Of a DNA stretch of 64,000 nucleotides, positions 1-64,000 are shown in pieces. Source of the DNA: an uncultured Thermoplasmata archaeon (lineage in GTDB: Archaea > Thermoplasmatota > Thermoplasmata > Lutacidiplasmatales > UBA184); the NCBI GenBank assembly GCA_963771555.1, contig CAVYTM010000003.1, positions 584,465-648,464 of the forward strand, in the 5' to 3' direction. The notes below the pieces were generated by a model, which worked only from the letters and a program-made list of their open reading frames with translations, searched no databases and was not told the origin of the DNA. A program made the translations under genes and the position numbers. How positions within the stretch are numbered: the first letter of the stretch is position 1; every line of letters starts with the position of its first letter.

Positions 1-123
1 ATCGAGGCCGGTCGAATGCTCGAGCTTCCCGAGGCCGAGGCGAATGACCTCCACGAACGTCGGCAAGTCCGCGCGCCGGATCTGTCGGAACACGAGAGGA
101 TTACCACCTTCGGTCATCGCATC

Positions 124-1122
124 CTATCGTTCTGCCCCGTCCGGCTCGTGCGGGTCGGCCAACGTACCATGCAAAGGATGTAACACGTTGGGTCCGGGAG
201 GTCCTGGGGGGCCGGCCTTCCTCGGTGGATCGGTCTTCGAACGTATGCTGCCCCCCAACAACGCCACCGCCACGACGATGAGACCCCCGCCGAGATACTG
301 GATCCCCGACAGAGCTACGCCGAGGATCAGCAGGCCTCCCATGGCGGCCACGATCGGCTCGAACGCGGCGGCGACTCCGGATTCGGTGGCGGTCAGGTGT
401 CGCAGCCCGTAGACGAACAGCGAGAAGGCGAGCAGGGTTCCGGCCACGATGACGAACAGGACCAGCCCGCCCAGAAGCGCCGCGCTCGCGATCGAGGCAG
501 GCCAATGGTATTGCAGCAACGTCCACGCGCCGAACGGTAGCGTGACGAGCCCGCCCACGAGGAACCCCCAGGTCGTCACCCAAATCGCGCTCTGCGTTTG
601 GACGAACTGTCGCGTGGCGATCGTGTAGTACGCCCCCGAAGCCGCGGAAAGTAGGCCGAAGAGGAGGCCAAGGGGGGTCAGCACGATGGTGAACCCGTGC
701 GGGGAGAGCGTTCCGATGAGGAGGATCGTCCCGGCGGCCGCGAACCCGAGAAGCGCGGCCCATCGGGCCGACCAGGTGATGGTGCCCGACGCGAGCTCGT
801 AGGCGGCCACCATGGGCAGGAACAGGAACTGCAGCAAGGTCGCGGTCGTGACGTTCGAGACCAGGATCGTCTCGAGGTACGTCGCCTGGGAGCCGACGAG
901 GCCCAGGACCGCCATGGCGACGAACGACCCCGTCCAGGGGCGGGGCCATCGGGGACGAGCTACCGCCAGGAGGAGCAGCGCCGCTCCCAGCATGCGGATG
1001 GTGACGAGCCCGAAGACCGGGAAGGAATACCCTTGCAGGAGGACCTGAGCGGCCGTTCCCGAGAGACCCCAGAGGGCCGACCCCGCGATGGCTGCGGCGA
1101 GCGCCGTCAGTTCCGCCCGCAT
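124..1122 (-). CDS. EamA/DMT-family membrane transporter
   Basis: 332-aa ORF made almost entirely of hydrophobic helices (about 10) with the two-halves organisation typical of EamA/DMT permeases. The longer ORFs overlapping it on both strands are GC-rich shadow frames. Confidence 0.7.
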   Translation of the reverse strand: MRAELTALAAAIAGSALWGLSGTAAQVLLQGYSFPVFGLVTIRMLGAALLLLAVARPRWPRPWTGSFVAMAVLGLVGSQATYLETILVSNVTTATLLQFLFLPMVAAYELASGTITWSARWAALLGFAAAGTILLIGTLSPHGFTIVLTPLGLLFGLLSAASGAYYTIATRQFVQTQSAIWVTTWGFLVGGLVTLPFGAWTLLQYHWPASIASAALLGGLVLFVIVAGTLLAFSLFVYGLRHLTATESGVAAAFEPIVAAMGGLLILGVALSGIQYLGGGLIVVAVALLGGSIRSKTDPPRKAGPPGPPGPNVLHPLHGTLADPHEPDGAER

Positions 1123-1289
1123 GAGGACCGACCGTTGCCGGGGGCCGCGTAGAGAGGCAGTAAGGAAGGCGTTTGCTTTCGGGCGGGCCGCGGACGAGCT
1201 CGAACGGCATGCGAGGAAGCGCTCCTCCGCTGCCCGGAAGAACTCCCGGTGCGGACGGACGGAAGCCGAACTCTCGCGACATAGTCGTG

Positions 1290-1297
1290 TTTATATA
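1290..1297 (+). promoter_or_regulatory. Archaeal TATA box of the thermosome gene
   Basis: TTTATATA in an otherwise GC-rich spacer, centred about 35 nt upstream of the ATG at 1329. This predicts a short leader. Confidence 0.6.
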
Positions 1298-1328
1298 GAA
1301 GAGCAATTCTGCCAAACGCGGTGACAGT

Positions 1329-2957
1329 ATGCTTCAGGGAACCCCGATTCTCGTCCTGAGAGAAGGTACCGAACGCGAGAAAGGAAAGGGCGCGACGGCG
1401 AACAATATCGCCGCGGCTCGGGCCGTGGCCGACACGGTGCGAACCACCCTCGGTCCGCGCGGCATGGACAAGATGCTGGTCGACGGAATGGGCGACATCA
1501 CGATCACGAACGACGGCGTCACGATCCTGAAGGAGATCGACGTCGAGCACCCGGCCGCGAAGATGCTGGTCGAGGTCGCGAAGACCCAGGACCAACAGTG
1601 CGGCGACGGGACCACCACGGCGGTCGTGATCGCCGGTGAGCTCCTCAAGCGCTCCGAGTATCTGCTCGAGCAGAACGTTCACCCCACGGTCATCGTCCGC
1701 GGTTTCCAACTCGCGCGCGAACAGGCACAACACCTCCTCGAGACCGAGATCGGTACGACCGTCAAGACGGACGACGAGTCCATCCTCATCGACTGTGCGG
1801 CGACCGCGATGGGATCGAAGGGAGTCTTCGGTTCGCGCGCGGAGCTCGCGAAGATCGCCGTCAAGGCGGTCCAGAAGATCGCCGAACGCCGCGGCGACAA
1901 GACGGTCGCGGACGTGGACCAGATCAAGGTCGAGAAGCGCCATGGCGGCACGATCTCCGACACCGAGCTCATCGAGGGGATCATCCTCGACAAGGAACGG
2001 GGCCACCCCCGGATGCCCGGCGAAGTGACGAACGCGAAGATCGCGCTCCTCAACTCGTCGCTCGAGATCAAGAAGACCGAGATCGAGAGCAAGATCAACA
2101 TCAAGAACGCGAACCAGATCCAGAGCTTCCTCGACGAGGAAGACAAGACGTTCCACAAGATGGTCGACTCGATCAAGGCGGTCGGCGCGAACGTGGTCGT
2201 CTGTCAGAAGGGGATCGACGACGTCGTTCTCCACTACCTCGCGAAGCAGGGCATCTACGCGGTGAAGCAGGTCAAGGAGTCGGACCTCCAGAAGCTGGCC
2301 CGAGCCACCGGCGGGAAGATCGTCACCGGCATCAAGGAACTGACCTCGGGAGACCTCGGCTCGGCGGCCAAGGTCGACGAGCGCAAGGTGGGAGACGACA
2401 AGATGACGTTCGTCACGGGATGTGCCAATCCCCGGTCCGTCTCGATCCTCATTCGGGGCGGCACCGAGCACGTTACGCAGGAAGTCGAACGCTCGATCCA
2501 CGACGCCCTCAAGGTCGTCTCGAGCGTCATCGAGGACGGCGTCGTCTGTCCGGGCGGCGGCGCGACCGAGATCGACCTTGCGGTGAAGCTTCGAAAGTGG
2601 GCCGGCACCGTCGGTGGCCGCGAGCAGCTCGCGGTCGAGGCGTTCGCTCAGGCCCTCGAATGCATCCCGTGGGCGCTCGCCGAGAACGGGGGGTACGACT
2701 CGATCAACACCCTCATCGACCTTCGGAGCGCGCACGACGGCCCCAGCGCGAACAAGAACGCCGGGATCAACCTCGCCGACGGCAAGTCGGCCGACATGTG
2801 GAAGCTCCACATCATCGAGCCACTGCGCGTCAAAAGTCAGGCGCTGAGCTCGGCGACCGAGGTCGCGAGCATGATCCTGCGGATCGACGACATCATCGCG
2901 TCGAAGAAGGGTGGCGGCGGGCCGCCCGGCGGTGGTGGCGGCGGCCACGACCACTAG
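1329..2957 (+). CDS. ths: Thermosome subunit (group II chaperonin)
   Basis: 542 aa. Hallmark group II chaperonin sequences: [15 protein letters not shown] and [15 protein letters not shown]. Gly-rich C-terminal tail. Confidence 0.95.
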
Positions 2958-2976
2958 ACTCGGTCGAACTCCTTCC

Positions 2977-3010
2977 TCGGACCGGGGGCCCCTATCGGGG
3001 ACCGGTCCGA
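2977..3010 (+). terminator. Strong hairpin 20 nt after the thermosome stop
   Basis: Perfect 9-bp stem TCGGACCGG/CCGGTCCGA enclosing a second small palindrome. No T-tract follows, so a terminator role is uncertain. Confidence 0.35.
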
Positions 3011-3045
3011 AGCCTTCATAACGCGAGGGCGGTAGGCCGCTCGCC

Positions 3046-3447
3046 ATGCGGACGAAGCCGGTCGAGGGAGTGCTCCGTCTCGACATCGTAGCGCTCGACC
3101 CGCGTCCCGCGATCTACCTCGCCTACGACGGCCTCGCGGGCGTCAGTCAGCGCCCCATTCTCCGCGACCTGGTCGAGGAGCTCGAGCGAAAGGGACCCGA
3201 GGAGCTCGCGAAGTTACTCACGGCGCTACGGAGCCGCCGCTCGGGCATGGTGCACGTGTACTTCTCCGACTACGTGAGCTACGGGATTGGTGGGGGCGAC
3301 GCGGCGGCCGAGTTCTTCCTCGGCACGTTCCTCCTTCTTCACGAGCCTGCCCGGGCGGCGGGAAAGGACCCGGCGATCCCCGAGCATCTCGCGCTCTTCC
3401 GCCCCGGCGGCGTCGAGCGCCTCGCGGTCGAGCCCACAGCGCGATAG
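3046..3447 (+). CDS. Hypothetical protein
   Basis: 133-aa ORF filling the gap between the thermosome and lysS genes on the same strand. No motif recognised. Confidence 0.45.
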   Translation: MRTKPVEGVLRLDIVALDPRPAIYLAYDGLAGVSQRPILRDLVEELERKGPEELAKLLTALRSRRSGMVHVYFSDYVSYGIGGGDAAAEFFLGTFLLLHEPARAAGKDPAIPEHLALFRPGGVERLAVEPTAR

Positions 3448-3501
3448 GCCCGCCCTCCCTGCGAAGCATTTTCTGCACGGCTACGTCTCGCCGGTCGTCG
3501 G

Positions 3502-4977
3502 ATGGCCGAAGAGAACCGTCTCGAACAGGAGCGCCGCGCCAAGATCGCACGGTGGCGAGCGGAGGGAAAGGAGCCGTATCCATGGACCTTCCCGGACCGC
3601 TCCCCGACCGAACACGTCCGATCGGCCTGCCAGTCGCTCAAGCCCGGAGAGGAATCTTCGGGTCCCCCCGTGCGTGTCGCGGGTCGGCTGGTGGCGATCC
3701 GTCAGCACGGAAAGACCGCCTTCGCGGACCTCGAGGATCTCTCGGGTTCTCTCCAGCTGCTCCTTCGGGTCGATGAGCTCGGCGACGCACCCTACCAGAC
3801 GTGGCTTTCCGACCTCGACCCCGGTGACATCGTTGGCGCCGAGGGAACTCCGACCGTCTCGCGCCGGGGGGAACCCTCCCTGCTCGTCCGGTCCCTGACG
3901 CTGCTCGCGAAAGCGATCCATCCGCCCCCGGAGAAGTTCCACGGGCTCCAGAATGTCGAGGAACGACTTCGCCGACGCTACATCGACCTGCTCGCCTCGC
4001 CCGAGGCCCGTGCCCGGTTCCGCAACCGGACCCTGCTGGTCCGGGAGATCCGTCGGTATTTCGATGAGGCCGGTTTCCTCGAGGTCGAAACCCCGGTGCT
4101 CTCCCAGGTCGCGAGCGGAGCGACGGCAGCCCCGTTCGTCACACGGTCGAACTACCTCGACGCGGAGCTCCGGCTTCGGATCTCGATCGAGCTTCCGCTG
4201 AAGCGCCTGCTCGTCGGGGGAATGGAACGGGTGTATGAGCTCTCGAAGGCGTTCCGCAACGAGGACCTCGACAGCACGCACTCACCGGAATTCACGGAGT
4301 TCGAGGCCTACTGGGCGTACGCCGATTACCACGATATGCGTCGTCTGATGGAGGGTCTTTTCGAACGGCTCGCTCGCCGGACCCTCGAGCTCTGTCCCGG
4401 CGACGCCACGGTCGAGGCCGCTGCCAAGCTGTTCCTCCCTCCGTTCCCGACCGTGGATTTTGTCGAGGCTCTCGAGGCCCGCAGCGGTATCTCCGGACTG
4501 CTGTCGAAGAGCCGGGAGGAATTGCGCGACCTCGCCCGAGCCGCCGGCTCCACCGTCCCCGATAACTCGTCGACCGGAACGTTCCTCGATAAGTTGTTCG
4601 AGCATTATGTTGAGCCGACATTCGACCGCGTGACGTTCGTCGTCGACTACCCCTCCGCGACGACCCCGCTCGCGAAGCGCCACCGCTCGAAGCCCGACCG
4701 GGTCGAGCGGTTCGAGGTCTTCCATCCGAACTTCGAGCTCGCGAACGCCTACACCGAGCTCAACGACCCGGACGAGCAGGAAGCCCGGTTCCGGGCCCAG
4801 CTCGGAGAGCGGGGGGACGACCGCTACGCCTTCGATGAGGATTACGTGAGGGCGCTCGGTTACGGCCTCCCACCGAACACGGGCGTCGGGTTCGGCGTCG
4901 ACCGCCTGCTGATGGGCCTCCTCGGGATCACGTCGATCAAGGAGATCGTCCTGTTCCCGCTGATCCGCGCCCGTTAG
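3502..4977 (+). CDS. lysS: Lysine--tRNA ligase, class II
   Basis: 491 aa. N-terminal OB-type anticodon-binding region, then a class II core with PEFTEFEAYWAYADYHDM (LysRS-II signature region) and a motif 3-like GFGVDRLLMGLLG. Confidence 0.9.
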   Translation: MAEENRLEQERRAKIARWRAEGKEPYPWTFPDRSPTEHVRSACQSLKPGEESSGPPVRVAGRLVAIRQHGKTAFADLEDLSGSLQLLLRVDELGDAPYQTWLSDLDPGDIVGAEGTPTVSRRGEPSLLVRSLTLLAKAIHPPPEKFHGLQNVEERLRRRYIDLLASPEARARFRNRTLLVREIRRYFDEAGFLEVETPVLSQVASGATAAPFVTRSNYLDAELRLRISIELPLKRLLVGGMERVYELSKAFRNEDLDSTHSPEFTEFEAYWAYADYHDMRRLMEGLFERLARRTLELCPGDATVEAAAKLFLPPFPTVDFVEALEARSGISGLLSKSREELRDLARAAGSTVPDNSSTGTFLDKLFEHYVEPTFDRVTFVVDYPSATTPLAKRHRSKPDRVERFEVFHPNFELANAYTELNDPDEQEARFRAQLGERGDDRYAFDEDYVRALGYGLPPNTGVGFGVDRLLMGLLGITSIKEIVLFPLIRAR

Positions 4978-5028
4978 TTTTCGGGTCCCCCCACGCAGTT
5001 ATACCTGCGGCGGACGGATAGTGGAGGG

Positions 5029-5835
5029 ATGGCGGACATTGCCCCCGAGACGAGCTCGACCCCGCTCGCGCTCGAGGGGCTCTCCGTAGCGTACGGGGAG
5101 CGGGTCGCGGTCCAGCAGCTCTCCCTCACGGTACGGCCGGGAGAGATCTACGGCTTGCTGGGGTCGAACGGTGCCGGGAAGACCAGCACGATCAAGGCTG
5201 TCGTGGGGCTTGTGCGCCCGACGGCGGGAGAGATCCGGGTCTTCGGGGTCGACGCGCTTCGGGATTCGCTCTCGGTGAAGGCTCGGATCGGATACGTTCC
5301 CGAGACCTCGATGCTCTACGAGGCACTTACGCCCCGTGAGTTCCTCGAGTTCGTCGCGAGCGTGCGCCGGATGGACGCACTGACCGCCACCCGCCGCATG
5401 CAGAGCTACGCCGAGGCGTTTCGGCTGGAGGCGGAGATCGAAGAGCCGATCGCCACGCTCTCGAACGGGACGCGCCAGAAGGTCCTCATCATCGCGGCGC
5501 TCCTGCACGCCCCGCCCCTTCTCGTCCTCGACGAACCGCTCAACAGCCTCGACCCCCGGTCGGTCCGGATCATGAAGGACGTCCTGATGCGCTACGTTGC
5601 GGCCGGAGGTCGCGGCGTCCTGTTCTCGACCCACACGATGGAGGTCGCCGAGCAGCTCTGCCACCGGGTCGGGATCCTCGACCGAGGTGTCCTTCGGGGG
5701 GAGGGCACGCTCACCGCCCTTCGGGAACGGGTCGCCGCGGGAGAATCCTCGCTCGAGGAGATCTTCCTGCGGCTCACGGAGGAAGACGTGGGGGTGCGGG
5801 CCGCGGTGGACTCCCTCGGCGACCCCTCCGTATGA
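5029..5835 (+). CDS. ABC transporter ATP-binding protein (ABC-2 type)
   Basis: Walker A GSNGAGKT, signature LSNGTRQK, Walker B LLVLDEP. Confidence 0.9.
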   Translation: MADIAPETSSTPLALEGLSVAYGERVAVQQLSLTVRPGEIYGLLGSNGAGKTSTIKAVVGLVRPTAGEIRVFGVDALRDSLSVKARIGYVPETSMLYEALTPREFLEFVASVRRMDALTATRRMQSYAEAFRLEAEIEEPIATLSNGTRQKVLIIAALLHAPPLLVLDEPLNSLDPRSVRIMKDVLMRYVAAGGRGVLFSTHTMEVAEQLCHRVGILDRGVLRGEGTLTALRERVAAGESSLEEIFLRLTEEDVGVRAAVDSLGDPSV

Positions 5836-7496
5836 GCTGGCGCGAGGCGTTCCGGCTCAGCGACGTCGCGTTCACCGAGCTCTCGCTGCAGGCGGTCTAC
5901 GCCTTTCGCCAAGGGAACGTCCTGCCGGCCGGTCCCCCGAAGAGCCTGGTCGCTCGCTCGCGCCGTCGCGTCCTCCAGAGCAAGGTCGTCATCAGCGCGG
6001 TGCTCGCGCTGCTCACCCTGGGCGCCGCGGCGGTCCTTCACCAGAAGGCGTTGAATCCCGAGATCCTCGCGGCCGTCCCGGTGGGGCTCTTTCAGAGCGC
6101 CATCCTGACGGGACTCTTCAGCCTCGACATCGCGCTTCTCTGGTGGACGGGGGTCCAGGTGATCCCGACCCTGATCTCGTCGGGCGTCCTCAATGTCCTC
6201 GAGCCGCTCCCGATCGAACTGCGAACCCTTCGTCGAGTCTCGGTCATCCTCTACTTGCGACTCTTCGACTTCCCCGCCCTGACGATCATCATCCTGACGC
6301 CCCTCGCCGTGGGACTCGCCCTCGGCCCCCTCGGTGGCCTCGCCGCCCTGCCGGGCGCCCTCGTGGCCGTGGTCTACGCCCTCGCGCTCTCCCTGCTCAC
6401 GGGACGGTTCTTCCTGCGCCGGGTTCAGGGTTCGCGCGGTGGCGGCGGCCGTGCCATCGTTCGATGGGCGTACCTCGTGCTCTGGCTCGTTCCGGCGTTC
6501 GCCATGTTCGGCTTCATCACGGCCGCTCCAGCGTTCTTCCGTGCCCTCGCGACCTTGGCCGTTCAGGGCCCCTCGCTGGATACCGCCCTGCTCGCCGCAG
6601 CGTTTCCGTTCTCCTTCGCCGCACTCCCCGCGATCGTCGCCGGCGGGTCCTCGTCTCTCGTGATCCTCTCTCCGGGCACCGACCTCGTCCTCGGCGTCGC
6701 GGCCGCCGGCTACCTCGCCCTCGCCGGCTGGGCCATCGTCTGGCTCGCCCGTTCCGTGCGGACGCTCCTCTTCCTTCCGGTCCGGGCCCCGATCGCTCTC
6801 CCGGCGACCGTGTCGATCCTGCGCCCGATGGGGCGCGCTCGCGCCGTCCTCGTGAAGGACCTCAGGATCGCGAGTCGAACTCCCGGCTACGCCTTCCTGA
6901 TCCTCCTCCCGATCCTGGACGCGGGCGCGCTCGGTCTCCTTACCTACGCGACCCCCGCGCAGAACCCGGCCGCGGCGTCGCTCGCGCTCGGAGCGGTGAC
7001 GACCGCGGCGCTCCTCGCAACCTTCTTTGGCCCCGCGTTCTTCGCGATCGAAGTGATCGCCTACTCGTACGGTCGCACCCTTCCACTTTCGAACCGTTCG
7101 ATCGTCTTCGGAAAAGTGGCGATGATCAGCCTCATGTATCTCATCGCCGCCGGCCTGATCATCGCCTTCACCTTGCTGCGCTTCTTCCAGCCGTACACGT
7201 TCGTGGCCTTCGGGCTCGCAGAACTCCCCGCGGTCCTCGGGGCGGCGTTCCTCGAGCTCGGGTTCCTCTTCCGTTGGGCCCGTCGACGGGGTCTCGCGAT
7301 CACGAACCTCTACGCGGGGGCCTGGTTCGCGGTCCTCGTTTCCATCCCCGGGCTCCTGATGGCAGGACTTCCACCGCTCCTCTTCGACCTCGTACGGGGG
7401 TCGGGCACCGGGTTCGGCCTGGAGGTGATGGCGCTCGTCGCGCTTGCCGAACTGGCGATCGGGGCGCCGGTCGCGCTCGGGAGGGGAGCCGCCTGA
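5832..7496 (+). CDS. Polytopic membrane protein, probable permease partner of the preceding ABC ATPase
   Basis: 554 aa, highly hydrophobic with many predicted helices. Its ATG overlaps the upstream stop (ATGA), implying translational coupling. Confidence 0.65.
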   Translation: MSWREAFRLSDVAFTELSLQAVYAFRQGNVLPAGPPKSLVARSRRRVLQSKVVISAVLALLTLGAAAVLHQKALNPEILAAVPVGLFQSAILTGLFSLDIALLWWTGVQVIPTLISSGVLNVLEPLPIELRTLRRVSVILYLRLFDFPALTIIILTPLAVGLALGPLGGLAALPGALVAVVYALALSLLTGRFFLRRVQGSRGGGGRAIVRWAYLVLWLVPAFAMFGFITAAPAFFRALATLAVQGPSLDTALLAAAFPFSFAALPAIVAGGSSSLVILSPGTDLVLGVAAAGYLALAGWAIVWLARSVRTLLFLPVRAPIALPATVSILRPMGRARAVLVKDLRIASRTPGYAFLILLPILDAGALGLLTYATPAQNPAAASLALGAVTTAALLATFFGPAFFAIEVIAYSYGRTLPLSNRSIVFGKVAMISLMYLIAAGLIIAFTLLRFFQPYTFVAFGLAELPAVLGAAFLELGFLFRWARRRGLAITNLYAGAWFAVLVSIPGLLMAGLPPLLFDLVRGSGTGFGLEVMALVALAELAIGAPVALGRGAA

Positions 7497-10177
7497 GCGC
7501 CCCGACGTTACCCTCGCGCTTCGAGCCGAGGGAGATCGAGGCTCGCTGGCAACAGGAATGGGATGCGCGGGAGATCGCCCGCGGCCCGGACCGGCCGAAG
7601 GGCCCGACCTACTCCGTCATCCTCCCGCCGCCCAACGTGACCGGGGTGCTCACCATGGGTCACATGCTGGGGGACACGGTGATGGACGTCCTCGTCCGCC
7701 ACCACCGGATGCGCGGGGACGCGACGGTCTGGGTCCCGGGCCTCGATCATGCCGGCCTCGCGACCCAGGTCGAGGTTCGCCGTCGCTTGTCGAAGCAGGG
7801 AGTTCGCTTCGAGACGCTACCCCGCGAGCAAGCACTCCACGAGATCGAGCGGTGGGTCGAGGAACACGCGAAGCGGATCCGCGAACAAACCCGGGCCGGC
7901 GGCTTCTCGGTGGATTGGACCCGTTACCGGTACACGATGGACGCCGCCAGCGTCCGCGCGACCCGAGAGGTGTTCGTCCGCCTGCATCAGGAGGGCCTGG
8001 TCTACCGCGGCGAGCGGATGGTCAATTGGGACCCCAAGCTCCGGACCGCGATCAGCGACCTCGAGGTGGTCCACACCGACGAGGAAAGCTCGCTCGTCTT
8101 CCTCCGGTATCCCTGGGCGGATGGGACCCTCGGCGGGCTCGAGGTCGCGACGGTCCGGCCCGAGACGATCTTCGGAGATGTGGCGGTCGCCGTCCACCCC
8201 GAGGACGAGCGGTATCGCGCGTTGGTCGGGAAGGAGGTCATCGTTCCTCTCACGGACCGCAAGGTCCCGATTATCACCGATACGGCCATCGACCCGACGT
8301 TCGGGGCCGGGGCGCTCAAGGTGACCCCGCGCCACGACCTCGTCGACCACGAGGTCTTCCTTCGCCACCCGGGCCTTCCCATGCCACCCGACATCCTCGA
8401 CGATGCGGGCTTCTTGACCGGACCGTGGGTCCCCGCCGACTACCGGGGGCTGGACCGGGAGGACGCGCGTGCGAAGTCGCTCGAGGACTTGGAACGCGCC
8501 GGGCTTCTCGTCCGCCGCCAGCCCTACCGTCACTCGGTCGCGAGGTCGGAACGTTCGGACGCGGTGATCGAGCCTCGCCTCTCGACCCAGTGGTTCGTCC
8601 GGATGCGGACCCTCGCGACCCCCGTCATCGATGCGGTCCACCGAGGGGAGATCCGAATCCATCCCGACCGTTGGGAGAAGACGTTCTTCCGCTGGTTGGA
8701 GGAGATCCAGGATTGGTGCATCTCGCGGCAGGTCCTGTGGGGCCATCCCATCCCCGTCTACCACTGTCACGCGTGCCACCGGGAGTTCGCCGCGGTGGAC
8801 CCTCCGACCGCATGCGACCGCTGTGGCGCGTCCGAGCTGCGACCCGACCCCGACGTGCTCGACACCTGGTTCACCTCCTGGCTGTGGCCGTTCCTCACGC
8901 TCGGCTGGCCGGAGCGCACCGCCGACCTCGACCACTACTACCCGACGAACGTTCTCGTCACCGGCCGCGACATCATGTTCTTCTGGGTCGCCCGGATGAT
9001 GATGGCCGGTTACTACTTCCGCAACGCTCGGCCCTTCTCGGACGTCTACTTCACCGGTATGCTCCGCGACGAGAAGGGTCGCAAGATGTCGAAGCATCTC
9101 GGGAACTCCCCGGAACCGCTCGACCTCATCCGCGAGCGCGGCGCGGACGCCCTCCGTTTCGCCCTGGTCTTCCCGAACCCGACCGATGAGGACGGGCCGT
9201 TCGGCTCGGCGGCGCTCGACGGCGGCCGCAACTTCCTCACCAAGGTCTGGAACCTGGTCCGCTTCACCCTCACGTTCGTTCCTCCCGGGACGCATCCTCC
9301 CGAGGCCCCGCCCATGCTCTCCGGTGCGAGTGCGCTCGCGAACCGCTGGGTCCTCTCCCGATACCACCATGCGGTCGAGGAGGTCGACCGGGCGCTCGCC
9401 GAGTTCCGGCCGACCCAGGCCGCCGCCGCGCTCTACGATTTCCTCTGGCACGACGTGGCCGACCGCTACGTGGAGATCGCCAAGGAATCGCTCCTCGGAA
9501 AGCGAGGCGAGCCGGCCCAACGCGAAGCCGCCGCCACCCTCCTCTTCGTGGTGGAACGCTCGCTGCGGCTCCTCCACCCGTTCGTTCCCCACGTGACCGA
9601 GGAGCTCTGGCATGCCCTGCCGCATCCGGACTCGCTGCTCGCGACCGCCGCGTGGCCCCGTCCCGACGAAGCTCCTTCCGACCCGGCGGCCGAGCTCGAG
9701 ATGGAGCCGATCCTCGAGACGGTGCGAATGCTCCGCAACCTCCGGGCCGAGGAGAAGGTCCCGGTCGAATCCTTTCCGAAGGCCTGGGTCCGCCCGAGCG
9801 GGTCCGAGGCCGCTCGCATACTCTCCGCGGAGCGGAGCACGGTCGAGCGACTCGCACGGGTGCGACCGCTCGAGATCCTCCGGGACGGGGACGAAGTGCC
9901 GACCGGAACGGGTCGGCGGGTGGCCGCTTTCGGAGAGTGCTTCCTCGAACGCCCGGTCGCGTCGGGAGCGACCGCCGAGGCGCTCCTCAAGGAACGCGAG
10001 AAGCTCTCCGCCCTTCTCGAGAAGACGCGGGCGCGGCTCGCCGACCCGGGATTCCGGGACCGGGCGCCGCCGGAGGTGGTCCGGGAGGCCGAGGAGAAGG
10101 CGGCCGAGCTCGGCGAACGGGTCCGGCGCATCGACGAACACTTGAAGCAGGACGGAGCGTCGTCCGTCGCACCATGA
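7493..10177 (+). CDS. valS: Valine--tRNA ligase (bacterial-type, with C-terminal coiled coil)
   Basis: PPPNVTGVLTMGH (HIGH region), KMSKHLGNS (KMSKS), CP1 editing region TDTAIDPTFGAGALKVTPRHD, and a C-terminal coiled coil (LEKTRARLADPGFRDRAPPEVVREAEEK). Homology begins at LPSRFEPREIEARW (about 7508). No ATG/GTG/TTG lies nearby, so CTG 7493 is only a guess for the start. The tracked ORF start at 5597 is an artefact of the open GC-rich frame. Confidence 0.9.
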   Translation: MSAPTLPSRFEPREIEARWQQEWDAREIARGPDRPKGPTYSVILPPPNVTGVLTMGHMLGDTVMDVLVRHHRMRGDATVWVPGLDHAGLATQVEVRRRLSKQGVRFETLPREQALHEIERWVEEHAKRIREQTRAGGFSVDWTRYRYTMDAASVRATREVFVRLHQEGLVYRGERMVNWDPKLRTAISDLEVVHTDEESSLVFLRYPWADGTLGGLEVATVRPETIFGDVAVAVHPEDERYRALVGKEVIVPLTDRKVPIITDTAIDPTFGAGALKVTPRHDLVDHEVFLRHPGLPMPPDILDDAGFLTGPWVPADYRGLDREDARAKSLEDLERAGLLVRRQPYRHSVARSERSDAVIEPRLSTQWFVRMRTLATPVIDAVHRGEIRIHPDRWEKTFFRWLEEIQDWCISRQVLWGHPIPVYHCHACHREFAAVDPPTACDRCGASELRPDPDVLDTWFTSWLWPFLTLGWPERTADLDHYYPTNVLVTGRDIMFFWVARMMMAGYYFRNARPFSDVYFTGMLRDEKGRKMSKHLGNSPEPLDLIRERGADALRFALVFPNPTDEDGPFGSAALDGGRNFLTKVWNLVRFTLTFVPPGTHPPEAPPMLSGASALANRWVLSRYHHAVEEVDRALAEFRPTQAAAALYDFLWHDVADRYVEIAKESLLGKRGEPAQREAAATLLFVVERSLRLLHPFVPHVTEELWHALPHPDSLLATAAWPRPDEAPSDPAAELEMEPILETVRMLRNLRAEEKVPVESFPKAWVRPSGSEAARILSAERSTVERLARVRPLEILRDGDEVPTGTGRRVAAFGECFLERPVASGATAEALLKEREKLSALLEKTRARLADPGFRDRAPPEVVREAEEKAAELGERVRRIDEHLKQDGASSVAP

Positions 10178-11187
10178 CGCCGTCCCCTCGCCCGGCACGC
10201 TCGGCACGTCCGGCGAAACCGAAGAGACGCGCCGCCCGCTCTTCAAAGCCTCCCGCCCCGGTGGAGATCGGAACGATCGAGCTCCCCGGCGGAGCCCGGC
10301 CGCACCCCGCGCTGGGGCTCGGTCTCTGGGGACTCGGTCGATGGACCAACGAGGACGAGGCCCGCACGAAGGCCACGATCGGACGCGCCTACGAGCGCGG
10401 CATCCGCTGGTTCGATACCGCGGAGGTCTACGGGAACGGCCGTTCCGAGCGCGTGCTCGGCGAGGTGCTCGCTCGCGCCCCCTCCGCCGCCCCGGACGCC
10501 TTCGTCGTGACCAAGGTCTCGTGGGAGCATCTTCGGCCGGCCCAGGTTCGGGCAGCCCTGATCGGGAGTCTCGAGAAGCTGGCGCGGCCGGCGGTCGACC
10601 TCTACCTCGTGCACGCACCGGATTCGCGGGTTTCGCTCTCGGAGACGATGGGGGCTCTCGAAGCGCTGTGGAAAGAGGGCAAGATCCGGGCGATCGGCGT
10701 CTCGAACTTCTCCGCCGAGGAGCTCGAAGAAGCCGCCCGTCACCTCTCGGAAGCGAAGATCGTCGTCAACCAGCTGCGCTACAATCTCCTCCAACGGGAC
10801 GATGTGGACCCGGTCCTAGAGTACTGCCGAGCCCACGGGATCCTCATCGAAGCGTACACCCCGCTGGCGCGGGGCCTCCTGCACGGGCGCTACCTCGACG
10901 GCGCGAGAGTGCCTCGGGAGGTCCGTCAGTTCGCGCACCGCATGTTCGAGCCGGACATCCTTCCCGAGATGCTCGAACGGGGACGCGCGCTCCGTGACCT
11001 CGCGAACGACGCGGGGGTCCCGCTCGGGTCGATCGCGCTCCACTGGCTGCGGAAGATGGGCGCCGCGCCGGTCGTCGGCATGAGCCGCCCCGAGCAGATC
11101 GACTCCAACCTCGCTGCCTGGGCGGTCCGGCCCCCCGACCGAGTGCTTGAGAAGGCCGACCGGATCTCCCGGGGCGAACGTGCTTAA
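10174..11187 (+). CDS. Aldo/keto reductase
   Basis: GIRWFDTAEVYGNGRSERVLGEVL plus a conserved AKR core. ATG 10174 overlaps the valS stop (ATGA). An alternative start at GTG 10261 would remove a basic Pro/Arg-rich N-extension. Confidence 0.85.
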   Translation: MTPSPRPARSARPAKPKRRAARSSKPPAPVEIGTIELPGGARPHPALGLGLWGLGRWTNEDEARTKATIGRAYERGIRWFDTAEVYGNGRSERVLGEVLARAPSAAPDAFVVTKVSWEHLRPAQVRAALIGSLEKLARPAVDLYLVHAPDSRVSLSETMGALEALWKEGKIRAIGVSNFSAEELEEAARHLSEAKIVVNQLRYNLLQRDDVDPVLEYCRAHGILIEAYTPLARGLLHGRYLDGARVPREVRQFAHRMFEPDILPEMLERGRALRDLANDAGVPLGSIALHWLRKMGAAPVVGMSRPEQIDSNLAAWAVRPPDRVLEKADRISRGERA

Positions 11188-11827
11188 GCTCGTGGCACTC
11201 GATATGGACGGAACGCTCGTCGACGTGGCGAGCTCCTGGCGGGTCGTACACGACCACTTTGACGACCACAACGACGAGGGGCTGCGTCGCTTCCTCGCGA
11301 ACGAGATCGACGACGAGGAGTTCATCCGCTCGGACATTCGCATCTGGTGGCGCCACGCCCCGGACCTGACGGTCGAGGACCTCGAAGGGATCCTCGCGTC
11401 GGTGCCGCTCATGCCCGGCGCCGCCGAGCTCGTCGACGGGATCCATGCCCGGGGCGCGCGCACCGCAATCGTGAGCGGGGGCCTCGACCTGCTCGCCCGG
11501 CGCATTGCCCGGGAGTTGGGGATCGAGGTGGCGCTCGCGAACGGGGTTCGGGTGGATTCTGACGGATGTCTCACCGGCGAGGGCATTGTTCGGGTCCCGA
11601 TCCACGGGAAGGAGGGTGTCCTCGCTGCTCTCCAGCAGCAGCTCGGGGTGACCCCCGAGGAGACCGCCTCGGTCGGGAACTCCGAGATCGACGTGGGACT
11701 GTTCCACCGCAGCCGAGTCGGGGTGGCGTTCCTGCCGGAGGACGATACGGTGCGGCGAGCCGCGACCCACGTCGTCACCGAACGGAACCTCGCCCGCGTC
11801 CTCGCAGCGCTCGACGGGGCGCCCTGA
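11147..11827 (+). CDS. HAD-IB family hydrolase (phosphoserine phosphatase-like)
   Basis: Motif I LDMDGTL, motif II IVSGG, motif IV GNSEIDV. The likely true start is GTG 11180 (VLKLVALDMDG), overlapping the AKR stop. Confidence 0.8.
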   Translation: MRRPTGSPGANVLKLVALDMDGTLVDVASSWRVVHDHFDDHNDEGLRRFLANEIDDEEFIRSDIRIWWRHAPDLTVEDLEGILASVPLMPGAAELVDGIHARGARTAIVSGGLDLLARRIARELGIEVALANGVRVDSDGCLTGEGIVRVPIHGKEGVLAALQQQLGVTPEETASVGNSEIDVGLFHRSRVGVAFLPEDDTVRRAATHVVTERNLARVLAALDGAP

Positions 11828-11909
11828 CCGTCCGCTCGGAATTCGAGGGACGCATAGCCCGGGCGAGCGAGAGACGTTAATCTCGAGCCCTTCTGCTCGG
11901 GAAGGGACT

Positions 11910-13178
11910 ATGACGGAACCGGAAGTGCCAAGTCGCCGTCTCCGCGCCTTCGCGCACGCCGCGGGCCGAGCCGGACCGGCGGGAGTCTCCCGAAGCTGGC
12001 AGCGACTGCTTCGGGAAGGTTTCCCGATCATCGAGTCGGCTCGCGGGGAGCGGGGAAGCTCGCTGGTGACCTTCGTGTGGCGACCGGATCGCAGCGTGAC
12101 GGCTCCTTCGCTCTATACACCGGTGGCGGAGGCGATCGAAGGAATGGCGGAACTCCTCCCCCTCGGCGTGGGTGGGGTCTGGTATCGGTCCCTTACCTTG
12201 TCCAACCGCACGCGCGCGATGTACGGATTCTCGCCCATCTCGTCGCTCCGTCCGGGGTCAGGCCTGAAGACGTTTCTCCGATACATCCGGACCGTCGGAC
12301 CCGACCCGCTCAACTCCGAGCAGATTTTCTTCCCGAAGGACCCGGACGACCCGAGCGACCGCGCGGGCACGCGCTCGGTGGTCCAACTTCCCAAGGCACC
12401 ACCCCAACCCTGGACCCGGGCCCACGGGCCATGGCGTGGGACGGAAGAACATCGTCACCTCCCGAGCCGAAATCTGCGGGGCCGCCATTCCGTCTGGGTC
12501 TTCCTACCCCCGCGGTTCAACTCCCGCGGGGCCCCGTACAATCTCCTCATCGCCTTCGACGGGATCGCCTATCGCGACACGGTGCCTGCGCCCACCATCG
12601 TCCAGAACCTCGTGGACGCGGGGCGCATTTCGCCCACCGTCGTCGTGCTCGTGGGGAACGCGCCGGGCGCCCGGACCCAAGAGCTGAACCGAAATCCCGC
12701 GTTCGCCCGTTACCTCGCCCGGGTGCTACTGCCGTGGCTGCGCCGCCGGTACGGGCTACGAACCACGGCGTCGAGGACCGTGCTCGCGGGCTCGAGCCTA
12801 GGGGCTGTGGCCGCCGTCGATACGGCTCTCCGCTACCCCAAGCTCTTCGGCAACGTCCTCGCGCAGTCGGGTGCATTCCAGTGGTTCGGTCGGGAGCTGG
12901 GAGGACCGCCGACCTCGCTGATGCAGGAGTACGTCCGCGCTCCCAAGCTTCCTCTTCGATTCTACCTCGATGCAGGAACCCAGGAGGCGAAGGTCACCGG
13001 GAAGATGCCGTTGTCGCTCCTCGGCAGCGTTCGCCACCTGCGGGACGTCCTCGAAGCGAAGGGATACCCGGTGGCGTACGCCGAGTTCGACGGGGGTCAC
13101 GACTACGCCTGCTGGCGCGGCACCCTCGCGGACGGGATCCTCCTCCTTCTGGGCCGTCCGAGGCGACGCCGCCCCTAG
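11910..13178 (+). CDS. Esterase family protein (enterochelin-esterase-like alpha/beta hydrolase)
   Basis: An N-terminal beta domain is followed by a putative-esterase core: FDGIAYRD..., nucleophile elbow GSSLGA, and a C-terminal GGHDY. Confidence 0.7.
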   Translation: MTEPEVPSRRLRAFAHAAGRAGPAGVSRSWQRLLREGFPIIESARGERGSSLVTFVWRPDRSVTAPSLYTPVAEAIEGMAELLPLGVGGVWYRSLTLSNRTRAMYGFSPISSLRPGSGLKTFLRYIRTVGPDPLNSEQIFFPKDPDDPSDRAGTRSVVQLPKAPPQPWTRAHGPWRGTEEHRHLPSRNLRGRHSVWVFLPPRFNSRGAPYNLLIAFDGIAYRDTVPAPTIVQNLVDAGRISPTVVVLVGNAPGARTQELNRNPAFARYLARVLLPWLRRRYGLRTTASRTVLAGSSLGAVAAVDTALRYPKLFGNVLAQSGAFQWFGRELGGPPTSLMQEYVRAPKLPLRFYLDAGTQEAKVTGKMPLSLLGSVRHLRDVLEAKGYPVAYAEFDGGHDYACWRGTLADGILLLLGRPRRRRP

Positions 13179-13298
13179 GGAGGAACCCGCGGCGGGTCCC
13201 CGACGAAAGCTTCCGGCCGATGGCCAGGGTCGGGAAGCGAAGCGCCCCATTCCGACCGGATAGCCTTAATTCCCGTCGCTCGGTCCGTCGCCCTTCCG

Positions 13299-13916
13299 AT
13301 GGACTCCTACCAGGCCCTCCTCGCACGCGCCCACGAGAAACTCCCTCCGGTTCGCACCGGCGGCGAGCGCTTCCAGGTCCCCGAACCGGACGTGATGACC
13401 GACGGGAAGAACACGGTCATCCGCAATCTCGTGGACATCACGGGGGTCTTGCGCCGCGAACCGGCCCACGTCATCGGGTTCCTCGCAAAGGAGTTCGGCT
13501 GCCCCGGCGTTCTCGACCTTCCGCGCGGTGTTCTCAAGTCGCGCCTGACCAAGGACCAGATCGCCCAACGCCTGCGCGACTACACCGTGAAGTACGTGAT
13601 CTGCTCGGAGTGCAAGCGCCCCGATACCCACCTCCAGAAGGAGGGCCGTTTCACGCTCCTCATCTGCGAGGCCTGCGGAGCGCAGCGCCCGGTGACGGTG
13701 CGTCGGGTCGTTACCCCCGAGAAGCCGAAGACCCCGGTCGTGGTCGGCGAGGTCTACCACCTCACGATCGAGGACGTCGGTCGTCGCGGCGACGGGGTCG
13801 CGAAGAAGGAAGGATTCGTGATTTTCGTCACCGGCGCGAACCAGCGCGGCATGGCGATCAAGGCTAAGATCACGAAGGTTCTCGGCAACAACGCGTACGC
13901 CGTCGTCGAACCGTAG
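13299..13916 (+). CDS. eif2b: Translation initiation factor aIF2 beta subunit fused to a C-terminal TRAM domain
   Basis: The aIF2-beta core has a CSEC...CEAC zinc ribbon. The last ~58 aa (VGEVYHLTIEDVGRRGDGVAKKEGFVIFVTGANQRGMAIKAKITKV) match the TRAM fold consensus. Confidence 0.85.
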   Translation: MDSYQALLARAHEKLPPVRTGGERFQVPEPDVMTDGKNTVIRNLVDITGVLRREPAHVIGFLAKEFGCPGVLDLPRGVLKSRLTKDQIAQRLRDYTVKYVICSECKRPDTHLQKEGRFTLLICEACGAQRPVTVRRVVTPEKPKTPVVVGEVYHLTIEDVGRRGDGVAKKEGFVIFVTGANQRGMAIKAKITKVLGNNAYAVVEP

Positions 13917-13922
13917 CGAGCC

Positions 13923-14891
13923 ATGCGGAGCCTCCGCTGGATGGGCCTGCTCGCGCTCTACATCGGGGCGCAGATCGTCGGTCTCGCCCTCGCCGACCCG
14001 TTCCGTTCCGCGGGCCTTTCGTCCACGTCCAACGCGCAGAGCCCGACCGCCCCGCTCCTGATCATCGGGGTCATCGTCGTCGCGCCCCTCTTCATCCTGT
14101 TCTTCGCGCGCCAGCGGGGAGGGATCGCTGCCCTGCGCCACGTCATCCTCCTCGGGATCGCGGGTTCGCTCTACTTCACGCTGTACGCGACCTTCTCGAT
14201 CTTCCCGCCGGGGCTCATCCTCCTCCCGCCCTACGGCGCGGAACTGGTGCTCGACCCCGCGCTCGTCTTCGCCGCCTTCGTGAGCATGGGCCTCTACTTC
14301 GCCCTCCTCGTCGAACCTCAATGGTATATCGTGGACCTGGCGGGATTTCTCGCTGCCGGTTCGCTCATCGCGATCCTCGGGATCTCGTTCGGGATCCTGC
14401 CGGCGTTCATCCTGCTCATCGCCCTCATGATCTACGACGCGATCGCGGTCTATCGAACGAAGCACATGGTCTCGCTCGCCGACGTCGTCGTCGACATGAA
14501 GCTCCCGATCCTCATGGTCATGCCGGATTCGGCCGGCTACGACTACACGGCCGCCCCGACGCTCAAGGAGCAGCGGAGCCAACCGACGGAGGAGCGGGCG
14601 GCACTGTTCATGGGACTTGGGGACGTCGTGATCCCAGGGACCCTCATCGTCTCCGCGTTCGTCTGGCTCCCCACCGGTCCTCACGTCCTCGGGATCGGCG
14701 CCAACCTCTGGGGCGCGTTCGGCGCCCTCGTGGGCTCTCTGGTCGGCTACGGGATCCTGATGCGCGTCGTGCTCCGGGGGAATCCCCAGGCCGGGCTTCC
14801 GCTCTTGAACGGCGGCGCTCTGATCGGCTATTCGCTCACCTACATCCTGCTCTTTCACTCGCTGACGCTGGGTCTGACGGGAGGCCTTTAA
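13923..14891 (+). CDS. Presenilin/signal-peptide-peptidase-type intramembrane aspartyl protease (A22, PSH)
   Basis: Polytopic protein with the catalytic YD (LMIYDAIAVY) and GxGD (FMGLGDVVIPG) motifs in adjacent helices. Confidence 0.85.
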   Translation: MRSLRWMGLLALYIGAQIVGLALADPFRSAGLSSTSNAQSPTAPLLIIGVIVVAPLFILFFARQRGGIAALRHVILLGIAGSLYFTLYATFSIFPPGLILLPPYGAELVLDPALVFAAFVSMGLYFALLVEPQWYIVDLAGFLAAGSLIAILGISFGILPAFILLIALMIYDAIAVYRTKHMVSLADVVVDMKLPILMVMPDSAGYDYTAAPTLKEQRSQPTEERAALFMGLGDVVIPGTLIVSAFVWLPTGPHVLGIGANLWGAFGALVGSLVGYGILMRVVLRGNPQAGLPLLNGGALIGYSLTYILLFHSLTLGLTGGL

Positions 14892-14913
14892 CCCCGTTCG
14901 ACTCCCCCCGGCC

Positions 14914-15852
14914 GTGCCGCGCAAGGTAGAGGACATTCGGATCGACGATAGTCCGTCGCTCGACACGCTGGTGCGCCGGCTCGAAGCGGGTGGAGGGTTC
15001 AGCGCGAAGGAGGTCGCCTCGGGCGTCGACCTCCTCGCTCGGATCCTGTCCGACCGCGACATGACGCTCTTCCTATCGTTCCCGGCCGATATCGTCGCGA
15101 CGGGGACCCGTGGTGTGCTCGCCACCCTCGTCCGGGAAGGCTACGTCGACGCGGTCATCACGACCTGCGGGACGCTCGACCACGACCTTGCCCGCTCCTT
15201 CCGCTCCTACTATCACGGCGAGTGGGACCTCGACGACGCGGACCTCTACCGTCGGCACCTCTACCGACTCGGCAACCTCGTCATCCCACAGGCGAACTAC
15301 GGGACGATCATCGAGCGCAAGATACGAGGGATCCTCGACCGATTGTGGGCGAGCGGGACCCGGGCGCTTTCGACCCGGGCGCTCTCGGCCGCCATCGGCG
15401 AAGCGATCCCCGCGAAGGAGCGCTCGAGCATCCTTCGAGCGGCCTTCGAGCGCAAAGTGCCGGTCATCGTACCCGGGATCACGGACGGTGCGGTGGGGTC
15501 GCAGGTCTGGCTGTACTGGCAGGACCACCGCGGTCTATCGTTCGACCTTCTCTCCGACGAGCAGCTGCTCTCCGACCTCGTGTTCGGCGCGAAGCGGGCC
15601 GGCGCGGTGATGCTCGGCGGGGGGATCTCGAAGCACCACACCATCTGGTGGAACCAGTTCCGGGACGGCTTGGACGCCGCTCTCTACATCACCACGGCCG
15701 TCGAGTGGGACGGCAGCCTTTCGGGCGCCCGGACCCGGGAAGCGGTCTCGTGGGGCAAGGTGAAGGCCACGGCGCGACACACGACCGTGACCGGCGACGT
15801 GACCGTCCTCTTCCCGCTCATGGTCGGGGCGGCGCTCGAACGGATCCGATAG
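14914..15852 (+). CDS. dys: Deoxyhypusine synthase
   Basis: 312 aa with a GTG start. Typical DHS sequence throughout: GGFSAKEVASGVDLL, ITTCGTLDHD, GGGISKHH. Confidence 0.9.
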   Translation: MPRKVEDIRIDDSPSLDTLVRRLEAGGGFSAKEVASGVDLLARILSDRDMTLFLSFPADIVATGTRGVLATLVREGYVDAVITTCGTLDHDLARSFRSYYHGEWDLDDADLYRRHLYRLGNLVIPQANYGTIIERKIRGILDRLWASGTRALSTRALSAAIGEAIPAKERSSILRAAFERKVPVIVPGITDGAVGSQVWLYWQDHRGLSFDLLSDEQLLSDLVFGAKRAGAVMLGGGISKHHTIWWNQFRDGLDAALYITTAVEWDGSLSGARTREAVSWGKVKATARHTTVTGDVTVLFPLMVGAALERIR

Positions 15853-15863
15853 GATCGATCACT

Positions 15864-16985
15864 CTACGGTCGGTAGGTCCGTGACGACCGCCGGTGCTTC
15901 CGTAGAACCCGGTCGTTGACCTCAACGCCGATCCCCGGGCCGCGGGGAACCTCGATCGTGCTCCGGGGTCCCAGCACGAAGGGCGGGTCGGTGATGTCCT
16001 CATGGTAGTATCGGTCGCTCGCCGAGAGGTCCGAGGAAAGCACGAACGGAGGAGTCGAAGCAAGGGCGATGTTGTGCGCCCGTCCGACCCCTGACTCGAG
16101 CATTCCTCCCATCCACGACGGAACCCCGGCCCGCGCCGCTCGTCGCGCGATCGTGCGCCCGATGCTCAACCCACCGACACGGGCCACCTTCACGTTGAGG
16201 CTGGTCAGAGCTCGCGCGCCGAGGGCATCTTCCAAGGAGGACTCGTCCACGATCGATTCGTCAAGGCAGACGCGGAAGCGGGCGTTACGGGCAAGTTCAG
16301 CGTGCGCCCGGATGGCACGCTCCGCGAACGGCTGTTCGACCTGGGCCACTTCGTTCTTCTCGGCCCATGCACGAATCTGGGCCAGGGCGCGGGTGGGGTA
16401 CGCCTGGTTGGCGTCGACCCAAAGCTCCACCTCGGGGTACTCGCGCCGGACCGCGGCGACCGGTCGCACATCCCACCCGGGACGCACCTTGAGCTTGATT
16501 CGGCCGTAACCGGCTTCGAGGTAGTGTCCCACACGATCCACCAGCTTCGGCACGCTGGCCTGGATTCCAACGCTCACTCCGACGCAGACCCGTTTCCGTT
16601 GTCCCCCCAAGAGCTTCGACAACGATTGTCCGGCCTCTCGGGCGCGAAGGTCGTGGAGAGCGAGCTCGACGGCCGCCTTCGCCATGGGGTGACCTCGGTA
16701 GCGCGCCGCATCGCGCAGGAACGCCTCTGGGGTCGGCTTGGGAAGACGGAAGAGTATCGGGACCAAGCGCTCGGAGATCATCCATCGGGCGGTCGCGACG
16801 CTCTCGGACGAATAGAGCGGGTCGGAGGCTGCCGCGCATTCCCCCCACCCTTCGAGACCGGATTTCGTCTCCACGCGGACGAGGAGGAAACGACGATGAT
16901 GTTCGACACCGAAGCTGGTTTCGAACGGTTCCACGAGCGGTAGTTCGACCTCGTCCAGACGCACTGCGGCCAGGCTCATGGTCAC
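15864..16985 (-). CDS. Enolase-superfamily o-succinylbenzoate synthase / N-acylamino-acid racemase family protein
   Basis: A capping domain is followed by a barrel carrying the KxK (RIKLKV), DANQAY, EQPF and LDES metal ligands, plus a second catalytic Lys (NVKVARVGG). Confidence 0.8.
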   Translation of the reverse strand: MTMSLAAVRLDEVELPLVEPFETSFGVEHHRRFLLVRVETKSGLEGWGECAAASDPLYSSESVATARWMISERLVPILFRLPKPTPEAFLRDAARYRGHPMAKAAVELALHDLRAREAGQSLSKLLGGQRKRVCVGVSVGIQASVPKLVDRVGHYLEAGYGRIKLKVRPGWDVRPVAAVRREYPEVELWVDANQAYPTRALAQIRAWAEKNEVAQVEQPFAERAIRAHAELARNARFRVCLDESIVDESSLEDALGARALTSLNVKVARVGGLSIGRTIARRAARAGVPSWMGGMLESGVGRAHNIALASTPPFVLSSDLSASDRYYHEDITDPPFVLGPRSTIEVPRGPGIGVEVNDRVLRKHRRSSRTYRP

Positions 16986-17058
16986 CTACCGAAAACCCCC
17001 TGTGCCTACATAAGGCGGGGAGAGGACCCGACGCCGAGGGAGCGCGCGCCCGCGAGGC

Positions 17059-17065
17059 TTTATCT
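17059..17065 (+). promoter_or_regulatory. TATA box of tRNA-Lys
   Basis: TTTATCT centred about 34 nt upstream of the mature tRNA 5' end. The same TTTATC core is seen at other promoters in the window. Confidence 0.5.
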
Positions 17066-17095
17066 CCCGCGTCCTCGTCGGGCCGCCCCACCTTT

Positions 17096-17169
17096 GGGCC
17101 CGTAGCTCAGCTCGGTAGAGCAGGCGGCTCTTAACCGCAAGGTCAGGGGTTCGAATCCCCTCGGGCCCG
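17096..17169 (+). tRNA. tRNA-Lys (anticodon CUU)
   Basis: Hand-folded cloverleaf: acceptor GGGCCCG/CGGGCCC, D arm GCTC/GAGC, anticodon loop CT-CTT-AA, T arm AGGGG-TTCGAAT-CCCCT, discriminator G. No encoded CCA and no intron. Confidence 0.9.
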
Positions 17170-17320
17170 GGGACCTGGGTAGTTCGAGTGACCGCCGCGG
17201 TGGATTCGGGATAGGCGACGGCGCCGGAAAGGCTGTGTTCGGGGGTTTTAAACTAAGACCTCATACCTCAAGGAACGAGGTTCGCCAGATGCCTGCAGCG
17301 AACGGGCCTAGGTTCGGCCG

Positions 17321-18154
17321 ATGATCCCAGATCCCTACAAAGAAGAGGAAGTCGCGGAAGGGGTCTGGCAGATCTCGGGTTCCCACGATTGGGGCGCGGG
17401 AGTCAATGCTGTCGCGGTCGTCTCGGGCAGGCATGCCGTCCTGGTCGACAACCTGTACCGCCCCGGAGATGCCCGCCGGCTGTTCAAGCGGATTCAGGGT
17501 CGAGGGATTGAACTCCATGCGCTCGTCAACACGCACTGGCACACGGACCACACGATCGGGAATTGTCTCTTCAACTGTCCGATCTGGGCCCATCGGACCG
17601 GTCCGAAGTTTCTCAAGCGATTCTGGCCCAAGTGGGTCGGTGGTCCCCGGGACAAACGCGCGGGAGGCTTGCGGCTGAAGCTACCGGATCACGTGTTGGA
17701 CCGGCGGGTTTCGCTTGACCTGGATGGAGTCGAAGTTCAGCTCATTCACGTACCGGGACATACTCCTGATTCGATTGGAGTCTTCCTTCCGGACCGACAA
17801 ATCTTCATCGCCGGGGACACAGTCATGGACCTTCCCTTTGTCCTGTTCGGGGACAGCCTCGAAGAAATCCGCTCTCTGCGTCGGATCCAGCGTCTCCGGC
17901 CGCGGATGATCCTGCAGGGACACGGACCACCTTGCAAGGTCACCCGGCTGGCCGGGGACATCCGTTACTTGCAGCGAGTTCGAGAGGGGGCGCGCGAGGC
18001 TCGACGCACGAGACTCTCGAGGGAGAAGTTCATGGAAACACCGCTAGAGCGGTTCCTGCCTTTTCGTCGGTGTCGGGCCCTCCTGAAGGGATATCGCGAA
18101 GCTCATCGCGAAAACCTCTGGAAGATCTGGAACGAAATGTCGAGCGCTCGCTGA
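17321..18154 (+). CDS. MBL-fold metallo-hydrolase
   Basis: THWHTDH (HxHxDH) motif plus downstream His/Asp ligands (HVPGHTPD, GDTV, QGHG). Confidence 0.85.
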   Translation: MIPDPYKEEEVAEGVWQISGSHDWGAGVNAVAVVSGRHAVLVDNLYRPGDARRLFKRIQGRGIELHALVNTHWHTDHTIGNCLFNCPIWAHRTGPKFLKRFWPKWVGGPRDKRAGGLRLKLPDHVLDRRVSLDLDGVEVQLIHVPGHTPDSIGVFLPDRQIFIAGDTVMDLPFVLFGDSLEEIRSLRRIQRLRPRMILQGHGPPCKVTRLAGDIRYLQRVREGAREARRTRLSREKFMETPLERFLPFRRCRALLKGYREAHRENLWKIWNEMSSAR

Positions 18155-18261
18155 CCGACGCGACTCACACCGGTCGGACCCGAATAACGGGTTCATCGAG
18201 TCCCCTCGGGCCCGTCGACGTCCAACGTGGAGAGCCTTCGGGCGGGGGTTGCCGGCCGAAC

Positions 18262-18963
18262 TTACTTTCGAGCGGAGGACACCCGCGCGCTCGCTAGTAT
18301 CCCCTCGACGACCTCGGACTTGGCATCCGCGTAATTCTGGACGTATTTCCAGGTCCGGCGGGCGAGTTCTTGTTTGGTCTTTGCGTAGAGTTTCCGCGTC
18401 TCCGGGTTCGTGCGCAGCAAGTCTCGGAACGCGAGCATCCGGTCGATCTCCGTCGCGCCCATTGAGAACACGTGGAGGTTGATGTTCGTGTCCGGGCCCT
18501 TGAAGAGGCGATGCTGGTGCCAATCGGGCTCGCGAATTCGGAGCACGTAACCCGCGGCCTCAAGCGCCGGGACGTAGGAGGGTTCGTCCGTGGAGTCGGC
18601 CACGACGAGCAAAATGTCGATAATCGGTTTGGCCGCGAGATCGGGCACCGACGTCGAGCCAATATGCTCGAGCTGAATCACTCGACCACCTAGCGCCTTT
18701 CGGATCCGCCGCTCCTCCCTTGAGAAAAGCTCGGGCCAAGTCGGGTCGTATTCACACAGGGTGATGGGGGCATCGTGTCGGTTGGGTTCCCCTATCGTGA
18801 CTCGCCGAAGCTGCTCTTCGGTCGTGGGGTCCGGACGCTTGTCCGGATCGGTCAATGGCCCCTCGAGCCCCCGCTGTGCTCTTTTCGGCAAGTTCTCATC
18901 CCACCTTTCCGCGGATTCATACCGGTCGACCGATAAATCCCCTCGGGCCTGTGATTCTGTCAC
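18262..18963 (-). CDS. GrpB-family protein (nucleotidyltransferase-like)
   Basis: The core EYDPTWPELF...LEHIGSTSVPDLAAKPIIDILLVV...FRDLLRTNPETRKLY is typical GrpB/UPF0157. The ~60-aa N-extension (GTG 18963) may not be translated, so the start is uncertain. Confidence 0.7.
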   Translation of the reverse strand: MTESQARGDLSVDRYESAERWDENLPKRAQRGLEGPLTDPDKRPDPTTEEQLRRVTIGEPNRHDAPITLCEYDPTWPELFSREERRIRKALGGRVIQLEHIGSTSVPDLAAKPIIDILLVVADSTDEPSYVPALEAAGYVLRIREPDWHQHRLFKGPDTNINLHVFSMGATEIDRMLAFRDLLRTNPETRKLYAKTKQELARRTWKYVQNYADAKSEVVEGILASARVSSARK

Positions 18964-19262
18964 CCTTCACTTTCGGTCGAGGTTCCTGCCGATCCAGGGC
19001 GGGAGGAAGGGCTTCGAAACAAACAGTTTCCTGTTGCAGCAAAGTTTGTCGACTCTTAAATACCCGGCCGACGACCAGGGTTCCAGGCATGACCGCGCGC
19101 GCCGGGTGCGCGGCCTGGGTCGTGCCGGACGGGGCCCAGGTCGCCAGGGCACCGCTGCCGTTTCGCGGGCGAGCGGCGCGGGGGTTGCCGGCGTCGCGGT
19201 GTCGTTCCGCGGATGATTCGGAGTTCCGAGTCCGCTCTTGCAGAAGGGATGAGGAGAAGTGA

Positions 19263-21524
19263 ATGGGGGCAGGAAAAGGGAACCGAAACCGACGGACGAC
19301 CCACTTCGCGATAGCCGCCTCTGTGTTGATGGTGCTGAGCGCGCTTGTCGTGCTGGGGGCCGGCGCAGCCTCCTCCCACGAATTGGGTACGCCACAAGAA
19401 ACCTCACGGCTAACCCCTGCGTCATCGCCCCCCGGGGCGCCGACCGGACTGAACGCGACCGCTCGCTCGACGTCGGAGATCGATCTCGTTTGGACGAACC
19501 CGATTGCAACGTTGACGGACGACTATGTTTACGAGTATAGCACGGGCTGCGGAGCGCTTCTCAACACGTACAATCTTGGGAGCGTAACCACGCAGTACTT
19601 CGCAACGAGTCTAGCTCCCGCGACGACCTACTGCTTCACGGTGGCCGCGGCGACGAGTGGCGGCACTGGGCCGGCCTCGGTCTCGTCGTGGGGCACGACC
19701 GCCCCGTTGGCACCGACCGGAATGACCGTGATGGGTGTTACCACCTCATCGGTATGGTTGAATTGGACGAATCCCGCCGGAAACATATCGTGGACCTACG
19801 TCAACCGGTTTCCTTGGACCGGCACTTCGTGTGGTCCGTTGGCATATACCTACAATCTAACGGGTGTCTACTCTTCCTACGTCGTCACGAGCCTGGCGCC
19901 ATCCACCACCTATTGTTTCATATCGGCTGCATCGGTGTCGGAGGATGCGGAAACGGTGGGGTACACCGGGGCGCTCTTTGGCGCCTATTCTTCGTACGTC
20001 GAAACAACCACGCTCAATGGGGTGCCTGCGGCCCCCACCAACGTGACCGCGACCGCGGTCTCGGAGTCCCAGATCAACGTGTCGTGGACGAACCCTACGG
20101 GGAACCTTACCAACATTTTCCTGAAGGAGTACCGCGGATTCTTCTGCTCGGGCAATGGGTCGGTCTACATCACGACCTATTCCTGGGGGTATCCACTCAC
20201 GAACTTCACAGTGACCGGCCTGTTGTCGGCCACGGCCTATGCCTTCACCGTCGCGGCGGAGACGAACGGCGGGCTGGGACCGGCGTCCTATTGCCACTCT
20301 GCCACCACATTCTCAGCCTCGCCCCCGCCCGGGCCGGCGGCGGGGACGCCCGCGATCAACGCCCTGTTCGCGGTTTACAACAACCGCACCGACCTACAGG
20401 CAGCCTTCCCGGACGCCGCCAACAGCTCCGCCAGCTTCGTCGGCCTGCTGGATTGGGCCGGAGGGGTCACCATCCGCGAGATCCCCGATAGCTCCAACGC
20501 GACACTCGCACCGTTCGGATACTTCTACGCGTTGATGCTGGTCTACAACGGACGGGCCGACCTGCAATCCATCTATCCGGGCGTGACCACGGACCTCAGG
20601 ACGCACGGCAACTCCACCGAGTATGCTCAGCTGGTGAACTGGGCCGGGGGCGTGGTCTTGGGGCAATGGACAGATAGCGCCTCCCCGCCGCTCGATGCCT
20701 TTGGCTATTACTACACCTTGTTGAAGGTCTACGACGGTCGATCCGACCTCCAAGGGGCCTTCCCGGACGCGCTGGGGAATCAGTCCACTTACGTTTCGCT
20801 CGTCAACTGGGCGGGAAGCGTCGTTACCGGGCAGTGGACCGACAGCGCCAATGCGACCCTCCAAGGGTTTGGGTACTACTACGCGCTGATGAAGGTCTAC
20901 AATGGTCGAGCCGACCTCCAGTCAGCGTTCCCGAACGCGTTCACGAACGAGGGGTCGTATCAGGCGCTGCTGACTTGGGCGAAGGATGTGGTGACCGGTG
21001 CCATCACCGACTCCGCTAGTCCCACGCTCATGCCGTTCGCTAGTAGTTACATCGCACTCGCGCCGTCCGGCAGCTCCCCGATCGGGAGCGCCTTCATCGC
21101 GGGTAACCCAATCGCGGGAACGTGCCTTGCGAACGATACTTTCGCGGCCCAAGGGTGCAAGGGCGGCGACCACATCTACACCCTCACGGTCGAGAGCTCG
21201 ACCGTGACGTTCGCGAACGTGCTCTTCGAGGTCAAGACCGCCGTGGGCGGGCCGTACGGCCACAACGGCTCGGGAGGATTCTCGGTCATCCGTATCTCCG
21301 GAACGGTGGCGGCCCAAACCCCTATCCCGGGCGGTAGCGGAATGGAGATGACCTCGACCTTTGCGACGTACGGGAGCGGAATCTGGCCCTCGACCGCGTT
21401 GACGAGTGTCTATACCATCGTCCTCGATATGGGCACTGTGAACACCGTGGGGCTAGGGCTCACGTTCGTGGTCACGGGCACAGGGGGATTCGACGGAACA
21501 ACCTCGCCGGTGACCCTTCCGTAG
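19263..21524 (+). CDS. Secreted surface protein: signal peptide, 3 FN3 domains, 4 x 56-aa repeat, unknown ~150-aa C-terminal domain
   Basis: N-terminal hydrophobic signal. FN3-like modules (PGAPTGLNATARSTSEIDLVWTNP..., PLAPTGMTVMGVTTSSVWLNWTNP..., PAAPTNVTATAVSESQINVSWTNP...). Repeat array at 20355-21062. Many NxS/T sequons. Confidence 0.85.
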   Translation: MGAGKGNRNRRTTHFAIAASVLMVLSALVVLGAGAASSHELGTPQETSRLTPASSPPGAPTGLNATARSTSEIDLVWTNPIATLTDDYVYEYSTGCGALLNTYNLGSVTTQYFATSLAPATTYCFTVAAATSGGTGPASVSSWGTTAPLAPTGMTVMGVTTSSVWLNWTNPAGNISWTYVNRFPWTGTSCGPLAYTYNLTGVYSSYVVTSLAPSTTYCFISAASVSEDAETVGYTGALFGAYSSYVETTTLNGVPAAPTNVTATAVSESQINVSWTNPTGNLTNIFLKEYRGFFCSGNGSVYITTYSWGYPLTNFTVTGLLSATAYAFTVAAETNGGLGPASYCHSATTFSASPPPGPAAGTPAINALFAVYNNRTDLQAAFPDAANSSASFVGLLDWAGGVTIREIPDSSNATLAPFGYFYALMLVYNGRADLQSIYPGVTTDLRTHGNSTEYAQLVNWAGGVVLGQWTDSASPPLDAFGYYYTLLKVYDGRSDLQGAFPDALGNQSTYVSLVNWAGSVVTGQWTDSANATLQGFGYYYALMKVYNGRADLQSAFPNAFTNEGSYQALLTWAKDVVTGAITDSASPTLMPFASSYIALAPSGSSPIGSAFIAGNPIAGTCLANDTFAAQGCKGGDHIYTLTVESSTVTFANVLFEVKTAVGGPYGHNGSGGFSVIRISGTVAAQTPIPGGSGMEMTSTFATYGSGIWPSTALTSVYTIVLDMGTVNTVGLGLTFVVTGTGGFDGTTSPVTLP
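20355..21062 (+). repeat. 4 tandem ~56-aa units (one unit has a 6-aa insertion)
   Basis: Units start AVYNNRTDLQ, ALMLVYNGRADLQ, TLLKVYDGRSDLQ and ALMKVYNGRADLQ, closed by PFASSYIALA. Confidence 0.9.
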
Positions 21525-21868
21525 CAAGATTTCCCCCGAGCCAAACCCCTTCCTCACCGGGGGTCCGAGGGGCGTGCCGGCGAAGACTTGCTTGATTCTC
21601 GCGGCGATCGTTCACCCGGACAGCCGACCCTCCGTTTTCTCGCACCGACCTAACGGAGATCGCCAAGCGGGTATCACAATGGAATGGGCGCAGGGATTGG
21701 AAGCATTCTGGGGCGAAAGGCCGCGTAAATTCGATGACGTGGCCGCGAGCCTGCGTCGGGAAATGTGCATCAGCGGATTCATACCCGTGCATCGATCGAT
21801 TGGCTCGAGACCGGGCTCGGTCGCCGCACGCCCGCCGGCGGCTACCGGTCGACGGGAGCGAGCAACGC

Positions 21869-22207
21869 TTACAGATTCGTTCGAGTGATCCGGGCCAGGA
21901 CGGCGTCGAGTCGGTCATCGCTCGCCAGGATCTCCCAGGGGTCGATCCCCGCTGTGAGAAGGATTCCTGCCTGTATCCATGGATCCTCCTCGAAGCGGGC
22001 GCGTATCGCTGCTTCGCTGACGGCGTTAATGATGAGGAGCGCGCGGTGAACCGAGCCATCGCCGACCGGGCCGGCCATCACTACGAACCCTTCGCGGACG
22101 AGCGCGTTGACGTACGCCGCGTGCTCGTTCCACCTCTCCTGATCGCGCATCGGGCGCGATGGGACCCAGGCCGGACCCTGCTCGTTGAGCACCACGAAGT
22201 ATGGCAT
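21869..22207 (-). CDS. YciI-family protein
   Basis: MPYFVVLNEQGPAW...WNEHAAYVNALVREGFVVMAGPVGDG...EDPW matches the YciI-like domain. Start taken at the internal ATG 22207 rather than the tracked 22354, which would collide with the divergent osmC-like gene. Confidence 0.75.
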   Translation of the reverse strand: MPYFVVLNEQGPAWVPSRPMRDQERWNEHAAYVNALVREGFVVMAGPVGDGSVHRALLIINAVSEAAIRARFEEDPWIQAGILLTAGIDPWEILASDDRLDAVLARITRTNL

Positions 22208-22344
22208 TCTCCTCCGGTTGGCATCGTCCTCGGGCGACTTGGTTCCCTCACGAAGGAGAGAAAGATAGGCCTTGCCCCGGTCGGGTCGAGCCGGATTGAC
22301 GCCGGCGCCATAGACTCGACCCCTATAGATTCTCAAGAGCTGAG

Positions 22345-22806
22345 ATGGAAGCACGGGGTGTGTGGAAGGCCGGGTTCGAGACCCGACTCGATGATGGTCG
22401 GGGCCACGAAGTGACCATCGACCTACCGTCCGATGAGGGCGGAACCAATGTCGGCACGTCCGGGCTCGAGCTCGCGGTGCTGTCGCTCGCGGGATGCATC
22501 AACACCATCTTCGCTCGTGTCGCCGCCAAACGTAAGCTCCGGTTTGACGCTCTGACGGTCTCGTTGGCCGCGGACCGTCCCGCGGGTGCACCGACCATCC
22601 AGAAAGTCCGGGGAACGCTCACCGTTCAGACCTCCGCGTCGAACGAAGAAGTACAGACCGTCGTGCGACTGACCTTGAAGACCTGCCCCGTGGGCGTGTT
22701 GTTCGAACGGGCGAACATCCCCGTCGAAGTGACCCTACAGATCACCCCGCCGTCGGCCGCGAAACTGCACCCAGCCCCAGAGCATTTGGCACCTGAACCC
22801 ACGTAG
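22345..22806 (+). CDS. OsmC/Ohr-family peroxiredoxin-like protein
   Basis: 153 aa with two conserved Cys contexts (LAGCINT and LKTCPV), typical of OsmC. Confidence 0.8.
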   Translation: MEARGVWKAGFETRLDDGRGHEVTIDLPSDEGGTNVGTSGLELAVLSLAGCINTIFARVAAKRKLRFDALTVSLAADRPAGAPTIQKVRGTLTVQTSASNEEVQTVVRLTLKTCPVGVLFERANIPVEVTLQITPPSAAKLHPAPEHLAPEPT

Positions 22807-22934
22807 CCCTATCGGCCGCCGCAAGAATCAGGGTGCATCCGACCCGGGATCACTCCCTGTCTTGTTATCGGTGAAACGCGAACGCGCCTCTGCCACGCGA
22901 GCGGCCAGTTATCTCAGGCGGGGTCCTGATATGC

Positions 22935-23579
22935 TTGATGAAAGTCGAGATCTGGTCCGACGTCATCTGTCCCTGGTGTTACATCGGCCGGAGACGGTTC
23001 GAGAAGGCTCTCACCCGATTCGAACGACCGAAGTCGGTCGAGGTCGTCTTCCGAAGCTACGAACTCGACCCGACAGCGCCCATCCAATCCGAGAAGACCC
23101 TCGACGAGACGGTAGCGACAAAATATGGTATTTCGATCGCCGAGGCTCGGGCCGCCAACGAACGCGTCACCCGTATCGCGGCTCTGGAAGGACTTGAGTT
23201 CCGACTCGACCTGGCCCACCCCACAAACACCCTCGCCGCCCATCGGCTACTCCAGCTGGCCACCATCCGTCGGATTCGGTCGGCGGTCGAGGAGCGATTT
23301 CAGAAGGCGTACTTCACGGAAGGCGCGTCACTCGCGGACGGCGCCACGCTTCTCCGTCTCTCGGCCGACGCGGGATTGAAGGAGGGCGACATTCGACGGG
23401 TACTCGCCGGACAGGCTTTCACCCTGCAGGTCCGCACCGACGAAAAGGATGCCTTCGCCCTGGGGGCTTATGGGGTTCCCTTCTTTCTCTTCGACCGGAC
23501 GCGCACCGTTTCCGGTGCGCAGCCCACGGATCTATTCCTTCATGCTCTCAATTCGACCCCGGCCGATGAGTCTCGATAG
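22935..23579 (+). CDS. DsbA/FrnE-family thiol:disulfide oxidoreductase
   Basis: KVEIWSDVICPWCYIGRRRFEKAL contains a CPWC active site in the DsbA-FrnE context. No signal peptide. Confidence 0.8.
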   Translation: MMKVEIWSDVICPWCYIGRRRFEKALTRFERPKSVEVVFRSYELDPTAPIQSEKTLDETVATKYGISIAEARAANERVTRIAALEGLEFRLDLAHPTNTLAAHRLLQLATIRRIRSAVEERFQKAYFTEGASLADGATLLRLSADAGLKEGDIRRVLAGQAFTLQVRTDEKDAFALGAYGVPFFLFDRTRTVSGAQPTDLFLHALNSTPADESR

Positions 23580-23673
23580 GACTTCGGTCGCGAGTTGAGA
23601 ACCCTGCCCTCGTGGGAAGGTGCGAGCGGCATTGCCCCCATACGACGGGAGGGGGGGACGAGGTGCCTTACTT

Positions 23674-24738
23674 TCACGCGACGTGCGCGGTCTCCGGGAT
23701 GCGTGCGACGATTCGGCTCGGGTGCTTCCACCAGTAGTACAGACCGATCGTCACCACCGCCCCCCGGAGGTAAATCGATAGACCCATCAGCCAGGAATCG
23801 ATTGGAATAGAGAATGCTCCGGCCTGGAAGACCGTGACGAGACGGTCTCCGTAGAACCCGAGCTGGCCCGCGACCCACGCGACCAAATCTTGATGGAAGC
23901 CGAACAGAAGGTTCCCTACAAAGTAGTAGCCCACGTCGTTAGCGAGGGAGACCAGCAGACCCAGGCTCAGGGCGAGAGGCCACTCCGCATACCCCTCGTA
24001 GACGAGAATGACCAGGAAGGGAGCAAAGTAGGTCAGCACGAGCCAGAGCCCGTACGCCGGGGCGGCCTTTCCAAACAGGTCGATCCAATTGATTAACACG
24101 AGGCCGTAGAAGAGCGAGAAGAGCACCAACTTGAGGAGGACTACTTGGCGGGGATCCGTGGGGTGCAGCCCCGAGACCACGCTCTGGACCCCGCTCAGGA
24201 GTAGCGAGACCGCGATCAGGATCGCGAAGCTCGCGAGTCCGACCGCCGGGTCCAAGACGGCCAGGCTCACGAGCAGCAACGCGAGCACTCCCGTCCCGGC
24301 CGAGGCAGACCGGAGCCAAACCGGCGCCTCTCGACCCACCGCGCGGAGCATTCTGTCGATGGAGAGAATCACCACGCCGAACGCGAGCAAGTAGAGCAGA
24401 GTTGCCTGGCCGAACTCGGAGCTTACCAAGACCGCGATGACCAGCCCTACCCCGATGAGTCCGATTCCCACGGGGCCGAATCTCCGGACCCAATGGACCG
24501 TCGACCGGATGTCCTGCTGGACTCGGCTCCACCATTCCGAGCGCATCCCCTCCGCCACTAGCAGTCGGATCACGTCGAACGCGAGCGCGGAAGCCAGAAG
24601 CAGGGTCAGCGTCCGAATCGAGAGGAGCGGATTCGCAAGAACGATGATCGAGATTACTACGGAGGCTAATCCCGAGATCACCGAGGTTAGTCGGATCGCA
24701 TTATCGAACCGGGTCCTACGGGATGGCGGTGTGGCCAC
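23674..24738 (-). CDS. Integral membrane protein, function unknown
   Basis: 354 aa with about 10 hydrophobic helices. The N-terminal half weakly resembles HdeD/DUF308-type repeats (not verified). Confidence 0.55.
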   Translation of the reverse strand: MATPPSRRTRFDNAIRLTSVISGLASVVISIIVLANPLLSIRTLTLLLASALAFDVIRLLVAEGMRSEWWSRVQQDIRSTVHWVRRFGPVGIGLIGVGLVIAVLVSSEFGQATLLYLLAFGVVILSIDRMLRAVGREAPVWLRSASAGTGVLALLLVSLAVLDPAVGLASFAILIAVSLLLSGVQSVVSGLHPTDPRQVVLLKLVLFSLFYGLVLINWIDLFGKAAPAYGLWLVLTYFAPFLVILVYEGYAEWPLALSLGLLVSLANDVGYYFVGNLLFGFHQDLVAWVAGQLGFYGDRLVTVFQAGAFSIPIDSWLMGLSIYLRGAVVTIGLYYWWKHPSRIVARIPETAHVA

Positions 24739-24861
24739 GCCGAATCATCCGAGGACCGGGCATATCCTCTCGTCGCTCCAGTGGACCGTAGGGCTACCAA
24801 GGTCACGGCTTCGCGCTAGACAACGACCTCCTATCAGGGTCGGCTCCTTCCGAGGGCGAAC

Positions 24862-25302
24862 ATGCCCGTATCTGCACCGCCGCCGGATCTCCCCGAGCGG
24901 CCGTTTCGTTTCAGCCTCGAACGCACGATGAAGGCGAGTTGCTCGGCGATCTATCGGGCTTGGACCGAACAGTTCGAGCTTTGGTTTGCTGCGCCGGGCA
25001 CGGCCCGAATGTCCGGAAGGGTTGATTCACCCTTCTTCTTCGAGACTCAGTTCGAGGGCACGCGGCATCCTCACTACGGCCGTTTCCTTCGGCCCGAGCC
25101 CGAGAAGCTCGTGGTCCTGACCTGGGTAACCGCCGCGACGGGCGGAGTGGAAACGACCGTGACTGTCGAGCTGGAACCGCAGAAGAAGTGCATTCGGCTT
25201 CGCCTAACGCACTCCGGGTTCGCTGATGAGACCTCGATGCGTCGACATTCAGAAGCCTGGCGCCAGGTGCTCGCCCACCTCGATCAAGCCCTCGCTCGGT
25301 AG
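24862..25302 (+). CDS. SRPBCC/AHSA1-family protein
   Basis: [12 protein letters not shown]...VVLTWVT...TVELEP...LRLTHSGF pattern typical of Aha1-like SRPBCC domains. Confidence 0.7.
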
Positions 25303-25374
25303 CTCGCGCTCCCCCGGCAACCCCCGTGAGGGGGACGCGCGGGAACGAGCGGCAGACCCGCATCAGTCGCTTTG

Positions 25375-26451
25375 TCAAACAGCGATTCGGCCTGCGGCGG
25401 ACAAAACCCACAGCGCATCGGCGGTGATCCAATCGTTCCTCCGCCGCGAGCCAGCGCCTCCCCAATCGACGTCCTCCGAATTCGCCCGGAACGAGCGGCT
25501 CGGGCCTCTGTAGTATCGACTTTCCGCGGGCCAACCTCCGCCGGGGAGACTCTTCTGCTCAAGGAGGTCGAGAGCATCCCAACATCGGCGATCTCTGATC
25601 TTTCCGAGCTGCACCATCGCCTTGAGTCCCCCGAGGAAGTCGTAGTGGTAGTAGAGTGGGTAGTGAAGCTTCAGAAAGATCGGATCGATCACGCGTCCGT
25701 CGCGAACGCGCTTGTAAAGCCGCCGGCGAAGAAAGACCTCGGCCGCTTCGGTCGCCGCCGCGCTTGCGCGAGAGGAATTTCGCGTCCGAGCGTAGGCGGC
25801 AAGTCCGAGCATCGGCAAGATCGTCTCCATGAACGACGAAGTGTCCGCCTCGGGATGACGATCACAGTTCCATCCGCCATCGCCCCACTGCCAATGCAGT
25901 AGCCGCTCGGCCAGGGAGTCGACGCGTTCGTCCGCGATTCCGAGCTTCGTCAGGTAGTACAGGGCGTTACCTTGCTGGGAAGCGTGGCACCGATATCGCC
26001 CTCGGATCCGCGGGACGCCTACTCGGCGGGTCTCCGCCATCGTGCGCGCCAGATACTCCTGGAAGTAACTCGGCCGGAGCCAGAGCTCCAGAATGCGGTC
26101 TCGCAGCGGAAACAGGCCCTCGTCGCCCATGGGGTACCCGACATCGGCGAGGCTGGCGAGGACCCAGTGGATACCTTGCCATTTGTAGTAGACCTTCCGA
26201 GCCGTCCCCGGTCGACCCAGCTCAGTCCTTCGGGAAAGCAACGCTCGAACCCGCGTCGATCTTCGGATCTCTTCTTCGAGACCACGAATTGCCTTCGAAT
26301 CGCGTTCCTCACCGCCGATCCCAACTCGAACCTTCCATCGAAGGGAAGGGTCATCGGACCGCATCAGAGTCTGGAGTGTCTCGTTAACGGTGCTGCGCTT
26401 GAGGGCTTCCCGAGAGCGGTCGCCTGACGGAACAAAATCTCTCATTGTCAA
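25375..26451 (-). CDS. Alpha/alpha-toroid (prenyltransferase / squalene-cyclase repeat-like) protein
   Basis: 358 aa with QW-type motifs (LLHWQWGDGGWN, LPGGGWPAESRYY) characteristic of terpenoid cyclase/prenyltransferase repeats. Specific function unknown. Confidence 0.5.
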   Translation of the reverse strand: MTMRDFVPSGDRSREALKRSTVNETLQTLMRSDDPSLRWKVRVGIGGEERDSKAIRGLEEEIRRSTRVRALLSRRTELGRPGTARKVYYKWQGIHWVLASLADVGYPMGDEGLFPLRDRILELWLRPSYFQEYLARTMAETRRVGVPRIRGRYRCHASQQGNALYYLTKLGIADERVDSLAERLLHWQWGDGGWNCDRHPEADTSSFMETILPMLGLAAYARTRNSSRASAAATEAAEVFLRRRLYKRVRDGRVIDPIFLKLHYPLYYHYDFLGGLKAMVQLGKIRDRRCWDALDLLEQKSLPGGGWPAESRYYRGPSRSFRANSEDVDWGGAGSRRRNDWITADALWVLSAAGRIAV

Positions 26452-26516
26452 ACGGCCCCGGCTTAGAGTCCCTGGTAATGAAAAGTGATTCGAGCGAGTG
26501 AGACCTGCACGAGCGC

Positions 26517-27014
26517 CTAATCGAAGGTGACATTGCCGGTGAAGGAATACTCGCCGGCGGTCTTCGGAAGCTGCAAATCTACCGAAATGAGGAGGCCGGA
26601 TGACGTCACGAGGGCCGGAAGGTTAGGGTTGGTCGAAATGAGGTGGAAGGGGGAAGGAGCGGATAGGTTGACGTTCTTACCGGCGAAATATCCCGAGATG
26701 AATACCGAACTCGTGTAGTCCAAACCGGGCTGCGCACGGTACGGGCAGTTGCCGAACCCCTCACCCCCGAAACCGCAGATCGGGAGGTATCCCGAGACTC
26801 CCGGCGCATAGGTGAATGCCCATGCCATGGTATCGATGGTGATAGTGGTTTGGTCGGTGATGTAATTCGCGGCAGCAAAGACGCCCTGAGGAACGATTAC
26901 ACCTACCGCGACCGCAATCGTGACCAGCACCCAGATCGGAGTATCGCGGAGACGACGCTTCCTTCGCGGCCCCACAAGAGTCGTGTTACTCGTGGGAGCA
27001 ATCTCCCCTGACAT
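26517..27014 (-). CDS. Small N-terminally anchored extracytoplasmic protein, unknown function
   Basis: 165 aa. A basic stretch (RRKRRLR) then a single helix (IWVLVTIAVAVGVIV) is followed by a ~120-aa beta-rich domain with a Cys pair and NxS/T sites. Confidence 0.6.
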   Translation of the reverse strand: MSGEIAPTSNTTLVGPRRKRRLRDTPIWVLVTIAVAVGVIVPQGVFAAANYITDQTTITIDTMAWAFTYAPGVSGYLPICGFGGEGFGNCPYRAQPGLDYTSSVFISGYFAGKNVNLSAPSPFHLISTNPNLPALVTSSGLLISVDLQLPKTAGEYSFTGNVTFD

Positions 27015-27135
27015 GGTCCCATCAGCTCACTGCGACTCATCCCTTCTTCCTTTGGAGGGGTTTCCCCACGAGGTCCCCTGAACTCGAGGTCGAGGGCCAA
27101 CAATGCATGACCCGTCACGGTGGCGTAGAGACCAC

Positions 27136-27161
27136 GTAGGTGCAAGGGACATTGCACCTAC
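27136..27161. promoter_or_regulatory. Perfect 26-bp palindrome (10-bp arms, 6-bp spacer), candidate operator
   Basis: GTAGGTGCAA-GGGACA-TTGCACCTAC lies in the divergent intergenic region between 26517-27014 (-) and the GT2 gene at 27249 (+). A 22/26-identical copy sits at 42941-42966. Confidence 0.65.
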
Positions 27162-27248
27162 GGTGGCTCGTCGCTCGCCCGCTCCTATAGCTATGATTAA
27201 GGCGGCGGCCCACCTCCCCGACCTCGTCAATCCAGGGGGTCAGTTGAG

Positions 27249-28205
27249 GTGTCCACAGGGAGGGAGAACCGCGCCGGAAAGGTGGCCGTCTGCATGGTGG
27301 TTTACAATCACCTCCCGGACTTCACCGCCCTCGAGACCGCTTTGCGACATGCGGACAAGGTCGTCCTGATCGACAACGGGTCGTCCTCGGAGATCCGGGC
27401 GGAGCTCGACCGATTCGTCTCGCGTTTCCCCGACCGCATCCTTCTCTTGGAGAACGGGTCCAATCTCGGGCTCTCGAAGGCCTACAATCGAGCCTTAGCG
27501 GAGCTCAAGAAGCACGAAGTCCACTGGCTCTACTTCCTGGACCACGACGCGTCGTTCGGAGACCGGCTCTTCGAACAGACCCGAGCCGCGTGGACGGAGC
27601 TCGAAAGCCGAGGCTACCGCGTCGGGGTCGTCGTTCCCATCGCCACCGACGATCCTCGGCTGATGAACAGCACCCTGGGTCTTCGCCGGAAGTATGGTGA
27701 TGTGCGGACCACGATGACCTCGGGGATTCTTACCAATATGACGGTCTTCGAAGCCGTCGGTGGCTTCGACGAGCGCCTGTTCGTGGAGGCGGCCGACCTG
27801 GATTTCACGAGTCGAGTCGCGCAAGCCGATTACAAGGTATGCATCGTCAATCGCGTTCTGATCGTTCAGCAGTTCGGACTCTCACCGGCTCCGATCCGAA
27901 TGCCGGTCCGTCTCGGGGATCGCCTGATTCGCCTTCGCAGTCTCGTCCGGGTCGGGATCGGAAACTCGAACGAGTATCGGACGAAGCTCTTCTACTACCC
28001 GGATCACCGACACGCGGGTCATCTCCGTACCCTGCGCTGGATCATCCACCAGGGTTATCCTTGGAAGAACCTGGTCCGGCTGTCGTACTATCTGACCATC
28101 CTAGAGCACCTCTACGTGGCGAAGTTCGCCCTCCCTAACGGTACGGCCGGAGCGCCCGACCCGCTGTCGGAGAAGGCACCCACCCCCTCGGGGTTTGGAT
28201 CCTAA
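27249..28205 (+). CDS. Family 2 glycosyltransferase (rhamnosyltransferase-like)
   Basis: VAVCMVVYNH..., VVLIDNGSS, ENGSNLGLSKAYNRAL, FLDHDA (DxD). Confidence 0.8.
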   Translation: MSTGRENRAGKVAVCMVVYNHLPDFTALETALRHADKVVLIDNGSSSEIRAELDRFVSRFPDRILLLENGSNLGLSKAYNRALAELKKHEVHWLYFLDHDASFGDRLFEQTRAAWTELESRGYRVGVVVPIATDDPRLMNSTLGLRRKYGDVRTTMTSGILTNMTVFEAVGGFDERLFVEAADLDFTSRVAQADYKVCIVNRVLIVQQFGLSPAPIRMPVRLGDRLIRLRSLVRVGIGNSNEYRTKLFYYPDHRHAGHLRTLRWIIHQGYPWKNLVRLSYYLTILEHLYVAKFALPNGTAGAPDPLSEKAPTPSGFGS

Positions 28206-28206
28206 G

Positions 28207-28232
28207 CCTGGGACAGGGCGCCTTCTCCCAGG
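28207..28232. terminator. Hairpin between convergent genes
   Basis: CCTGGGA-N12-TCCCAGG sits directly after the GT2 stop and before the convergent GT-C gene end. No T-tract. Confidence 0.25.
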
Positions 28233-28286
28233 AACCACGCCGACCCTCTCCGCACGAACCGAGCGGGGGAAAACCCTGGGCCAGGA

Positions 28287-30992
28287 TCATTGCGGGGACG
28301 CACGAGCCATTCTAGGGTACCGAATGACCCCGAGGACTAGGATCGCTGGCGCCGCGATGGCTCCGTCGATCACCCACGTGAGATGGATCAGGGAGTGGGT
28401 CGAGGAAATCGTTAGACTGGTCAGAAGCAAGGTTAGGCCGGGGCCGACCGGACTCAACCTCCCGACCTGGAACCAGGGGGCAGCCGACGAGAGAACGATG
28501 GAACCGGCGGGAACCTTAACGGTCAGGGTGCTCGCGCCCGAATAATCGGCTTGGACCCAAGGAGAAGCGAACGGGGTGCAGGCCGCATCGTAGGTCGGCT
28601 CGGTGGAGAAGCCGCAGAGTGTCATGTTGGAAAGCATCGCGGGCGATCCGGTCGTGTAGAACGGCCCGACCATGGCACCCACAAAGTCGAATTCTTGAAA
28701 GAGGTTCACGGCCGGACCGGCATCCCCCAACGTCAGGGCCCCGCCCGCGTCAGGCTCGAAGCCCAGGGAGGGCAGGGGGAGACCGATTCCGTCCAGACTC
28801 AACGCGAGACGGTCGGACTCGGCCGTCACCGTGAACGAGTGCCACGATTCGGCGTTAACCGCCTGCGGCGGGGCAAACGTCCAGTTCGAGTGGGAAGACG
28901 GTTTCACTCCGGCGAAGTACAGCCCGTTCAATCCGAACAACTCGTACGACGCGTTTCCGATGAAGATCTCTGCGACGAGGTTCTGTGTTAACTGCACGCC
29001 CGCCCAACGGAAGTAGATGGTCAGGTTTCCGCCGGAGGCGACCCACGGGCCGACGTCGTATTCGGCATAGGAACTCCCGTTGAACGATGACCCCCGTACC
29101 GGGGTGCCCACGAACTGGGGTGAGGTGACGTTGACCGAGCTCACATTCTGCGACCCGACCGGGGTCAGCAGCGCGGAGGGTGACGGGGGAACGAAGGGGG
29201 TGACGAGGTTCAGTCCCGAGCTGCCGAGGCTGAGGACGGTCGTGTTGAACGCGAACCCCGGCTCCGACTGGACCCCGAGGTCGAGCGTAAGGTGGAGGCT
29301 TTCCGACGTCACGTCACGACTGAAGTTCACCGTTCGCCAGGGATTGTCCAGCGAAGCCGGATTGCCGTAGTTCGGAGCGATGACGATCTCGCGCCCTCCG
29401 GCGCTCAGCGCGTACGTGACCGTCGAGTTCGCGACCGGATAAGAGGCGAAGAAGCCCACGGGGAACTCCTGATCCCCATTCGAGGTCAGGGAAGGAGACG
29501 GGAGAGACGCGGTGGCCACTGTGAGGACGATCAAGACCGCAGCGGTCCCGACGAGGAGCGAGACTCGTCGCCCCTTCGGAAGTGCCCACCTCGGGCGCGC
29601 TACGCCGCCGAGACCTTCCCCGGAAACTCGAGGGGCGCTGTTCCGAGGAGTCAGCGTCTCGGTCGAGGAATCGATGGAGCTGGGATCTCCTTGGGGACGG
29701 CTGGTCCGAAGAACGAACAGTGCGAGGGCGGCTAGACCGCCCCACAACAGGACGTCCGAGAGCTGGGTCAGGGAGACAAAGTCCGGGACCATACTCCAGA
29801 GGACGAGCGCGTTGTGGAACTGGGGGTAGGAGAGGTAGAAGATTCCGGTCCCGGGTCCCGGCCCCGGCGAATCGAAAAGGTTCATCACGAACACCATGGG
29901 GATGAGGTAGGCCTCCACCAGCCACAGGCGGATGCCTTTCGCACTCGAGGGGTAAGCGAGCACGAGGGCGAGGAGTAGAAAGGGAAGGGGCCAGACGAAC
30001 TCATCACCGTTCAGGATGTCGAGGAACAAGAACGGCAGGACCATCGCGAGCGCGACCGACGTCACCCAGGAGGTCCCGCGCCACCAGAGCACGACCGGCA
30101 CCGCGACCTCGGCCACGACCAGGACGACCACGAATGCCTGGGCGAGGCCAACCTGAGCCGGACTCGCGGGCAAGAAGAGCGCGGGCTGAAGAAGCGTGAG
30201 GATCGAGTAGGGTGACGCGCTCACGAAGCCCGGCGTACCGGTGGAATTGGTCAGGAAGTTCCACCCGGGCAAGTAAAGGAACCCCAGGCCGAAGGCGGCG
30301 AGCGTTCCCGCCGTCCAAGTCAATCGACGCACCAGGGTGACTCGGTTGCCCGAATAAAGAAGCAGGGTTGGGAAGACGAAGATCGGGAAGTAGTAGAAGA
30401 ACGCGGCGAACGCGAGCAGCCCGAATCCCGCCAGCTCGACCCACGGACGGTCGTTGCCTCGCTCCTCGCGCAAGACGACATAGATTCCGGCCAACGTGAG
30501 GGCGATCCCCACGATGTCTTGCTCGACCCAGATGAAGGAGATGAAGAAGAGAACAGGACTGGTCAGCACGACGACCGTGAGACGGCGCGCGACGGTCGGA
30601 CGGCTGCCGCACAGCAGGGCGATCCGGCGGAGGAGCTCGCCCGAAGCGAGCAGTCCTACCAAACCGAACAGTTTCAACGAGAAATTCGCGGCGAACAGGC
30701 TGTGTCCGCTCAGGTTGTACACGGCGAACGCGGGGAGCACCACCGCAAACAGCCCGGGGGGTGGCGGGTACGGGAAGATCGCGTACGGGTTTCTGCCGAC
30801 GCTGAGGTAGCTCGCGGCCAGGAGGAACCGGGTCAGGTTGCCGGTATCAATGAACGGAAGGAAGGCCGCGAACGCGAGGACGAAGACGGCGAGCGAGAGT
30901 TCGACGACACGTTGTCGGAGGAAGCGACCTATTCGTCGCACGCCGGAATTGTTACCTTCCGACCGAGATCCTTCGGTCCTTGCGTCGGTCAA
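28287..30992 (-). CDS. Large GT-C-like membrane glycosyltransferase candidate with extracytoplasmic LamG/ConA-like C-terminal domain
   Basis: 901 aa. The N-terminal ~430 aa have about 12-13 helices and an early-loop motif (GRNPYAIFPYPPPPGLF) reminiscent of DUF2029/PMT-type GT-C enzymes. The C-terminal ~450 aa are beta-rich, with a LamG-like segment (NLTIYFRWAG...WHSFTVTAESDRLALSLDG). No WWDxG motif, so it is not a canonical AglB. Confidence 0.5.
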   Translation of the reverse strand: MTDARTEGSRSEGNNSGVRRIGRFLRQRVVELSLAVFVLAFAAFLPFIDTGNLTRFLLAASYLSVGRNPYAIFPYPPPPGLFAVVLPAFAVYNLSGHSLFAANFSLKLFGLVGLLASGELLRRIALLCGSRPTVARRLTVVVLTSPVLFFISFIWVEQDIVGIALTLAGIYVVLREERGNDRPWVELAGFGLLAFAAFFYYFPIFVFPTLLLYSGNRVTLVRRLTWTAGTLAAFGLGFLYLPGWNFLTNSTGTPGFVSASPYSILTLLQPALFLPASPAQVGLAQAFVVVLVVAEVAVPVVLWWRGTSWVTSVALAMVLPFLFLDILNGDEFVWPLPFLLLALVLAYPSSAKGIRLWLVEAYLIPMVFVMNLFDSPGPGPGTGIFYLSYPQFHNALVLWSMVPDFVSLTQLSDVLLWGGLAALALFVLRTSRPQGDPSSIDSSTETLTPRNSAPRVSGEGLGGVARPRWALPKGRRVSLLVGTAAVLIVLTVATASLPSPSLTSNGDQEFPVGFFASYPVANSTVTYALSAGGREIVIAPNYGNPASLDNPWRTVNFSRDVTSESLHLTLDLGVQSEPGFAFNTTVLSLGSSGLNLVTPFVPPSPSALLTPVGSQNVSSVNVTSPQFVGTPVRGSSFNGSSYAEYDVGPWVASGGNLTIYFRWAGVQLTQNLVAEIFIGNASYELFGLNGLYFAGVKPSSHSNWTFAPPQAVNAESWHSFTVTAESDRLALSLDGIGLPLPSLGFEPDAGGALTLGDAGPAVNLFQEFDFVGAMVGPFYTTGSPAMLSNMTLCGFSTEPTYDAACTPFASPWVQADYSGASTLTVKVPAGSIVLSSAAPWFQVGRLSPVGPGLTLLLTSLTISSTHSLIHLTWVIDGAIAAPAILVLGVIRYPRMARASPQ

Positions 30993-31001
30993 CGGGACGA
31001 C

Positions 31002-31967
31002 TCACACTGCCTTCGGGATGACGGGGCGGTCGTCCGACCGAAGGAACTCGACAAGCCCCTTGCGGATGGCCTGGAATCCGCCCGGTACTCTCCGGTTCAG
31101 GAGACCGTAGACGACCGCTCGTGCGCCGACGAATCCAAGCAATGTCCCACAGATGAACGGGCGGACCCGCCAGTGGCGCCGCACGACCTTGAGCGTATCG
31201 CGCGTCGAGTAGTAGAGTCTCCGCTCGTCCGCCTCCCGTAATTCGAAGAAGAGAGGCCCCCAGCGCAATCGCGAGGGCCGGCCGAGCGCGTGTCGGATGG
31301 TCGCGGCGGGAACCAAGTAGAGGGGCACGCCGATCCGCCATGACCGCAAACAAAACTCGGAGTCCACGGCATCCAAGAACAGACTCTCGTCAAAGAGCCC
31401 CGTCCTCTTCAGAACTCGGGAATCCAGCAGGAGCCCCGAGGTCATCGCCAGCGGACACCTTCGAAGGTCGGGAGTCTCCCCGCGGGCATACCGATAGAAC
31501 TCCTGCTCGAGCAGGCTCTGGAGAAGGGAGGGAATCTCCTCGATGTTGCGTGCGGCCAGCTCAACCGCCGGAAACCGGGCGGACAGTCGAAGGTAGCCGT
31601 CGACGAGCGTCGGGACCGCGCCCGGCCCAAGGACCGAATCCTGGTCCAAGAGCAGGAAGAGTGAGTGTCCTTCTACGAGCCCTTGCGTCAATCCCACATT
31701 CAGGGCCCGCGACAACCCTACATTTCCATGACGCTCCGCGACCTTCGGGGGAAGACCGTCCCGCGTGAGCTGCCCCTCACCGGCCACGCGGTCGACTACG
31801 GCCTGTGACCCCGGATCGGTGGAGTTATCGACCACGATCAACCGGTCGAGTTGCGTCGCAGCCGCGCGAACCGCCGCACGCAACAGAGCCTCGTCCGCCT
31901 GGTAAGTGACCATGATGCCGCAGATCCGAGTTGGTTGGGGGGAGGGCTTGGTCGCCGGATCGGTCAC
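31002..31967 (-). CDS. Family 2 glycosyltransferase (rhamnosyltransferase-like)
   Basis: ICGIMVTYQ..., LIVVDNSTD, HGNVGLSRALNVGL, LLDQDS (DxD). Start is GTG 31967 or ATG 31913. The tracked extension to 32579 overlaps the upstream gene end and is not credible. Confidence 0.8.
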   Translation of the reverse strand: MTDPATKPSPQPTRICGIMVTYQADEALLRAAVRAAATQLDRLIVVDNSTDPGSQAVVDRVAGEGQLTRDGLPPKVAERHGNVGLSRALNVGLTQGLVEGHSLFLLLDQDSVLGPGAVPTLVDGYLRLSARFPAVELAARNIEEIPSLLQSLLEQEFYRYARGETPDLRRCPLAMTSGLLLDSRVLKRTGLFDESLFLDAVDSEFCLRSWRIGVPLYLVPAATIRHALGRPSRLRWGPLFFELREADERRLYYSTRDTLKVVRRHWRVRPFICGTLLGFVGARAVVYGLLNRRVPGGFQAIRKGLVEFLRSDDRPVIPKAV

Positions 31968-32152
31968 GGGGATCCTGGGACGCGCACGAATGGTGGAGCA
32001 CCCCGCGTGGCACAGGGTGCGCCGGTCATAATCCTGTTGGGAGGTCGACTCCCGTCGTGAGGGGGAAACGTCGCACGCGGGCACCCGGCAAGGCCCGTCC
32101 CTAGGTCCGGACCCGCCGCGTCGATCGCGGAGCCGAGGCCTCCTCCGGAGGA

Positions 32153-32845
32153 TCACCCGAGGGCGATGTAGCTGGCCGCAAACGGTTCGAGCGTCGAATA
32201 GGCGGAATCCTCGTACGCTCCGGTCACCACCCCTTTCGCCCAAGTCAGGAGCCCCTGGTACGATGTTCCATCCGTGAACGAGGACGGATACGCGGCCTGC
32301 AGGTCGGATCGGCTGTCGTAGATCATCATCAGGGCGTAGTAATAGCCGAACGGAGTGAGCGTCGAAGCCGCGCTGTCGGAGATCGTACCGTTGACCACGT
32401 TCCCGGCCCAATTGACCAGCTGTGTGAAGTTGGCGAGGCTGGTGAGCGCGTCCGGGAAGGCGGCTTGCAGGTCCGATCGGCCGTCGTAGACCAGTATCAG
32501 GGCGTAGTAGTAGCCGAACGGAGCGAGCGTCAGGCTCGCGCTGTCGGTCCACGCTCCTGTTGCCACGCCACCGGCCCAATTCACGAGCAGCGTGTAGCTG
32601 CCGAGGCTGGTGAACGCGTCCGGGAAGGCGGCCTGCAGGTCCGATCGGCCGTCGTAGACCAGCATCAGCGCGTAGTAATACCCGAACGGGGCGAGCTGCG
32701 TGCGGGCACTATCGGTCCACTCCCCCGTCACCACGCCCCCGGCCCAGTTCACCAACCCGAGGTAGGAAGTGAGGTTCGAGGACACATCCGGAAAGGCTGC
32801 CTGCAAGTCCGGTCGGTCATTGTACACGGTAAACAGCTCCGCGAT
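32153..32845 (-). repeat. 4 tandem 56-aa units forming the C-terminus
   Basis: 168-bp period visible in the DNA: 28 identical nt at 32467 and 32635. The array ends PFAASYIALG-stop. Confidence 0.9.
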
Positions 32846-35509
32846 CGCGGCCACCCCACCGGGCGCCACCGGAGTCATGGTCACTGCAACGGCCTGCCCC
32901 GCGCCGGTCACGACGACCGACCCGCTCAACGGGGACCCGGTGTAACCGATCGGGGCGGTCACGTTGTAAGAGTACGTTCCGTTCGTTTCGGCGAACACGA
33001 TCGAGGAGGCGTTCGAGCTCTCGTTCGTGCCGTGGAGACCAACCGACCATGTGGTGCCGGCCGCCAATCCGTTCTCAGTGAAGTTCACCGTGTTGACGTA
33101 TCGGTTCCCCCACAGATACCAGGTCTGTTCACCAGTTCCCCCGATCATCACGTTCGTGTTGATCCGGGCCGGGTTGACCCAGACGGCGTAGGAGTACGAA
33201 GTCACTGGCTGGTCCGCGTAGACGTAGAGGGCAAGTCCATTCGCGACGTGCTCGAGGAGATTGTAGTAGAGTACCCGCTCCGGCCCCACCGGCATCGATG
33301 CTGCCTGAGTCGATGCCCACGTCATGACGGAGTAGGCGGTGCCCTGGCAACCGTTCGGGATGACCGCGGTCGTCGAGGGAACGTTCGCCCAGTAGACGAG
33401 GTTCGCGAAAGTGTCCGCGTCGTGCGTCGAGCAACCGTTGTAGCTTCCGCCAAAGTCCTGTCCGACGAACGTCTCGTTGAGTGCGGGAGTGTAGGTGTAC
33501 GACCCGTCGGGCAAATAGAACGGGGTCATGTAATCCGTCGGGTCCGGGTAGTCGGGTAGCCACCCGTCGACCGACGACGTGCAAGCGCCCGTGCCGGGGG
33601 ACGAGCCGAGGCAGAGCGTAATGAGCTCGGTGAACGTCGGATCCCACCGGCTGGGTTGGAGGGCGCCCCCGGTGATCGTGTTCACGATTTGGTTCCAGGC
33701 GTCGATTCCCTGGTCGAACGCCGTAGCTCCCTGCTCCGACACCAACGGGAAATTACACGTCACGGACTGGCAGGCCACGGCTTCTGGGTCGTAGTACGGG
33801 CTCGACGGGTTGGTGATCTGAGCCCACCACCAGGCGGCGCTTCCGGGGGTCGAGGGGTTCGTGTTCGGGTTCATCCAGGCCCCGGTGGTAGTGTTGAGAC
33901 CCGGCCACGAGATGTTGGTGGGATAGTAATTGCCGAGGCCCTGCGGGATTGCGCCGCCAACGCCCTCGATGAACGGTTGCCCGTCGACCGTGTTGTACTG
34001 CGTGATGAAGGAGTTGTACGGGAACGACTGGGCGAGGAATTCCCGCATCCCCACGTAAGAGAAGAAGTTGGCCGGAATGTTCGTCGTCAACCCCGAGTCA
34101 GTTTGGGTGGCGCTGGGGTCGAACTGGTAGGCGAACCCCTCGGGGAACAGATTGAGCGTCGGAATCGTGAGGAACCCGATCTTCCCTTCGGATTGTAAGT
34201 TCAGCCCGACCGGAAGGTCGACCGGGGAGATGGTGGCCGCGTCGGCCTGCCCCGCCCCGTACTCCGATAGGCCCACCGTGTCGTTCGGCTCCCAATAAAC
34301 CTGGACCGTCGATAGATACCTTCCGGCCGCGGGTTCGCAACCGCCGCCCACCCCGAGGCAACCCGTCGGCTGTTGATATGCCGGATTCGCCTTTAGGGTG
34401 TACCCCACCGACGTATTGACGAAGTCCACGTAGTACGGCCCACTCCCGGTCGTGTTCCAACGGACCCCCGGCTGCGGAGCGTAATAGTTGTCACCGAGCA
34501 GGATGGTAGAATCGTACAGGATCGGCGAAGCGGCGTCCACGTAGGACTTGAATGCCGAGGTGTTCGTGCTGGTCACGCCGCCGGGCAGTGTGCATGGGCC
34601 ATCACCGTTGGCCGCGTTAGAGCTGAAGCCGGGGACCGTGGCGTTCTGGGCAGTGAACCATCCGCACGGGACGACCGAACCTCCTTGTGCATCGGCCACA
34701 AATTGAAGAAATTCGGGCCAGACGGCGCCCGAACCATTCGCGTCGAACGTGATGCAACCGTGGCCGCTGGTCATCGCCGCCGCGGGACAGTAAGCGCTGT
34801 CGTTCACTAGCATCGCATTGAGGATGTGCTGAGGGGTGTTGTTCCAGGGGATATGGACCGCACCGTCCCAGGCGCCGTTACCGAAGGGGAGCAGCGACTG
34901 CCCGAGAATCCATCCGTTGTACGAATACTGACTCGGGGTCTCGAGCCACATCAGAGTTCGCGCGATCGAGAACATCACGTCGGAGGGGTAGACCCCCCAC
35001 GAAGCACCCGTGCCCGGGTCATAGAATCGTGCGGCGGAGTCGATGGGGAATGTCCAATAGTTACCCACCTTCAAGTCGTTGCCGTACTGGGACTGGCAAG
35101 AGGTGGGGCCGGACGCGGCGGGACCCGGCACGCACTTCGACAGTTCGGGCACGTAGTTGGCGGTGCTCGAGCCGTTGTAGGTGACAAGGGTTTGGTACAC
35201 ATTTAGAATGACCTCGCTACCGACCGATTCGTAGTCCACCGCAGGATCCAGCGAGGTCGCAGGCGAGACAGGAACCTCATAGATCGCCAACGTGCCAGGG
35301 TGAGGACTGCTGACAGCAGCGCGAATCGGAGCGGGGGTTGCCGCCGAAGGACCGGCGGGCTGACTCGCGGCCGGGGTCGCCGTTCCGGCGCTAGTCGCGG
35401 AGGCGTGCGACGGCGAGATGCTTAACGGTTGAAAAGAGCTCAGAAGAAGAACTGCAATCACGGCCAGAACCATTACCCCGGCGCTCCAGGCTCGGTGCGA
35501 TCCTTTCAT
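32153..35509 (-). CDS. Secreted surface protein: signal peptide, family-5 solute-binding-protein-like head, FxEnGL beta-sandwich, 4 x 56-aa repeat
   Basis: The N-terminal region TSLDPAVDYESVGSEVILNVYQTLVTYNG...YVPELS...WTFPIDSAARFYDP...PSDVMFSIAR follows the SBP_bac_5 pattern. NFTENGLAAGTTWSVGLHGT... then the repeat array. Many NxS/T sequons. Confidence 0.85.
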   Translation of the reverse strand: MKGSHRAWSAGVMVLAVIAVLLLSSFQPLSISPSHASATSAGTATPAASQPAGPSAATPAPIRAAVSSPHPGTLAIYEVPVSPATSLDPAVDYESVGSEVILNVYQTLVTYNGSSTANYVPELSKCVPGPAASGPTSCQSQYGNDLKVGNYWTFPIDSAARFYDPGTGASWGVYPSDVMFSIARTLMWLETPSQYSYNGWILGQSLLPFGNGAWDGAVHIPWNNTPQHILNAMLVNDSAYCPAAAMTSGHGCITFDANGSGAVWPEFLQFVADAQGGSVVPCGWFTAQNATVPGFSSNAANGDGPCTLPGGVTSTNTSAFKSYVDAASPILYDSTILLGDNYYAPQPGVRWNTTGSGPYYVDFVNTSVGYTLKANPAYQQPTGCLGVGGGCEPAAGRYLSTVQVYWEPNDTVGLSEYGAGQADAATISPVDLPVGLNLQSEGKIGFLTIPTLNLFPEGFAYQFDPSATQTDSGLTTNIPANFFSYVGMREFLAQSFPYNSFITQYNTVDGQPFIEGVGGAIPQGLGNYYPTNISWPGLNTTTGAWMNPNTNPSTPGSAAWWWAQITNPSSPYYDPEAVACQSVTCNFPLVSEQGATAFDQGIDAWNQIVNTITGGALQPSRWDPTFTELITLCLGSSPGTGACTSSVDGWLPDYPDPTDYMTPFYLPDGSYTYTPALNETFVGQDFGGSYNGCSTHDADTFANLVYWANVPSTTAVIPNGCQGTAYSVMTWASTQAASMPVGPERVLYYNLLEHVANGLALYVYADQPVTSYSYAVWVNPARINTNVMIGGTGEQTWYLWGNRYVNTVNFTENGLAAGTTWSVGLHGTNESSNASSIVFAETNGTYSYNVTAPIGYTGSPLSGSVVVTGAGQAVAVTMTPVAPGGVAAIAELFTVYNDRPDLQAAFPDVSSNLTSYLGLVNWAGGVVTGEWTDSARTQLAPFGYYYALMLVYDGRSDLQAAFPDAFTSLGSYTLLVNWAGGVATGAWTDSASLTLAPFGYYYALILVYDGRSDLQAAFPDALTSLANFTQLVNWAGNVVNGTISDSAASTLTPFGYYYALMMIYDSRSDLQAAYPSSFTDGTSYQGLLTWAKGVVTGAYEDSAYSTLEPFAASYIALG

Positions 35510-35568
35510 GGTACTACTCCATGTTCAAACTTCATTCGCCCGCGGTTCTTGGGGCACTCGGTGTAGAA

Positions 35569-35575
35569 CGATAAA
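35569..35575 (-). promoter_or_regulatory. TATA box upstream of 32153-35509
   Basis: Minus strand reads GGGTTTATCG, about 63 nt upstream of ATG 35509. Same TTTATC core as other promoters here. Confidence 0.4.
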
Positions 35576-35749
35576 CCCATCGAAGTCCGGTCCACCGGGC
35601 ATCACACCCTCGCCCTGACTATCGCCCCTCCGTCGCCTTCGTCCTCTATCGACGAAGGCTGCCATGGCACGCGAGAGGGCCGGCCGGGAAGGGCGCAAGT
35701 CGCCTCCCGGTGGCTCGCGGGCGTAGCGACGCATCCAGGGGGTCGGCTC

Positions 35750-36442
35750 CTATCCTAGCGCCTCGTAACTCGCCGCGAAAAGCAAAAGTGTGGTCTTGGC
35801 GGAGTCCGTGATCGTTCCGCGCACTACGGCGTCCGCCCACGCGAGCAGTCCTGCGTAGGAGGCTCCGTCCGTGAACGCGAACGGGAACGCCGCCTGCAGG
35901 TCGGACCGACCGTCGTAGACCTTCAACAGGGCGTAGTAGTACCCGAACGGGGTGAGCTTCGCCATGTCGCTATCGAAGAATGAATCGTTGACCACCCAGC
36001 CGGCCCAGTTCACGAGCAGTGTGAAGTTGGTCAGGTTGGTGAACGCCTGCGGGAACGCCGCCTGGAGGTCCGTGCGGCCGTCGTAAACATTCATCAGGTC
36101 GTAGTAGTAGCCGAAGGGAGAGAGCGTCGCGTTGGCGCTGTCGACCCACTCTCCAGTAACGACGCCGCCCGCCCAGTTCACCAGTTGAGTGTAGTTGGTC
36201 AGGTTCCCATAGGGCTCGGTAAACGCCGCTTGCAGGTCCGAGCGACTGTTGTAGGTCATCAGTAGCGCGTACCAGTACCCGAACGGCGAGAGGTCCGAAT
36301 AATTGGTGTCGGAGAAGGCGTGCGTGACCACGCCTCCGGCCCAGTTCACGAGCCCCGTGAAATTAGTGAAGTTGATGAACGCGGCCGGGTACGCAGCCTG
36401 CAGGTCCGGCCGGTCGTCGTACACCGCATACAGCGCGGACAC
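35750..36442 (-). repeat. 4 tandem 56-aa units forming the C-terminus
   Basis: Units start AVYDDRPDLQ, ALLMTYNSRSDLQ, DLMNVYDGRTDLQ and ALLKVYDGRSDLQ. The array ends LFAASYEALG-stop. Confidence 0.9.
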
Positions 36443-38965
36443 TGGCGTCGGCGGTGTGTATTCCGAGCTGAACGTGATGTTGATCGGTTGGTGCGGGTCG
36501 GGCACCGTGACCGTTCCGAACGTAGGGGTCGAAGTATACCCCGGAACTGGACCGATCGTGAACTGGTAGCTGCCGGCGAACTCGGTGAATCCGATCAGCG
36601 GGGAGAAGGATGTCATCTCAGTGCCGTTGAGAGTAACGCTCCAAGGTGTTCCCTGGCGAAGGCCGGTCTCTTGGAAATCAACCGGGTAGCTAGGGACGGG
36701 TCCGACCGTGATGAGGGCGTCGCCGGTCGAATCCGACACGTAGAGATCGCCGGTCACCGGGTCGTATGCGATTCCCTCGACGTAGTAGCCTCCACCGGCC
36801 TCCAGGTAGAGGGGGCTTCCCGAGAGAGCGACGTAAGTCGTGGCGTTGAACGCATCGATCACGTTCTCGAAGGATTCGGCATTGTAGATCGTCTCGGTCC
36901 CGCTATCGTAGGCCAGGATGTACGGGTCGACGAGCGGCACCGAGTGGACCACCTTGAGGGTCGAGTCGTCGATCACGCTGACATTGCCCGAGCCCAGGTT
37001 GGCGACGAAGACGGTGTGGTTCTTCGAATCGACAACGATGGAGTCCGGTTCGCTGCCCACATCGATCGTCCTGAGTTTACTATCGTTCGACGCCCCCCAC
37101 ACGGTGACGTTGTTGTCGCCACGGTCGGCGGCGTAGACCTCGTTGGTGCGCGCGTCGTAGGCTATCGCGTCGAGTTGGGCGACGGGCTTGACCTTGAGGC
37201 TGGTGGTGTTCAACGTGTTGGTCGACGTATTGATGATGCTCACGTTGCCATTGTAGTCGTTGGCGACGAACAGCCGCTTGCTCGCGTTGTCGTAGGCGAG
37301 CGCGTCCGGATATTGTCCGACGTTGATCGTGGTCAGCAGCGTGTGGGAGGAGCTGAACACCTCCACGGCGGCCACGGCGGAGTCGGCGGTGTAAATGTCC
37401 CCGTTCGCCCCGTCGTAGGCGACGGGGGCCTCGACCGACGTACTTGTCGGATGCGGCCCACCGACGTCCACGCCGACCACTTGGTCTGCGGCGGCATTGA
37501 CCTCGTGGACGTCGTTGCCCGCCGAGTCCACGGAGTAGAGAGCTTTTTGGGCGGCGTCGTACGTCACGCCGGTCGGATAGACTGCGATCGGGATCGACGC
37601 GATGGAAAGACCGGTCGCTTCGCTGAGGACGGTAACGTTCGGCTCGAGATCCGAGGTCCCCCCGTTCGCCACGTAGCCGTCGCCGGTCCCTGGGTCGACA
37701 ATCACGGCATACGGACCGTCTTCGGTCGAAATGTTGGCGATCGATTTGTGCGTCGAGCCGTTGATCACCGTGATGTTGCCGATGCCACTCGGACCTCCAT
37801 TGTAGGCCGAAATGATCACGTTCCCATTCACCGCGTCATACGCGGTAGCGGACGGCCCGGCACCCTGGCCAATGATTCCGCTCGACGATACGACCGTGTT
37901 ACTCGGTTGCTGGATCACGGTGAGCAATCCTTGTCCACCCGCGACGAACAGTTGGTTCTGGGCCGGGTCGTACGCAAACGATTCCGCGTACAGCGCCACG
38001 GACACGTTGGTCACGACAGGTGCCGAGGCGGTAGCGGAGAACACACTGACATCGGCAAGCGAACGGCCGGTGTTGTTCAGCACGTCGATGAGGTCGTTCT
38101 TCGTGTCAATTGCGAGGGCTATCGGTTCGGGTCGCACCGTGGCGGACGCGACCACCCTGTTGGTGACGGGGTTGATGATCGAAACGTTGGAGGAACCATA
38201 GTTCGTGACGAATACCCGGTTGGCCGGTGAGTCGTAGGCCACCGCGAGGGGGTCGGTCCCTACGGGAATGCTCGCAACCGACTTGTTGGTGGTTCCCGAG
38301 AACACCGTGACGTTGGCGGTGCCGAAGTCGGCGACATACAAATCGTGGTTTCTCCAATCGAAGGCAATACCATGAGGGCCACCCCCGACCGGTAGCGAGC
38401 CGGTGACCGTCTCGGAGGTCCCGCTGATGATGCTCACGTTGGACGAGGACCCTGCGTTGGTGGCATAGAGAGTTCCCGTCTCGTTGTCCACCGCCACCGA
38501 GGGGACGTTGAAGGTCGCCTGATTGTCGACCGGAACGGGAATATTGGCCACGTCGGTGAACGTAGAGGCGTTGATCACCGAAAGGTCGTTGGCCGTGCCG
38601 CCGCGGACGTAGATGTTTCCGTTCGAGGGGTCGTAGGTCGCGGTTTCCTGCTGGAGATTGCTTTGAACCGGAAGAGCACCGGGGCCGGGATACGCTTGAT
38701 TCGAGGAAAGGTCCAGTCTCGATAGAACGACGCCAATCCCGCCGGAAGGGTTCAAGGCGGGGAGTGCCGCGGAAACCGTAACCGCCTCGTGGGAGGCCGC
38801 ATGTCTCGAGATCGTCCCGACGGTGGCTGGGACCCGGAGGACCGCGGGAGCAACGACCGTCGCCAAGAGCACGACCGCGACCAGGAGCACGAGAGCTGTC
38901 GGTACGAGCTTCGATGCACGGCGAAGGGGCGAACTCATCCCTGCGGCGAATCGAATTGCGTTCAT
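35750..38965 (-). CDS. Secreted surface protein: YVTN-family beta-propeller repeats, FxETGL beta-sandwich, 4 x 56-aa repeat
   Basis: Signal/anchor helix, then about 700 aa of ~40-residue repeats of the YVTN type (e.g. LYATNAGSSSNVSIISGTSETVTGSLPVG, RVFVTNYGSSNVSIINPVTNRVVAS, RLFVANDYNGNVSIINTSTNTL). VDFQETGLRQGTPWSVTLNGT... then the repeat array. Confidence 0.85.
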   Translation of the reverse strand: MNAIRFAAGMSSPLRRASKLVPTALVLLVAVVLLATVVAPAVLRVPATVGTISRHAASHEAVTVSAALPALNPSGGIGVVLSRLDLSSNQAYPGPGALPVQSNLQQETATYDPSNGNIYVRGGTANDLSVINASTFTDVANIPVPVDNQATFNVPSVAVDNETGTLYATNAGSSSNVSIISGTSETVTGSLPVGGGPHGIAFDWRNHDLYVADFGTANVTVFSGTTNKSVASIPVGTDPLAVAYDSPANRVFVTNYGSSNVSIINPVTNRVVASATVRPEPIALAIDTKNDLIDVLNNTGRSLADVSVFSATASAPVVTNVSVALYAESFAYDPAQNQLFVAGGQGLLTVIQQPSNTVVSSSGIIGQGAGPSATAYDAVNGNVIISAYNGGPSGIGNITVINGSTHKSIANISTEDGPYAVIVDPGTGDGYVANGGTSDLEPNVTVLSEATGLSIASIPIAVYPTGVTYDAAQKALYSVDSAGNDVHEVNAAADQVVGVDVGGPHPTSTSVEAPVAYDGANGDIYTADSAVAAVEVFSSSHTLLTTINVGQYPDALAYDNASKRLFVANDYNGNVSIINTSTNTLNTTSLKVKPVAQLDAIAYDARTNEVYAADRGDNNVTVWGASNDSKLRTIDVGSEPDSIVVDSKNHTVFVANLGSGNVSVIDDSTLKVVHSVPLVDPYILAYDSGTETIYNAESFENVIDAFNATTYVALSGSPLYLEAGGGYYVEGIAYDPVTGDLYVSDSTGDALITVGPVPSYPVDFQETGLRQGTPWSVTLNGTEMTSFSPLIGFTEFAGSYQFTIGPVPGYTSTPTFGTVTVPDPHQPINITFSSEYTPPTPVSALYAVYDDRPDLQAAYPAAFINFTNFTGLVNWAGGVVTHAFSDTNYSDLSPFGYWYALLMTYNSRSDLQAAFTEPYGNLTNYTQLVNWAGGVVTGEWVDSANATLSPFGYYYDLMNVYDGRTDLQAAFPQAFTNLTNFTLLVNWAGWVVNDSFFDSDMAKLTPFGYYYALLKVYDGRSDLQAAFPFAFTDGASYAGLLAWADAVVRGTITDSAKTTLLLFAASYEALG

Positions 38966-39005
38966 CGCGAGCTTGCCCAGCGGCCCCCTTGCGAGATCGC
39001 CTCGC

Positions 39006-39869
39006 CTATCCGCGTGCCTCGTACTCCGCCGCGTACGGCAGGAGAGTCGAGGACGATGAGTCCGTGAAGTCGCCGAGGACCATGTCGGCCGCCCAGGTCA
39101 GCAACCCCTGATAGGAGCCGCCGTCCGTCGCAGCCAGTGGGAAGGCCGCATTCAGGTCCGCGCGGTTCTCGTAGACCAGCCCAACCAGGGCGTAGAAGTA
39201 ACCAAAGGGCTGGAGAGTGGCGTTCGCGCTATCCGAGATGGTACCGTTCACCACCGCGCCGGCCCACCAGAGCAGTCCTCCCTCGGAATCCCAATTCGTA
39301 AAGGCATCGGGGAACGCGGCCTGAAGGTCGGAGCGGTTGTCGTAGATAGTCATCAGGTCGTAGTAATACCCGAACTTCTGGAGCGTCGAGTTGGCGCTGT
39401 CGTTCCACTCCCCCATCACCACACCCCCGGCCCAGTTCACGAGCAGCGTCCAGTTGGTGAGGTTGGTGAGTGCGTCTGGGAAGGCGGTTTGTAGGTCCGA
39501 GCGATTGTTGTACGTCAACATCAGCGCGTACCACGGACCGAACGGGGCGAGCGTCGATGCGCTGCTATCGGCGAACGAATCATTAACGGCGTTTCCTGCC
39601 CAATCCACGAGCTGACCGAACGTCGTCCACACGCCGTACGCGTTCGGGAAGGCCGCTCGCAGGTCGGCACGATCGTTGTATGTCGCCATCAAAGTGTACC
39701 AGAAGCCGTACGGGGCGAGCGTCGTGTAGTTGAGGTCGGAGATTTGTCCGTCGACCACGCTCCCCGCCCAGCTCACCAATTCGGTAAAGTTCGCGAAACT
39801 CCCGTTCGCGTCCGGGAAGAGGGTTTGCAGGTCCGGCCGTTGGTCGTAGACCGCATAGAGCTCGGCGAT
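39006..39869 (-). repeat. 5 tandem ~56-aa units forming the C-terminus
   Basis: Units start AVYDQRPDLQ, TLMATYNDRADLR, ALMLTYNNRSDLQ, DLMTIYDNRSDLQ and LVGLVYENRADLN. The array ends PYAAEYEARG-stop. Confidence 0.9.
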
Positions 39870-42818
39870 CGCGCCGATCACCAGTCCCCCTGGGCCCAGG
39901 GTGATGGTCACGTTCTCTCCACGCGCGGAATCGTAGACCGATAGCGGGCCGTTCGAAGGAGCCGCGGTGGAGCCTACCGGTGGAATCACTTCGTACCAGT
40001 ATACTCCGTACGGAACTGAGAACGTAATCGTTGAGGCGCTAGAATTCTCGGGGGTTCCATTCAGAAGTACAGTCCACGATGCACCGGGGGTCAATCCGGT
40101 CTCATTGAATGTGACGTTGTACGGCGTGGGCGTAACAAAGAAGGGTGCCGTCGTTCCGTTGTTCACGTTCGGGTCCGTCAAGTTCGTCCCGTTGACGACG
40201 ATGGTGTCGATCTGGGCGCCGGGGATTTCGGGGGTGAACGTCCCGGTGCAGGTCATATTCCCCCCAGGATAGATGTCATACCCCGGGCAAGAGAGCGGGC
40301 CGTCCAGACTACCAGTCGCGTTGATACTGTAGATAGCCGAGGTTCCCACATTGGTGATTGTGGTGTTATCCTCGACTTCATGACCCGCCGCCACGGGGTT
40401 CGGCGTGATCGTACTGGAGAGCTGAAGCGCGGAGGGGTTCGCGAGCGCGATGACCTCGGCCGCGCCGACGCTCACCGAGATGGCTGACGGGTCGAGGTTC
40501 ACGATCCGGAACGACGGGTCGATGGTCAGGGCAGCGCTTCCGAGCGCGGTGTCTTCCACCGTAGCACCGATCATCTCGGAAAGATAGAGTGAGTCCCCGC
40601 TCGAGATTGTTGTGTCCGGTCCGAAGAATACCGGAGGCGGGCTTTGGAAATCGAGCGATGCACTGCCCAGGGGGTTACAAACATACGACGGATCGGGCAG
40701 AAGGGGCGGACAGGTGCCGCAGGAGCCGGCGCATGCCTCAGCCCCGATACTCCCGGACGCGCAGGCGTAACCGTAACTGGTGGGCTGGTCCAGATCGCAC
40801 ATCTCGTAACTCCCCCCGGCAAGTGCCTCCGCGGCGCCCTGGCAGCCGCCGTTGCTGTCGTCGCAGTAGGCTTGGACGTCACCTGCGATGTTGAGCGAGA
40901 TCCCGAGGCAATCGAGCAGATTTCCCGGGTCGGGGTTGCCGGAAACGTCGCACTGCCCTGTGACAGTGACCGTATCGGCGATGAACACGGACCCAACGGC
41001 GTCACCGCCGTTGGTCGACGTCCCGGTCGCGGCAATCTCCCCCGTGGGTGCGTTTCCCATCACGCTGAAGGCGTCACTGGCGTCCACGGGCCCGTCGGAT
41101 CCAATGGCATATCCGCTCACGTGCTCGGAGAAGCTCGCGGTCTGAGTGCCCATCCCCCCCGTTTCTCCCGATGTGTTCTTGCAGAATTGGCAGGTCCAAC
41201 CGAACGGAAGTTCCGCGACGACGCCGTTCGCGAAGGCATCGAACTGGTCTCCGGCAAGGCCGATGGCCACGTTGTAGAACCCATACGTGGGCGCGTTCAG
41301 CGCATCGCCGTCGTACTGCGCACCCATGACGATGGGGGAAGAGCAACCCTGAAAGGAATCGCTGGGGCACGACGTATAGTAGATTGGGGGACTGTAGTAC
41401 GTGACGGAGCAAGTGCCGCCCACCAACGTGCAGGTGGTTGGCGCGAAGAACCCCGTCTTGGATGGCATGTACGTGTTGTAGGGGGTCCAAGTCACGACCC
41501 CCCTCGGGGAGCTACCGGTCACGTCCGCGGTGCAGCTGCTCGACGTCGTCACGAACGACGGATTGCAGGAAACAACGACGGTGGGGGTCGTGATGAGCAC
41601 GACCAGAAGCGAGTCGGTTCCTGAGCCAGCCAGATTGTACGTATCACCGCTGTAATCCCCCGTAATCGTGGGGAGGCCTGGCACGGAGTCGGCGTAAGAG
41701 ATTGTGCACTGGCTCGTCGTGTTCAGAGTGCAGGTCGTGGTGGGGGTGTAGCCGTACTCCGTGCCGAGCCAGACCCAGGTGAAGAACACCCCCGTGGTGC
41801 TGGAGGACGACCAGGTCACGGTGCCTGTGGGAGCGTACTCCGCTCCGGGGTCCGTTACAGTGGCCGTACAGTTCGAGGAGGCCCGTAGATAGTAAAAGGG
41901 GGCATAGGAATTGGACGTGCCAATCGGGTTCGGGGAGCAGCCGACCACGGTGGTGGTCTGGCCGCCCGTGTCCGTGAACTCGTTCGTCGAGGTGATGGCA
42001 CCAAATGCCGGGTCGGTGGCGATCACCGGATACGTTCCCGCCGGTACCGAGTCGGGAATCGTGAAATCGCAGGTGAACTTGCCCGTCGAGCTTGTGACAT
42101 CACTGCCCCCGGAGCACGCGATTGCCACTGAGTCAATCGTGATGGGACTGATGGTCGTGCTATTGGTGAAATAGGAGCCTCCGACACTCGTGGCGGTCCC
42201 CACGATGCCGGTCTGCGGGTACCCAATCGTGAGTTGGGGCACCTGCAGAGTGGCGCTGGTCGTCCTGAAACTTGTGGACCCGCAATCATTGTTAAAATCC
42301 TGGGCTGTGATGTTGTAGGTCGCGGGGACATACCCCGGGCCGGCCGGCGGCAGGACTAACTTCACACTGAAGGTGCCGTTGGAGGGCGACACGAAGGTCA
42401 CCGGCGCGGTTCCAGCAAACTGGTACGGGCCGGACTGGCCCGTCACACCCCAGTAGATGCTGAGAGTCGTGAAGTATGGGTAATACCCCGATCCGTTGAT
42501 CCAATATTGCACCCCACCGGGTCCGCTCGATTGGTTGACCTTCGCGGTGGCATGATTTCCGAAATTGCACGGATTGGGTGGCCCCCCCGCGAGGGTCAGG
42601 CGCCCACCCGGGTGGGGGCCTGACGTAGAAATCCCACCGAAGGCGGGAGGGAGCACGAACGCGAACCCAGAGACGAGGAGGCCGATCAGACCCACCACAA
42701 GAACGATCCTCCGTGAGTCAGGACGGCGGAACCTGCTTCCCTGAACTCGAGAGACGCCCTGTTGGTAGGAAGCTCCGGCGTTGTCCGGACGACTTCTTCC
42801 GACGTCACCAGTCTGCAT
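39006..42818 (-). CDS. Secreted surface protein: Ig-like/Cys-rich multidomain head, FNETGL beta-sandwich, 5 x 56-aa repeat
   Basis: Start taken at ATG 42818 (MQTGDVGRSRP...), which precedes a hydrophobic helix (IVLVVGLIGLLVSGFAFVL). The tracked start 42962 lies inside the palindromic motif. Several Ig-like modules carry Cys pairs, with a Cys-rich segment (CQGAAEALAGGSYEMC...CAGSCGTC). NVTFNETGLTPGASWTVLLNGT... then the repeat array. Confidence 0.85.
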   Translation of the reverse strand: MQTGDVGRSRPDNAGASYQQGVSRVQGSRFRRPDSRRIVLVVGLIGLLVSGFAFVLPPAFGGISTSGPHPGGRLTLAGGPPNPCNFGNHATAKVNQSSGPGGVQYWINGSGYYPYFTTLSIYWGVTGQSGPYQFAGTAPVTFVSPSNGTFSVKLVLPPAGPGYVPATYNITAQDFNNDCGSTSFRTTSATLQVPQLTIGYPQTGIVGTATSVGGSYFTNSTTISPITIDSVAIACSGGSDVTSSTGKFTCDFTIPDSVPAGTYPVIATDPAFGAITSTNEFTDTGGQTTTVVGCSPNPIGTSNSYAPFYYLRASSNCTATVTDPGAEYAPTGTVTWSSSSTTGVFFTWVWLGTEYGYTPTTTCTLNTTSQCTISYADSVPGLPTITGDYSGDTYNLAGSGTDSLLVVLITTPTVVVSCNPSFVTTSSSCTADVTGSSPRGVVTWTPYNTYMPSKTGFFAPTTCTLVGGTCSVTYYSPPIYYTSCPSDSFQGCSSPIVMGAQYDGDALNAPTYGFYNVAIGLAGDQFDAFANGVVAELPFGWTCQFCKNTSGETGGMGTQTASFSEHVSGYAIGSDGPVDASDAFSVMGNAPTGEIAATGTSTNGGDAVGSVFIADTVTVTGQCDVSGNPDPGNLLDCLGISLNIAGDVQAYCDDSNGGCQGAAEALAGGSYEMCDLDQPTSYGYACASGSIGAEACAGSCGTCPPLLPDPSYVCNPLGSASLDFQSPPPVFFGPDTTISSGDSLYLSEMIGATVEDTALGSAALTIDPSFRIVNLDPSAISVSVGAAEVIALANPSALQLSSTITPNPVAAGHEVEDNTTITNVGTSAIYSINATGSLDGPLSCPGYDIYPGGNMTCTGTFTPEIPGAQIDTIVVNGTNLTDPNVNNGTTAPFFVTPTPYNVTFNETGLTPGASWTVLLNGTPENSSASTITFSVPYGVYWYEVIPPVGSTAAPSNGPLSVYDSARGENVTITLGPGGLVIGAIAELYAVYDQRPDLQTLFPDANGSFANFTELVSWAGSVVDGQISDLNYTTLAPYGFWYTLMATYNDRADLRAAFPNAYGVWTTFGQLVDWAGNAVNDSFADSSASTLAPFGPWYALMLTYNNRSDLQTAFPDALTNLTNWTLLVNWAGGVVMGEWNDSANSTLQKFGYYYDLMTIYDNRSDLQAAFPDAFTNWDSEGGLLWWAGAVVNGTISDSANATLQPFGYFYALVGLVYENRADLNAAFPLAATDGGSYQGLLTWAADMVLGDFTDSSSSTLLPYAAEYEARG

Positions 42819-42869
42819 CGGCACTCTTCGGAGTTGCCAGCGGCTACTCGGGAGCGGGTAGCCTAGTCG

Positions 42870-42878
42870 GGGGATAAA
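42870..42878 (-). promoter_or_regulatory. TATA box upstream of 39006-42818
   Basis: Minus strand reads GATTTATCCCC, about 56 nt upstream of ATG 42818. Identical to the TTTATCCCC box at 47050. Confidence 0.45.
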
Positions 42879-42940
42879 TCCGTGTATAGGCGCATTCCGA
42901 GGTCTCAAGGGCCGGTACGGACAACGGTCCTCAGGGCGGC

Positions 42941-42966
42941 GCAGGTGCAACGGGCATTGCAACTAC
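42941..42966. promoter_or_regulatory. Second copy of the 26-bp palindromic motif
   Basis: Minus strand GTAGTTGCAATGCCCGTTGCACCTGC versus GTAGGTGCAATGTCCCTTGCACCTAC at 27136-27161 (22/26 identical). The motif ends 122 nt before ATG 42818, against 121 nt before ATG 27014. Confidence 0.65.
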
Positions 42967-42988
42967 TTCAGAAATGCACGGTACGTTG

Positions 42989-43384
42989 CTAGATCTTGGG
43001 CGAAAGCCGGTTGATGGCGAACCAGCCTTTCCTGCCGGTCCTGTCACGACACCACAGCCAGCCGCTTTCAATATCGGCCTCGATAACGGTGACAACCTCG
43101 TTGCGGGACGGGTTCAGGGTGGTCGTGTCGTACCGATTCAGCGCCACCGCCTCGCGACCTCGTCGCTTCAGGTATCTTCGGGGAACCCAACCGCATTCAT
43201 TGGAGCCGTTGACCACGAGCACGAACGCGGGCCAGGTCCCGCTTCCCTGTTCCTCGGTCACCGTCAACGTGTCGCCGGGATTGACGACCAGCGGTCGCAA
43301 AGTAAGGCCGTCAAAGAAACCCGCAGGGAACGCCTCGGTCACTCGGAACTTCTTTCCCGGTTCGAATCCACGTTCGATTGTCAA
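42989..43384 (-). CDS. Tandem SH3-domain protein (cytoplasmic)
   Basis: 131 aa with no signal peptide. The second half, ALNRYDTTTLNPSRNEVVTVIEADIESGWLWCRDRTGRKGWFAINRL, follows the canonical SH3 pattern (ALxxYD ... hhxVhE ... GWW ... G.xGhhP.NYh). The first half (PGDTLTVTEE...ECGWVPRRYL) is a second, more divergent SH3. TTG start is uncertain. Confidence 0.65.
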   Translation of the reverse strand: MTIERGFEPGKKFRVTEAFPAGFFDGLTLRPLVVNPGDTLTVTEEQGSGTWPAFVLVVNGSNECGWVPRRYLKRRGREAVALNRYDTTTLNPSRNEVVTVIEADIESGWLWCRDRTGRKGWFAINRLSPKI

Positions 43385-43587
43385 GCGTTTCCAGCCTGGC
43401 CCAATATCCCAGAAGGGTCTCGCATTCCACGGAATGATGTGGTCTTAGCTCCTGCGTCGGGGTCTTCGATCTCGCAGCTGATGGGGTGACCGTCAAGGAC
43501 AGGCAGTTTCGAGTACGCGGTCGCCCCCAGCGTTCGCCGACTCCCTGAGGTTCGATCCCTCCCGGCGACTACGCTTCTAGACCGACC

Positions 43588-43595
43588 TTATTATA
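43588..43595 (+). promoter_or_regulatory. TATA box of 43610-46045
   Basis: TTATTATA sits 15-22 nt before ATG 43610. The spacing fits a leaderless transcript starting at or near the second ATG (43619, MFRGVL...). Confidence 0.5.
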
Positions 43596-43609
43596 CCGGG
43601 CCGCGCAAA

Positions 43610-46045
43610 ATGAGCCTCATGTTCCGAGGTGTGTTGGCCGTCGCTCTGACCGTCCTGTTTGTGGCATCCGCGCTTTTCGTCCTCGCCCCCGCGCAGACCC
43701 ACACCGCCACGAGCGCTGCCACCATGTCATCCCATACGACCGAAAGCACCCATCCGGCGGCCATGACCGTTACGATCCTCAACGGTTACGATTACCAAGC
43801 GACCGATTTCTATCCGGGCGAGACGGGTTGGGGTACCCTCTACTTTTCGGTCACCGACATCTTCGACTTGGGCGTGAACGTCACCATCATTGACCCGAAC
43901 GCGACACGGGACGGCGTTCCTTCTCCCGCATTCCACTACCACGCAATTCTGAACTCGACCACTTCGACCTTCAACTCGTACAGGGCGGGCGTAGGGTATG
44001 CCTTCCCTGCCACCCTACCGTATGGTGGCGGCTGGACCGTTAACCTTTCAGCCCCTGGCGGCGGGAGCGTCGTGACCAACGTCACGACGCTGGTCTACTA
44101 CGCGGAGCTCTCTTCCTCCATCGGCTACGGCGCGACCCTGCCCGGCCGACCGATGAGCTTGTTCTGGTCGCTCTACTCCGAAGCGAACGGAGCCGCGCTC
44201 TACACTCACGCGACCAACGTCTGGATCACGGGACAGTACGTCGGGAGCGGCGTGTCCCAGAACTTCTACCCGCAGGGCCGAGTGGCTCTAACACCCGCCA
44301 GCGCGGGACGGGGCCAGTGGAACGGGACCGTTCCGCCCAATGCGACTCCCGACTCTCAGATTTCCTTCGAGATTTATGCCATCACCAACGTGAGCGGTAA
44401 GATTGCCGAGAACGAGACGGCCCAGGTCAATGTTGATGTCGGTGCCCTTTCGATCGCCGGGTACGGGATCACTCTCGCGCCGCCGGTTTGCGAGCTCGGC
44501 AATAATTACTACTTTTCCACCGGTAGCCTGATCGCTGCGTGCATCGAGGCCGGCGCCAACTACAACGGGGCATTCAGTCCGATCTCCGGATTGCCGGTGA
44601 CCGTGGGCTACTGGAACGGTACAGCCCATGTGCACCCCGTGGGCGCCCCGACCTCGCTTTCCACCAATGCGCTGGGAGAGGCTGCCTTCACGTTCAACGC
44701 CACCGCACCGCCCTTCGTGCAGGAGTTCCAATTTCCGGGCTACGACGCATTGAACTTCACCGTAAACCTACCCGGGGCAAGCTCCCTCTACCGCTGGACC
44801 GTTTGGCAGAACGACACTTGGACCCTCGTGGGTTACAGCCCGTCGTCGGGCCTGGTACAGGTCCTGCTCGACCACACCGAGTACTATGTCGGCGATACGG
44901 CGACCGCCACCTGGTCGATCAGCACCACGGATCAACAGCAAACGGGCAACATCTCGGCGAGCAGTTGGGAGGTAATGGGGTCCTTTGGGACCGTGTACCA
45001 AACGGGCGTTCTGACCGGACACGCTCTCGGCGGGACGTTCAGCTTTCCGATCACCGAGGCGATGGTTCCGAACACCATCTGCGTGTACGTCTTCGCTTCG
45101 AACGCCACGAATAGTTTCGAAGGTTACGCCGATGCGTACGTCGAAACACCATCGCTGCTGCTCTCCCCCGGTTCCTACTACTACAGCGCCGGCACCACGG
45201 CGAATGTCGGTGTGGTGCTCAACGGTGGTGGCGCGGGCGCGCTGATCCAGTATCAGGCCTGGGGGTACTGGCAGGGTGAAGATGCCGTGGTCTCGAGCGG
45301 CACGGTCGCGAACGGAAGCACCATCGGGATCCCGATCCCCTCCACGACGCCCCCGCTCGATCTAGAGATCGACGCCTGGGCGACGCTCGGTGGCCAAGTC
45401 GTCGCGTCCAACGATGTTCGAATGGTTCTCGACCAGGGGTACTCCATCCAGCTGGGCGTGACTACGGCCTCGAGCTACGCTGACGGGAGCTACCAGCCCG
45501 GTCAGGCCATTACCCTCTCCTACCAGGTGGTGGCGGAAAACGGGGCGGCCCCACCGCAGGTCGTTTCGTTCGATCTCGTGGTCCTGGGGTATCCGAATTC
45601 CTACGTCATCCAAAACGTGGGGTTGAGCGGGACGATCCCGTTCACGATCCCGTCGAACGCGGTCCAAGGATCGCTACTTCTCGAACTCGAGGCAACGGGG
45701 GCCCTTCTCGCGGGTTCCTGCTTCGGGGGATGCTTCGGCATCACCACGATTCCCATCAACCCGAGCCCGTCCGTGCTCGGCCTCGAACTCGGAGCAGGAA
45801 GCGGAGTGACCGTGGGTTGGCTCATCCTCTTGGTCCTGGTGATCGTGGTGGCCGCGGTTCTCGTCCTCCTGCTCCGTCGTGGAGGTGGGCGCAAGCCGAC
45901 GACCTCCACGATGAGCCCCCCCGCTCCCCCTCCGTCCACGGAACCGGCGGCCGAGTGGACACCGCCCCCGCCTCCCCCACCCGGGCCCGAGCCCCCGGCG
46001 GACAGTTCTCCGCCGGGCCTGCCTGAGCCCCCGCCTCCGCGGTAG
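43610..46045 (+). CDS. Type I membrane glycoprotein (S-layer/surface protein candidate) with polyproline cytoplasmic tail
   Basis: Signal peptide, about 740 aa of beta-rich ectodomain with many NxS/T sites, a C-terminal helix (WLILLVLVIVVAAVLVLLL), then RRGGGRK and a 56-aa Pro-rich tail (PPAPPPS, PPPPPPPGPEPP, PGLPEPPPPR). Confidence 0.8.
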   Translation: MSLMFRGVLAVALTVLFVASALFVLAPAQTHTATSAATMSSHTTESTHPAAMTVTILNGYDYQATDFYPGETGWGTLYFSVTDIFDLGVNVTIIDPNATRDGVPSPAFHYHAILNSTTSTFNSYRAGVGYAFPATLPYGGGWTVNLSAPGGGSVVTNVTTLVYYAELSSSIGYGATLPGRPMSLFWSLYSEANGAALYTHATNVWITGQYVGSGVSQNFYPQGRVALTPASAGRGQWNGTVPPNATPDSQISFEIYAITNVSGKIAENETAQVNVDVGALSIAGYGITLAPPVCELGNNYYFSTGSLIAACIEAGANYNGAFSPISGLPVTVGYWNGTAHVHPVGAPTSLSTNALGEAAFTFNATAPPFVQEFQFPGYDALNFTVNLPGASSLYRWTVWQNDTWTLVGYSPSSGLVQVLLDHTEYYVGDTATATWSISTTDQQQTGNISASSWEVMGSFGTVYQTGVLTGHALGGTFSFPITEAMVPNTICVYVFASNATNSFEGYADAYVETPSLLLSPGSYYYSAGTTANVGVVLNGGGAGALIQYQAWGYWQGEDAVVSSGTVANGSTIGIPIPSTTPPLDLEIDAWATLGGQVVASNDVRMVLDQGYSIQLGVTTASSYADGSYQPGQAITLSYQVVAENGAAPPQVVSFDLVVLGYPNSYVIQNVGLSGTIPFTIPSNAVQGSLLLELEATGALLAGSCFGGCFGITTIPINPSPSVLGLELGAGSGVTVGWLILLVLVIVVAAVLVLLLRRGGGRKPTTSTMSPPAPPPSTEPAAEWTPPPPPPPGPEPPADSSPPGLPEPPPPR

Positions 46046-46278
46046 CGGTTCCCGGTCGCGCGAGAGCAACCCTGTACCCCGATTCCCCGGGGATTGCCCG
46101 GAGCACGCCCTGCGGGCCCGTGCGATTCCCAAATTGGGTAGATCGGGCCTTTGGGATCGTCTCTGACTCTGGACGTCAGTACGGTGTGCTCTCTATCACG
46201 CCCAGTGAGGCGCTCCGGGCGACATCGATCACCTTCCCTTCAGTGATCTTCAGGCCCACGTTTCGCTGGAGAGTGAAG

Positions 46279-46287
46279 TATCATATA
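46279..46287 (+). promoter_or_regulatory. TATA box of vapBC
   Basis: TATCATATA centred about 27 nt upstream of ATG 46310, giving a leaderless arrangement. Confidence 0.5.
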
Positions 46288-46288
46288 C

Positions 46289-46303
46289 TGCATGCTGCAT
46301 GCA
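46289..46303. promoter_or_regulatory. 15-bp palindrome over the predicted vapBC transcription start (candidate autoregulatory operator)
   Basis: TGCATGC-T-GCATGCA has perfect 7-bp arms and lies between the TATA box and the start codon. Confidence 0.5.
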
Positions 46304-46309
46304 ACCGGC

Positions 46310-46528
46310 ATGGTAGGCGAATCGACCTCGGTGCGGGTTTCCCGGGGGACACTTTCGGAGCTGGAACGGTTCCAGGTCGCTCTTCGCACGAGGACTGCGG
46401 ATGAAACCATTCGGTTCCTGTTGGTGAGCAGGCGAAAGGAGCTGATCGAGCAGTTGTATGGGAGTGCGCGAAGGAATCGCCCGTATCGGCCGTTCAGGGA
46501 GTCGGACCGACTTGAAGCTGATCGTTGA
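46310..46528 (+). CDS. vapB: VapB-like antitoxin
   Basis: A 72-78 aa ORF (alternative ATG at 46292) lies immediately upstream of, and overlaps, a PIN-domain gene. Family assignment is by context. Confidence 0.6.
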   Translation: MVGESTSVRVSRGTLSELERFQVALRTRTADETIRFLLVSRRKELIEQLYGSARRNRPYRPFRESDRLEADR

Positions 46529-46922
46529 TTCCTATGCCTGGATTGAATTCCTTTTGGCAGGCCCGCGGGGCCCCGAGGTCCGACGGCACTTCGAGGATCC
46601 CAACGACCTCATCAGCCCGGACATCGTTCTTGCCGAAGTGGCTCGCAGGTTGGCTCGTGAGGAGTCCGATCACGGCACCATTGCTGGACATCTGCGTTCG
46701 ATGACGGCGATTAGCACCGTCGTCCCCATCGATCCAGAAGTGGCGTTGGAAACGATTGAGGCGGCCCAGACCCTAAGAAGCTATGCACAACGGACACAGC
46801 TCAGCCAACCGAGCTTCGCCGACGCTATCATCCTAGCCTTCGCCCGACGACTGGGTGCGAGGGTTCTCACGGGAGACCGCCACTTCGAAGGCCTTTCCGA
46901 GACCGAGTGGATCGGTGCCTAA
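46512..46922 (+). CDS. vapC: PIN-domain ribonuclease toxin VapC
   Basis: LIVDSYAWIEF (first acidic residue), ...ADAIILAFARRLGARVLTGDRHF (C-terminal acidic residues) is the typical PIN layout. TTG 46512 overlaps the vapB stop. The tracked start 46458 is less likely. Confidence 0.8.
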   Translation: MKLIVDSYAWIEFLLAGPRGPEVRRHFEDPNDLISPDIVLAEVARRLAREESDHGTIAGHLRSMTAISTVVPIDPEVALETIEAAQTLRSYAQRTQLSQPSFADAIILAFARRLGARVLTGDRHFEGLSETEWIGA

Positions 46923-47049
46923 GCCAAGCCAACCGGCGCGTCACGGTAGGGGACGACAGCGTTTTTCGGCGCTCGGCTGGCGAAAAGGTGTAGGCCCAGT
47001 TGCACCCACTCACTCGAGAGTCGGTGGGCATCGCCCGTGTTTCCAGACC

Positions 47050-47058
47050 TTTATCCCC
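47050..47058 (+). promoter_or_regulatory. TATA box
   Basis: TTTATCCCC centred 28 nt upstream of ATG 47081, giving a leaderless arrangement. Confidence 0.5.
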
Positions 47059-47080
47059 ACAGAGTTTCATCGAACCCAGG

Positions 47081-47641
47081 ATGGTTCCCGGTAAAAGCGC
47101 GCCGAGAGGTCGCGGGCCTGCGCCCTCCTTGAGCGGAGTCGCTGCTCCCCCAACCAGGAACTACTACGTCCTCCGCGAGCCCAGCGTTGCGACCAGGGCG
47201 CTCCGGGTGAGCCTGATCTGGATCGTCATCGTTGTCTTCATGGCGACGGCCGACGCGCTTTCGCCGCAGACGTTTGTCCAGGTCTCCGCGTGGGTGGCAC
47301 TCTTCTTCCTTGGCGTCCTGCTCACGTTCTGGGCTCTCCTGAGCCTCTCTCGGGCGGCCGCCGCGACGGGAACGCTCATCGGAACCTTCCTTGGGCCGTA
47401 CAGCTTGACGTGGCAGCTCTGGGTGACCTACGCCAAGCACTGGAACGCGTTCTTCCCGGTCCGATTGTATCCTTTTACCATTGTCCTGGACGCGGTCGAG
47501 TGGTACGCGATGATGATGTTCGGATTCATCCTGCTCGCCGTGTCCATCACGGCACTGGTTCGCCTCTCGCGTCCTCGACTCATGTTCATTCGCGTCCACC
47601 ATGATTCGGGGGAAGCCTACCGGGTCGGCGATCCGCCCTGA
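47081..47641 (+). CDS. Small membrane protein, unknown function
   Basis: 186 aa from ATG 47081 with about 4 hydrophobic helices. The tracked start 47000 lies upstream of the TATA box. Confidence 0.55.
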   Translation: MVPGKSAPRGRGPAPSLSGVAAPPTRNYYVLREPSVATRALRVSLIWIVIVVFMATADALSPQTFVQVSAWVALFFLGVLLTFWALLSLSRAAAATGTLIGTFLGPYSLTWQLWVTYAKHWNAFFPVRLYPFTIVLDAVEWYAMMMFGFILLAVSITALVRLSRPRLMFIRVHHDSGEAYRVGDPP

Positions 47642-47811
47642 CCTCTGCTGTCGATGGGGCCACGAAACAGGTCTTGATTCAATCCTGTCGGGACGATGCT
47701 AGTGAGTGCATGCTCAGGGGCACCCACTCATCGGACGAACTTGGTTCGGTAGAGTGACGGAAATTCGGTAACCCTCGTTCCACTCCGTGGGTCTAGCTCA
47801 TATGGCCTCAC

Positions 47812-48393
47812 GTGGCCTTTCCAAGCATGAAACAGATTCACGTCTGGCCGAACCACATTCGAATCCCGCACATCGACCTCGTCCTGCCCCGCCCCAAAGA
47901 AGAACCCCTCAACACGACCCTGCGGAGCCTCGCCCGCCTCGGCTTCGACACGCGGCTCGAGAACGTGGAAGTTCACGGGGAAATACGGGCCAACTGACCC
48001 GAACCTCTGCTCGGTGGCCCAACCCATTTCTCGGGGAGACAGGCCCCTCCGGGTGCTACCTCGGTGGCAACCACCACGCCGTCTTGCCGCGTCCGCGCGG
48101 ATCGCGTGGCCGAACCAGAGTGATATGGCTCCCGGCCTTGTTGGACGAGGAGGAGTGAAATGGGACGAGTCGATAAGACGCTGGTCCGACAGCCTTGGTG
48201 GCGTAGCGTCAAACCCTGGATCGGGATAGCCTGGTATCGGGAGAGCGGATCGGATCCCGGGACGTTCGCGAGCGACAGTGTGATCGTGGCCCTGAATGCG
48301 GACCAAGCTCCCGGCGGAACCTTTCCGCACGAGATCCGGGTGACCGTAGAGTGGGACGAAGCGAAGGTTGGAACGCCGCCTTCGAAGGGATAG
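47812..48393 (+). pseudogene. Possible decayed gene: one reading frame interrupted by two TGA codons
   Basis: The ORFs 47812-47997 and 48160-48393 and the stretch between them share one frame, broken only by TGA at 47995 and 48121. By eye, third-position GC is higher in this frame than in the antisense 47728-48330 ORF. No family recognised. Confidence 0.3.
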
Positions 48394-48491
48394 CCGGGCC
48401 CCCTTGCGCCGGTCTGGCGAGCGTCTTGGGCCGTTACCCGGTCGTCAGGCCCTCCGGCCGGAATGGCAGTGAGCTAGCGACCTACCCGCTT

Positions 48492-51400
48492 CTACGATGA
48501 CTTCTCTTCTTCCTCAGAGAGGTCTTCGCCCTCGGCGTCCTTCGGGACCTTTGACGGTTTCTTCAGGATCTCGCCGCTGATCTTGTCGAGCTCGGCCATC
48601 AGGGCGTCGATGTCGGGCTCTCCCTCGGCCCCGGGGGGCGGAACCGGCGGCGTTACGGGGACTCCGCCCGTGGGTACGGGCACCAAGGAGGGGCCGGCGT
48701 GCCCGACATCCTCGGGCATCTCGAGATAGTCGGGCGCGGGTCCGATCGGGGCACCCATCGGGGGCGACGGCTCCTCCTGCCAAACTTGCATCGGCGGCGC
48801 GGCCGCTGGCCGGGGTCGCCGCCGACGCAGGACGACCAGGGCCACGAGAATCAGCGCGAGGAGAACGACCACCGCGATCACGAGGTAGATCCAGAGGGAC
48901 GAAGAGCTCGAAGGCGACGTCACCGATACGGCCGGCGTTGCGGCGGACGTCGTGGTGACGGGCGAGGAGGCGCCGTCCGTCACCTGGAGCTGGAAGGAGT
49001 ACGTGTCACCGGAGGTCAGGGTGTTCGCCGGAATGGTGCAGGTTTCCGTGGCCCCGGCAGCTGCGCCCGTCCCGCCGTTCACGGCGCATTGAGTCGCGGA
49101 GTCGAACCCGCCACCGTTCACCGAGACGAGCCACTGCCATGCATAGTCCGGAGTGCCGGACGACGGGATCGTTCCCGTGATTGTCAACGCTTGATTGTTG
49201 TTCAACTGCGTGGCGCTCGAAGCCGGCGGGGTCGGTGCGGTCAGGGCGGGGTTGACCGTCACGGCCACCGCCGCCGACGCGCTGGAGGTCTCGGGCGTCG
49301 AGGCGCTGTCTGTCGCGGTGTAACAATAGTAGGTCGTACTCGTCGGGGTGGCGAGGTATGTCGCCGAGGTCGCACCCGAGAGCGGGGAACCGAGGGAGTT
49401 ACACGCGCTCGCGCTCGCTCCCGAATACCATTGGTAGCCGTAGCCGCTCGCCCCGCCCGAGGCGGTCGCGGTCAAGGTGATCGACTGACCTGCGTCCAGA
49501 GTGGGCGATGACGGCGTGGGGGTGCTCACCGACAGCGCGGAATTCGCCACCACGGCGGAGCTCGAACCCGACGTCGCGGTTTCGGCCGCGGAGGCGCTGT
49601 CGGATATCCGTAGTTCGAAAGTGTAGGTGGAGCCTGCGGTCAGCAGGTTCGGAGCGATGGCGCATGATTCGGTGGCGCCGCTCGTAGCTCCGGCACCACT
49701 GCTAACCGTGCACACGGCCGCTACCGAGAAGCTTCCACCGTTGACCGCAAAGAGCCAGTGCCAGGAGTAGGTAGGCGTCCCGGTCGACGGGATGGTCCCC
49801 ATCACCGTCAGGGCCTGGTTGACGTCCAGCATGGCCGCGCTCGCGGTGGGCGCAGAGGCCCCGGTCAACGCGGAATTCACGGTCAGTGTCGAGGTGGCCG
49901 ACGAGGTCGCGACCTCGGGGGTCGACGCGCTGTCCGTGACCTCGAGCTGGAAGGCGTAGTTGTCTTTCACCACGAGGGTGTTCGCCGCGATGACGCAGTT
50001 CTCCGCCGCGCCCCCGCTCGCCCCCGACCCACTGCCGACCGCGCATTGCGTCGCATCGGCAAAGGCGCCGCCGTTCACCGAGCTCAACCAGAGCCAGGAG
50101 TAGGAGGCCGTACCGTTCGTGGGGGTGGATCCGGTCACCGTCAATGCCTGGTCGGCATCTAGGCCGGTAGCGCTCAGCGCGGGCTTCACCGGCGCGGTGA
50201 GCGCCGTGCTCACCGACACTCCCGAAGAAGCGAACGACTTCTGCGTCTCTGGCGCGGAAGCGCCGTCCGTCACCTTGAGCTCGAAGGAATAGGAGTCCCC
50301 GGCCGTGAGCGTGCCGCTCGAGACCGTGCAGGCTTCGGTGGCCCCGGCCGTAGCCCCGCCACCGCTCGCCACGGTGCACTCCACCGCGGTGGAGTAGCCT
50401 CCGCCGTTCACCGATACCAGCCACTGCCAAGAGTAGCTGGACGTCCCGGTCGAGGGGAGCGTTCCGGTGACGGTCAGTACCTGGTCCGCGTCCAACGCCG
50501 GAGCGCTGATGGTGGGAGTTCCGGCCGGGGTCAGGGCCGAGCTCACGGCCACCGTGGACGAGCCGGCCGAGCTCTGCGTCTCGGGGGTCGTCGCACTGTC
50601 CGTGACCATCAAACTGAAACTGTAGGTGTCGCCGACAGTCAGGGCGCTCGCCGCGACGCTGCAGGTCTCCGGGACACCGCTGCTTGCCCCGATACCGCTG
50701 TTGGCGGCGCACTGCGTCGCATCGACAAATCCTCCACCGTTGACCGCGATCAGCCATTGCCAGGCGTAGGTCGATGTTCCGGTGGTCGGGATCGTTCCCG
50801 ATACCACCAGCGCCTGGTTCACATCGAGTTTTGCCGCGCTGGGGGTGGGCGTAGCGGGAGTCGCTAGCGCGGAGCTCACCGTTGCGGTCGAAGAGGTAGT
50901 GGAGATTACCGTCTCCGGGTTCGTTGCGCTGTCCGTTACCTGGAGTTCGAAGCCGTAGGTGTCGCCCGCGACGAGAGTGTGCGCCGGGATGAGGCACGTC
51001 TCAGCGGCAGCACCGGTGGCACCGACACCGCTGTTCACGACGCATACGGTGGAGGCGACGTCGGTGCCCGCATTGATCGAGACCAGCCACTGCCAGGAAT
51101 AGGTCGGAGTGCCCGTGGTCGGGATCGTTCCGTGCACGGTCAGCGGTTGATCCGCGTCGAGCAGCGTCGCGCTCACCGTCGGCGTGGCGGGCGCCGTCAA
51201 TGCCGTGTTCACGGTGACTTCGGTGACAGCCGAAGTGGCATTGTCGCTGTTGGAGTCCGTAACATTGTAGCAGTAATACGTCGGAGTCGTTGGGGCCGCC
51301 AAGTACGTCGAGGATACCGCCCCGCCAATCGGGCTGCTCAACGATAGGCAGGCAGGACCCGAGGCTCCGGAGTACCATTGGAAAGCGGTGTAGAGGGTCG

Positions 51401-54400
51401 ACCCGCCGGAGGGGTTCGCGGTCAACGTGATCGATTGACCGTTATCGAGGACGGAAATCGTCGGAGTAGGGGTCCCCGCGGTCAGCGCCGAACTCGTCGT
51501 TATCGTTGCGGACGCGGCCGATAGAACGACCTGCTCCGTCGTCGCGCTGTCCGTCACTTGTAGCCTGAAATTGTAGGAGGTGCTGGCAGAAAGTGAGTTA
51601 CCCGGAATCGCGCACGTCTCCATCGTTCCGCCGGAGGCCCCGCTTCCGCCCGACATCGTGCAGAACGTAGCCGCGGATCCATACGTACCACCATTGACCG
51701 AGACCATCCACTGCCAGGAGTACGGTGTCGTCCCGGTGGAAGCTAGCGTTCCGGTGACGGTCATCGCCTGGTCGGCGTCCAGCGATGTCACGCTGGGGGT
51801 GGGTGCCGCCGGCGCTGTCAGCGCCGAGTTCACAATGTAGTTCGACGACGCCACGGTGACGGAGTGCCCGCCGTTCGAGTCGATGGCGAACACCGAAACG
51901 GTGTATGTCCCGCCAATCGTGGGAGTGCAGGCCATGGTGGCCGCGGTCGAGGCAAGATTGCAACCCAGATTCGCTGACGATTGGGTCCAGGTGTAGGTGA
52001 ATCCGCCACTTCCGCCGCTCGCGCTGGTCGTGAAAGTGACCGGTTGACCGACGTCGAGGTGGTCGGAGGCGACCGAGGGGGCGGGTGTCGTGGCGGTCGG
52101 CAACGTGTCGACCGTGAAACTGGACGACGCCACCGTGGTCGACAGGCCGCCGTTCGAGTCGGTAGTGTGCACCGAGACCGTGTACGTTCCCGCGACGGTC
52201 GGAGTGCAGGCCAGCGTGTCGGTGGTCGACGCGACGTTGCAGCCAAAGTTGCCCGACGTTTGCGTCCACGTGTAGGTGTAACCGCCGCTCCCGCCACTGG
52301 CGCTAGTCGTAAACGTGACGGATTGGCCCACGTCGACGTGGCCGGAGGCAAGAGACGGGGCAGGCGTAGTAACGGCCGGTAGCGTATCAACGACGTAGTT
52401 CGCCGACGTTAGCACGGCCGAGGTCCCGTCGTTCGAATCGGTGGCGAACACCGAGACAGTGTACGTTCCGGCGACCGTGGGTATGCAGCTCATCGTGGTG
52501 GTGGTCGCCGCTAGGTTGCAACCAAAGTTCGCCGACGACTGCGTCCACGTGAAGGTAGTCCCTCCACTCCCGCCGCTAACGCTCGTCGTGAAGGTGACCG
52601 ACTGACCGACGTCGATGTGGGCCGAGGTGGGGCTCGGGCTGGGCGTCGTGACGGTAGGGAGGGTATCGACAACGAAGCTGGCCGAGGTTTGGGTAGCCGA
52701 GGCCACGGAGTTGGTGTCCGTGGCGAACACCGAGACGGTGTACGAACCTGCGACGGTGGGCGTGCAGGAGATCGTGGAAACCGACGAGGCGAGGTTGCAA
52801 CCAAAGTTGCCCGATGACTCGGTCCAGGTGAAGGTGTAACCGCCGCTCCCTCCGCTGGCACTTGTCGTGAAGGTCAGCGATTGACCGACGTCGATGCTCC
52901 CGGAGGAAACCGAGGGACTGGGAACGGCGACGGTCGGGAGGGTATCGACCGTAAAGCTCGAGGAAGCGACCGTGGCCGAGTTTCCGCCGTTGGTGTCCAC
53001 CGCGAAGACCGAAACGGTGTACGTTCCGGCGACGGTGGGAATACAGGTGATCGAGGCGATGGTCGAGGCGACGTTGCAGCCGAAGTTGCCCGACGACTGC
53101 GTCCAAGTGAAGGTGTACCCACCGTTTCCCCCGCTCGGAGTGGTCGTGAAGGTCACGGATTGGCCCACGTCAATCCCGCCCGAGGAAATCGAGGGTCCGG
53201 GAACTGTGACGGACGGGATCGTGTCGACAACATAGCTGGCCGACGCTATCGTCGTCGATTGCCCACCGTTCGCGTCCGCGGCAAACACCGAAACCGTGTA
53301 CGTCCCGGCTACCGTCGGAGTGCAGCTGACCGTGGAGGTCGTTGACGCGAGGTTACAGCCGAAGTTGGCCGATGACTGGGTCCAAGTGTAGGTGTAACCG
53401 GCTCTTCCCCCACTGGCGCTGGTCGTGAAGGTGACCGACTGACTGACGTCAATTCCACCCGATGAAACGGAGGGGCCGGGCACGGTGACGGTCGGCAGAG
53501 TATCGACGACAAAGTTCGCAGACGCTACCGTGGTCGAGTGACCACCGTTCGAGTCAACGGCGAACACCGAGACGGTGTAAGTCCCCGCCAACGTTGGAGT
53601 GCAGACCATCGTGGTGCTCGTCGAGGCCACGTTGCAGCCGAAACTGCCGGACGACTGTGTCCAGGTGTAGGTGAAACCCCCGCTGCCGCCACTGGCGCTC
53701 GTAGTGAACGTGACCGATTGGCCCACGTCAATGTGCGCGGACGCAAGGCTCGGGCCCGGTGTGGTGGTGGCCGGAAGCGAGTCGACGGTGAAGCTGGAGG
53801 ACGGCACCGTGGTCGAGTCGCCACCGTTCGTGTCGGTCGCGAACACCGAGACGGTGTACGTTCCGGCGACGGTGGGCGTGCAGGACATCGTGGCGACCGT
53901 CGATGCGACATCGCAGCCAAAGTTCACCGACGACTGCGTCCATGTGTAAGTGGTCCCCCCGCTCCCGCCGCTGACACTGGTCGTGAAGGTGACCGATTGA
54001 CCCACGTCGATCCCGCCGGAGGCCACCGAAGGTCCGGGGGCCGTGACCGTAGGGATCGTGTCGACGACATAGCTCGCCGATGCTACGGTAGGGGAGTTTC
54101 CGCCGTTCGAGTCTGTGGCAAAGACCGAAACCGTGTATGACCCAGCGATGGTGGGAATACAGGAGATCGTATCGACCGACGACGCAAGATTGCAGCCGAA
54201 GTTGCCCGACGACTGTGTCCACGTGTAGGTGTAGCCACCGCTCCCACCGCTGGCGCTGGACGTGAACGTAACCGATTGGCCCACGTCGATGTGCGCGGAG
54301 GCAGGGCTCGGGCCGGGCGTGGTTGCGGCCGGAAGCGAGTCCACGGTGAAGCTAGCCGAGGTGACGGTGGTGGAGGTTCCGCCATTCGAATCGGCGGCGT

Positions 54401-57400
54401 GCACCGAAACGGTGTACGACCCGGCGGCCGTGGGGGTACATGCCATGGTGGCACCCGTCGACGCCACGTTACAGCCGAAATTGGCGTTCGATTGGGTCCA
54501 CGTGTAGCTGTAACCGCCGCTGCCGCCGCTCGGGGTGGTCGTGAAGGTCACCGATTGGCCCACGTCGATGTGGCCCGAGGCAGCGGAAGGGCTGGGCGCG
54601 GTGAGCGAGGGAATCGTGTCCACGATGTAGTTCGACGAAGCTACGGTCGTCGAGTCGCCACCGTTCGAATCGGTCGCGAAGACCGAGACGGTGTACGTTC
54701 CGGCGACGGTGGGCGTGCAGGACATGGTGGTGACCGTCGACGCAATGTTGCAACCAAAGTTGACCGAAGACTGGATCCAGGCGTACGAGTAACCCCCACT
54801 TCCCCCACTGGCGCTGGTCGTGAAGGTGACGGATTGACCGACGTCGATCCCACCCGAGGCTTTCGACGGGCCGGGCACGGTGACGGTCGGGAGAGTATCG
54901 ACGACAAAGTTCGCAGACGCTACCGTGGTCGAGTGACCACCGTTCGAGTCAATGGCGAACACCGAGACGGTGTAAGTCCCCGCCAACGTTGGAGTGCAGA
55001 CAATGGTGGTGATCGTCGAGGCGACGTTGCAGCCGAAATTGCCCGACGACTGCGTCCAGGTGTAGGTGAAACCCCCGCTGCCGCCACTGGTGCTCGTGGT
55101 GAACGTGACCGACTGGCCCACGTCAACATGAGCGGAGATAGGGCTGGGGGTGGGAGTCGTGGTGGTCGGGAGCGCGTCGACAGTGAAACCCGCCGAGGCT
55201 ACAGTGGTCGAGTCGCCGCCGTTCGTGTCGGTCGCGAACACCGAGACGGTGTACGTTCCGGCGACGGTGGGCGTGCAGGACATCGTGGCGATCGTCGACG
55301 CCAGGTCGCAGCCGAAGTTGCCCGAGGACTGGACCCACGTGAAGGTATAGCCGCCAGATCCGCCGCTGGCGCTGGTCGTGAAGGTGACCGATTGACCCAC
55401 GTCGATATGGCCGGAAGCGAGAGAGGGGTTGGGCACAGTGACCGCCGGGATGGTTTCGACCGTGAAGCTGGACGAGGTCACCGTCGTCGAGTGCTTGCCA
55501 TTCGAGTCGGTGGCATGCACGGAGACGGTGTAGGTGCCCGCGACCGTGGGAGTGCACACCATGGTGGCGATCGTTGACGCCACGTTGCAACCAAAGTTGG
55601 GATCGGATTGTGTCCAGGTGTACGTGTATCCGCCGCTCCCGCCGCTCGTGCTCGTGGTATACGTGACCGATTGGCCCACATCGATGCCACCCGAGGCGAT
55701 GGAGGCGCTCGGCGCGGTAGCGACCGGGACCGTATCCACCACGTAGTTCGCAGAATTCACAGTAGTCGAGATGCCGCCGTTCGAGTCGGTGGCATACACG
55801 GAGACGGTGTACGTGCTGGCGACCGTGGGCGTGCAAGTGATCGTGTCGGTGGCCCCCAGCACGCAGCCAAAGTTGGGGGAGGATTGTGTCCAGGTGAAAG
55901 TGTAACCGCCACTGCCACCACTGGCGCTCGTGGTGAACGTAACCGACTGGCCCACGTCGATGTGGGTGGAGGCAGGGCTGGGCGCAGGAGTCGTGGCGGT
56001 CGGGAGCGTGTCGACCGTGAAGCTCGCTGACGCTACCGTTGTCGAGGAACCGCCGTTCGAGTCGGTGGAATTCACGGAGACAGTGTACGACCCGGCGACC
56101 GTGGGAGTGCAGGTGACCGTGTCGGTGGCCCCCAACACGCACCCGAAATTGGGGTCCGATTGGGTCCAGACGAAGGTGTACCCACCACTCCCGCCGCTGG
56201 CGCTGGTCGTGAACGTGACCGATTGGCCGACATCGATACCCGTCGAGGCGATCGAGGGATTGGGCGTCGTGACGGTGGGGACTGTGTCCACGACGAAACT
56301 CGCCGAGGTTTCCGTGGCTGAGGATACGCCGTTCGAATCAGTGGCGAACACCGAGACGGTGTAGGTCCCTGCCACCGTGGGAGTGCAGGCCATGGTAGTG
56401 GTGGTGGAGGCAACATTGCACCCGAAATTGGCGTCGGATTGGGTCCACGTGAAAGTGTACCCGCCCCTACCTCCGCTCGCGCTGGTCGTAAAAGTGACCG
56501 TTTGGCCCACGTCGATTCCGCTCGAGGCGATGGAGGGGGCTGGTGTGGTGGTAACCGGGACAGTGTGAACCAGGTAGCTCGCGGAAGTCACCGTGGTCGA
56601 GATGCCGCCGTTCGAGTCGGTAGCATTCACGGAGACAGTGTACGTCCCAGCGACCGTGGGAGTGCAGGTGATCGTGTGGGTAGCCCCCAATACGCAGCCG
56701 AAATTGGAGGATGATTGTGTCCAAGCGTAGGTGTAACCGCCGCTTCCACCGCTGGCGCTCGTCGTGAATGTGACCGCTTGACCTACGTCGATGTGTCCGG
56801 AGGCGAGAGACGGGCTAGGGGTCGTTGCGGTCGGCGACGTGTCCACAACATAGCTCGAGGAAGTTACCGTCGCCGAGGTCGCGCCGTTGGAGTCGGTGGC
56901 ATTCACGGAGACAGTGTACGACCCGGCGACCGTGGGAGTGCAGGTGATCGTGTCGGTGGCTCCCAACACGCATCCGAAATTGGGGTCCGATTGGGTCCAG
57001 GCGAAGGTGTACCCACCACTCCCGCCGCTGGCGCTGGTCGTGAACGTGACCGATTGACCGACATCGATACCCGTCGAGGCAATCGAGGGATTGGGCGTCG
57101 TGACGGTGGGGACTGTGTCCACGACGAAACTCGCCGAGGTTCCCGTGGCGGAGGATACGCCGTTCGTATCAGTGGCGGCTACCGAGACGGTGTACGGCCC
57201 TGCCACCGTCGGTGTGCACGCTATAGTGTCGACGGTGGAGGCCAGGTTACATCCGAAATCGGAGTCCGATTGGGTCCACGCGTAAGTGTACCCCCCACTT
57301 CCACCGCCCGCGCTGGTCGTGAAGGTGACCGTTTGCCCGACATCGATCAGTCCAGAGGTCGGGGAGGGGCTGGGTGTGCTCGTGGTGACCGGGACCGAGT

Positions 57401-58961
57401 AGACAACAAAGCTCGACAAGGTCTGCGATGCTGAGACTCCGCCATTGGAGTCGGTAGCATTCACTGAAACATCATAGGTACCCGCAGCCGGGTTCGGGCA
57501 TGTGATTGAATTCGTGATCGACGCCGCGCAGGCCAAGCCAACAGGCGTCGTCCACGCGTAGGTGTCCGTCCCGGGCGCCCCCAGCGTCGTGGAGGTGGAG
57601 AACGTGACGCTTTGGCCCGCATCAACGGAGCCCGGGCTCGGGCTGGGCGGGGTCGTGACCGGTAGGGCGTAAACTACGAAATTGGCAGAGATCTTGATGC
57701 TCGAAGTCACGCTGCTCGAGTCGGTAGCGAAAACCGACACGGTGTACGTTCCCGCGCCTGTGGGAGTGCACGTGGTCAGGTTGGTCGTACCCAAGGTACA
57801 TCCGAAGTTGGGGTCGGACTGGGTCCAGGTGTAGGTATAACCGCCGGTCCCGCCGCTGGCGTTCGTCGTGAAGTTGACCGATTGGCCAACGTCGATCAGG
57901 CCGGAGATTGGAACGGGGCTCGGGGTGGTGGTCTCCACTTTCTGGACCACGGCGTCTTGAATGAACGCCCAATCGGCGGGCGATGCCAGAGTGGCGGTCA
58001 GTCCCTGGCTCCCTGTGGTCGAGGTTGGGGGCCCGTTCAGAGCGGCTGCCGTCGTGTTCGTCGTTCCGACCTGATTGATGATAGAGGCCGACGAGCTGAC
58101 CGCCCCACCGGTGGACTCGGTCCCGAGGAGTCCGATTACCATGTCGTTGGAGTCTGCGGTCGTGAAGGGCGTCGCAGCCACCGAGGGACCCGTCCCGGTG
58201 TTATCCGACGGTATCCCCGCTCCCGCGTCGAAAGGATTGCCGTTGTCCACATTCGCGATAGCGAATACGACGGCGGTAGCGTCCGTAGGTGCGCCCGTGT
58301 ACGTGAAGGTGACCGTGTCGGGGCCACTGTGGATGCCACTCAGCGCGTAATACTCGGTCTCGCTGATTGACCCATTCGGTATCGTTACGGCCGACCCTCG
58401 CAAATTCCAGGTAAGGCCGAAAGTGTCCGAGACCACCGGAGAGACGGGGGTCCCTCCGTTGCTGGTGACCGCAGCTACCAGCAGGTCGTGGGTGATCGCG
58501 GTCGTGAGTAGAACGGTGAACGTGAGGCCCGTAGACCATTCTCCGGCCCCGTTTCCATCGATCGTCAGCGGGCTGGGACCCGGAGGTGGATCTGAACCTG
58601 CCAGGGGGAGGTGGCTACCAGAGGCCGTGGGTTGACTAGAACGCGCGTCGGGGCCAGGACCATTCGATATGAGAAACGCCGTAGAGGGCGCGAGCGCGAG
58701 TTGAGCGCCGGAAGGGGCTGCCGAAGGTGAGGCTTGAACAGTAATCGGACCCGAAGTGACCGACCCTCCGGCCGATGGGCTTCCGACCGTCACCGTGTAG
58801 CTGGTCAGGGCGACCGAGGGTGCCGGACTGCCTCCGGAGGATGTAGCCGGTGGGACAACCACAGCGTAAGCGGCAGCGATCGGGGCGCCCAACATGATGA
58901 GGGCGACGATCGCGACCAGCCAAACGCCACGGCCGCGTGGAGACCGAAGGAGGGGTTTCAT
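48492..58961 (-). CDS. Giant (3489 aa) type I membrane surface protein / adhesin-like, 31 Ig-like modules
   Basis: Signal peptide; ~340-aa N-terminal beta domain; 22 PKD-like modules; 9 further Ig-like modules; a C-terminal helix (LWIYLVIAVVVLLALILVALVVL); RRRRPRP and a ~110-aa Pro-rich then acidic cytoplasmic tail. Confidence 0.9.
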   Translation of the reverse strand: MKPLLRSPRGRGVWLVAIVALIMLGAPIAAAYAVVVPPATSSGGSPAPSVALTSYTVTVGSPSAGGSVTSGPITVQASPSAAPSGAQLALAPSTAFLISNGPGPDARSSQPTASGSHLPLAGSDPPPGPSPLTIDGNGAGEWSTGLTFTVLLTTAITHDLLVAAVTSNGGTPVSPVVSDTFGLTWNLRGSAVTIPNGSISETEYYALSGIHSGPDTVTFTYTGAPTDATAVVFAIANVDNGNPFDAGAGIPSDNTGTGPSVAATPFTTADSNDMVIGLLGTESTGGAVSSSASIINQVGTTNTTAAALNGPPTSTTGSQGLTATLASPADWAFIQDAVVQKVETTTPSPVPISGLIDVGQSVNFTTNASGGTGGYTYTWTQSDPNFGCTLGTTNLTTCTPTGAGTYTVSVFATDSSSVTSSIKISANFVVYALPVTTPPSPSPGSVDAGQSVTFSTSTTLGAPGTDTYAWTTPVGLACAASITNSITCPNPAAGTYDVSVNATDSNGGVSASQTLSSFVVYSVPVTTSTPSPSPTSGLIDVGQTVTFTTSAGGGSGGYTYAWTQSDSDFGCNLASTVDTIACTPTVAGPYTVSVAATDTNGVSSATGTSASFVVDTVPTVTTPNPSIASTGIDVGQSVTFTTSASGGSGGYTFAWTQSDPNFGCVLGATDTITCTPTVAGSYTVSVNATDSNGATSATVTSSSYVVDTSPTATTPSPSLASGHIDVGQAVTFTTSASGGSGGYTYAWTQSSSNFGCVLGATHTITCTPTVAGTYTVSVNATDSNGGISTTVTSASYLVHTVPVTTTPAPSIASSGIDVGQTVTFTTSASGGRGGYTFTWTQSDANFGCNVASTTTTMACTPTVAGTYTVSVFATDSNGVSSATETSASFVVDTVPTVTTPNPSIASTGIDVGQSVTFTTSASGGSGGYTFVWTQSDPNFGCVLGATDTVTCTPTVAGSYTVSVNSTDSNGGSSTTVASASFTVDTLPTATTPAPSPASTHIDVGQSVTFTTSASGGSGGYTFTWTQSSPNFGCVLGATDTITCTPTVASTYTVSVYATDSNGGISTTVNSANYVVDTVPVATAPSASIASGGIDVGQSVTYTTSTSGGSGGYTYTWTQSDPNFGCNVASTIATMVCTPTVAGTYTVSVHATDSNGKHSTTVTSSSFTVETIPAVTVPNPSLASGHIDVGQSVTFTTSASGGSGGYTFTWVQSSGNFGCDLASTIATMSCTPTVAGTYTVSVFATDTNGGDSTTVASAGFTVDALPTTTTPTPSPISAHVDVGQSVTFTTSTSGGSGGFTYTWTQSSGNFGCNVASTITTIVCTPTLAGTYTVSVFAIDSNGGHSTTVASANFVVDTLPTVTVPGPSKASGGIDVGQSVTFTTSASGGSGGYSYAWIQSSVNFGCNIASTVTTMSCTPTVAGTYTVSVFATDSNGGDSTTVASSNYIVDTIPSLTAPSPSAASGHIDVGQSVTFTTTPSGGSGGYSYTWTQSNANFGCNVASTGATMACTPTAAGSYTVSVHAADSNGGTSTTVTSASFTVDSLPAATTPGPSPASAHIDVGQSVTFTSSASGGSGGYTYTWTQSSGNFGCNLASSVDTISCIPTIAGSYTVSVFATDSNGGNSPTVASASYVVDTIPTVTAPGPSVASGGIDVGQSVTFTTSVSGGSGGTTYTWTQSSVNFGCDVASTVATMSCTPTVAGTYTVSVFATDTNGGDSTTVPSSSFTVDSLPATTTPGPSLASAHIDVGQSVTFTTSASGGSGGFTYTWTQSSGSFGCNVASTSTTMVCTPTLAGTYTVSVFAVDSNGGHSTTVASANFVVDTLPTVTVPGPSVSSGGIDVSQSVTFTTSASGGRAGYTYTWTQSSANFGCNLASTTSTVSCTPTVAGTYTVSVFAADANGGQSTTIASASYVVDTIPSVTVPGPSISSGGIDVGQSVTFTTTPSGGNGGYTFTWTQSSGNFGCNVASTIASITCIPTVAGTYTVSVFAVDTNGGNSATVASSSFTVDTLPTVAVPSPSVSSGSIDVGQSLTFTTSASGGSGGYTFTWTESSGNFGCNLASSVSTISCTPTVAGSYTVSVFATDTNSVASATQTSASFVVDTLPTVTTPSPSPTSAHIDVGQSVTFTTSVSGGSGGTTFTWTQSSANFGCNLAATTTTMSCIPTVAGTYTVSVFATDSNDGTSAVLTSANYVVDTLPAVTTPAPSLASGHVDVGQSVTFTTSASGGSGGYTYTWTQTSGNFGCNVASTTDTLACTPTVAGTYTVSVHTTDSNGGLSTTVASSSFTVDTLPTATTPAPSVASDHLDVGQPVTFTTSASGGSGGFTYTWTQSSANLGCNLASTAATMACTPTIGGTYTVSVFAIDSNGGHSVTVASSNYIVNSALTAPAAPTPSVTSLDADQAMTVTGTLASTGTTPYSWQWMVSVNGGTYGSAATFCTMSGGSGASGGTMETCAIPGNSLSASTSYNFRLQVTDSATTEQVVLSAASATITTSSALTAGTPTPTISVLDNGQSITLTANPSGGSTLYTAFQWYSGASGPACLSLSSPIGGAVSSTYLAAPTTPTYYCYNVTDSNSDNATSAVTEVTVNTALTAPATPTVSATLLDADQPLTVHGTIPTTGTPTYSWQWLVSINAGTDVASTVCVVNSGVGATGAAAETCLIPAHTLVAGDTYGFELQVTDSATNPETVISTTSSTATVSSALATPATPTPSAAKLDVNQALVVSGTIPTTGTSTYAWQWLIAVNGGGFVDATQCAANSGIGASSGVPETCSVAASALTVGDTYSFSLMVTDSATTPETQSSAGSSTVAVSSALTPAGTPTISAPALDADQVLTVTGTLPSTGTSSYSWQWLVSVNGGGYSTAVECTVASGGGATAGATEACTVSSGTLTAGDSYSFELKVTDGASAPETQKSFASSGVSVSTALTAPVKPALSATGLDADQALTVTGSTPTNGTASYSWLWLSSVNGGAFADATQCAVGSGSGASGGAAENCVIAANTLVVKDNYAFQLEVTDSASTPEVATSSATSTLTVNSALTGASAPTASAAMLDVNQALTVMGTIPSTGTPTYSWHWLFAVNGGSFSVAAVCTVSSGAGATSGATESCAIAPNLLTAGSTYTFELRISDSASAAETATSGSSSAVVANSALSVSTPTPSSPTLDAGQSITLTATASGGASGYGYQWYSGASASACNSLGSPLSGATSATYLATPTSTTYYCYTATDSASTPETSSASAAVAVTVNPALTAPTPPASSATQLNNNQALTITGTIPSSGTPDYAWQWLVSVNGGGFDSATQCAVNGGTGAAAGATETCTIPANTLTSGDTYSFQLQVTDGASSPVTTTSAATPAVSVTSPSSSSSLWIYLVIAVVVLLALILVALVVLRRRRPRPAAAPPMQVWQEEPSPPMGAPIGPAPDYLEMPEDVGHAGPSLVPVPTGGVPVTPPVPPPGAEGEPDIDALMAELDKISGEILKKPSKVPKDAEGEDLSEEEEKSS
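48925..51831 (-). repeat. 9 tandem ~105-110-aa Ig-like modules of two subtypes
   Basis: Seven units are of type LDADQxLTVTGTxPxTGTxxYSWQWLxSVNGG...C...E.C.I....L..GD.Y.F.L.VTDSA. Two units are of type LDxGQSITLTAxxSGG...QWYSGAS..C......TYYCY..TDS. Confidence 0.85.
51832..57935 (-). repeat. 22 tandem PKD-like modules of 92-93 aa (276-279 bp)
   Basis: Each unit reads IDVGQSVTFTTSASGGSGGYTYTWTQSxxNFGCxxxxTxxTxxCTPTVAGTYTVSVxATDSNG with a conserved Cys pair. Higher-order repeats occur at offsets of 831 bp and 1395 bp. Confidence 0.9.
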
Positions 58962-59260
58962 CGATCCCCCGGGCCAGAATGCGATGGGCCTCTCGCCATT
59001 ACTGCGTCGGAGTGGCGACCTGATTCCTGTTGACGGGCGTCAAGCGCGGTGAACAACATTTTAGACCCTCTCCTGCATTTGATTCCTTCGTCGCCCGCTT
59101 GTCGGCGCCCCTCCCCCCGCCAAGTCGCAGGGTGAGGAGACGACGATTCGATTCGAAACCGATGAGGGCGGCCATTAAGCTTTCCCGGAAGGGCCGTTCG
59201 TATAACTTTCGATGTCGTTTAAGGTAAGTAAAGCACTACCTGTAGAATAAGTGAAAGAAG

Positions 59261-59479
59261 ATGTCGAACGTTACCTTCGCCATTCCCGAGGAGCTACACC
59301 GAGAGATGCGAGCCCACCCGGAGGTCAAATGGGCTGAAGTTGCGAGGACAGCATTTCGTGACCACCTGGACAAGCTCCAACTCTACGATCACCTCCTCAA
59401 GTCCTCCAAACTGACCCAGGCAGACGCGGTCCGCCTTGGCCGCGAGATCCGTCAGTCGGCCTCGACGCGGCCAAAGTGA
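59261..59479 (+). CDS. Small ribbon-helix-helix/antitoxin-like DNA-binding protein (orphan)
   Basis: 72 aa. MSNVTFAIPEELHREMRAHPEVKWAEVARTAFRDHL resembles archaeal CopG/VapB-like RHH proteins. No adjacent toxin gene. Preceded by an AT-rich spacer. Confidence 0.45.
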   Translation: MSNVTFAIPEELHREMRAHPEVKWAEVARTAFRDHLDKLQLYDHLLKSSKLTQADAVRLGREIRQSASTRPK

Positions 59480-59633
59480 CAGCGTAATGCACCGTCGAGA
59501 CTGGGATTCTGCCGAACGAACGAAAGGCGCCCTCGTTGCCGGGTCACTCGGGGCAATTGCACTTGCACGCACCCACGATGGCGCAGGGGCGTCGTGACCC
59601 TCGTCCCAAATAGTTCGCGGTGATGCCTCCCGC

Positions 59634-60566
59634 GTGGCGGGTGAACTGCTCCGGGCCGATGCCGTCACGAAGCGATTCGACACGGTCGAGGCGCTCACGA
59701 GCCTCTCGGTAGAACTGACGCCGGGGACGATCGGGCTGGTCGGCCCGAACGGGTCCGGAAAGACCACTCTCTTGCGGCTCCTCCTCGGTCTCATACCTCC
59801 CACCTCGGGCAGCCTCTCGGTGATGGGCCGAGACCCGCAGCAGGTGCCGCTCCTCGTCCGGGAGCAGGTTGGATACATGCCCGAGCACGACTGCCTCATG
59901 CCCGACCTCAGCGGCGTGGGCTTCGTTGCCTACATGGGGAGGGTGAGCGGGCTCCCGCGGGAGACCGCCATGAGCCGGGCCCATGAAGTGCTCGAGTTCG
60001 TTGGCCTCAAGGAACAACGGTACCGGAAGATTCGAGAGTATTCGGTCGGGATGCGGCAGCGGGTCAAACTGGCCCAAGCGATTGTGCACGACCCCCCGCT
60101 CTGCCTCCTAGACGAGCCCACGTCGGGCCTCGACCCGGAGGGCCGAGAAGAGATGCTGGGACTCGTCGCGGCCCTGGCCCGGCTGGGGGGCCGAAGCTTC
60201 GTTCTCTCCACGCATCTTCTGCCGGACACCGAGGGCCTCGTCGATCAGGTTCTACTGCTCAACGAGGGGAAACTCCTCGCCGCCGGACCGGTGGCCACTC
60301 TCCTTTCGAGCCGGACCCCAGAGACGGTCGTGCGGATCCGGGGGGACGCCCTCGGATATGTCGCCGCCCTCTCCCGACGGGGAATCGAGGCCCGACCCCA
60401 GGGAACGGAGCTCCGAGTTGTCCTGCCCTCCGGCGATACCCGCCCGGTCTTCGAGGCGGCAAACGAAACGCAGGCGCAGGTCCGTTATCTTGGCCCTTCG
60501 GTCCGTACGATCGAGGACTTGTTCCTGTCGCTGGTGGAAGAAGCGCCCGGGAGTCCGGCCCCATGA
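59634..60566 (+). CDS. ABC transporter ATP-binding protein (1 of 2)
   Basis: Walker A GPNGSGKT, signature YSVGMRQR, Walker B LCLLDEP, plus a ~90-aa C-terminal extra domain. GTG start. Confidence 0.9.
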   Translation: MAGELLRADAVTKRFDTVEALTSLSVELTPGTIGLVGPNGSGKTTLLRLLLGLIPPTSGSLSVMGRDPQQVPLLVREQVGYMPEHDCLMPDLSGVGFVAYMGRVSGLPRETAMSRAHEVLEFVGLKEQRYRKIREYSVGMRQRVKLAQAIVHDPPLCLLDEPTSGLDPEGREEMLGLVAALARLGGRSFVLSTHLLPDTEGLVDQVLLLNEGKLLAAGPVATLLSSRTPETVVRIRGDALGYVAALSRRGIEARPQGTELRVVLPSGDTRPVFEAANETQAQVRYLGPSVRTIEDLFLSLVEEAPGSPAP

Positions 60567-61390
60567 GCATCGCGGCCCCCCGATACGGCGCGACCTCGGT
60601 CGTGAGGCTGGGACGCGTCCATCGAACGCTCGCGATTGTTCGCCGGGAGCTCCTCCGCCGTGCGGGGTTGGGTACGTGGCTGGTAGTCGCGCTGACGTAC
60701 CTCGCCGTGACTTTAATCATCACGATCAACACCCAATTCGCTTCGCTGGTCGGCACCCTCACGCTTTCGACCTTTGAAACTCCGTACGCGTCGCCCGCGT
60801 GGCCATTTCTCATGCTCATCGTGGCGACGTCGGTGGGCGCAGGTAGCCTTGCCGAGGACGTGGGAAATCGCTCCATCACGCTCTACCTTTCCCGTCCGAT
60901 CCGCCGAATCGACTACCTCGCGGCGAAGACGGCCGCTACGGGGAGCTGGATCGTGATCGCAGCCGTGGGGCCCGGCTTGGCTGGGCTCGCGATCGTTCTC
61001 GTGCTTGGTTGGGCTCCCGCGTCGCTCGTCCTCACGGGTGCCGGCGCGTTCCTGGCGGTCGGCCTTCTGGCGTCGATCTTCTTCACCGGCCTGGCCCTGG
61101 CGCTCTCCTCGCTCACGACCCGCAGCCTCTACGCAGGGGTCGGCATCTTTGGCGTGGTCCTCTCGCTCGAGATCGCTGCCCCGATCGTCTCGGGACTCAC
61201 GGGCAACACGACCGTCGCCTACACGAGCCCCATCACGGACATTCTGAGCGTGGCCCAAAGTGCGTTCGGGATCTCTGGCCCCTACGCGACCGACCCTCTC
61301 ACCTCGGCGGCCATTCTGTCGTTCGCGGGAGCGTTCCTCGCGGTCTTCGCCGGTTGGCGGATTTCCCGAGTGGAGGTGGTCGGGGAATGA
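60563..61390 (+). CDS. ABC-2-type permease (1 of 2)
   Basis: 275 aa, about 6 helices. ATGA overlap with the upstream stop. Confidence 0.7.
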   Translation: MSIAAPRYGATSVVRLGRVHRTLAIVRRELLRRAGLGTWLVVALTYLAVTLIITINTQFASLVGTLTLSTFETPYASPAWPFLMLIVATSVGAGSLAEDVGNRSITLYLSRPIRRIDYLAAKTAATGSWIVIAAVGPGLAGLAIVLVLGWAPASLVLTGAGAFLAVGLLASIFFTGLALALSSLTTRSLYAGVGIFGVVLSLEIAAPIVSGLTGNTTVAYTSPITDILSVAQSAFGISGPYATDPLTSAAILSFAGAFLAVFAGWRISRVEVVGE

Positions 61391-62316
61391 CGGGGGTCGT
61401 CGATGCGGAGTCGGTCACCAAGCGCTACGGGGAGGTGCTTGGACTGAACGGGTTCACCGCGTCGTTCCCGGCAGGGATCACGGGACTTGTCGGACCGAAC
61501 GGGGCCGGCAAGTCGACCCTCTTCCGCCTGCTCGCCGGACAGCTACGGGCCGACGCCGGGTCGTTGACCCTCCTTGGTTTCCCGGCGTGGGGCCAGGGGG
61601 AGTTCCGGCGACGTGTGGGGTACTGCCCGGAGCATGCTTCCCTCTTCGATTGGATGACCGGGCTCGACTTCGTCTCGACCCTGTTGCGGGTGGACGGGTT
61701 CTCTCGGCCGGAGGCGCTTGAGCAAGCCGCCCGGGCGATCGAGACGGTGGGTCTCACGGAGGCCCGCGACCGTCGGATGAAGGCGTACAGTAAGGGGATG
61801 CGTCAACGGATCAAGCTCGCCCAATGCATCGCCCACGAGCCGCAGCTCATCCTGCTGGACGAGCCGCTGAACGGGGTCGACCCGGTGGGGCGCGCGCAGC
61901 TGAGCGCCCTGATGCGCCAGCTGAGCGCGACCGGTCATCACCTGATCGTCAGCTCGCACGTCCTCTACGAGGTCGAGCGGTTGACGGAACAGATCGTGAT
62001 GATCGCGCACGGGCAAGCGATCGCCCAGGGAGACCTTCACCGGATCCGCGACCTCATCGACTCTCGGCCCCACATGGTCGACCTCGAGACCCCGGACCCT
62101 CGCGGACTCGCCCGACTCCTCGGCGCCTGGGATCACATCGTCTCGATCGAGTTCACCGGCCCCGAGAAGCTTCGGGTGCTAACCCGTTCCCCGGACGCGT
62201 TCTACGCGGCCCTCCCGGCCCTCGTCGTGACAGAGAAACTCACCGTCCGCTCCGTCCACAGTGCCGACGACAACCTGGACGCGGTGTTCCGCTACCTTGC
62301 AGGAGGTGGGCGGTGA
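61387..62316 (+). CDS. ABC transporter ATP-binding protein (2 of 2)
   Basis: Walker A GPNGAGKS, signature YSKGMRQR, Walker B LILLDEP, plus a C-terminal extra domain. ATGA overlap. The tracked start 61009 lies inside the permease gene. Confidence 0.9.
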   Translation: MTGVVDAESVTKRYGEVLGLNGFTASFPAGITGLVGPNGAGKSTLFRLLAGQLRADAGSLTLLGFPAWGQGEFRRRVGYCPEHASLFDWMTGLDFVSTLLRVDGFSRPEALEQAARAIETVGLTEARDRRMKAYSKGMRQRIKLAQCIAHEPQLILLDEPLNGVDPVGRAQLSALMRQLSATGHHLIVSSHVLYEVERLTEQIVMIAHGQAIAQGDLHRIRDLIDSRPHMVDLETPDPRGLARLLGAWDHIVSIEFTGPEKLRVLTRSPDAFYAALPALVVTEKLTVRSVHSADDNLDAVFRYLAGGGR

Positions 62317-63089
62317 CCGGGGGGTTGACCCGGCTGAGCGCCGTCGCGTGGCTCTCCCTACGGGGGAGCCTGCGAGGGGCCCGGGTCGTTGGACTGGCCT
62401 CGTTTGCGCTCGTTCCGAGCCTCATCGTGGTGACGGTCGCCTCGACCCACCCTAATGCGAACGCGCTCTCGAATTCCGCCGAAGGACTGTTCGCGGTGCT
62501 GACGCTGCCGATCGTAACGATGGTAATCGTCCTCGTTCTCGCCGTTGCCCAGTTCCGCAACGAGATCGACAACGAAACCTTGCTCTATCTCTCCGACCGG
62601 TCGATCACGCGGCCCATGATCGTGGTCGGAAAGTTCCTCGGGTCTCTCACCGCGGCGCTAGTCCTCGTGGTTCCGGCCGCCCTCGTTCCGTTGTGGATTG
62701 CCGAGTTGGCCGGGGGACCCAGCTACCCAATCGGGGTGACCGCAACGCTCGGCGCGGCGGCGATCCTCGCCGCGGTGGCATACACCGGATTTTTCCTCTT
62801 CCTCGGGTTGGTCAGCCGCGCGGCGCTCCTCATCGGACTGCTCTACGGGTTCCTGTGGGAGGAGCTGGTCCCGCTCCTGCCGGGTTCGGCGCCCCGGTTG
62901 ACCCTCGTCTTCTACGTGAGAAATTTCCTTTCCGGCGAGCTCACGAGCGGACCGGTGTCGGGATACCCTGCGCCCCTGACGTCAACCGCGGCGGCCCTGG
63001 TTCTCCTGGGGCTTGCGGTCGCTTTTGTGGTACTGGCCTGCATCTTCTTCCGATACCTTGAGACCGCTCCGGAACGAGAGTCGGTCTAA
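62313..63089 (+). CDS. ABC-2-type permease (2 of 2)
   Basis: 258 aa from GTG 62313 (GTGA overlap), about 6 helices. Confidence 0.7.
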   Translation: MTGGLTRLSAVAWLSLRGSLRGARVVGLASFALVPSLIVVTVASTHPNANALSNSAEGLFAVLTLPIVTMVIVLVLAVAQFRNEIDNETLLYLSDRSITRPMIVVGKFLGSLTAALVLVVPAALVPLWIAELAGGPSYPIGVTATLGAAAILAAVAYTGFFLFLGLVSRAALLIGLLYGFLWEELVPLLPGSAPRLTLVFYVRNFLSGELTSGPVSGYPAPLTSTAAALVLLGLAVAFVVLACIFFRYLETAPERESV

Positions 63090-63179
63090 TCCTCGCCCAC
63101 CTACCCGAGGGCGCCTTGCCAACATCGGACAGCCGGTTCGGAGGGGTGGGTGCAATGGCACTTACACCCGAAGGTCCCA

Positions 63180-64000
63180 TCACGGGGCGGTCGCTTGATT
63201 CGATTGCTGCATCGTTGGACCCTCGGCTTGAGCTTCTCTCTTCACTCTGTTCATCTCACGAGCGAACTTGTCGGGCTCCTCCAGGAACGGAAAGTGAGCC
63301 GATTCCTCGAACCATACGATCTGCTTGCGGGGAGCACTCAGCTTGGCCTCGTACTCGACGGTATTCTCGAACGGGTCCGTACGGTCGTACCGACCCGTGA
63401 AGAAGTACACCGGCAATTCTACCCGAGTTATCGAGTCGGCCAGTTCTCCGGTGATTGCATCGAATCTGAGATTCCTGTGCGTAAAGCTCACTCCTTTCCG
63501 AACGTCGAGCCCTTCTCGCAGCGTGTACTCCGGGGCCATCAGGCCGATGAGAATCAAGGTCCGGAAGCTCGTGCGGCGGTGGAGGGCGCCTCCGAACCCG
63601 AAGATCCACTTCTCACGGTCGAGCGCTCCATGACCATCTAGCGTGCGCAACAGCGTGCGATTGTGGCGTCGTTCTGCTTGCTCCCGAATCCAACGGTCCT
63701 AGATGACGGTGTTCCGATCGCCCCCGTAGGCGAGTTGTCCGATTCCCACGTAGGCATGGAACAGCTCGGGATGCAGTTGCGCCACGATCATTCCGAGAAA
63801 GGTTCCGTAGGAGTGCCCGACGAGGTACACTTTGGACTGGCTGAACCGCCCCCGCAGGGCATTCACGAGTTCCACCGTATCCGAAACTTCTTGCGTCACC
63901 GACAGGGAGTCCGTGGGGGTGCCCTCCGTGAACGTCTTCCCAGCGCCTCTTCGGTCCCAGTGAACCATGACGAACTCTCTCTCGAGCGGTCGCTGAAACC
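63180..64000 (-). pseudogene. Alpha/beta hydrolase (proline-iminopeptidase-like) interrupted by an in-frame TAG; 5' end beyond the window
   Basis: HWDRRGAGKT..., nucleophile elbow LVGHSYG, and C-terminal WFEESAHFPFLEEP. The two tracked ORFs (63699-63968 and 63180-63650) share one frame, separated only by a TAG at 63699-63701. Confidence 0.6.

Follow-up and report, generated by a model that had tools for sequence, protein, structure and literature searches.

Repeat modules of the cell surface

The SLH domain consists of largely helical units of ~55 residues, arranged in tandem at one terminus of S-layer proteins and of many unrelated exoenzymes; it binds non-covalently to a secondary cell-wall glycan, and the genes for modification of that glycan are often found nearby. 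CW_7 (Cpl-7 repeats) and PG_binding_1 are three-helix modules of ~45-60 aa that occur singly or in tandem on many enzymes and bind glycan polymers. In Geobacillus, slg clusters with rml genes reportedly adjoin the S-layer gene. The anchors described in archaea are TM helices, lipid anchors and PGF-CTERM tails. How wall-less or S-layer archaea such as the Thermoplasmata retain enzymes, binding proteins and adhesins on the cell surface after secretion is poorly understood.

Here we describe a tandem repeat shared by four genes (A to D) in a 64,000-nucleotide stretch of DNA, hereafter the window, from an uncultured Thermoplasmata archaeon. The relevant features are the following.

19263..21524, plus strand: gene D, 753 aa; hydrophobic segment, linker, three fn3 domains, array, C-terminal domain with no family assignment
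20346..21062, plus strand: array of D, internal; 4 units and a half unit, without pre-module; beta-rich tail of 153 aa after it
27249..28205, plus strand: the conserved cluster's second GT2, encoded on the other strand
28287..30992, minus strand: conserved membrane protein, 901 aa; polytopic N-terminal half, extracellular ConA/LamG-like jelly-roll, C-terminal TM
31002..31967, minus strand: first GT2 in the conserved cluster and the next gene downstream of A; position kept in L005, L007, L008 and L010
32153..35509, minus strand: gene A, 1118 aa; N-terminal hydrophobic segment, S/T/P/A-rich linker, SBP_5-like head, pre-module, array
32153..32854, minus strand: array of A; N-cap unit, 3 full units, C-cap helix PFAASYIALG, stop codon; unit i-E 1e-28 to 5e-31
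32870..33094, minus strand: pre-module of A, ~75 aa, NFTENGLAAGTTWSV..., 8 strands at model residues 7-81
35750..38965, minus strand: gene B, 1071 aa; N-terminal hydrophobic segment, YVTN/NHL beta-propeller head, pre-module, array
35750..36451, minus strand: array of B; 4 units and a C-cap helix
36470..36688 (approximate), minus strand: pre-module of B, beta-sandwich, aligns with that of A
39006..42818, minus strand: gene C; hydrophobic segment, Cys-rich head, pre-module, array; its end is the likely ATG
39006..39878, minus strand: array of C; 5 units and a C-cap helix
39891..40121 (approximate), minus strand: pre-module of C, beta-sandwich, placed by the same alignment

Four proteins with a common repeat

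The four ORFs hold 17 units of a single ~56-aa repeat, four each in A, B and D and five in C. The same counts, first made in a sequence-only reading of this DNA, were reproduced by anchoring units on the R-x-D-L motif and by searching all six frames of the window with a unit HMM, which returned exactly 17 units (i-E about 4e-24 to 5e-31), with no 18th unit and no further score below E=1; the array coordinates of that reading agree with the re-derived ones to within 9 nt. Units are spaced at 56 aa, with the exceptions of one spacing of 57 aa and one D unit of 62 aa that bears a 6-aa insertion. Pairwise identity among the 17 units averages 52% (range 35-73%), and L7, Y11, R14, D16, L17, L34, W37, A38, D48 and L54 are invariant. 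Across 82 diverse units of the wider family, L7, R14, D16, L17 and W37 are invariant; the family signature reads L..(V/I)Y..R.DLQ..FP...(8-12)...L..WA. Judged by a significant profile match (i-E <= 4e-24) together with positions L7, Y11, R14, D16, L17, P22, L34, W37 and A38, all 17 window units belong to this RxDLQ...FP...WA module family.

Unit alignment confirms that every window array opens with a shortened unit lacking the FGYYY segment. Each also closes, as had been noted, with a half unit (PFAASYIALG, LFAASYEALG, PYAAEYEARG), which is the true C-terminus of A, B and C and is internal in D. The aromatic segment (F/Y-G-Y-[YW]-Y) is a junction feature of tandem units: it is 61-85% aromatic in units that follow another unit, versus 11-14% in first or solitary units. 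The short first unit, the aromatic junctions and a final half unit, placed ~9 residues before the C-terminus, mark a tandem-array subtype; most close homologs end 9-12 residues past the last unit, and copy number across the family ranges from 3 to 8. Last units of different proteins are 63% identical, versus 50% among units within one protein, indicating that the array is inherited whole and in order. An assembly artefact is ruled out by the divergence of the four arrays at the DNA level (67-78% identity; longest exact word in common, 29 nt) and by an independent Logan assembly that matches window positions 22153-36504 with 1 mismatch. Protein A has an identical copy in an independent assembly.

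The heads preceding the arrays differ. That of B is a YVTN/NHL propeller (TIGR02276, E 5e-37), as the sequence-only reading had recognised, and that of D comprises three fn3 domains (E 1.6e-23). The head of A matches SBP_bac_5 weakly (E 0.019; a truncated cluster representative of A scores 4e-7), and that of C has no family match in Pfam/NCBIfam profile searches. Gene C, listed as an ORF at 39006-42962 on the minus strand with a TTG start, has a likely ATG at 42818, the end coordinate used earlier, and its ortholog in locus L002 is 40% identical over 907 aa. The ~75-aa pre-module attributed earlier to three proteins is present in A, B and C, absent from D, and predicted to be an 8-strand beta-sandwich; in Foldseek, the pre-module of A has only weak fold matches (E about 0.06), to DUF3823 and Ig-like sandwiches.

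Each of the four proteins has one hydrophobic segment at its N terminus; in A and D, a linker rich in Ser, Thr, Pro and Ala comes next. Of the signal sequences proposed earlier, the segments themselves are borne out, and they are compatible alike with a cleaved signal peptide and with a signal anchor. A Kyte-Doolittle scan of the last ~40 residues found no C-terminal hydrophobic segment in A-D, consistent with the C-terminal TM helices previously reported missing, nor in 28 close homologs, and NCBIfam sorting-signal models gave no match; an archaeal C-terminal anchor of the TM-helix or PGF-CTERM type is rejected on these grounds. The N-terminal segment, and not the array, could be the envelope anchor of these proteins, in which case, with the linker, the array would sit far from the membrane.

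Predicted structure of the array

AlphaFold2 (pLDDT 92.6; array of A mostly above 90) gives each unit three predicted helices, with lengths of about 19, 6 and 15 residues. Four to eight tandem units are predicted to form one continuous all-alpha, solenoid-like domain, with the shortened first unit capping its N-terminal end and a lone first helix its C-terminal end. The long first helix crosses the unit boundary in the model, which places the repeat phase differently from the one first drawn and accounts for the odd first unit as well as for the half unit at the end. For the conserved L7, Y11, L17, L34, W37, A38 and L54, and for R14, D16 and D48 at helix ends, a core and capping pattern fits as well as a ligand site.

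Comparison with described families

The unit had been taken to lie outside the named families, and it has no match in Pfam, NCBIfam, PDB sequences or PDB folds. In hmmscan, with full proteins run at E<=0.1 and arrays alone at E<=10, the arrays match nothing in Pfam or NCBIfam even at E<=10; a profile search of PDB sequences with the unit found nothing, and Foldseek of the array model against PDB folds gave no match at E<=1e-3. Whatever its mechanism, the domain family is new in that it is missing from Pfam and NCBIfam.

SLH (PF00395) gives no profile match to the full proteins at E<=0.1 or to the arrays at E<=10. It resembles the archaeal unit in size, in tandem terminal use and in its largely helical structure; however, SLH units form a fixed triplet folded as a pseudo-trimer, whereas the archaeal arrays have 3-8 units and are predicted to form a capped, continuous solenoid. 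The archaeal host, moreover, has no peptidoglycan-linked polymer, and its module also occurs in solitary form on cytoplasmic-type enzymes. Choline-binding (CW_binding_1, PF01473) and CWB2 (CW_binding_2, PF04122) repeats, which have no profile match either, are like the arrays rich in aromatics and set in tandem; they keep interchangeable enzymes or adhesins on a surface glycopolymer, and the ligand sites between consecutive repeats of choline-binding proteins parallel the junction-specific aromatics. Yet choline-binding repeats are ~20-aa beta-hairpins and the ~90-aa CWB2 repeats, present in triplicate, are alpha/beta, while the archaeal unit has a period of 56 aa and is predicted to be all-alpha. 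The analogy with SLH, choline-binding and CWB2 repeats drawn in the sequence-only reading is one of proposed function alone; the unit is all-alpha and its aromatics are a feature of the junctions.

CW_7 (PF08230) and PG_binding_1 (PF01471) match neither by profile at E<=10 nor in Foldseek. They are independent bundles joined by linkers, in contrast to the archaeal arrays, in which the first helix crosses the unit boundary, and their ligand, peptidoglycan, is absent from these archaea. ARM, HEAT, TPR and Sel1 repeats have no Pfam match, and the sole helical Foldseek matches (WapL, Ric-8A and the SPIN90 ARM domain) have probability <0.25, TM 0.12-0.2 and E >0.3. ARM and HEAT proteins likewise stack two- or three-helix repeats into a continuous superhelix but are mostly intracellular protein-binding scaffolds.

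Distribution of the module and its partner domains

An exhaustive search of 1.84 billion representative proteins (1.84e9), using a profile derived solely from the 17 units of the window, matched 257 at E<=1e-3; the module is rare. About 50 of these carry a C-terminal array under very different extracellular heads, or no head. Heads of close homologs include FG-GAP, PQQ and other propellers, PKD, beta-helix, pro-kumamolisin, LamG, NosD, SBP_5 and TIG, in agreement with the earlier suggestion that heads are interchangeable over a kept array. Headless proteins (P0002, P0020-22) comprise the N-terminal hydrophobic segment and array only, which suggests that the array has a role of its own; together with the N-terminal segments and the internal arrays of D and P0035, they count against a simple anchor or stalk.

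The remaining matches are divergent copies. Most of them consist of between one and three units joined to a glycan enzyme (GT2, GT1/4, sugar O-methyltransferase, PMT-type GT-C, sulfotransferase or RgpF), and a few belong to secreted subtilases or adhesins. The partner domains counted in 110 divergent representatives are GT2 (19), GT1/4 (10), Methyltransf_24 (8), CmcI (6), PMT/PMT_2 (4), TylF (2), TOD1 (2), sulfatase (2) and RgpF (1). Enzyme-borne units match the window-unit profile in a GT2 (P0074, E 1e-24), a sulfotransferase (P0090, 1e-14), a GT4 (P0095, 5e-13), a CmcI methyltransferase (P0103, 4e-11) and a methyltransferase (P0019, 9e-10). The module had seemed limited to archaeal surface proteins, a view that these solitary copies on enzymes of cytoplasmic look overturn; the arrays are the tandemly expanded, secreted form of a module modelled in no database. 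At an unrelated locus, L006, probably from another archaeal lineage, there are two giant surface proteins, with 8 variant units, whose neighbours include GT2/GT1 genes; one of these GT genes itself bears a unit (E 1.5e-15).

Linkage to a glycosyltransferase cluster

Of six independent genome contexts, five have an array gene immediately upstream of a conserved GT2 / membrane protein / GT2 cluster. The window and L005 share the order array gene, GT2, membrane protein, GT2, with GT2 and membrane protein fused in L005. An independent synteny test that started from homologs of the membrane protein, not from arrays, found an array C-terminus at the expected place in L007, L008/L009 and L010, and none there in L011; the array genes of L002 and L003 have no GT neighbours. 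In L007 and L008, dTDP-rhamnose genes follow the cluster. Array genes next to the cluster have different heads or none, so it is the array that is linked. The earlier proposal that the array is tied to the adjacent GT cluster is thereby greatly strengthened, by this synteny and by the domain fusions to glycan enzymes.

The membrane protein has 12 homologs and is 51% identical over 877 aa to the L005 fusion. Its model is moderate (pLDDT 62), with fold matches of the extracellular domain to a ConA/LamG-like domain, a carbohydrate-associated fold; no match to a known oligosaccharyltransferase or GT-C was found. In organisation only, the locus resembles bacterial slg loci and loci that pair an adhesin with dedicated GTs, where a surface-protein gene stands beside GTs, a polytopic membrane protein and dTDP-rhamnose genes. 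It differs in that the linked element is a module common to several surface proteins with unrelated heads, and in that its membrane protein matches none of the known enzymes named above. The link between module and glycans is well supported, since fusions to glycan enzymes and conserved synteny agree, though glycan genes are common in these genomes, which tempers the synteny argument.

Possible functions of the module

The repeat is probably a new glycan-linked surface module. Our tentative proposal, to which we give somewhat less than an even chance, is that the module recognises a glycan or lipid-linked glycan intermediate and that the arrays hold their heads in a surface glycan made by the adjacent cluster. 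On enzymes, the module would bring the catalytic domain to its glycan substrate. On exoproteins, the multivalent array would bind the cell's own surface glycoconjugate non-covalently, probably a rhamnose-containing product of the neighbouring cluster. Heads as different as solute-binding, propeller, Ig-like and protease domains would in this way be retained in the glycan coat of a cell with no wall polymer for attachment. A ligand on both membrane faces, such as a lipid-linked glycan, would explain why cytoplasmic-type and secreted copies both exist. The broader proposition, that this is an unrecognised glycan or lipid-linked-glycan domain of archaea and bacteria whose arrays may represent a new non-covalent display on a dedicated rhamnose-type glycan, is rather doubtful.

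Alternatively, the arrays could bind each other or a partner, such as the jelly-roll of the membrane protein, and so build a mixed surface coat or complex, with solitary units on enzymes dimerising or docking subunits of a glycan-assembly complex. We regard this as unlikely, though it has several points in its favor. Alpha-solenoids are usually protein-interaction scaffolds and the weak fold matches are of ARM/HEAT type; the headless proteins would make sense as coat subunits; arrays at the far end of proteins held by an N-terminal segment could make lateral contacts; array genes form paralog clusters (window, L002, L004, L006); and units in large GT, methyltransferase and sulfotransferase proteins adjoin coiled-coil-like stretches. 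However, no single protein partner could serve both cytoplasmic and extracellular copies, which would call for two unrelated sets of partners, and neither the near-exclusive glycan-enzyme partner domains nor a synteny that tracks the array rather than any head is explained.

It is quite improbable that the array is instead the acceptor for a rhamnose-type glycan of the adjacent cluster, forming a protease- and acid-resistant protective stalk. N-x-S/T sequons do recur at unit loop columns 34, 37, 50 and 58 (1.3-4.1 per 100 aa), and the tight adjacency to the cluster and rhamnose genes recalls S-layer genes beside slg clusters and serine-rich adhesins beside dedicated GTs. Yet sequon density is not consistently higher in arrays than in heads (in A, 1.3 vs 1.9 per 100 aa), sequons are not kept across the wider family, and solitary units on cytoplasmic-type methyltransferases, GT2/GT4 and sulfotransferase are left unexplained. 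An inert rod that sets interdomain distance without a ligand would fit the predicted regular helical repeat and the variable copy number (3 to 8) but is very improbable, given that 4-5 three-helix repeats would span only a few nanometres (estimated from typical solenoids), that most arrays are terminal and have nothing to space, that the signature is strongly kept from bacterial-type enzymes to archaeal exoproteins, and that synteny is conserved.

Implications for archaeal surface biology

A shared C-terminal module, its fusions to glycan enzymes and the neighbouring glycan cluster together offer a testable candidate for glycan-based display or assembly. A model of the family would annotate several hundred protein clusters now called hypothetical and would reveal, in many GT2, GT4, methyltransferase and PMT-type enzymes, an accessory domain that no model has covered. 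If the glycan-binding proposal is true, the arrays would be a functional counterpart of the SLH/SCWP system in organisms without a cell wall, and Thermoplasmata-type archaea, probably along with the lineage of L006, would hang many unrelated exoproteins on one dedicated glycan.

A 56-residue repeat in four secreted proteins

Four genes of the window encode predicted secreted proteins that carry tandem arrays of a 56-aa unit.

Array genes in the window
32153-35509, minus strand: gene A, 1118 aa
35750-38965, minus strand: gene B, 1071 aa
39006-42962, minus strand: gene C, ATG probably at 42818
19263-21524, plus strand: gene D, 753 aa

Anchored on the R-x-D-L motif, the arrays have a period of 56 aa and comprise 4, 4, 5 and 4 units in A, B, C and D, the same numbers that the sequence-only reading had arrived at. 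An HMM of the unit, searched against the six-frame translation of the window, returned exactly these 17 units (independent E-value 4e-24 to 5e-31) and no further unit below E=1. The mean pairwise identity between units is 52%, with ten invariant positions. The shortened first unit and the closing half unit described from the sequence are both present, as is the claimed domain of ~75 aa directly before the array in A, B and C, referred to here as the pre-module.

The pre-module (F.E.GL..GT.W.V...G; window 32870-33094, 36470-36688 and 39891-40121) is without a Pfam model, and in one homologous representative protein (P0035, residues ~390-850) it occurs many times over, after the array; it seems to be a surface domain that is common in Thermoplasmata and has so far gone unannotated. 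The last 153 residues of protein D, which follow its array (21063-21521, plus strand), constitute a beta-rich domain with no family match.

DNA identity between the arrays is only 67-78%, the longest exact word that they have in common is 29 nt, and window 22153-36504 recurs in an independent Logan assembly with 1 mismatch. Both an assembly artefact, a concern raised in the sequence-only reading, and recent gene conversion among the arrays are therefore excluded. In L001, L007, L008 and L009, which come from relatives and from the same strain, the contig breaks off inside an array. Repeats fragment short-read assemblies in this way, so that databases probably undercount array proteins.

Predicted structure and composition of the array

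An AlphaFold2 model built from an alignment of 16 pre-module-plus-array sequences (mean pLDDT 92.6, pTM 0.82) predicts an eight-strand beta-sandwich for the pre-module and shows the array as all-alpha, with caps. Each unit is modelled as a set of three helices, ~19, ~6 and ~15 residues in length; the first and longest starts ~6 residues ahead of the FGYYY segment and hence crosses the unit boundary. The absence of FGYYY from the first unit is accounted for by the lack of a preceding unit (its first helix is 13 residues in the model), and the half unit at the array end by a lone first helix that caps the last unit. The FGYYY segment is 61-85% aromatic in units that follow another unit (n=287) and 11-14% aromatic in first or solitary units (n=192); the aromatic FGYYY is a junction feature between units.

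The last units of different proteins are 63% identical, compared with 50% among the units within one protein, indicating that the ordered array was inherited as one domain rather than built up by amplification of single units. The arrays are acidic (~20 D+E against 6-8 K+R), lack cysteine and contain 14-18% aromatic residues, and N-x-S/T sequons recur in fixed loop columns.

A new domain family on interchangeable heads

Searches of the arrays against Pfam and NCBIfam (full proteins at E<=0.1, arrays alone at E<=10) gave no match; weak Pfam matches to SLT_2, POTRA_TamA_1, HUTI and RraA are attributed to chance, being short, below curated cut-offs and inflated by the repeats. No Pfam or NCBIfam model covers the module in headless or enzyme-fused relatives either, and the unit profile found nothing among PDB sequences, the one GST hit (E 0.83) being a chance match. 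Foldseek of the pre-module-plus-array model against the PDB yielded no match at E<=1e-3: the beta-sandwich part has weak matches, and the helical part only insignificant ones of the ARM/HEAT type. A full-text literature search found nothing relevant on the motif 'RPDLQ' or on Thermoplasmata surface proteins with rhamnose. The repeat is real and is modelled by no database searched, and the suggestion that it lies outside named families has held up across these searches. The 56-aa module makes up a new domain family, and its general kind is a known one: arrays of modular repeats that surface proteins have in common.

An exhaustive search of 1.84 billion representative proteins with the 17-unit profile matched 257 proteins at E<=1e-3, of which 53 also reach E<=1e-30. 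The ~50 best matches carry arrays of the window kind, with 3-8 units, which nearly always stop 9-12 residues short of the C-terminus. The N-terminal domains, or heads, of these close relatives are extracellular and highly varied and include FG-GAP, PQQ and other propellers, PKD, beta-helix, pro-kumamolisin, LamG, NosD, SBP_5 and TIG, showing that the heads are interchangeable; headless relatives (P0002, P0020-22) consist only of an N-terminal hydrophobic segment and an array. When genome contigs were scanned with a single protein, only one other genome was matched, titled 'MAG: Thermoplasmata archaeon'.

Divergent relatives on glycan enzymes

Some divergent relatives are secreted subtilases or, in one case, an LVIVD/cadherin adhesin, with arrays attached (P0051, P0056, P0049); most are glycan enzymes with one to three fused units.

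Partner domains over 110 divergent representatives (number of representatives)
GT2: 19
GT1/4: 10
Methyltransf_24: 8
Rhamnosyl O-methyltransferase/CmcI: 6
Methyltransf_11: 6
PMT/PMT_2: 4
Peptidase_S8: 3
TylF: 2
TOD1/MUCI70: 2
Sulfatase: 2
Sulfotransferase: 1
RgpF: 1

With a profile made from the window units alone and significance calculated against the whole library, the enzyme-borne units are recovered, for example at E 1e-24 (P0074) and E 9e-10 (P0019). By this measure of sequence similarity, the window units are shown to be homologous to accessory units on glycan enzymes, a relationship that is both unexpected and informative.

Linkage of arrays to a glycosyltransferase cluster

Gene A is followed by a cluster of three genes, the last of which lies on the strand opposite to the other two.

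Cluster genes in the window
31002-31967, minus strand: GT2, first of the three genes after A
28287-30992, minus strand: 901-aa membrane protein, between the two GT2 genes
27249-28205, plus strand: second GT2

Adjoining this cluster is an ORF of 165 aa (26517-27014, minus strand), which is also a gene call in L001; it has a hydrophobic segment at its N-terminus and matches no family.

On another contig (L005), the gene after the array gene encodes one protein of 1153 aa (L005 1696-5157), a fusion of a GT2 with a membrane-protein homolog (51% identity to that of the window over 877 aa), and GT2, RmlD and sugar nucleotidyltransferase genes come after it. As an independent test of synteny, we fetched contigs starting from membrane-protein homologs. 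In L007, L008/L009 and L010, the sequence directly upstream of the GT2 encodes an array protein, either complete with 4 units or represented by its C-terminal end, and in L011 the array was not at the expected place upstream of the GT2; the arrangement therefore occurs in 5 of 6 distinct contexts. L007 and L008 have a complete dTDP-rhamnose set downstream, with RmlC, RmlD, an RmlB-like gene and RmlA right behind the GT2 / membrane protein / GT2 core (L007 5083-8658; L008 7155-10743). Such genes are absent beside the cluster of the window.

The heads at the cluster-side position are unrelated to each other, and in L004, where the cluster is a different one (GT2, GT-C-like, GT2, TylF), neither of the two array genes encodes a head. 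It is therefore the array that is linked, independently of the head. An unrelated contig of other GC content (L006; 52.7%, 3.2 Mb) carries a variant subtype of the unit: two adjacent genes for giant LVIVD/cadherin surface proteins, each ending in 8 nearly identical variant units, adjoin three large GT2/GT1 genes, and one of these glycosyltransferases itself bears one unit (E 1.5e-15; L006 1-2260, 6001-11769 and 16400-17767 for these features together). This enzyme is a multi-domain GT2 with a coiled-coil-like repeat after the unit. The L002 and L003 contexts have no GT neighbours. Synteny of the arrays with the glycan cluster is thus conserved, and the link to the adjacent cluster proposed in the sequence-only reading is well supported.

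The membrane protein of the cluster

The N-terminal half of the 901-aa protein is polytopic, and the protein also has a C-terminal TM and an extracellular jelly-roll of the ConA/LamG-like type. It matches nothing in Pfam, and among 5.8 billion proteins only 12 are homologous to it. Its structural model is of moderate quality (pLDDT 62), and in the fold search the jelly-roll half alone was matched, to LG domains, GH16, PL7 and galectins (E 1e-5 to 1e-3). Identification as a GT-C or oligosaccharyltransferase is not supported by the empty Pfam search and the jelly-roll-only match of this moderate model. The protein is a candidate for a new factor in the transfer or processing of glycans.

Other features of the window

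48492-58961, minus strand: 3489-aa giant surface protein without the 56-aa module, with ~18 PKD domains and Y_Y_Y, filamin and InlK_D3-type Ig repeats
43610-46045, plus strand: 811-aa secreted protein with an alpha-2-macroglobulin bait-region match (E 8e-6), a proline-rich tail and a C-terminal TM helix, a classical anchor absent from the array proteins
17095-17170, plus strand: tRNA-Lys (CTT), the sole RNA gene detected in the window (ARAGORN, Rfam)

Possible functions of the array

We still infer both what the array binds and the mechanism by which it acts. The reading that we tentatively prefer is that the module recognizes a glycan or lipid-linked glycan. Such recognition would be the one property behind enzyme-borne units and arrays alike. 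It would explain why cytoplasmic-type enzymes have solitary units, why PMT-type GT-C enzymes have units at their C-terminus, and why exoproteins whose genes lie next to a glycan cluster have multivalent arrays. On this reading, the array would keep diverse heads within the glycan coat of the cell, functionally like SLH or choline-binding modules, although it differs from these in both family and fold.

Somewhat less probable is that the arrays assemble proteins with one another into a coat or complex at the surface; the existence of headless array proteins favors this, and so would an N-terminal hydrophobic segment and linker that served as the true anchor. It is unlikely that the array serves as a glycosylation target of the adjacent cluster, and an inert spacer is more improbable still. 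Given these rivals, the description of the array as an 'anchor/stalk' is not established.

The module closes a gap in the annotation of a few hundred protein clusters, and its arrays give a concrete starting point for studying how Thermoplasmata-type archaea display surface proteins.

Follow-up and report, generated by a model that had tools for sequence, protein, structure and literature searches.

A possible tandem-SH3 adaptor for proline-rich cytoplasmic tails of surface proteins in an uncultured Thermoplasmata archaeon

In eukaryotes, signalling and the coupling of membrane and cytoskeleton characteristically rely on the recognition of PxxP motifs by SH3 domains. In a 64,000-nucleotide stretch of DNA from an uncultured Thermoplasmata archaeon (hereafter the window), a short gene for a protein with two SH3-like halves lies beside a gene for a membrane protein ending in a proline-rich tail, and a giant surface protein encoded nearby has a tail of similar appearance. 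A sequence-only reading of this locus had proposed that an SH3-polyproline adaptor may couple such tails to an intracellular partner. This raises the questions of whether the small protein is a genuine SH3 protein, whether the tails are more than compositional noise, and whether the one may read the other.

The tandem-SH3 protein and its family

The tandem-SH3 gene (42989..43384, minus strand), delineated from its open reading frame (ORF), Pfam matches and an AlphaFold2 (AF2) model, encodes a cytoplasmic protein of 131 aa when read from a TTG start codon. NCBI lists the same gene as 'SH3 domain-containing protein' with 117 aa and a GTG start at codon 15, and which of the two start codons is right is uncertain. 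The N-terminus of the 131-aa ORF contains no hydrophobic stretch and no signal peptide, as the sequence-only reading had stated, and the two SH3-like halves that it had recognized were both covered by Pfam matches scoring over the curated gathering thresholds. SH3_3 matched residues 33-73 (29.4 bits against a cut-off of 27), while SH3_2 (E 5.9e-11, 42.3 bits against 21.8), SH3_9 (32.3 against 30) and SH3_1 (23.9 against 22.9) matched residues 83-122, bearing out the eukaryote-type character claimed for the second half.

The AF2 model (mean pLDDT 85.7, pTM 0.76) forms two beta-barrels, with two sets of beta-strands and a short helical turn after each (HHH in DSSP), and its pTM suggests a defined mutual orientation of both domains. 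Using Foldseek, one model domain was superposed on the SH3 domains of Abl, Fyn, Src and Vav at 1.5 Å over 43-45 residues, with a probability of 1.0 and E-values of only ~1e-2, as expected for a 44-residue match; the matches include SH3-peptide complexes. Profile search and structure prediction, two of the checks that the earlier reading had proposed, agreed on an SH3 fold.

The two domains, SH3-A (43160..43351, minus strand; residues ~12-75) and SH3-B (42998..43153, minus strand; residues ~78-129), are joined by a short linker, and an effector domain is absent. In the comparison with PDB sequences, the SH3-A half aligned with the SH3 domains of Abl, Src and SLA1, its GWVPRRYL corresponding to GWVPSNYI of Abl. 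Judged from alignments rather than from a complex structure, SH3-A retains the equivalents of the canonical ligand-pocket residues F19, W51, W66, P68 and Y71; among 51 homologues, W51, W66 and P68 do not vary, and F19 is kept in at least 90%. SH3-B follows the pattern ALNRYD...ESGWLWC...GWFA. In the alignments its pocket contains Y85 and W109, with the Pro and Tyr of the 3-10 helix replaced by A123 and R126; in homologues, either Ala or Pro occupies this Pro position, and the Tyr is not retained. Its RT loop, YDTTTLNP, is short, non-acidic and highly conserved, and the invariant family-specific residues of the module comprise YDTT.L and ESGWLWC, including Cys112. The tandem protein is net basic, and its RT loops are non-acidic.

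The 131-aa protein has 55 homologue clusters, and the SH3 module family comprises ~420 clusters (about 421 representatives at E<=1e-10), with members in Actinomycetota, Myxococcales, Nitrososphaerales and others. The earlier statement that SH3_1-like domains are uncommon in archaea is not supported for this module, which belongs to a broad prokaryotic family. In bacteria its members are mostly stand-alone proteins of 110-130 aa, and the fusion partners found are arylamine N-acetyltransferase, HAD, alpha/beta-hydrolases, cupin, hemerythrin, alpha-amylase and PAS, the fused cytosolic enzymes being free of signal peptides. As the 131-aa protein lacks a signal peptide and members of its family are fused to cytosolic enzymes, it is intracellular, and it is a genuine eukaryote-type tandem SH3 protein. 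Pfam holds no dedicated family for it, NCBIfam gave no significant match (TIGR04211, 22 bits against a cut-off of 65), and the literature found on SH3 domains with Thermoplasmata, archaea or polyproline contained no description of this SH3 family or of such tails. The family is large, prokaryotic and uncharacterised.

Proline-rich tails of the surface proteins

The neighbouring gene (43610..46045, plus strand) encodes an 811-aa type I membrane glycoprotein-like protein with a signal-like helix at the N-terminus and a single C-terminal transmembrane (TM) helix. It is divergent from the SH3 gene across an intergenic region of 225 nt (43385..43609), in agreement with the earlier coordinates. A TATA-like TTATTATA ~20 nt ahead of the 811-aa ATG and a GATATT ~20 nt ahead of the SH3 TTG, both read from the sequence, may be putative promoter elements. 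The protein belongs to a Thermoplasmata-restricted family with members of ~810 aa (64 homologue clusters, 36-100% identity), and it gave an A2M_BRD match of 26.6 bits.

Its TM helix (45806..45874, plus strand; residues 733-755, best 19-residue hydropathy window 3.5) is followed by RRGGGRK and a predicted cytoplasmic tail of 56 aa (45875..46042, plus strand). This end had been described correctly by the sequence-only reading except for the phrase 'mostly proline', which slightly overstates a proline content of 43%. The tail carries the motifs RRRGGR, PPAPxPS, EW and PP(G/P)LPxPP. The tails of ~60 homologues were compared; in the family consensus, EW is conserved in at least 90% and PPLPxPP in 80-90%, and the tail motifs persist among family members of 36-46% identity. 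PPAPxPS and PPxLPxPP lie ~25-30 residues apart, on either side of the invariant EW.

The giant surface protein (48492..58961, minus strand; 3489 aa) is encoded 2.4 kb beyond the 811-aa gene and 5.1 kb from the SH3 gene. It has a signal-like N-terminus, contains PKD (E 3e-75), Y_Y_Y (E 1.4e-48) and filamin repeats, and ends in a single C-terminal TM anchor, a basic cluster and a predicted cytoplasmic tail of 111 aa (48495..48827, minus strand). The order within this tail is RRRRPRP, a Pro-rich segment with VWQE, YLEMPEDVG, a Pro-rich linker, a DIDALMAELDKISGEILKK helix and an acidic end. The giant had been said to end in the same way as the 811-aa protein; the TM helix, RRRRPRP, Pro-rich stretch and acidic end are indeed present, but the tail is a conserved module distinct from the poly-Pro ending of the 811-aa protein. 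This module is homologous to the tails of small membrane proteins of ~170-210 aa (profile E 2e-40) and is conserved in 81 clusters; among its motifs other than Pro, YLETPEDVG and the helix show strong conservation. The genes of the small-protein relatives have a conserved Polysacc_synt/VTT(DedA) neighbourhood, from which an SH3 gene is absent. The tails of the giant, the 811-aa protein and a 296-aa protein of other loci (see below) match one profile across a TM-RRRR-PP...W...PP segment, and these weak inter-tail matches may be due in part to TM and poly-Pro composition.

N-glycosylation sequons number 16 in the ectodomain of the 811-aa protein and 12 in that of the giant, compared with none in either tail. 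Together with the TM helices and basic clusters, this distribution agrees with a cytoplasmic location of both Pro-rich tails, which is the topology that the adaptor proposal needs. Because their short motifs are conserved across dozens of homologues, the Pro-rich tails are functional modules under selection rather than compositional noise. GC3 exceeds GC2 in all genes concerned, and a high-GC artefact was ruled out by the conservation of specific motifs in frame across dozens of homologues.

Gene neighbourhoods and possible ligands

The SH3 gene adjoins the divergent 811-aa gene at a distance of 225 nt in the window and in one relative (L005). As a conserved unit the pair had to be rejected: it is kept only in this relative, at 92% identity, and is absent at 81-82% SH3 identity (L006, L034/35, L107). 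Adjacency of the SH3 gene to non-homologous Pro-tailed membrane proteins recurs, nevertheless, in other Thermoplasmata. At L011/L012, the SH3 gene lies ~300 nt from a divergent gene for a 296-aa glycoprotein-like protein ending in RKKK and PPPPP...W...PPPPPPP. At L015, an 843-aa Kelch/PKD protein encoded directly upstream ends in RRK...PPPPPPT, and at L006 the upstream ORF has a giant-type tail (profile E 8e-8). Pro-tailed neighbours were thus found in 3-5 independent lineages, with a different ectodomain each time.

A census covered 230 genes at 28 archaeal SH3-centred loci, the criterion being a TM helix with a basic cluster and Pro-rich tail after it. Such tails occurred only in immediate SH3 neighbours and in the giant at 5.1 kb, the latter being the sole Pro-tailed type I gene among ~185 non-adjacent genes. 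With related loci collapsed, Fisher's test gave p ~0.001-0.02, a value that depends on 3-5 independent events and on a tail criterion set after the first cases had been seen. Most SH3 loci have no Pro-tailed neighbour (L001, L003, L034/35, L036/37, L107, and all Nitrososphaerales and bacterial loci), and all-against-all clustering of flanking ORFs across at least 28 loci found no neighbour common to all. No SH3 gene was present within 8-10 kb at the 811-family loci L031-L033 or at the small-protein loci with giant-type tails (L105-L106), so that all five tail-protein loci examined lack the pairing.

Several further neighbours were recorded. A thermopsin-PKD protein (L108) is a borderline case with a tail of only 12 aa (RRRKRAPPSGPA). 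The C-terminal helix of a 165-aa neighbour (L107) looked giant-type by eye, and it was left out of the evidence as its profile match was not significant. An ~840-aa neighbour at L011, L012 and L015 resembles topoisomerase I, judged by reading the sequence. Downstream of the SH3 gene, the window carries a ~16-kb insertion relative to L005 with surface-protein and glycosyltransferase genes, indicating a plastic neighbourhood. In L005, L034 and L035, the SH3 gene is followed by 165-aa and 358-aa genes, which lie at 26.5-25.4 kb in the window; an operon with the downstream 1318-, 1071- and 1118-aa genes was discarded as a functional clue, since that block (~27.1-43.0 kb) is inserted relative to all three loci.

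We give a nearly even chance, though not quite that, to the explanation that the tandem-SH3 protein is an adaptor reading the Pro-rich cytoplasmic tails of type I surface proteins. The recurrent pairing of SH3 and Pro-tail genes is suggestive of SH3-polyproline recognition within an archaeal cell but falls short of proof. We infer tail binding, and any effect it would have, from the SH3 fold, its location, motif conservation and adjacency as observed. A soluble cytoplasmic adaptor with two classical SH3 domains would recognize Pro-rich short linear motifs in the tails of candidate clients, namely the glycoproteins of the 811-aa family, the giant PKD protein and the small proteins related to it, as well as analogous proteins of other Thermoplasmata. 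Candidate ligand peptides are PPAPPPSTEPAAEWTPPPPPPP and SSPPGLPEPPPPR, and RRRRPRPAAAPPMQVWQEEPSPP of the giant. Bivalent binding would be the likeliest mechanism, because there are two SH3 domains without an effector and two conserved Pro motifs in the 811-aa tail. Both domains might clamp the two motifs of a single tail, or they might cross-link two tails, by which envelope proteins would be clustered or positioned from inside. In favour of the adaptor, SH3-A retains most canonical PxxP-pocket positions, several of them invariant; against it, two canonical pocket residues are missing from SH3-B, and no basic residue is conserved in the tails in either the class I or the class II register (+xxPxxP or PxxPx+). 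Of the original adaptor proposal, the genuine SH3 protein, the conserved tails and the recurrent adjacency stand, while the SH3/811 pair itself is limited to the 92% relative and most loci are unpaired.

The SH3 protein might instead be a generic intracellular peptide binder with its real ligands elsewhere, such as Pro-rich segments of soluble proteins or enzymes, the adjacency being coincidental or arising from variable surface-protein islands. We consider this a serious possibility, if one clearly short of even. The family, largely stand-alone in bacteria and otherwise fused to unrelated cytosolic enzymes, is far wider than the Pro-tailed proteins, so its ligand in general cannot be these tails. 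The missing common neighbour, the loss of the SH3/811 pairing already at 81% SH3 identity and the plasticity shown by the ~16-kb insertion point the same way. However, Pro-tailed type I genes are rare away from SH3 genes yet flank them in several independent lineages, and no recognised poly-Pro reader was detected other than the SH3 domains. It is less probable, and in our view unlikely, that the tandem barrel, with only a structural likeness to SH3, acts in sensing or regulation by responding to a ligand other than a peptide (a small molecule, redox signal or nucleic acid). Many SH3-fold proteins bind other ligands, among them Sso7d, FeoA and the DtxR C-terminal domain, which counts for such a module, and the site made up by the invariant YDTT.L and ESGWLWC with Cys112 would be of another kind; the incomplete pocket and short, non-acidic, conserved RT loop of SH3-B fit as well, and the fusions with PAS, hemerythrin, cupin and metabolic enzymes are reminiscent of the architecture of sensor-domain proteins. 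Nevertheless, the sequence matches are specific to classical peptide-binding SH3 domains rather than general SH3-like folds, SH3-A retains GWVP..Y and the Trp pocket, and the Pro-tailed adjacency would be left unexplained.

Very unlikely, we think, is an SH3-unrelated role of the tails, whether as rigid spacers, as signals for sorting or processing, or as sites at which another factor docks. One candidate for such a docking site would be the amphipathic DIDSLMAELDKISGEILKK helix of the giant-type tail, and the conserved non-Pro motifs of this tail and the SH3-free Polysacc_synt/VTT(DedA) context of its small-protein relatives suit such a role. But the tails extend 31-111 aa past the TM helix, far longer than archaeosortase-type signals, and docking would be compatible with SH3 binding of the Pro/Trp segment, which makes this explanation overlap with the adaptor rather than replace it.

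Tentatively, and as something we regard as rather doubtful, some Thermoplasmata may have a true intracellular SH3-polyproline system, in which a bivalent adaptor reads conserved Pro/Trp motifs in the cytoplasmic tails of several mutually unrelated surface glycoproteins, among them a giant, adhesin-like PKD protein and a ~810-aa protein that is lineage-wide; the ~420-cluster family would then amount to a radiation of intracellular classical SH3 domains that has been overlooked in prokaryotes. If true, this would mean that archaea and bacteria have short-linear-motif adaptor logic independent of that of eukaryotes. It would offer a way into the question of how envelope proteins are organised or turned over from within the cell in uncultured Thermoplasmata, and supply a testable function for two uncharacterised conserved classes, the SH3-SH3 family and the Pro-rich tail modules (811-aa and small-protein/giant). 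It would also contradict the view of prokaryotic classical SH3 domains as extracellular and of intracellular motif reading as eukaryote-only (PMC5906684).

Comparison with known systems

In prokaryotes, classical SH3 domains are generally portrayed as cell-wall binders that act outside the cell, and bacterial SH3b domains as secreted or periplasmic, binding cell-wall peptides and often fused to peptidoglycan hydrolases (PMC5906684). The SH3b, SH3_3 and YgiM (TIGR04211) proteins are, like the 131-aa protein, prokaryotic members of the SH3 clan, and several of its homologues are named 'YgiM (DUF1202)' by JGI. The family described here differs by the absence of a signal peptide, by fusion to cytosolic enzymes and by its TIGR04211 score far below the cut-off, and the 131-aa protein falls outside the bacterial extracellular SH3b group.

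The tail proteins share a C-terminal TM helix and basic cluster with archaeal surface glycoproteins bearing archaeosortase/exosortase signals (PGF-CTERM, PEF-CTERM, PEP-CTERM). Those sorting signals stop a few residues past the basic cluster, and a signature motif lies ahead of their TM helix. In the tail proteins, by contrast, 31-111 conserved residues follow, and the TM helix has no PGF- or PEF-type motif before it, which sets these proteins apart from this class.

Among eukaryotic adaptors, Grb2, Nck, Crk and CIN85 share the classical SH3 fold and, as judged from alignments and chiefly for SH3-A, the pocket residues with the archaeal protein, and bridge Pro-motif partners without an effector, as proposed for the latter. 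They combine SH3 with SH2 or other modules, and their acidic RT loops read +xxPxxP or PxxPx+, whereas the conserved motifs of the archaeal tails are flanked by Glu/Asp and Trp.

The closest parallel is p47phox (NCF1), which in NADPH oxidase assembly uses its tandem SH3 to bind a membrane protein, p22phox, by the Pro-rich cytoplasmic tail, and which is the best PDB sequence match of the 131-aa protein (E 3e-7). The comparison points to likeness only, with no orthology evident: p47phox has PX, autoinhibitory and Pro-rich regions and phosphorylation control while the archaeal protein is SH3-SH3 only, and the order of the best-matching domains is swapped, archaeal SH3-B matching p47phox SH3-A (ESGWLWC...RKGWFA against ESGWWFC...KRGWIP, at the same E-value). 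Both proteins nonetheless have two adjacent classical SH3 domains with a short linker, and the ligand proposed for the archaeal protein would likewise be the Pro-rich cytoplasmic tail of a membrane protein.

A tandem-SH3 protein and its prokaryotic family

The SH3 gene (42989-43384, minus strand) encodes a 131-aa protein whose N-terminus lacks a hydrophobic stretch. The start codon of this longest ORF is TTG, whereas NCBI, which names the product "SH3 domain-containing protein", begins at the GTG of codon 15 (117 aa); residues 1-14 are kept in homologues of 79-92% identity. The sequence-only reading had described two SH3-like halves without a signal peptide, and four Pfam families, AlphaFold2, and Foldseek all agreed with SH3 identity. 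The three Pfam models named in that reading were found above their curated cut-offs, SH3_3 at residues 33-73 and SH3_9 and SH3_1 at residues 83-122, the latter region also matching SH3_2 above its cut-off (E 5.9e-11). The structure prediction proposed there, run with 51 homologues as input, gave two beta-barrels (mean pLDDT 85.7, pTM 0.76), and one SH3 domain was superposed by Foldseek on the Abl, Fyn, Src, and Vav SH3 structures (~1.5 A over 44 residues). When PDB sequences were searched with the SH3-family profile, only eukaryotic SH3 domains were retrieved, with the p47phox tandem SH3 at the top (E 3e-7).

By sequence and fold, the protein is a classical SH3 protein; by ligand pocket, SH3-A (about residues 12-75) is predicted to be classical, and SH3-B (about residues 78-129) only in part. 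On comparison with Abl, Src, and p47phox and on general knowledge of SH3 residue roles, SH3-A appears to retain counterparts of the canonical poly-Pro pocket (F19, W51, W66, P68, and Y71). SH3-B probably keeps Y85 and W109 but seems to have lost the 3-10-helix Pro and the Tyr, and its RT loop looks short and non-acidic.

A search of 50%-identity representatives yielded 421 SH3-family proteins at E ≤ 1e-10, the majority being stand-alone proteins of 110-130 aa, and 55 clusters were found at 90% identity. Genome and metagenome scans placed relatives in Thermoplasmata and Nitrososphaerales/Thaumarchaeota among archaea, and in Acidimicrobiia, Gaiellaceae, Nocardioides, Curtobacterium, Myxococcales, and further groups; cultured bacteria with a member include Nocardioides donggukensis and a Curtobacterium sp. 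The strongly conserved blocks of the family alignment were W51-P-A-F-V, G65-W-V-P-x-R-Y-L, Y85-D-T-T-x-L, and E-S-G-W109-L-W-C112. In the longer members, none of which has a signal peptide, the SH3 module is fused to a cytosolic enzyme or domain: arylamine N-acetyltransferase, HAD phosphatase, two alpha/beta-hydrolases, cupin, hemerythrin-like, alpha-amylase-family, and PAS (proteins P0122, P0127, P0131, P0148, P0158, and P0178; for example, L016 964-3879, L021 199-2529, and L028 about 800-2344, loci from other genomes). Because the fusion partners are cytosolic and free of signal peptides, this classical SH3 module is intracellular, whereas classical SH3 domains of prokaryotes are usually described as lying outside the cell (PMC5906684). 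None of the curated families checked covers this large, intracellular, prokaryotic family, which is without prior characterisation. Fusions occur in both bacteria and archaea, and the PAS fusion also carries a Cys-rich C-terminal motif. In several of them a Pro-rich linker (e.g. PYVPPPAEAAP or TPVPPVDWP) immediately precedes the SH3 pair and could be an intramolecular ligand.

Conserved Pro-rich tails of the neighbouring membrane proteins

Divergent to the SH3 gene lies the gene for an 811-aa protein (43610-46045), and further away that for a giant protein of 3489 aa (48492-58961, minus strand). Both have a signal-like N-terminus, a large ectodomain with N-glycosylation sequons (16 and 12, respectively), and a single C-terminal TM helix followed by a basic cluster and a Pro-rich tail, confirming the type I layout first read from the sequence. 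The giant's ectodomain contains PKD, Y_Y_Y, and filamin repeats. The 811 family consists of 64 clusters, nearly all members being ~810 aa and every available source name being Thermoplasmata. Essentially all full-length members carry a tail of 43-71 aa after the TM helix. Its recurring elements are RRRGGR, (M/N)PPAPxPS, EW (nearly invariant), a spacer rich in Pro, and, close to the C-terminus, (S/P)PP(G/P/L)LPxPP; these motifs are still present at 36-46% overall identity.

The earlier statement that the giant ends in the same way as the 811-aa protein holds for the TM helix, the basic cluster, and the Pro-rich tail, but the tail itself is a different conserved module. The C-terminal 135 aa of the giant share homology with a family of small type I membrane proteins (~170-210 aa, 81 clusters). 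These are composed of a signal peptide, a ~30-aa ectodomain, a TM helix, RRRRPP, a Pro-rich stretch containing a Trp, YLETPEDVG, an Ala/Gly/Pro linker, EPDIDSLMAELDKISGEILKK, and an acidic end, with several blocks at least 90% conserved. Independent relatives of the giant's TM-plus-tail module (48495-48899) were found at L105 (8001-8579) and L106 (8001-8594). The module profile matched the giant at E 2e-40. Weaker matches, confined to the TM-RRRR-PP...W...PP segment, were obtained with the 296-aa proteins from L011/L012 (E 6e-7) and with members of the 811 family (E 8e-4 to 9e-3); composition may underlie part of these weak matches. Genes of the small family have a conserved context, with a Polysacc_synt flippase-like gene on one side and a VTT/DedA-domain gene on the other.

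As short motifs are conserved in disordered cytoplasmic tails, some cytoplasmic reader is expected. The predicted terminal amphipathic helix of the small-family and giant tails suggests a cytoplasmic partner of its own. Archaeosortase-type sorting signals were considered for these tails and are excluded by tail length and conservation.

Gene neighbourhoods across loci

The window has a G+C of 60-70%, and the database sequences nearest to it are metagenome-assembled genomes named "Thermoplasmata archaeon". The divergent SH3/811 pair was kept in L005 only (SH3 protein 92% identical to that of the window). At L034 and L035 (81%), a NUDIX-like gene, called by reading the translated sequence, lies upstream of SH3; at L107 (82%), L001 (63%), and L003 (56%), the neighbours are unrelated. 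Clustering of flanking ORFs across loci revealed no universal SH3 neighbour. Other Thermoplasmata loci nevertheless show the same kind of Pro-tailed neighbour, with different proteins. At L011 and L012 (43-46%), a glycoprotein-like type I protein of 296/289 aa ending in VMRKKKGTPPPPPMGQPGQPAWGAPPPPAGGPQTWQNPPPPPPPGTG is encoded divergently at a distance of about 300 nt from SH3; at L015, an unrelated 843-aa Kelch/PKD protein ending in FRRKTALGGGGPPPSVTGGPPDTLVPPPPPPT is encoded directly upstream, and an about 840-aa downstream neighbour is common to all three loci. At L006 (81%), the directly upstream ORF is truncated where the contig stops; its Pro/acidic tail, with SFMAEIDRISDAIVRKPAKP at the end, matched the giant/small-family tail profile (E 8e-8).

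A Pro-tailed protein is thus encoded beside SH3 at L005, L006, L011/L012, and L015, but most loci lack the pairing, as do all five tail-protein loci examined, three of the 811 family and two of the small family, where no SH3 gene lies within 8-10 kb. A census of 28 archaeal SH3-centred loci covered 230 genes of 100 aa or more. In it, TM-basic-Pro-rich tails belonged only to immediate SH3 neighbours and to the giant, 5.1 kb away; none of the roughly 185 remaining genes had one, ordinary C-terminal anchors having short, Pro-poor tails. With related loci collapsed, Fisher's exact p was about 0.001-0.02, the value varying with the borderline cases included, from few independent events and with a tail criterion defined after the first cases had been seen. 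The census linkage is suggestive, not conclusive.

The long genes downstream of SH3 (1318, 1071, and 1118 aa, GT2, and 901 aa) were dismissed as a clue to its function, since they belong to a stretch that is inserted by comparison with L005, L034, and L035, where homologues of window genes 26517-27014 and 25375-26451 directly follow SH3. The ~16-kb block (27100-42962) encodes three large secreted proteins, two GT2 glycosyltransferases, and a 901-aa multi-TM protein (minus strand, 39006-42962, 35750-38965, 32153-35509, 31002-32579, and 28287-30992; plus strand, 27249-28205) and looks like a variable surface/glycosylation island. The C-termini of the 1318-, 1071-, and 1118-aa proteins are formed by 3-5 tandem copies of a ~56-aa repeat (39006-39800, 35750-36500, and 32153-32900, respectively), ...DLQAAFPDAFTNLTNYTxLVNWAGGVVTGxWxDSAxxTLxPFGYYYxLxxxYDxR..., 50-60% identical between proteins. 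The repeat, which has no Pfam match, may anchor these proteins non-covalently to the cell surface; none of the three has a C-terminal TM helix. A multi-TM protein of ~170-210 aa ending in IRVHHDSGEA(Y/F)R(V/L)GDPP may be a further recurrent SH3 neighbour: its gene lies 3.6 kb from SH3 in the window (47000-47641, plus strand) and directly abuts the SH3 3ʹ end at L050 (162-668, minus strand; SH3 fragment 84% identical). Between the 811-aa gene and the giant there is also a PIN-domain (VapC-like) gene (46458-46922, plus strand; Pfam PIN, E 1.4e-13), preceded by a 94-aa ORF (46120-46404) with a weak coding signal that was not recognised as an antitoxin.

A putative adaptor for envelope-protein tails

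The SH3 protein would most likely be a bivalent adaptor, made of two SH3 domains and no effector domain, that recognises motifs with Pro and Trp on the cytoplasmic tails of type I envelope proteins; MSPPAPPPSTEP, EPAAEWTPPPPPPPG, SSPPGLPEPPPPR, and RRRRPRPAAAPPMQVWQEEPSPP are candidate ligands. The two conserved Pro motifs of the 811-aa tail are separated by about 25-30 residues, a spacing that would suit a rigidly coupled pair of SH3 domains, so both domains might engage one tail; alternatively, a single adaptor might bridge two tails and thereby cluster the tailed proteins. With 19 K/R versus 15 D/E, the SH3 protein is net basic, and the tails are acidic in their distal parts, a charge reversal relative to typical eukaryotic SH3 pairs that is consistent with the lack of a conserved basic residue beside the PxxP cores.

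We favour this adaptor, including its binding and cellular consequence, tentatively. That the pairing recurs with Pro-tailed proteins that are not homologous to each other, and that the tail motifs are conserved, speaks for the SH3-polyproline system proposed in the sequence-only reading, but the pairing is not universal and the SH3 family is broad. The latter two facts point instead to an intracellular SH3 module of a generic kind whose ligands lie elsewhere, its adjacency to tailed proteins being coincidental; this is somewhat less likely than the adaptor. It is unlikely that the protein is a sensor for a non-peptide ligand, as the fusions to other domains and the seemingly degenerate SH3-B site might indicate, SH3-A appearing to keep its poly-Pro pocket. 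Another reader or role for the tails, which would be compatible with part of the adaptor model, seems more improbable still.

The kind of interaction proposed for the adaptor is familiar and its setting unexpected. The tandem SH3 of p47phox binds the p22phox tail, and this pair is the nearest functional analogue, p47phox also being the best sequence match; however, the architectures of p47phox and the archaeal protein differ, and nothing points to orthology. Extracellular bacterial SH3b proteins have defining features that the SH3 protein lacks.
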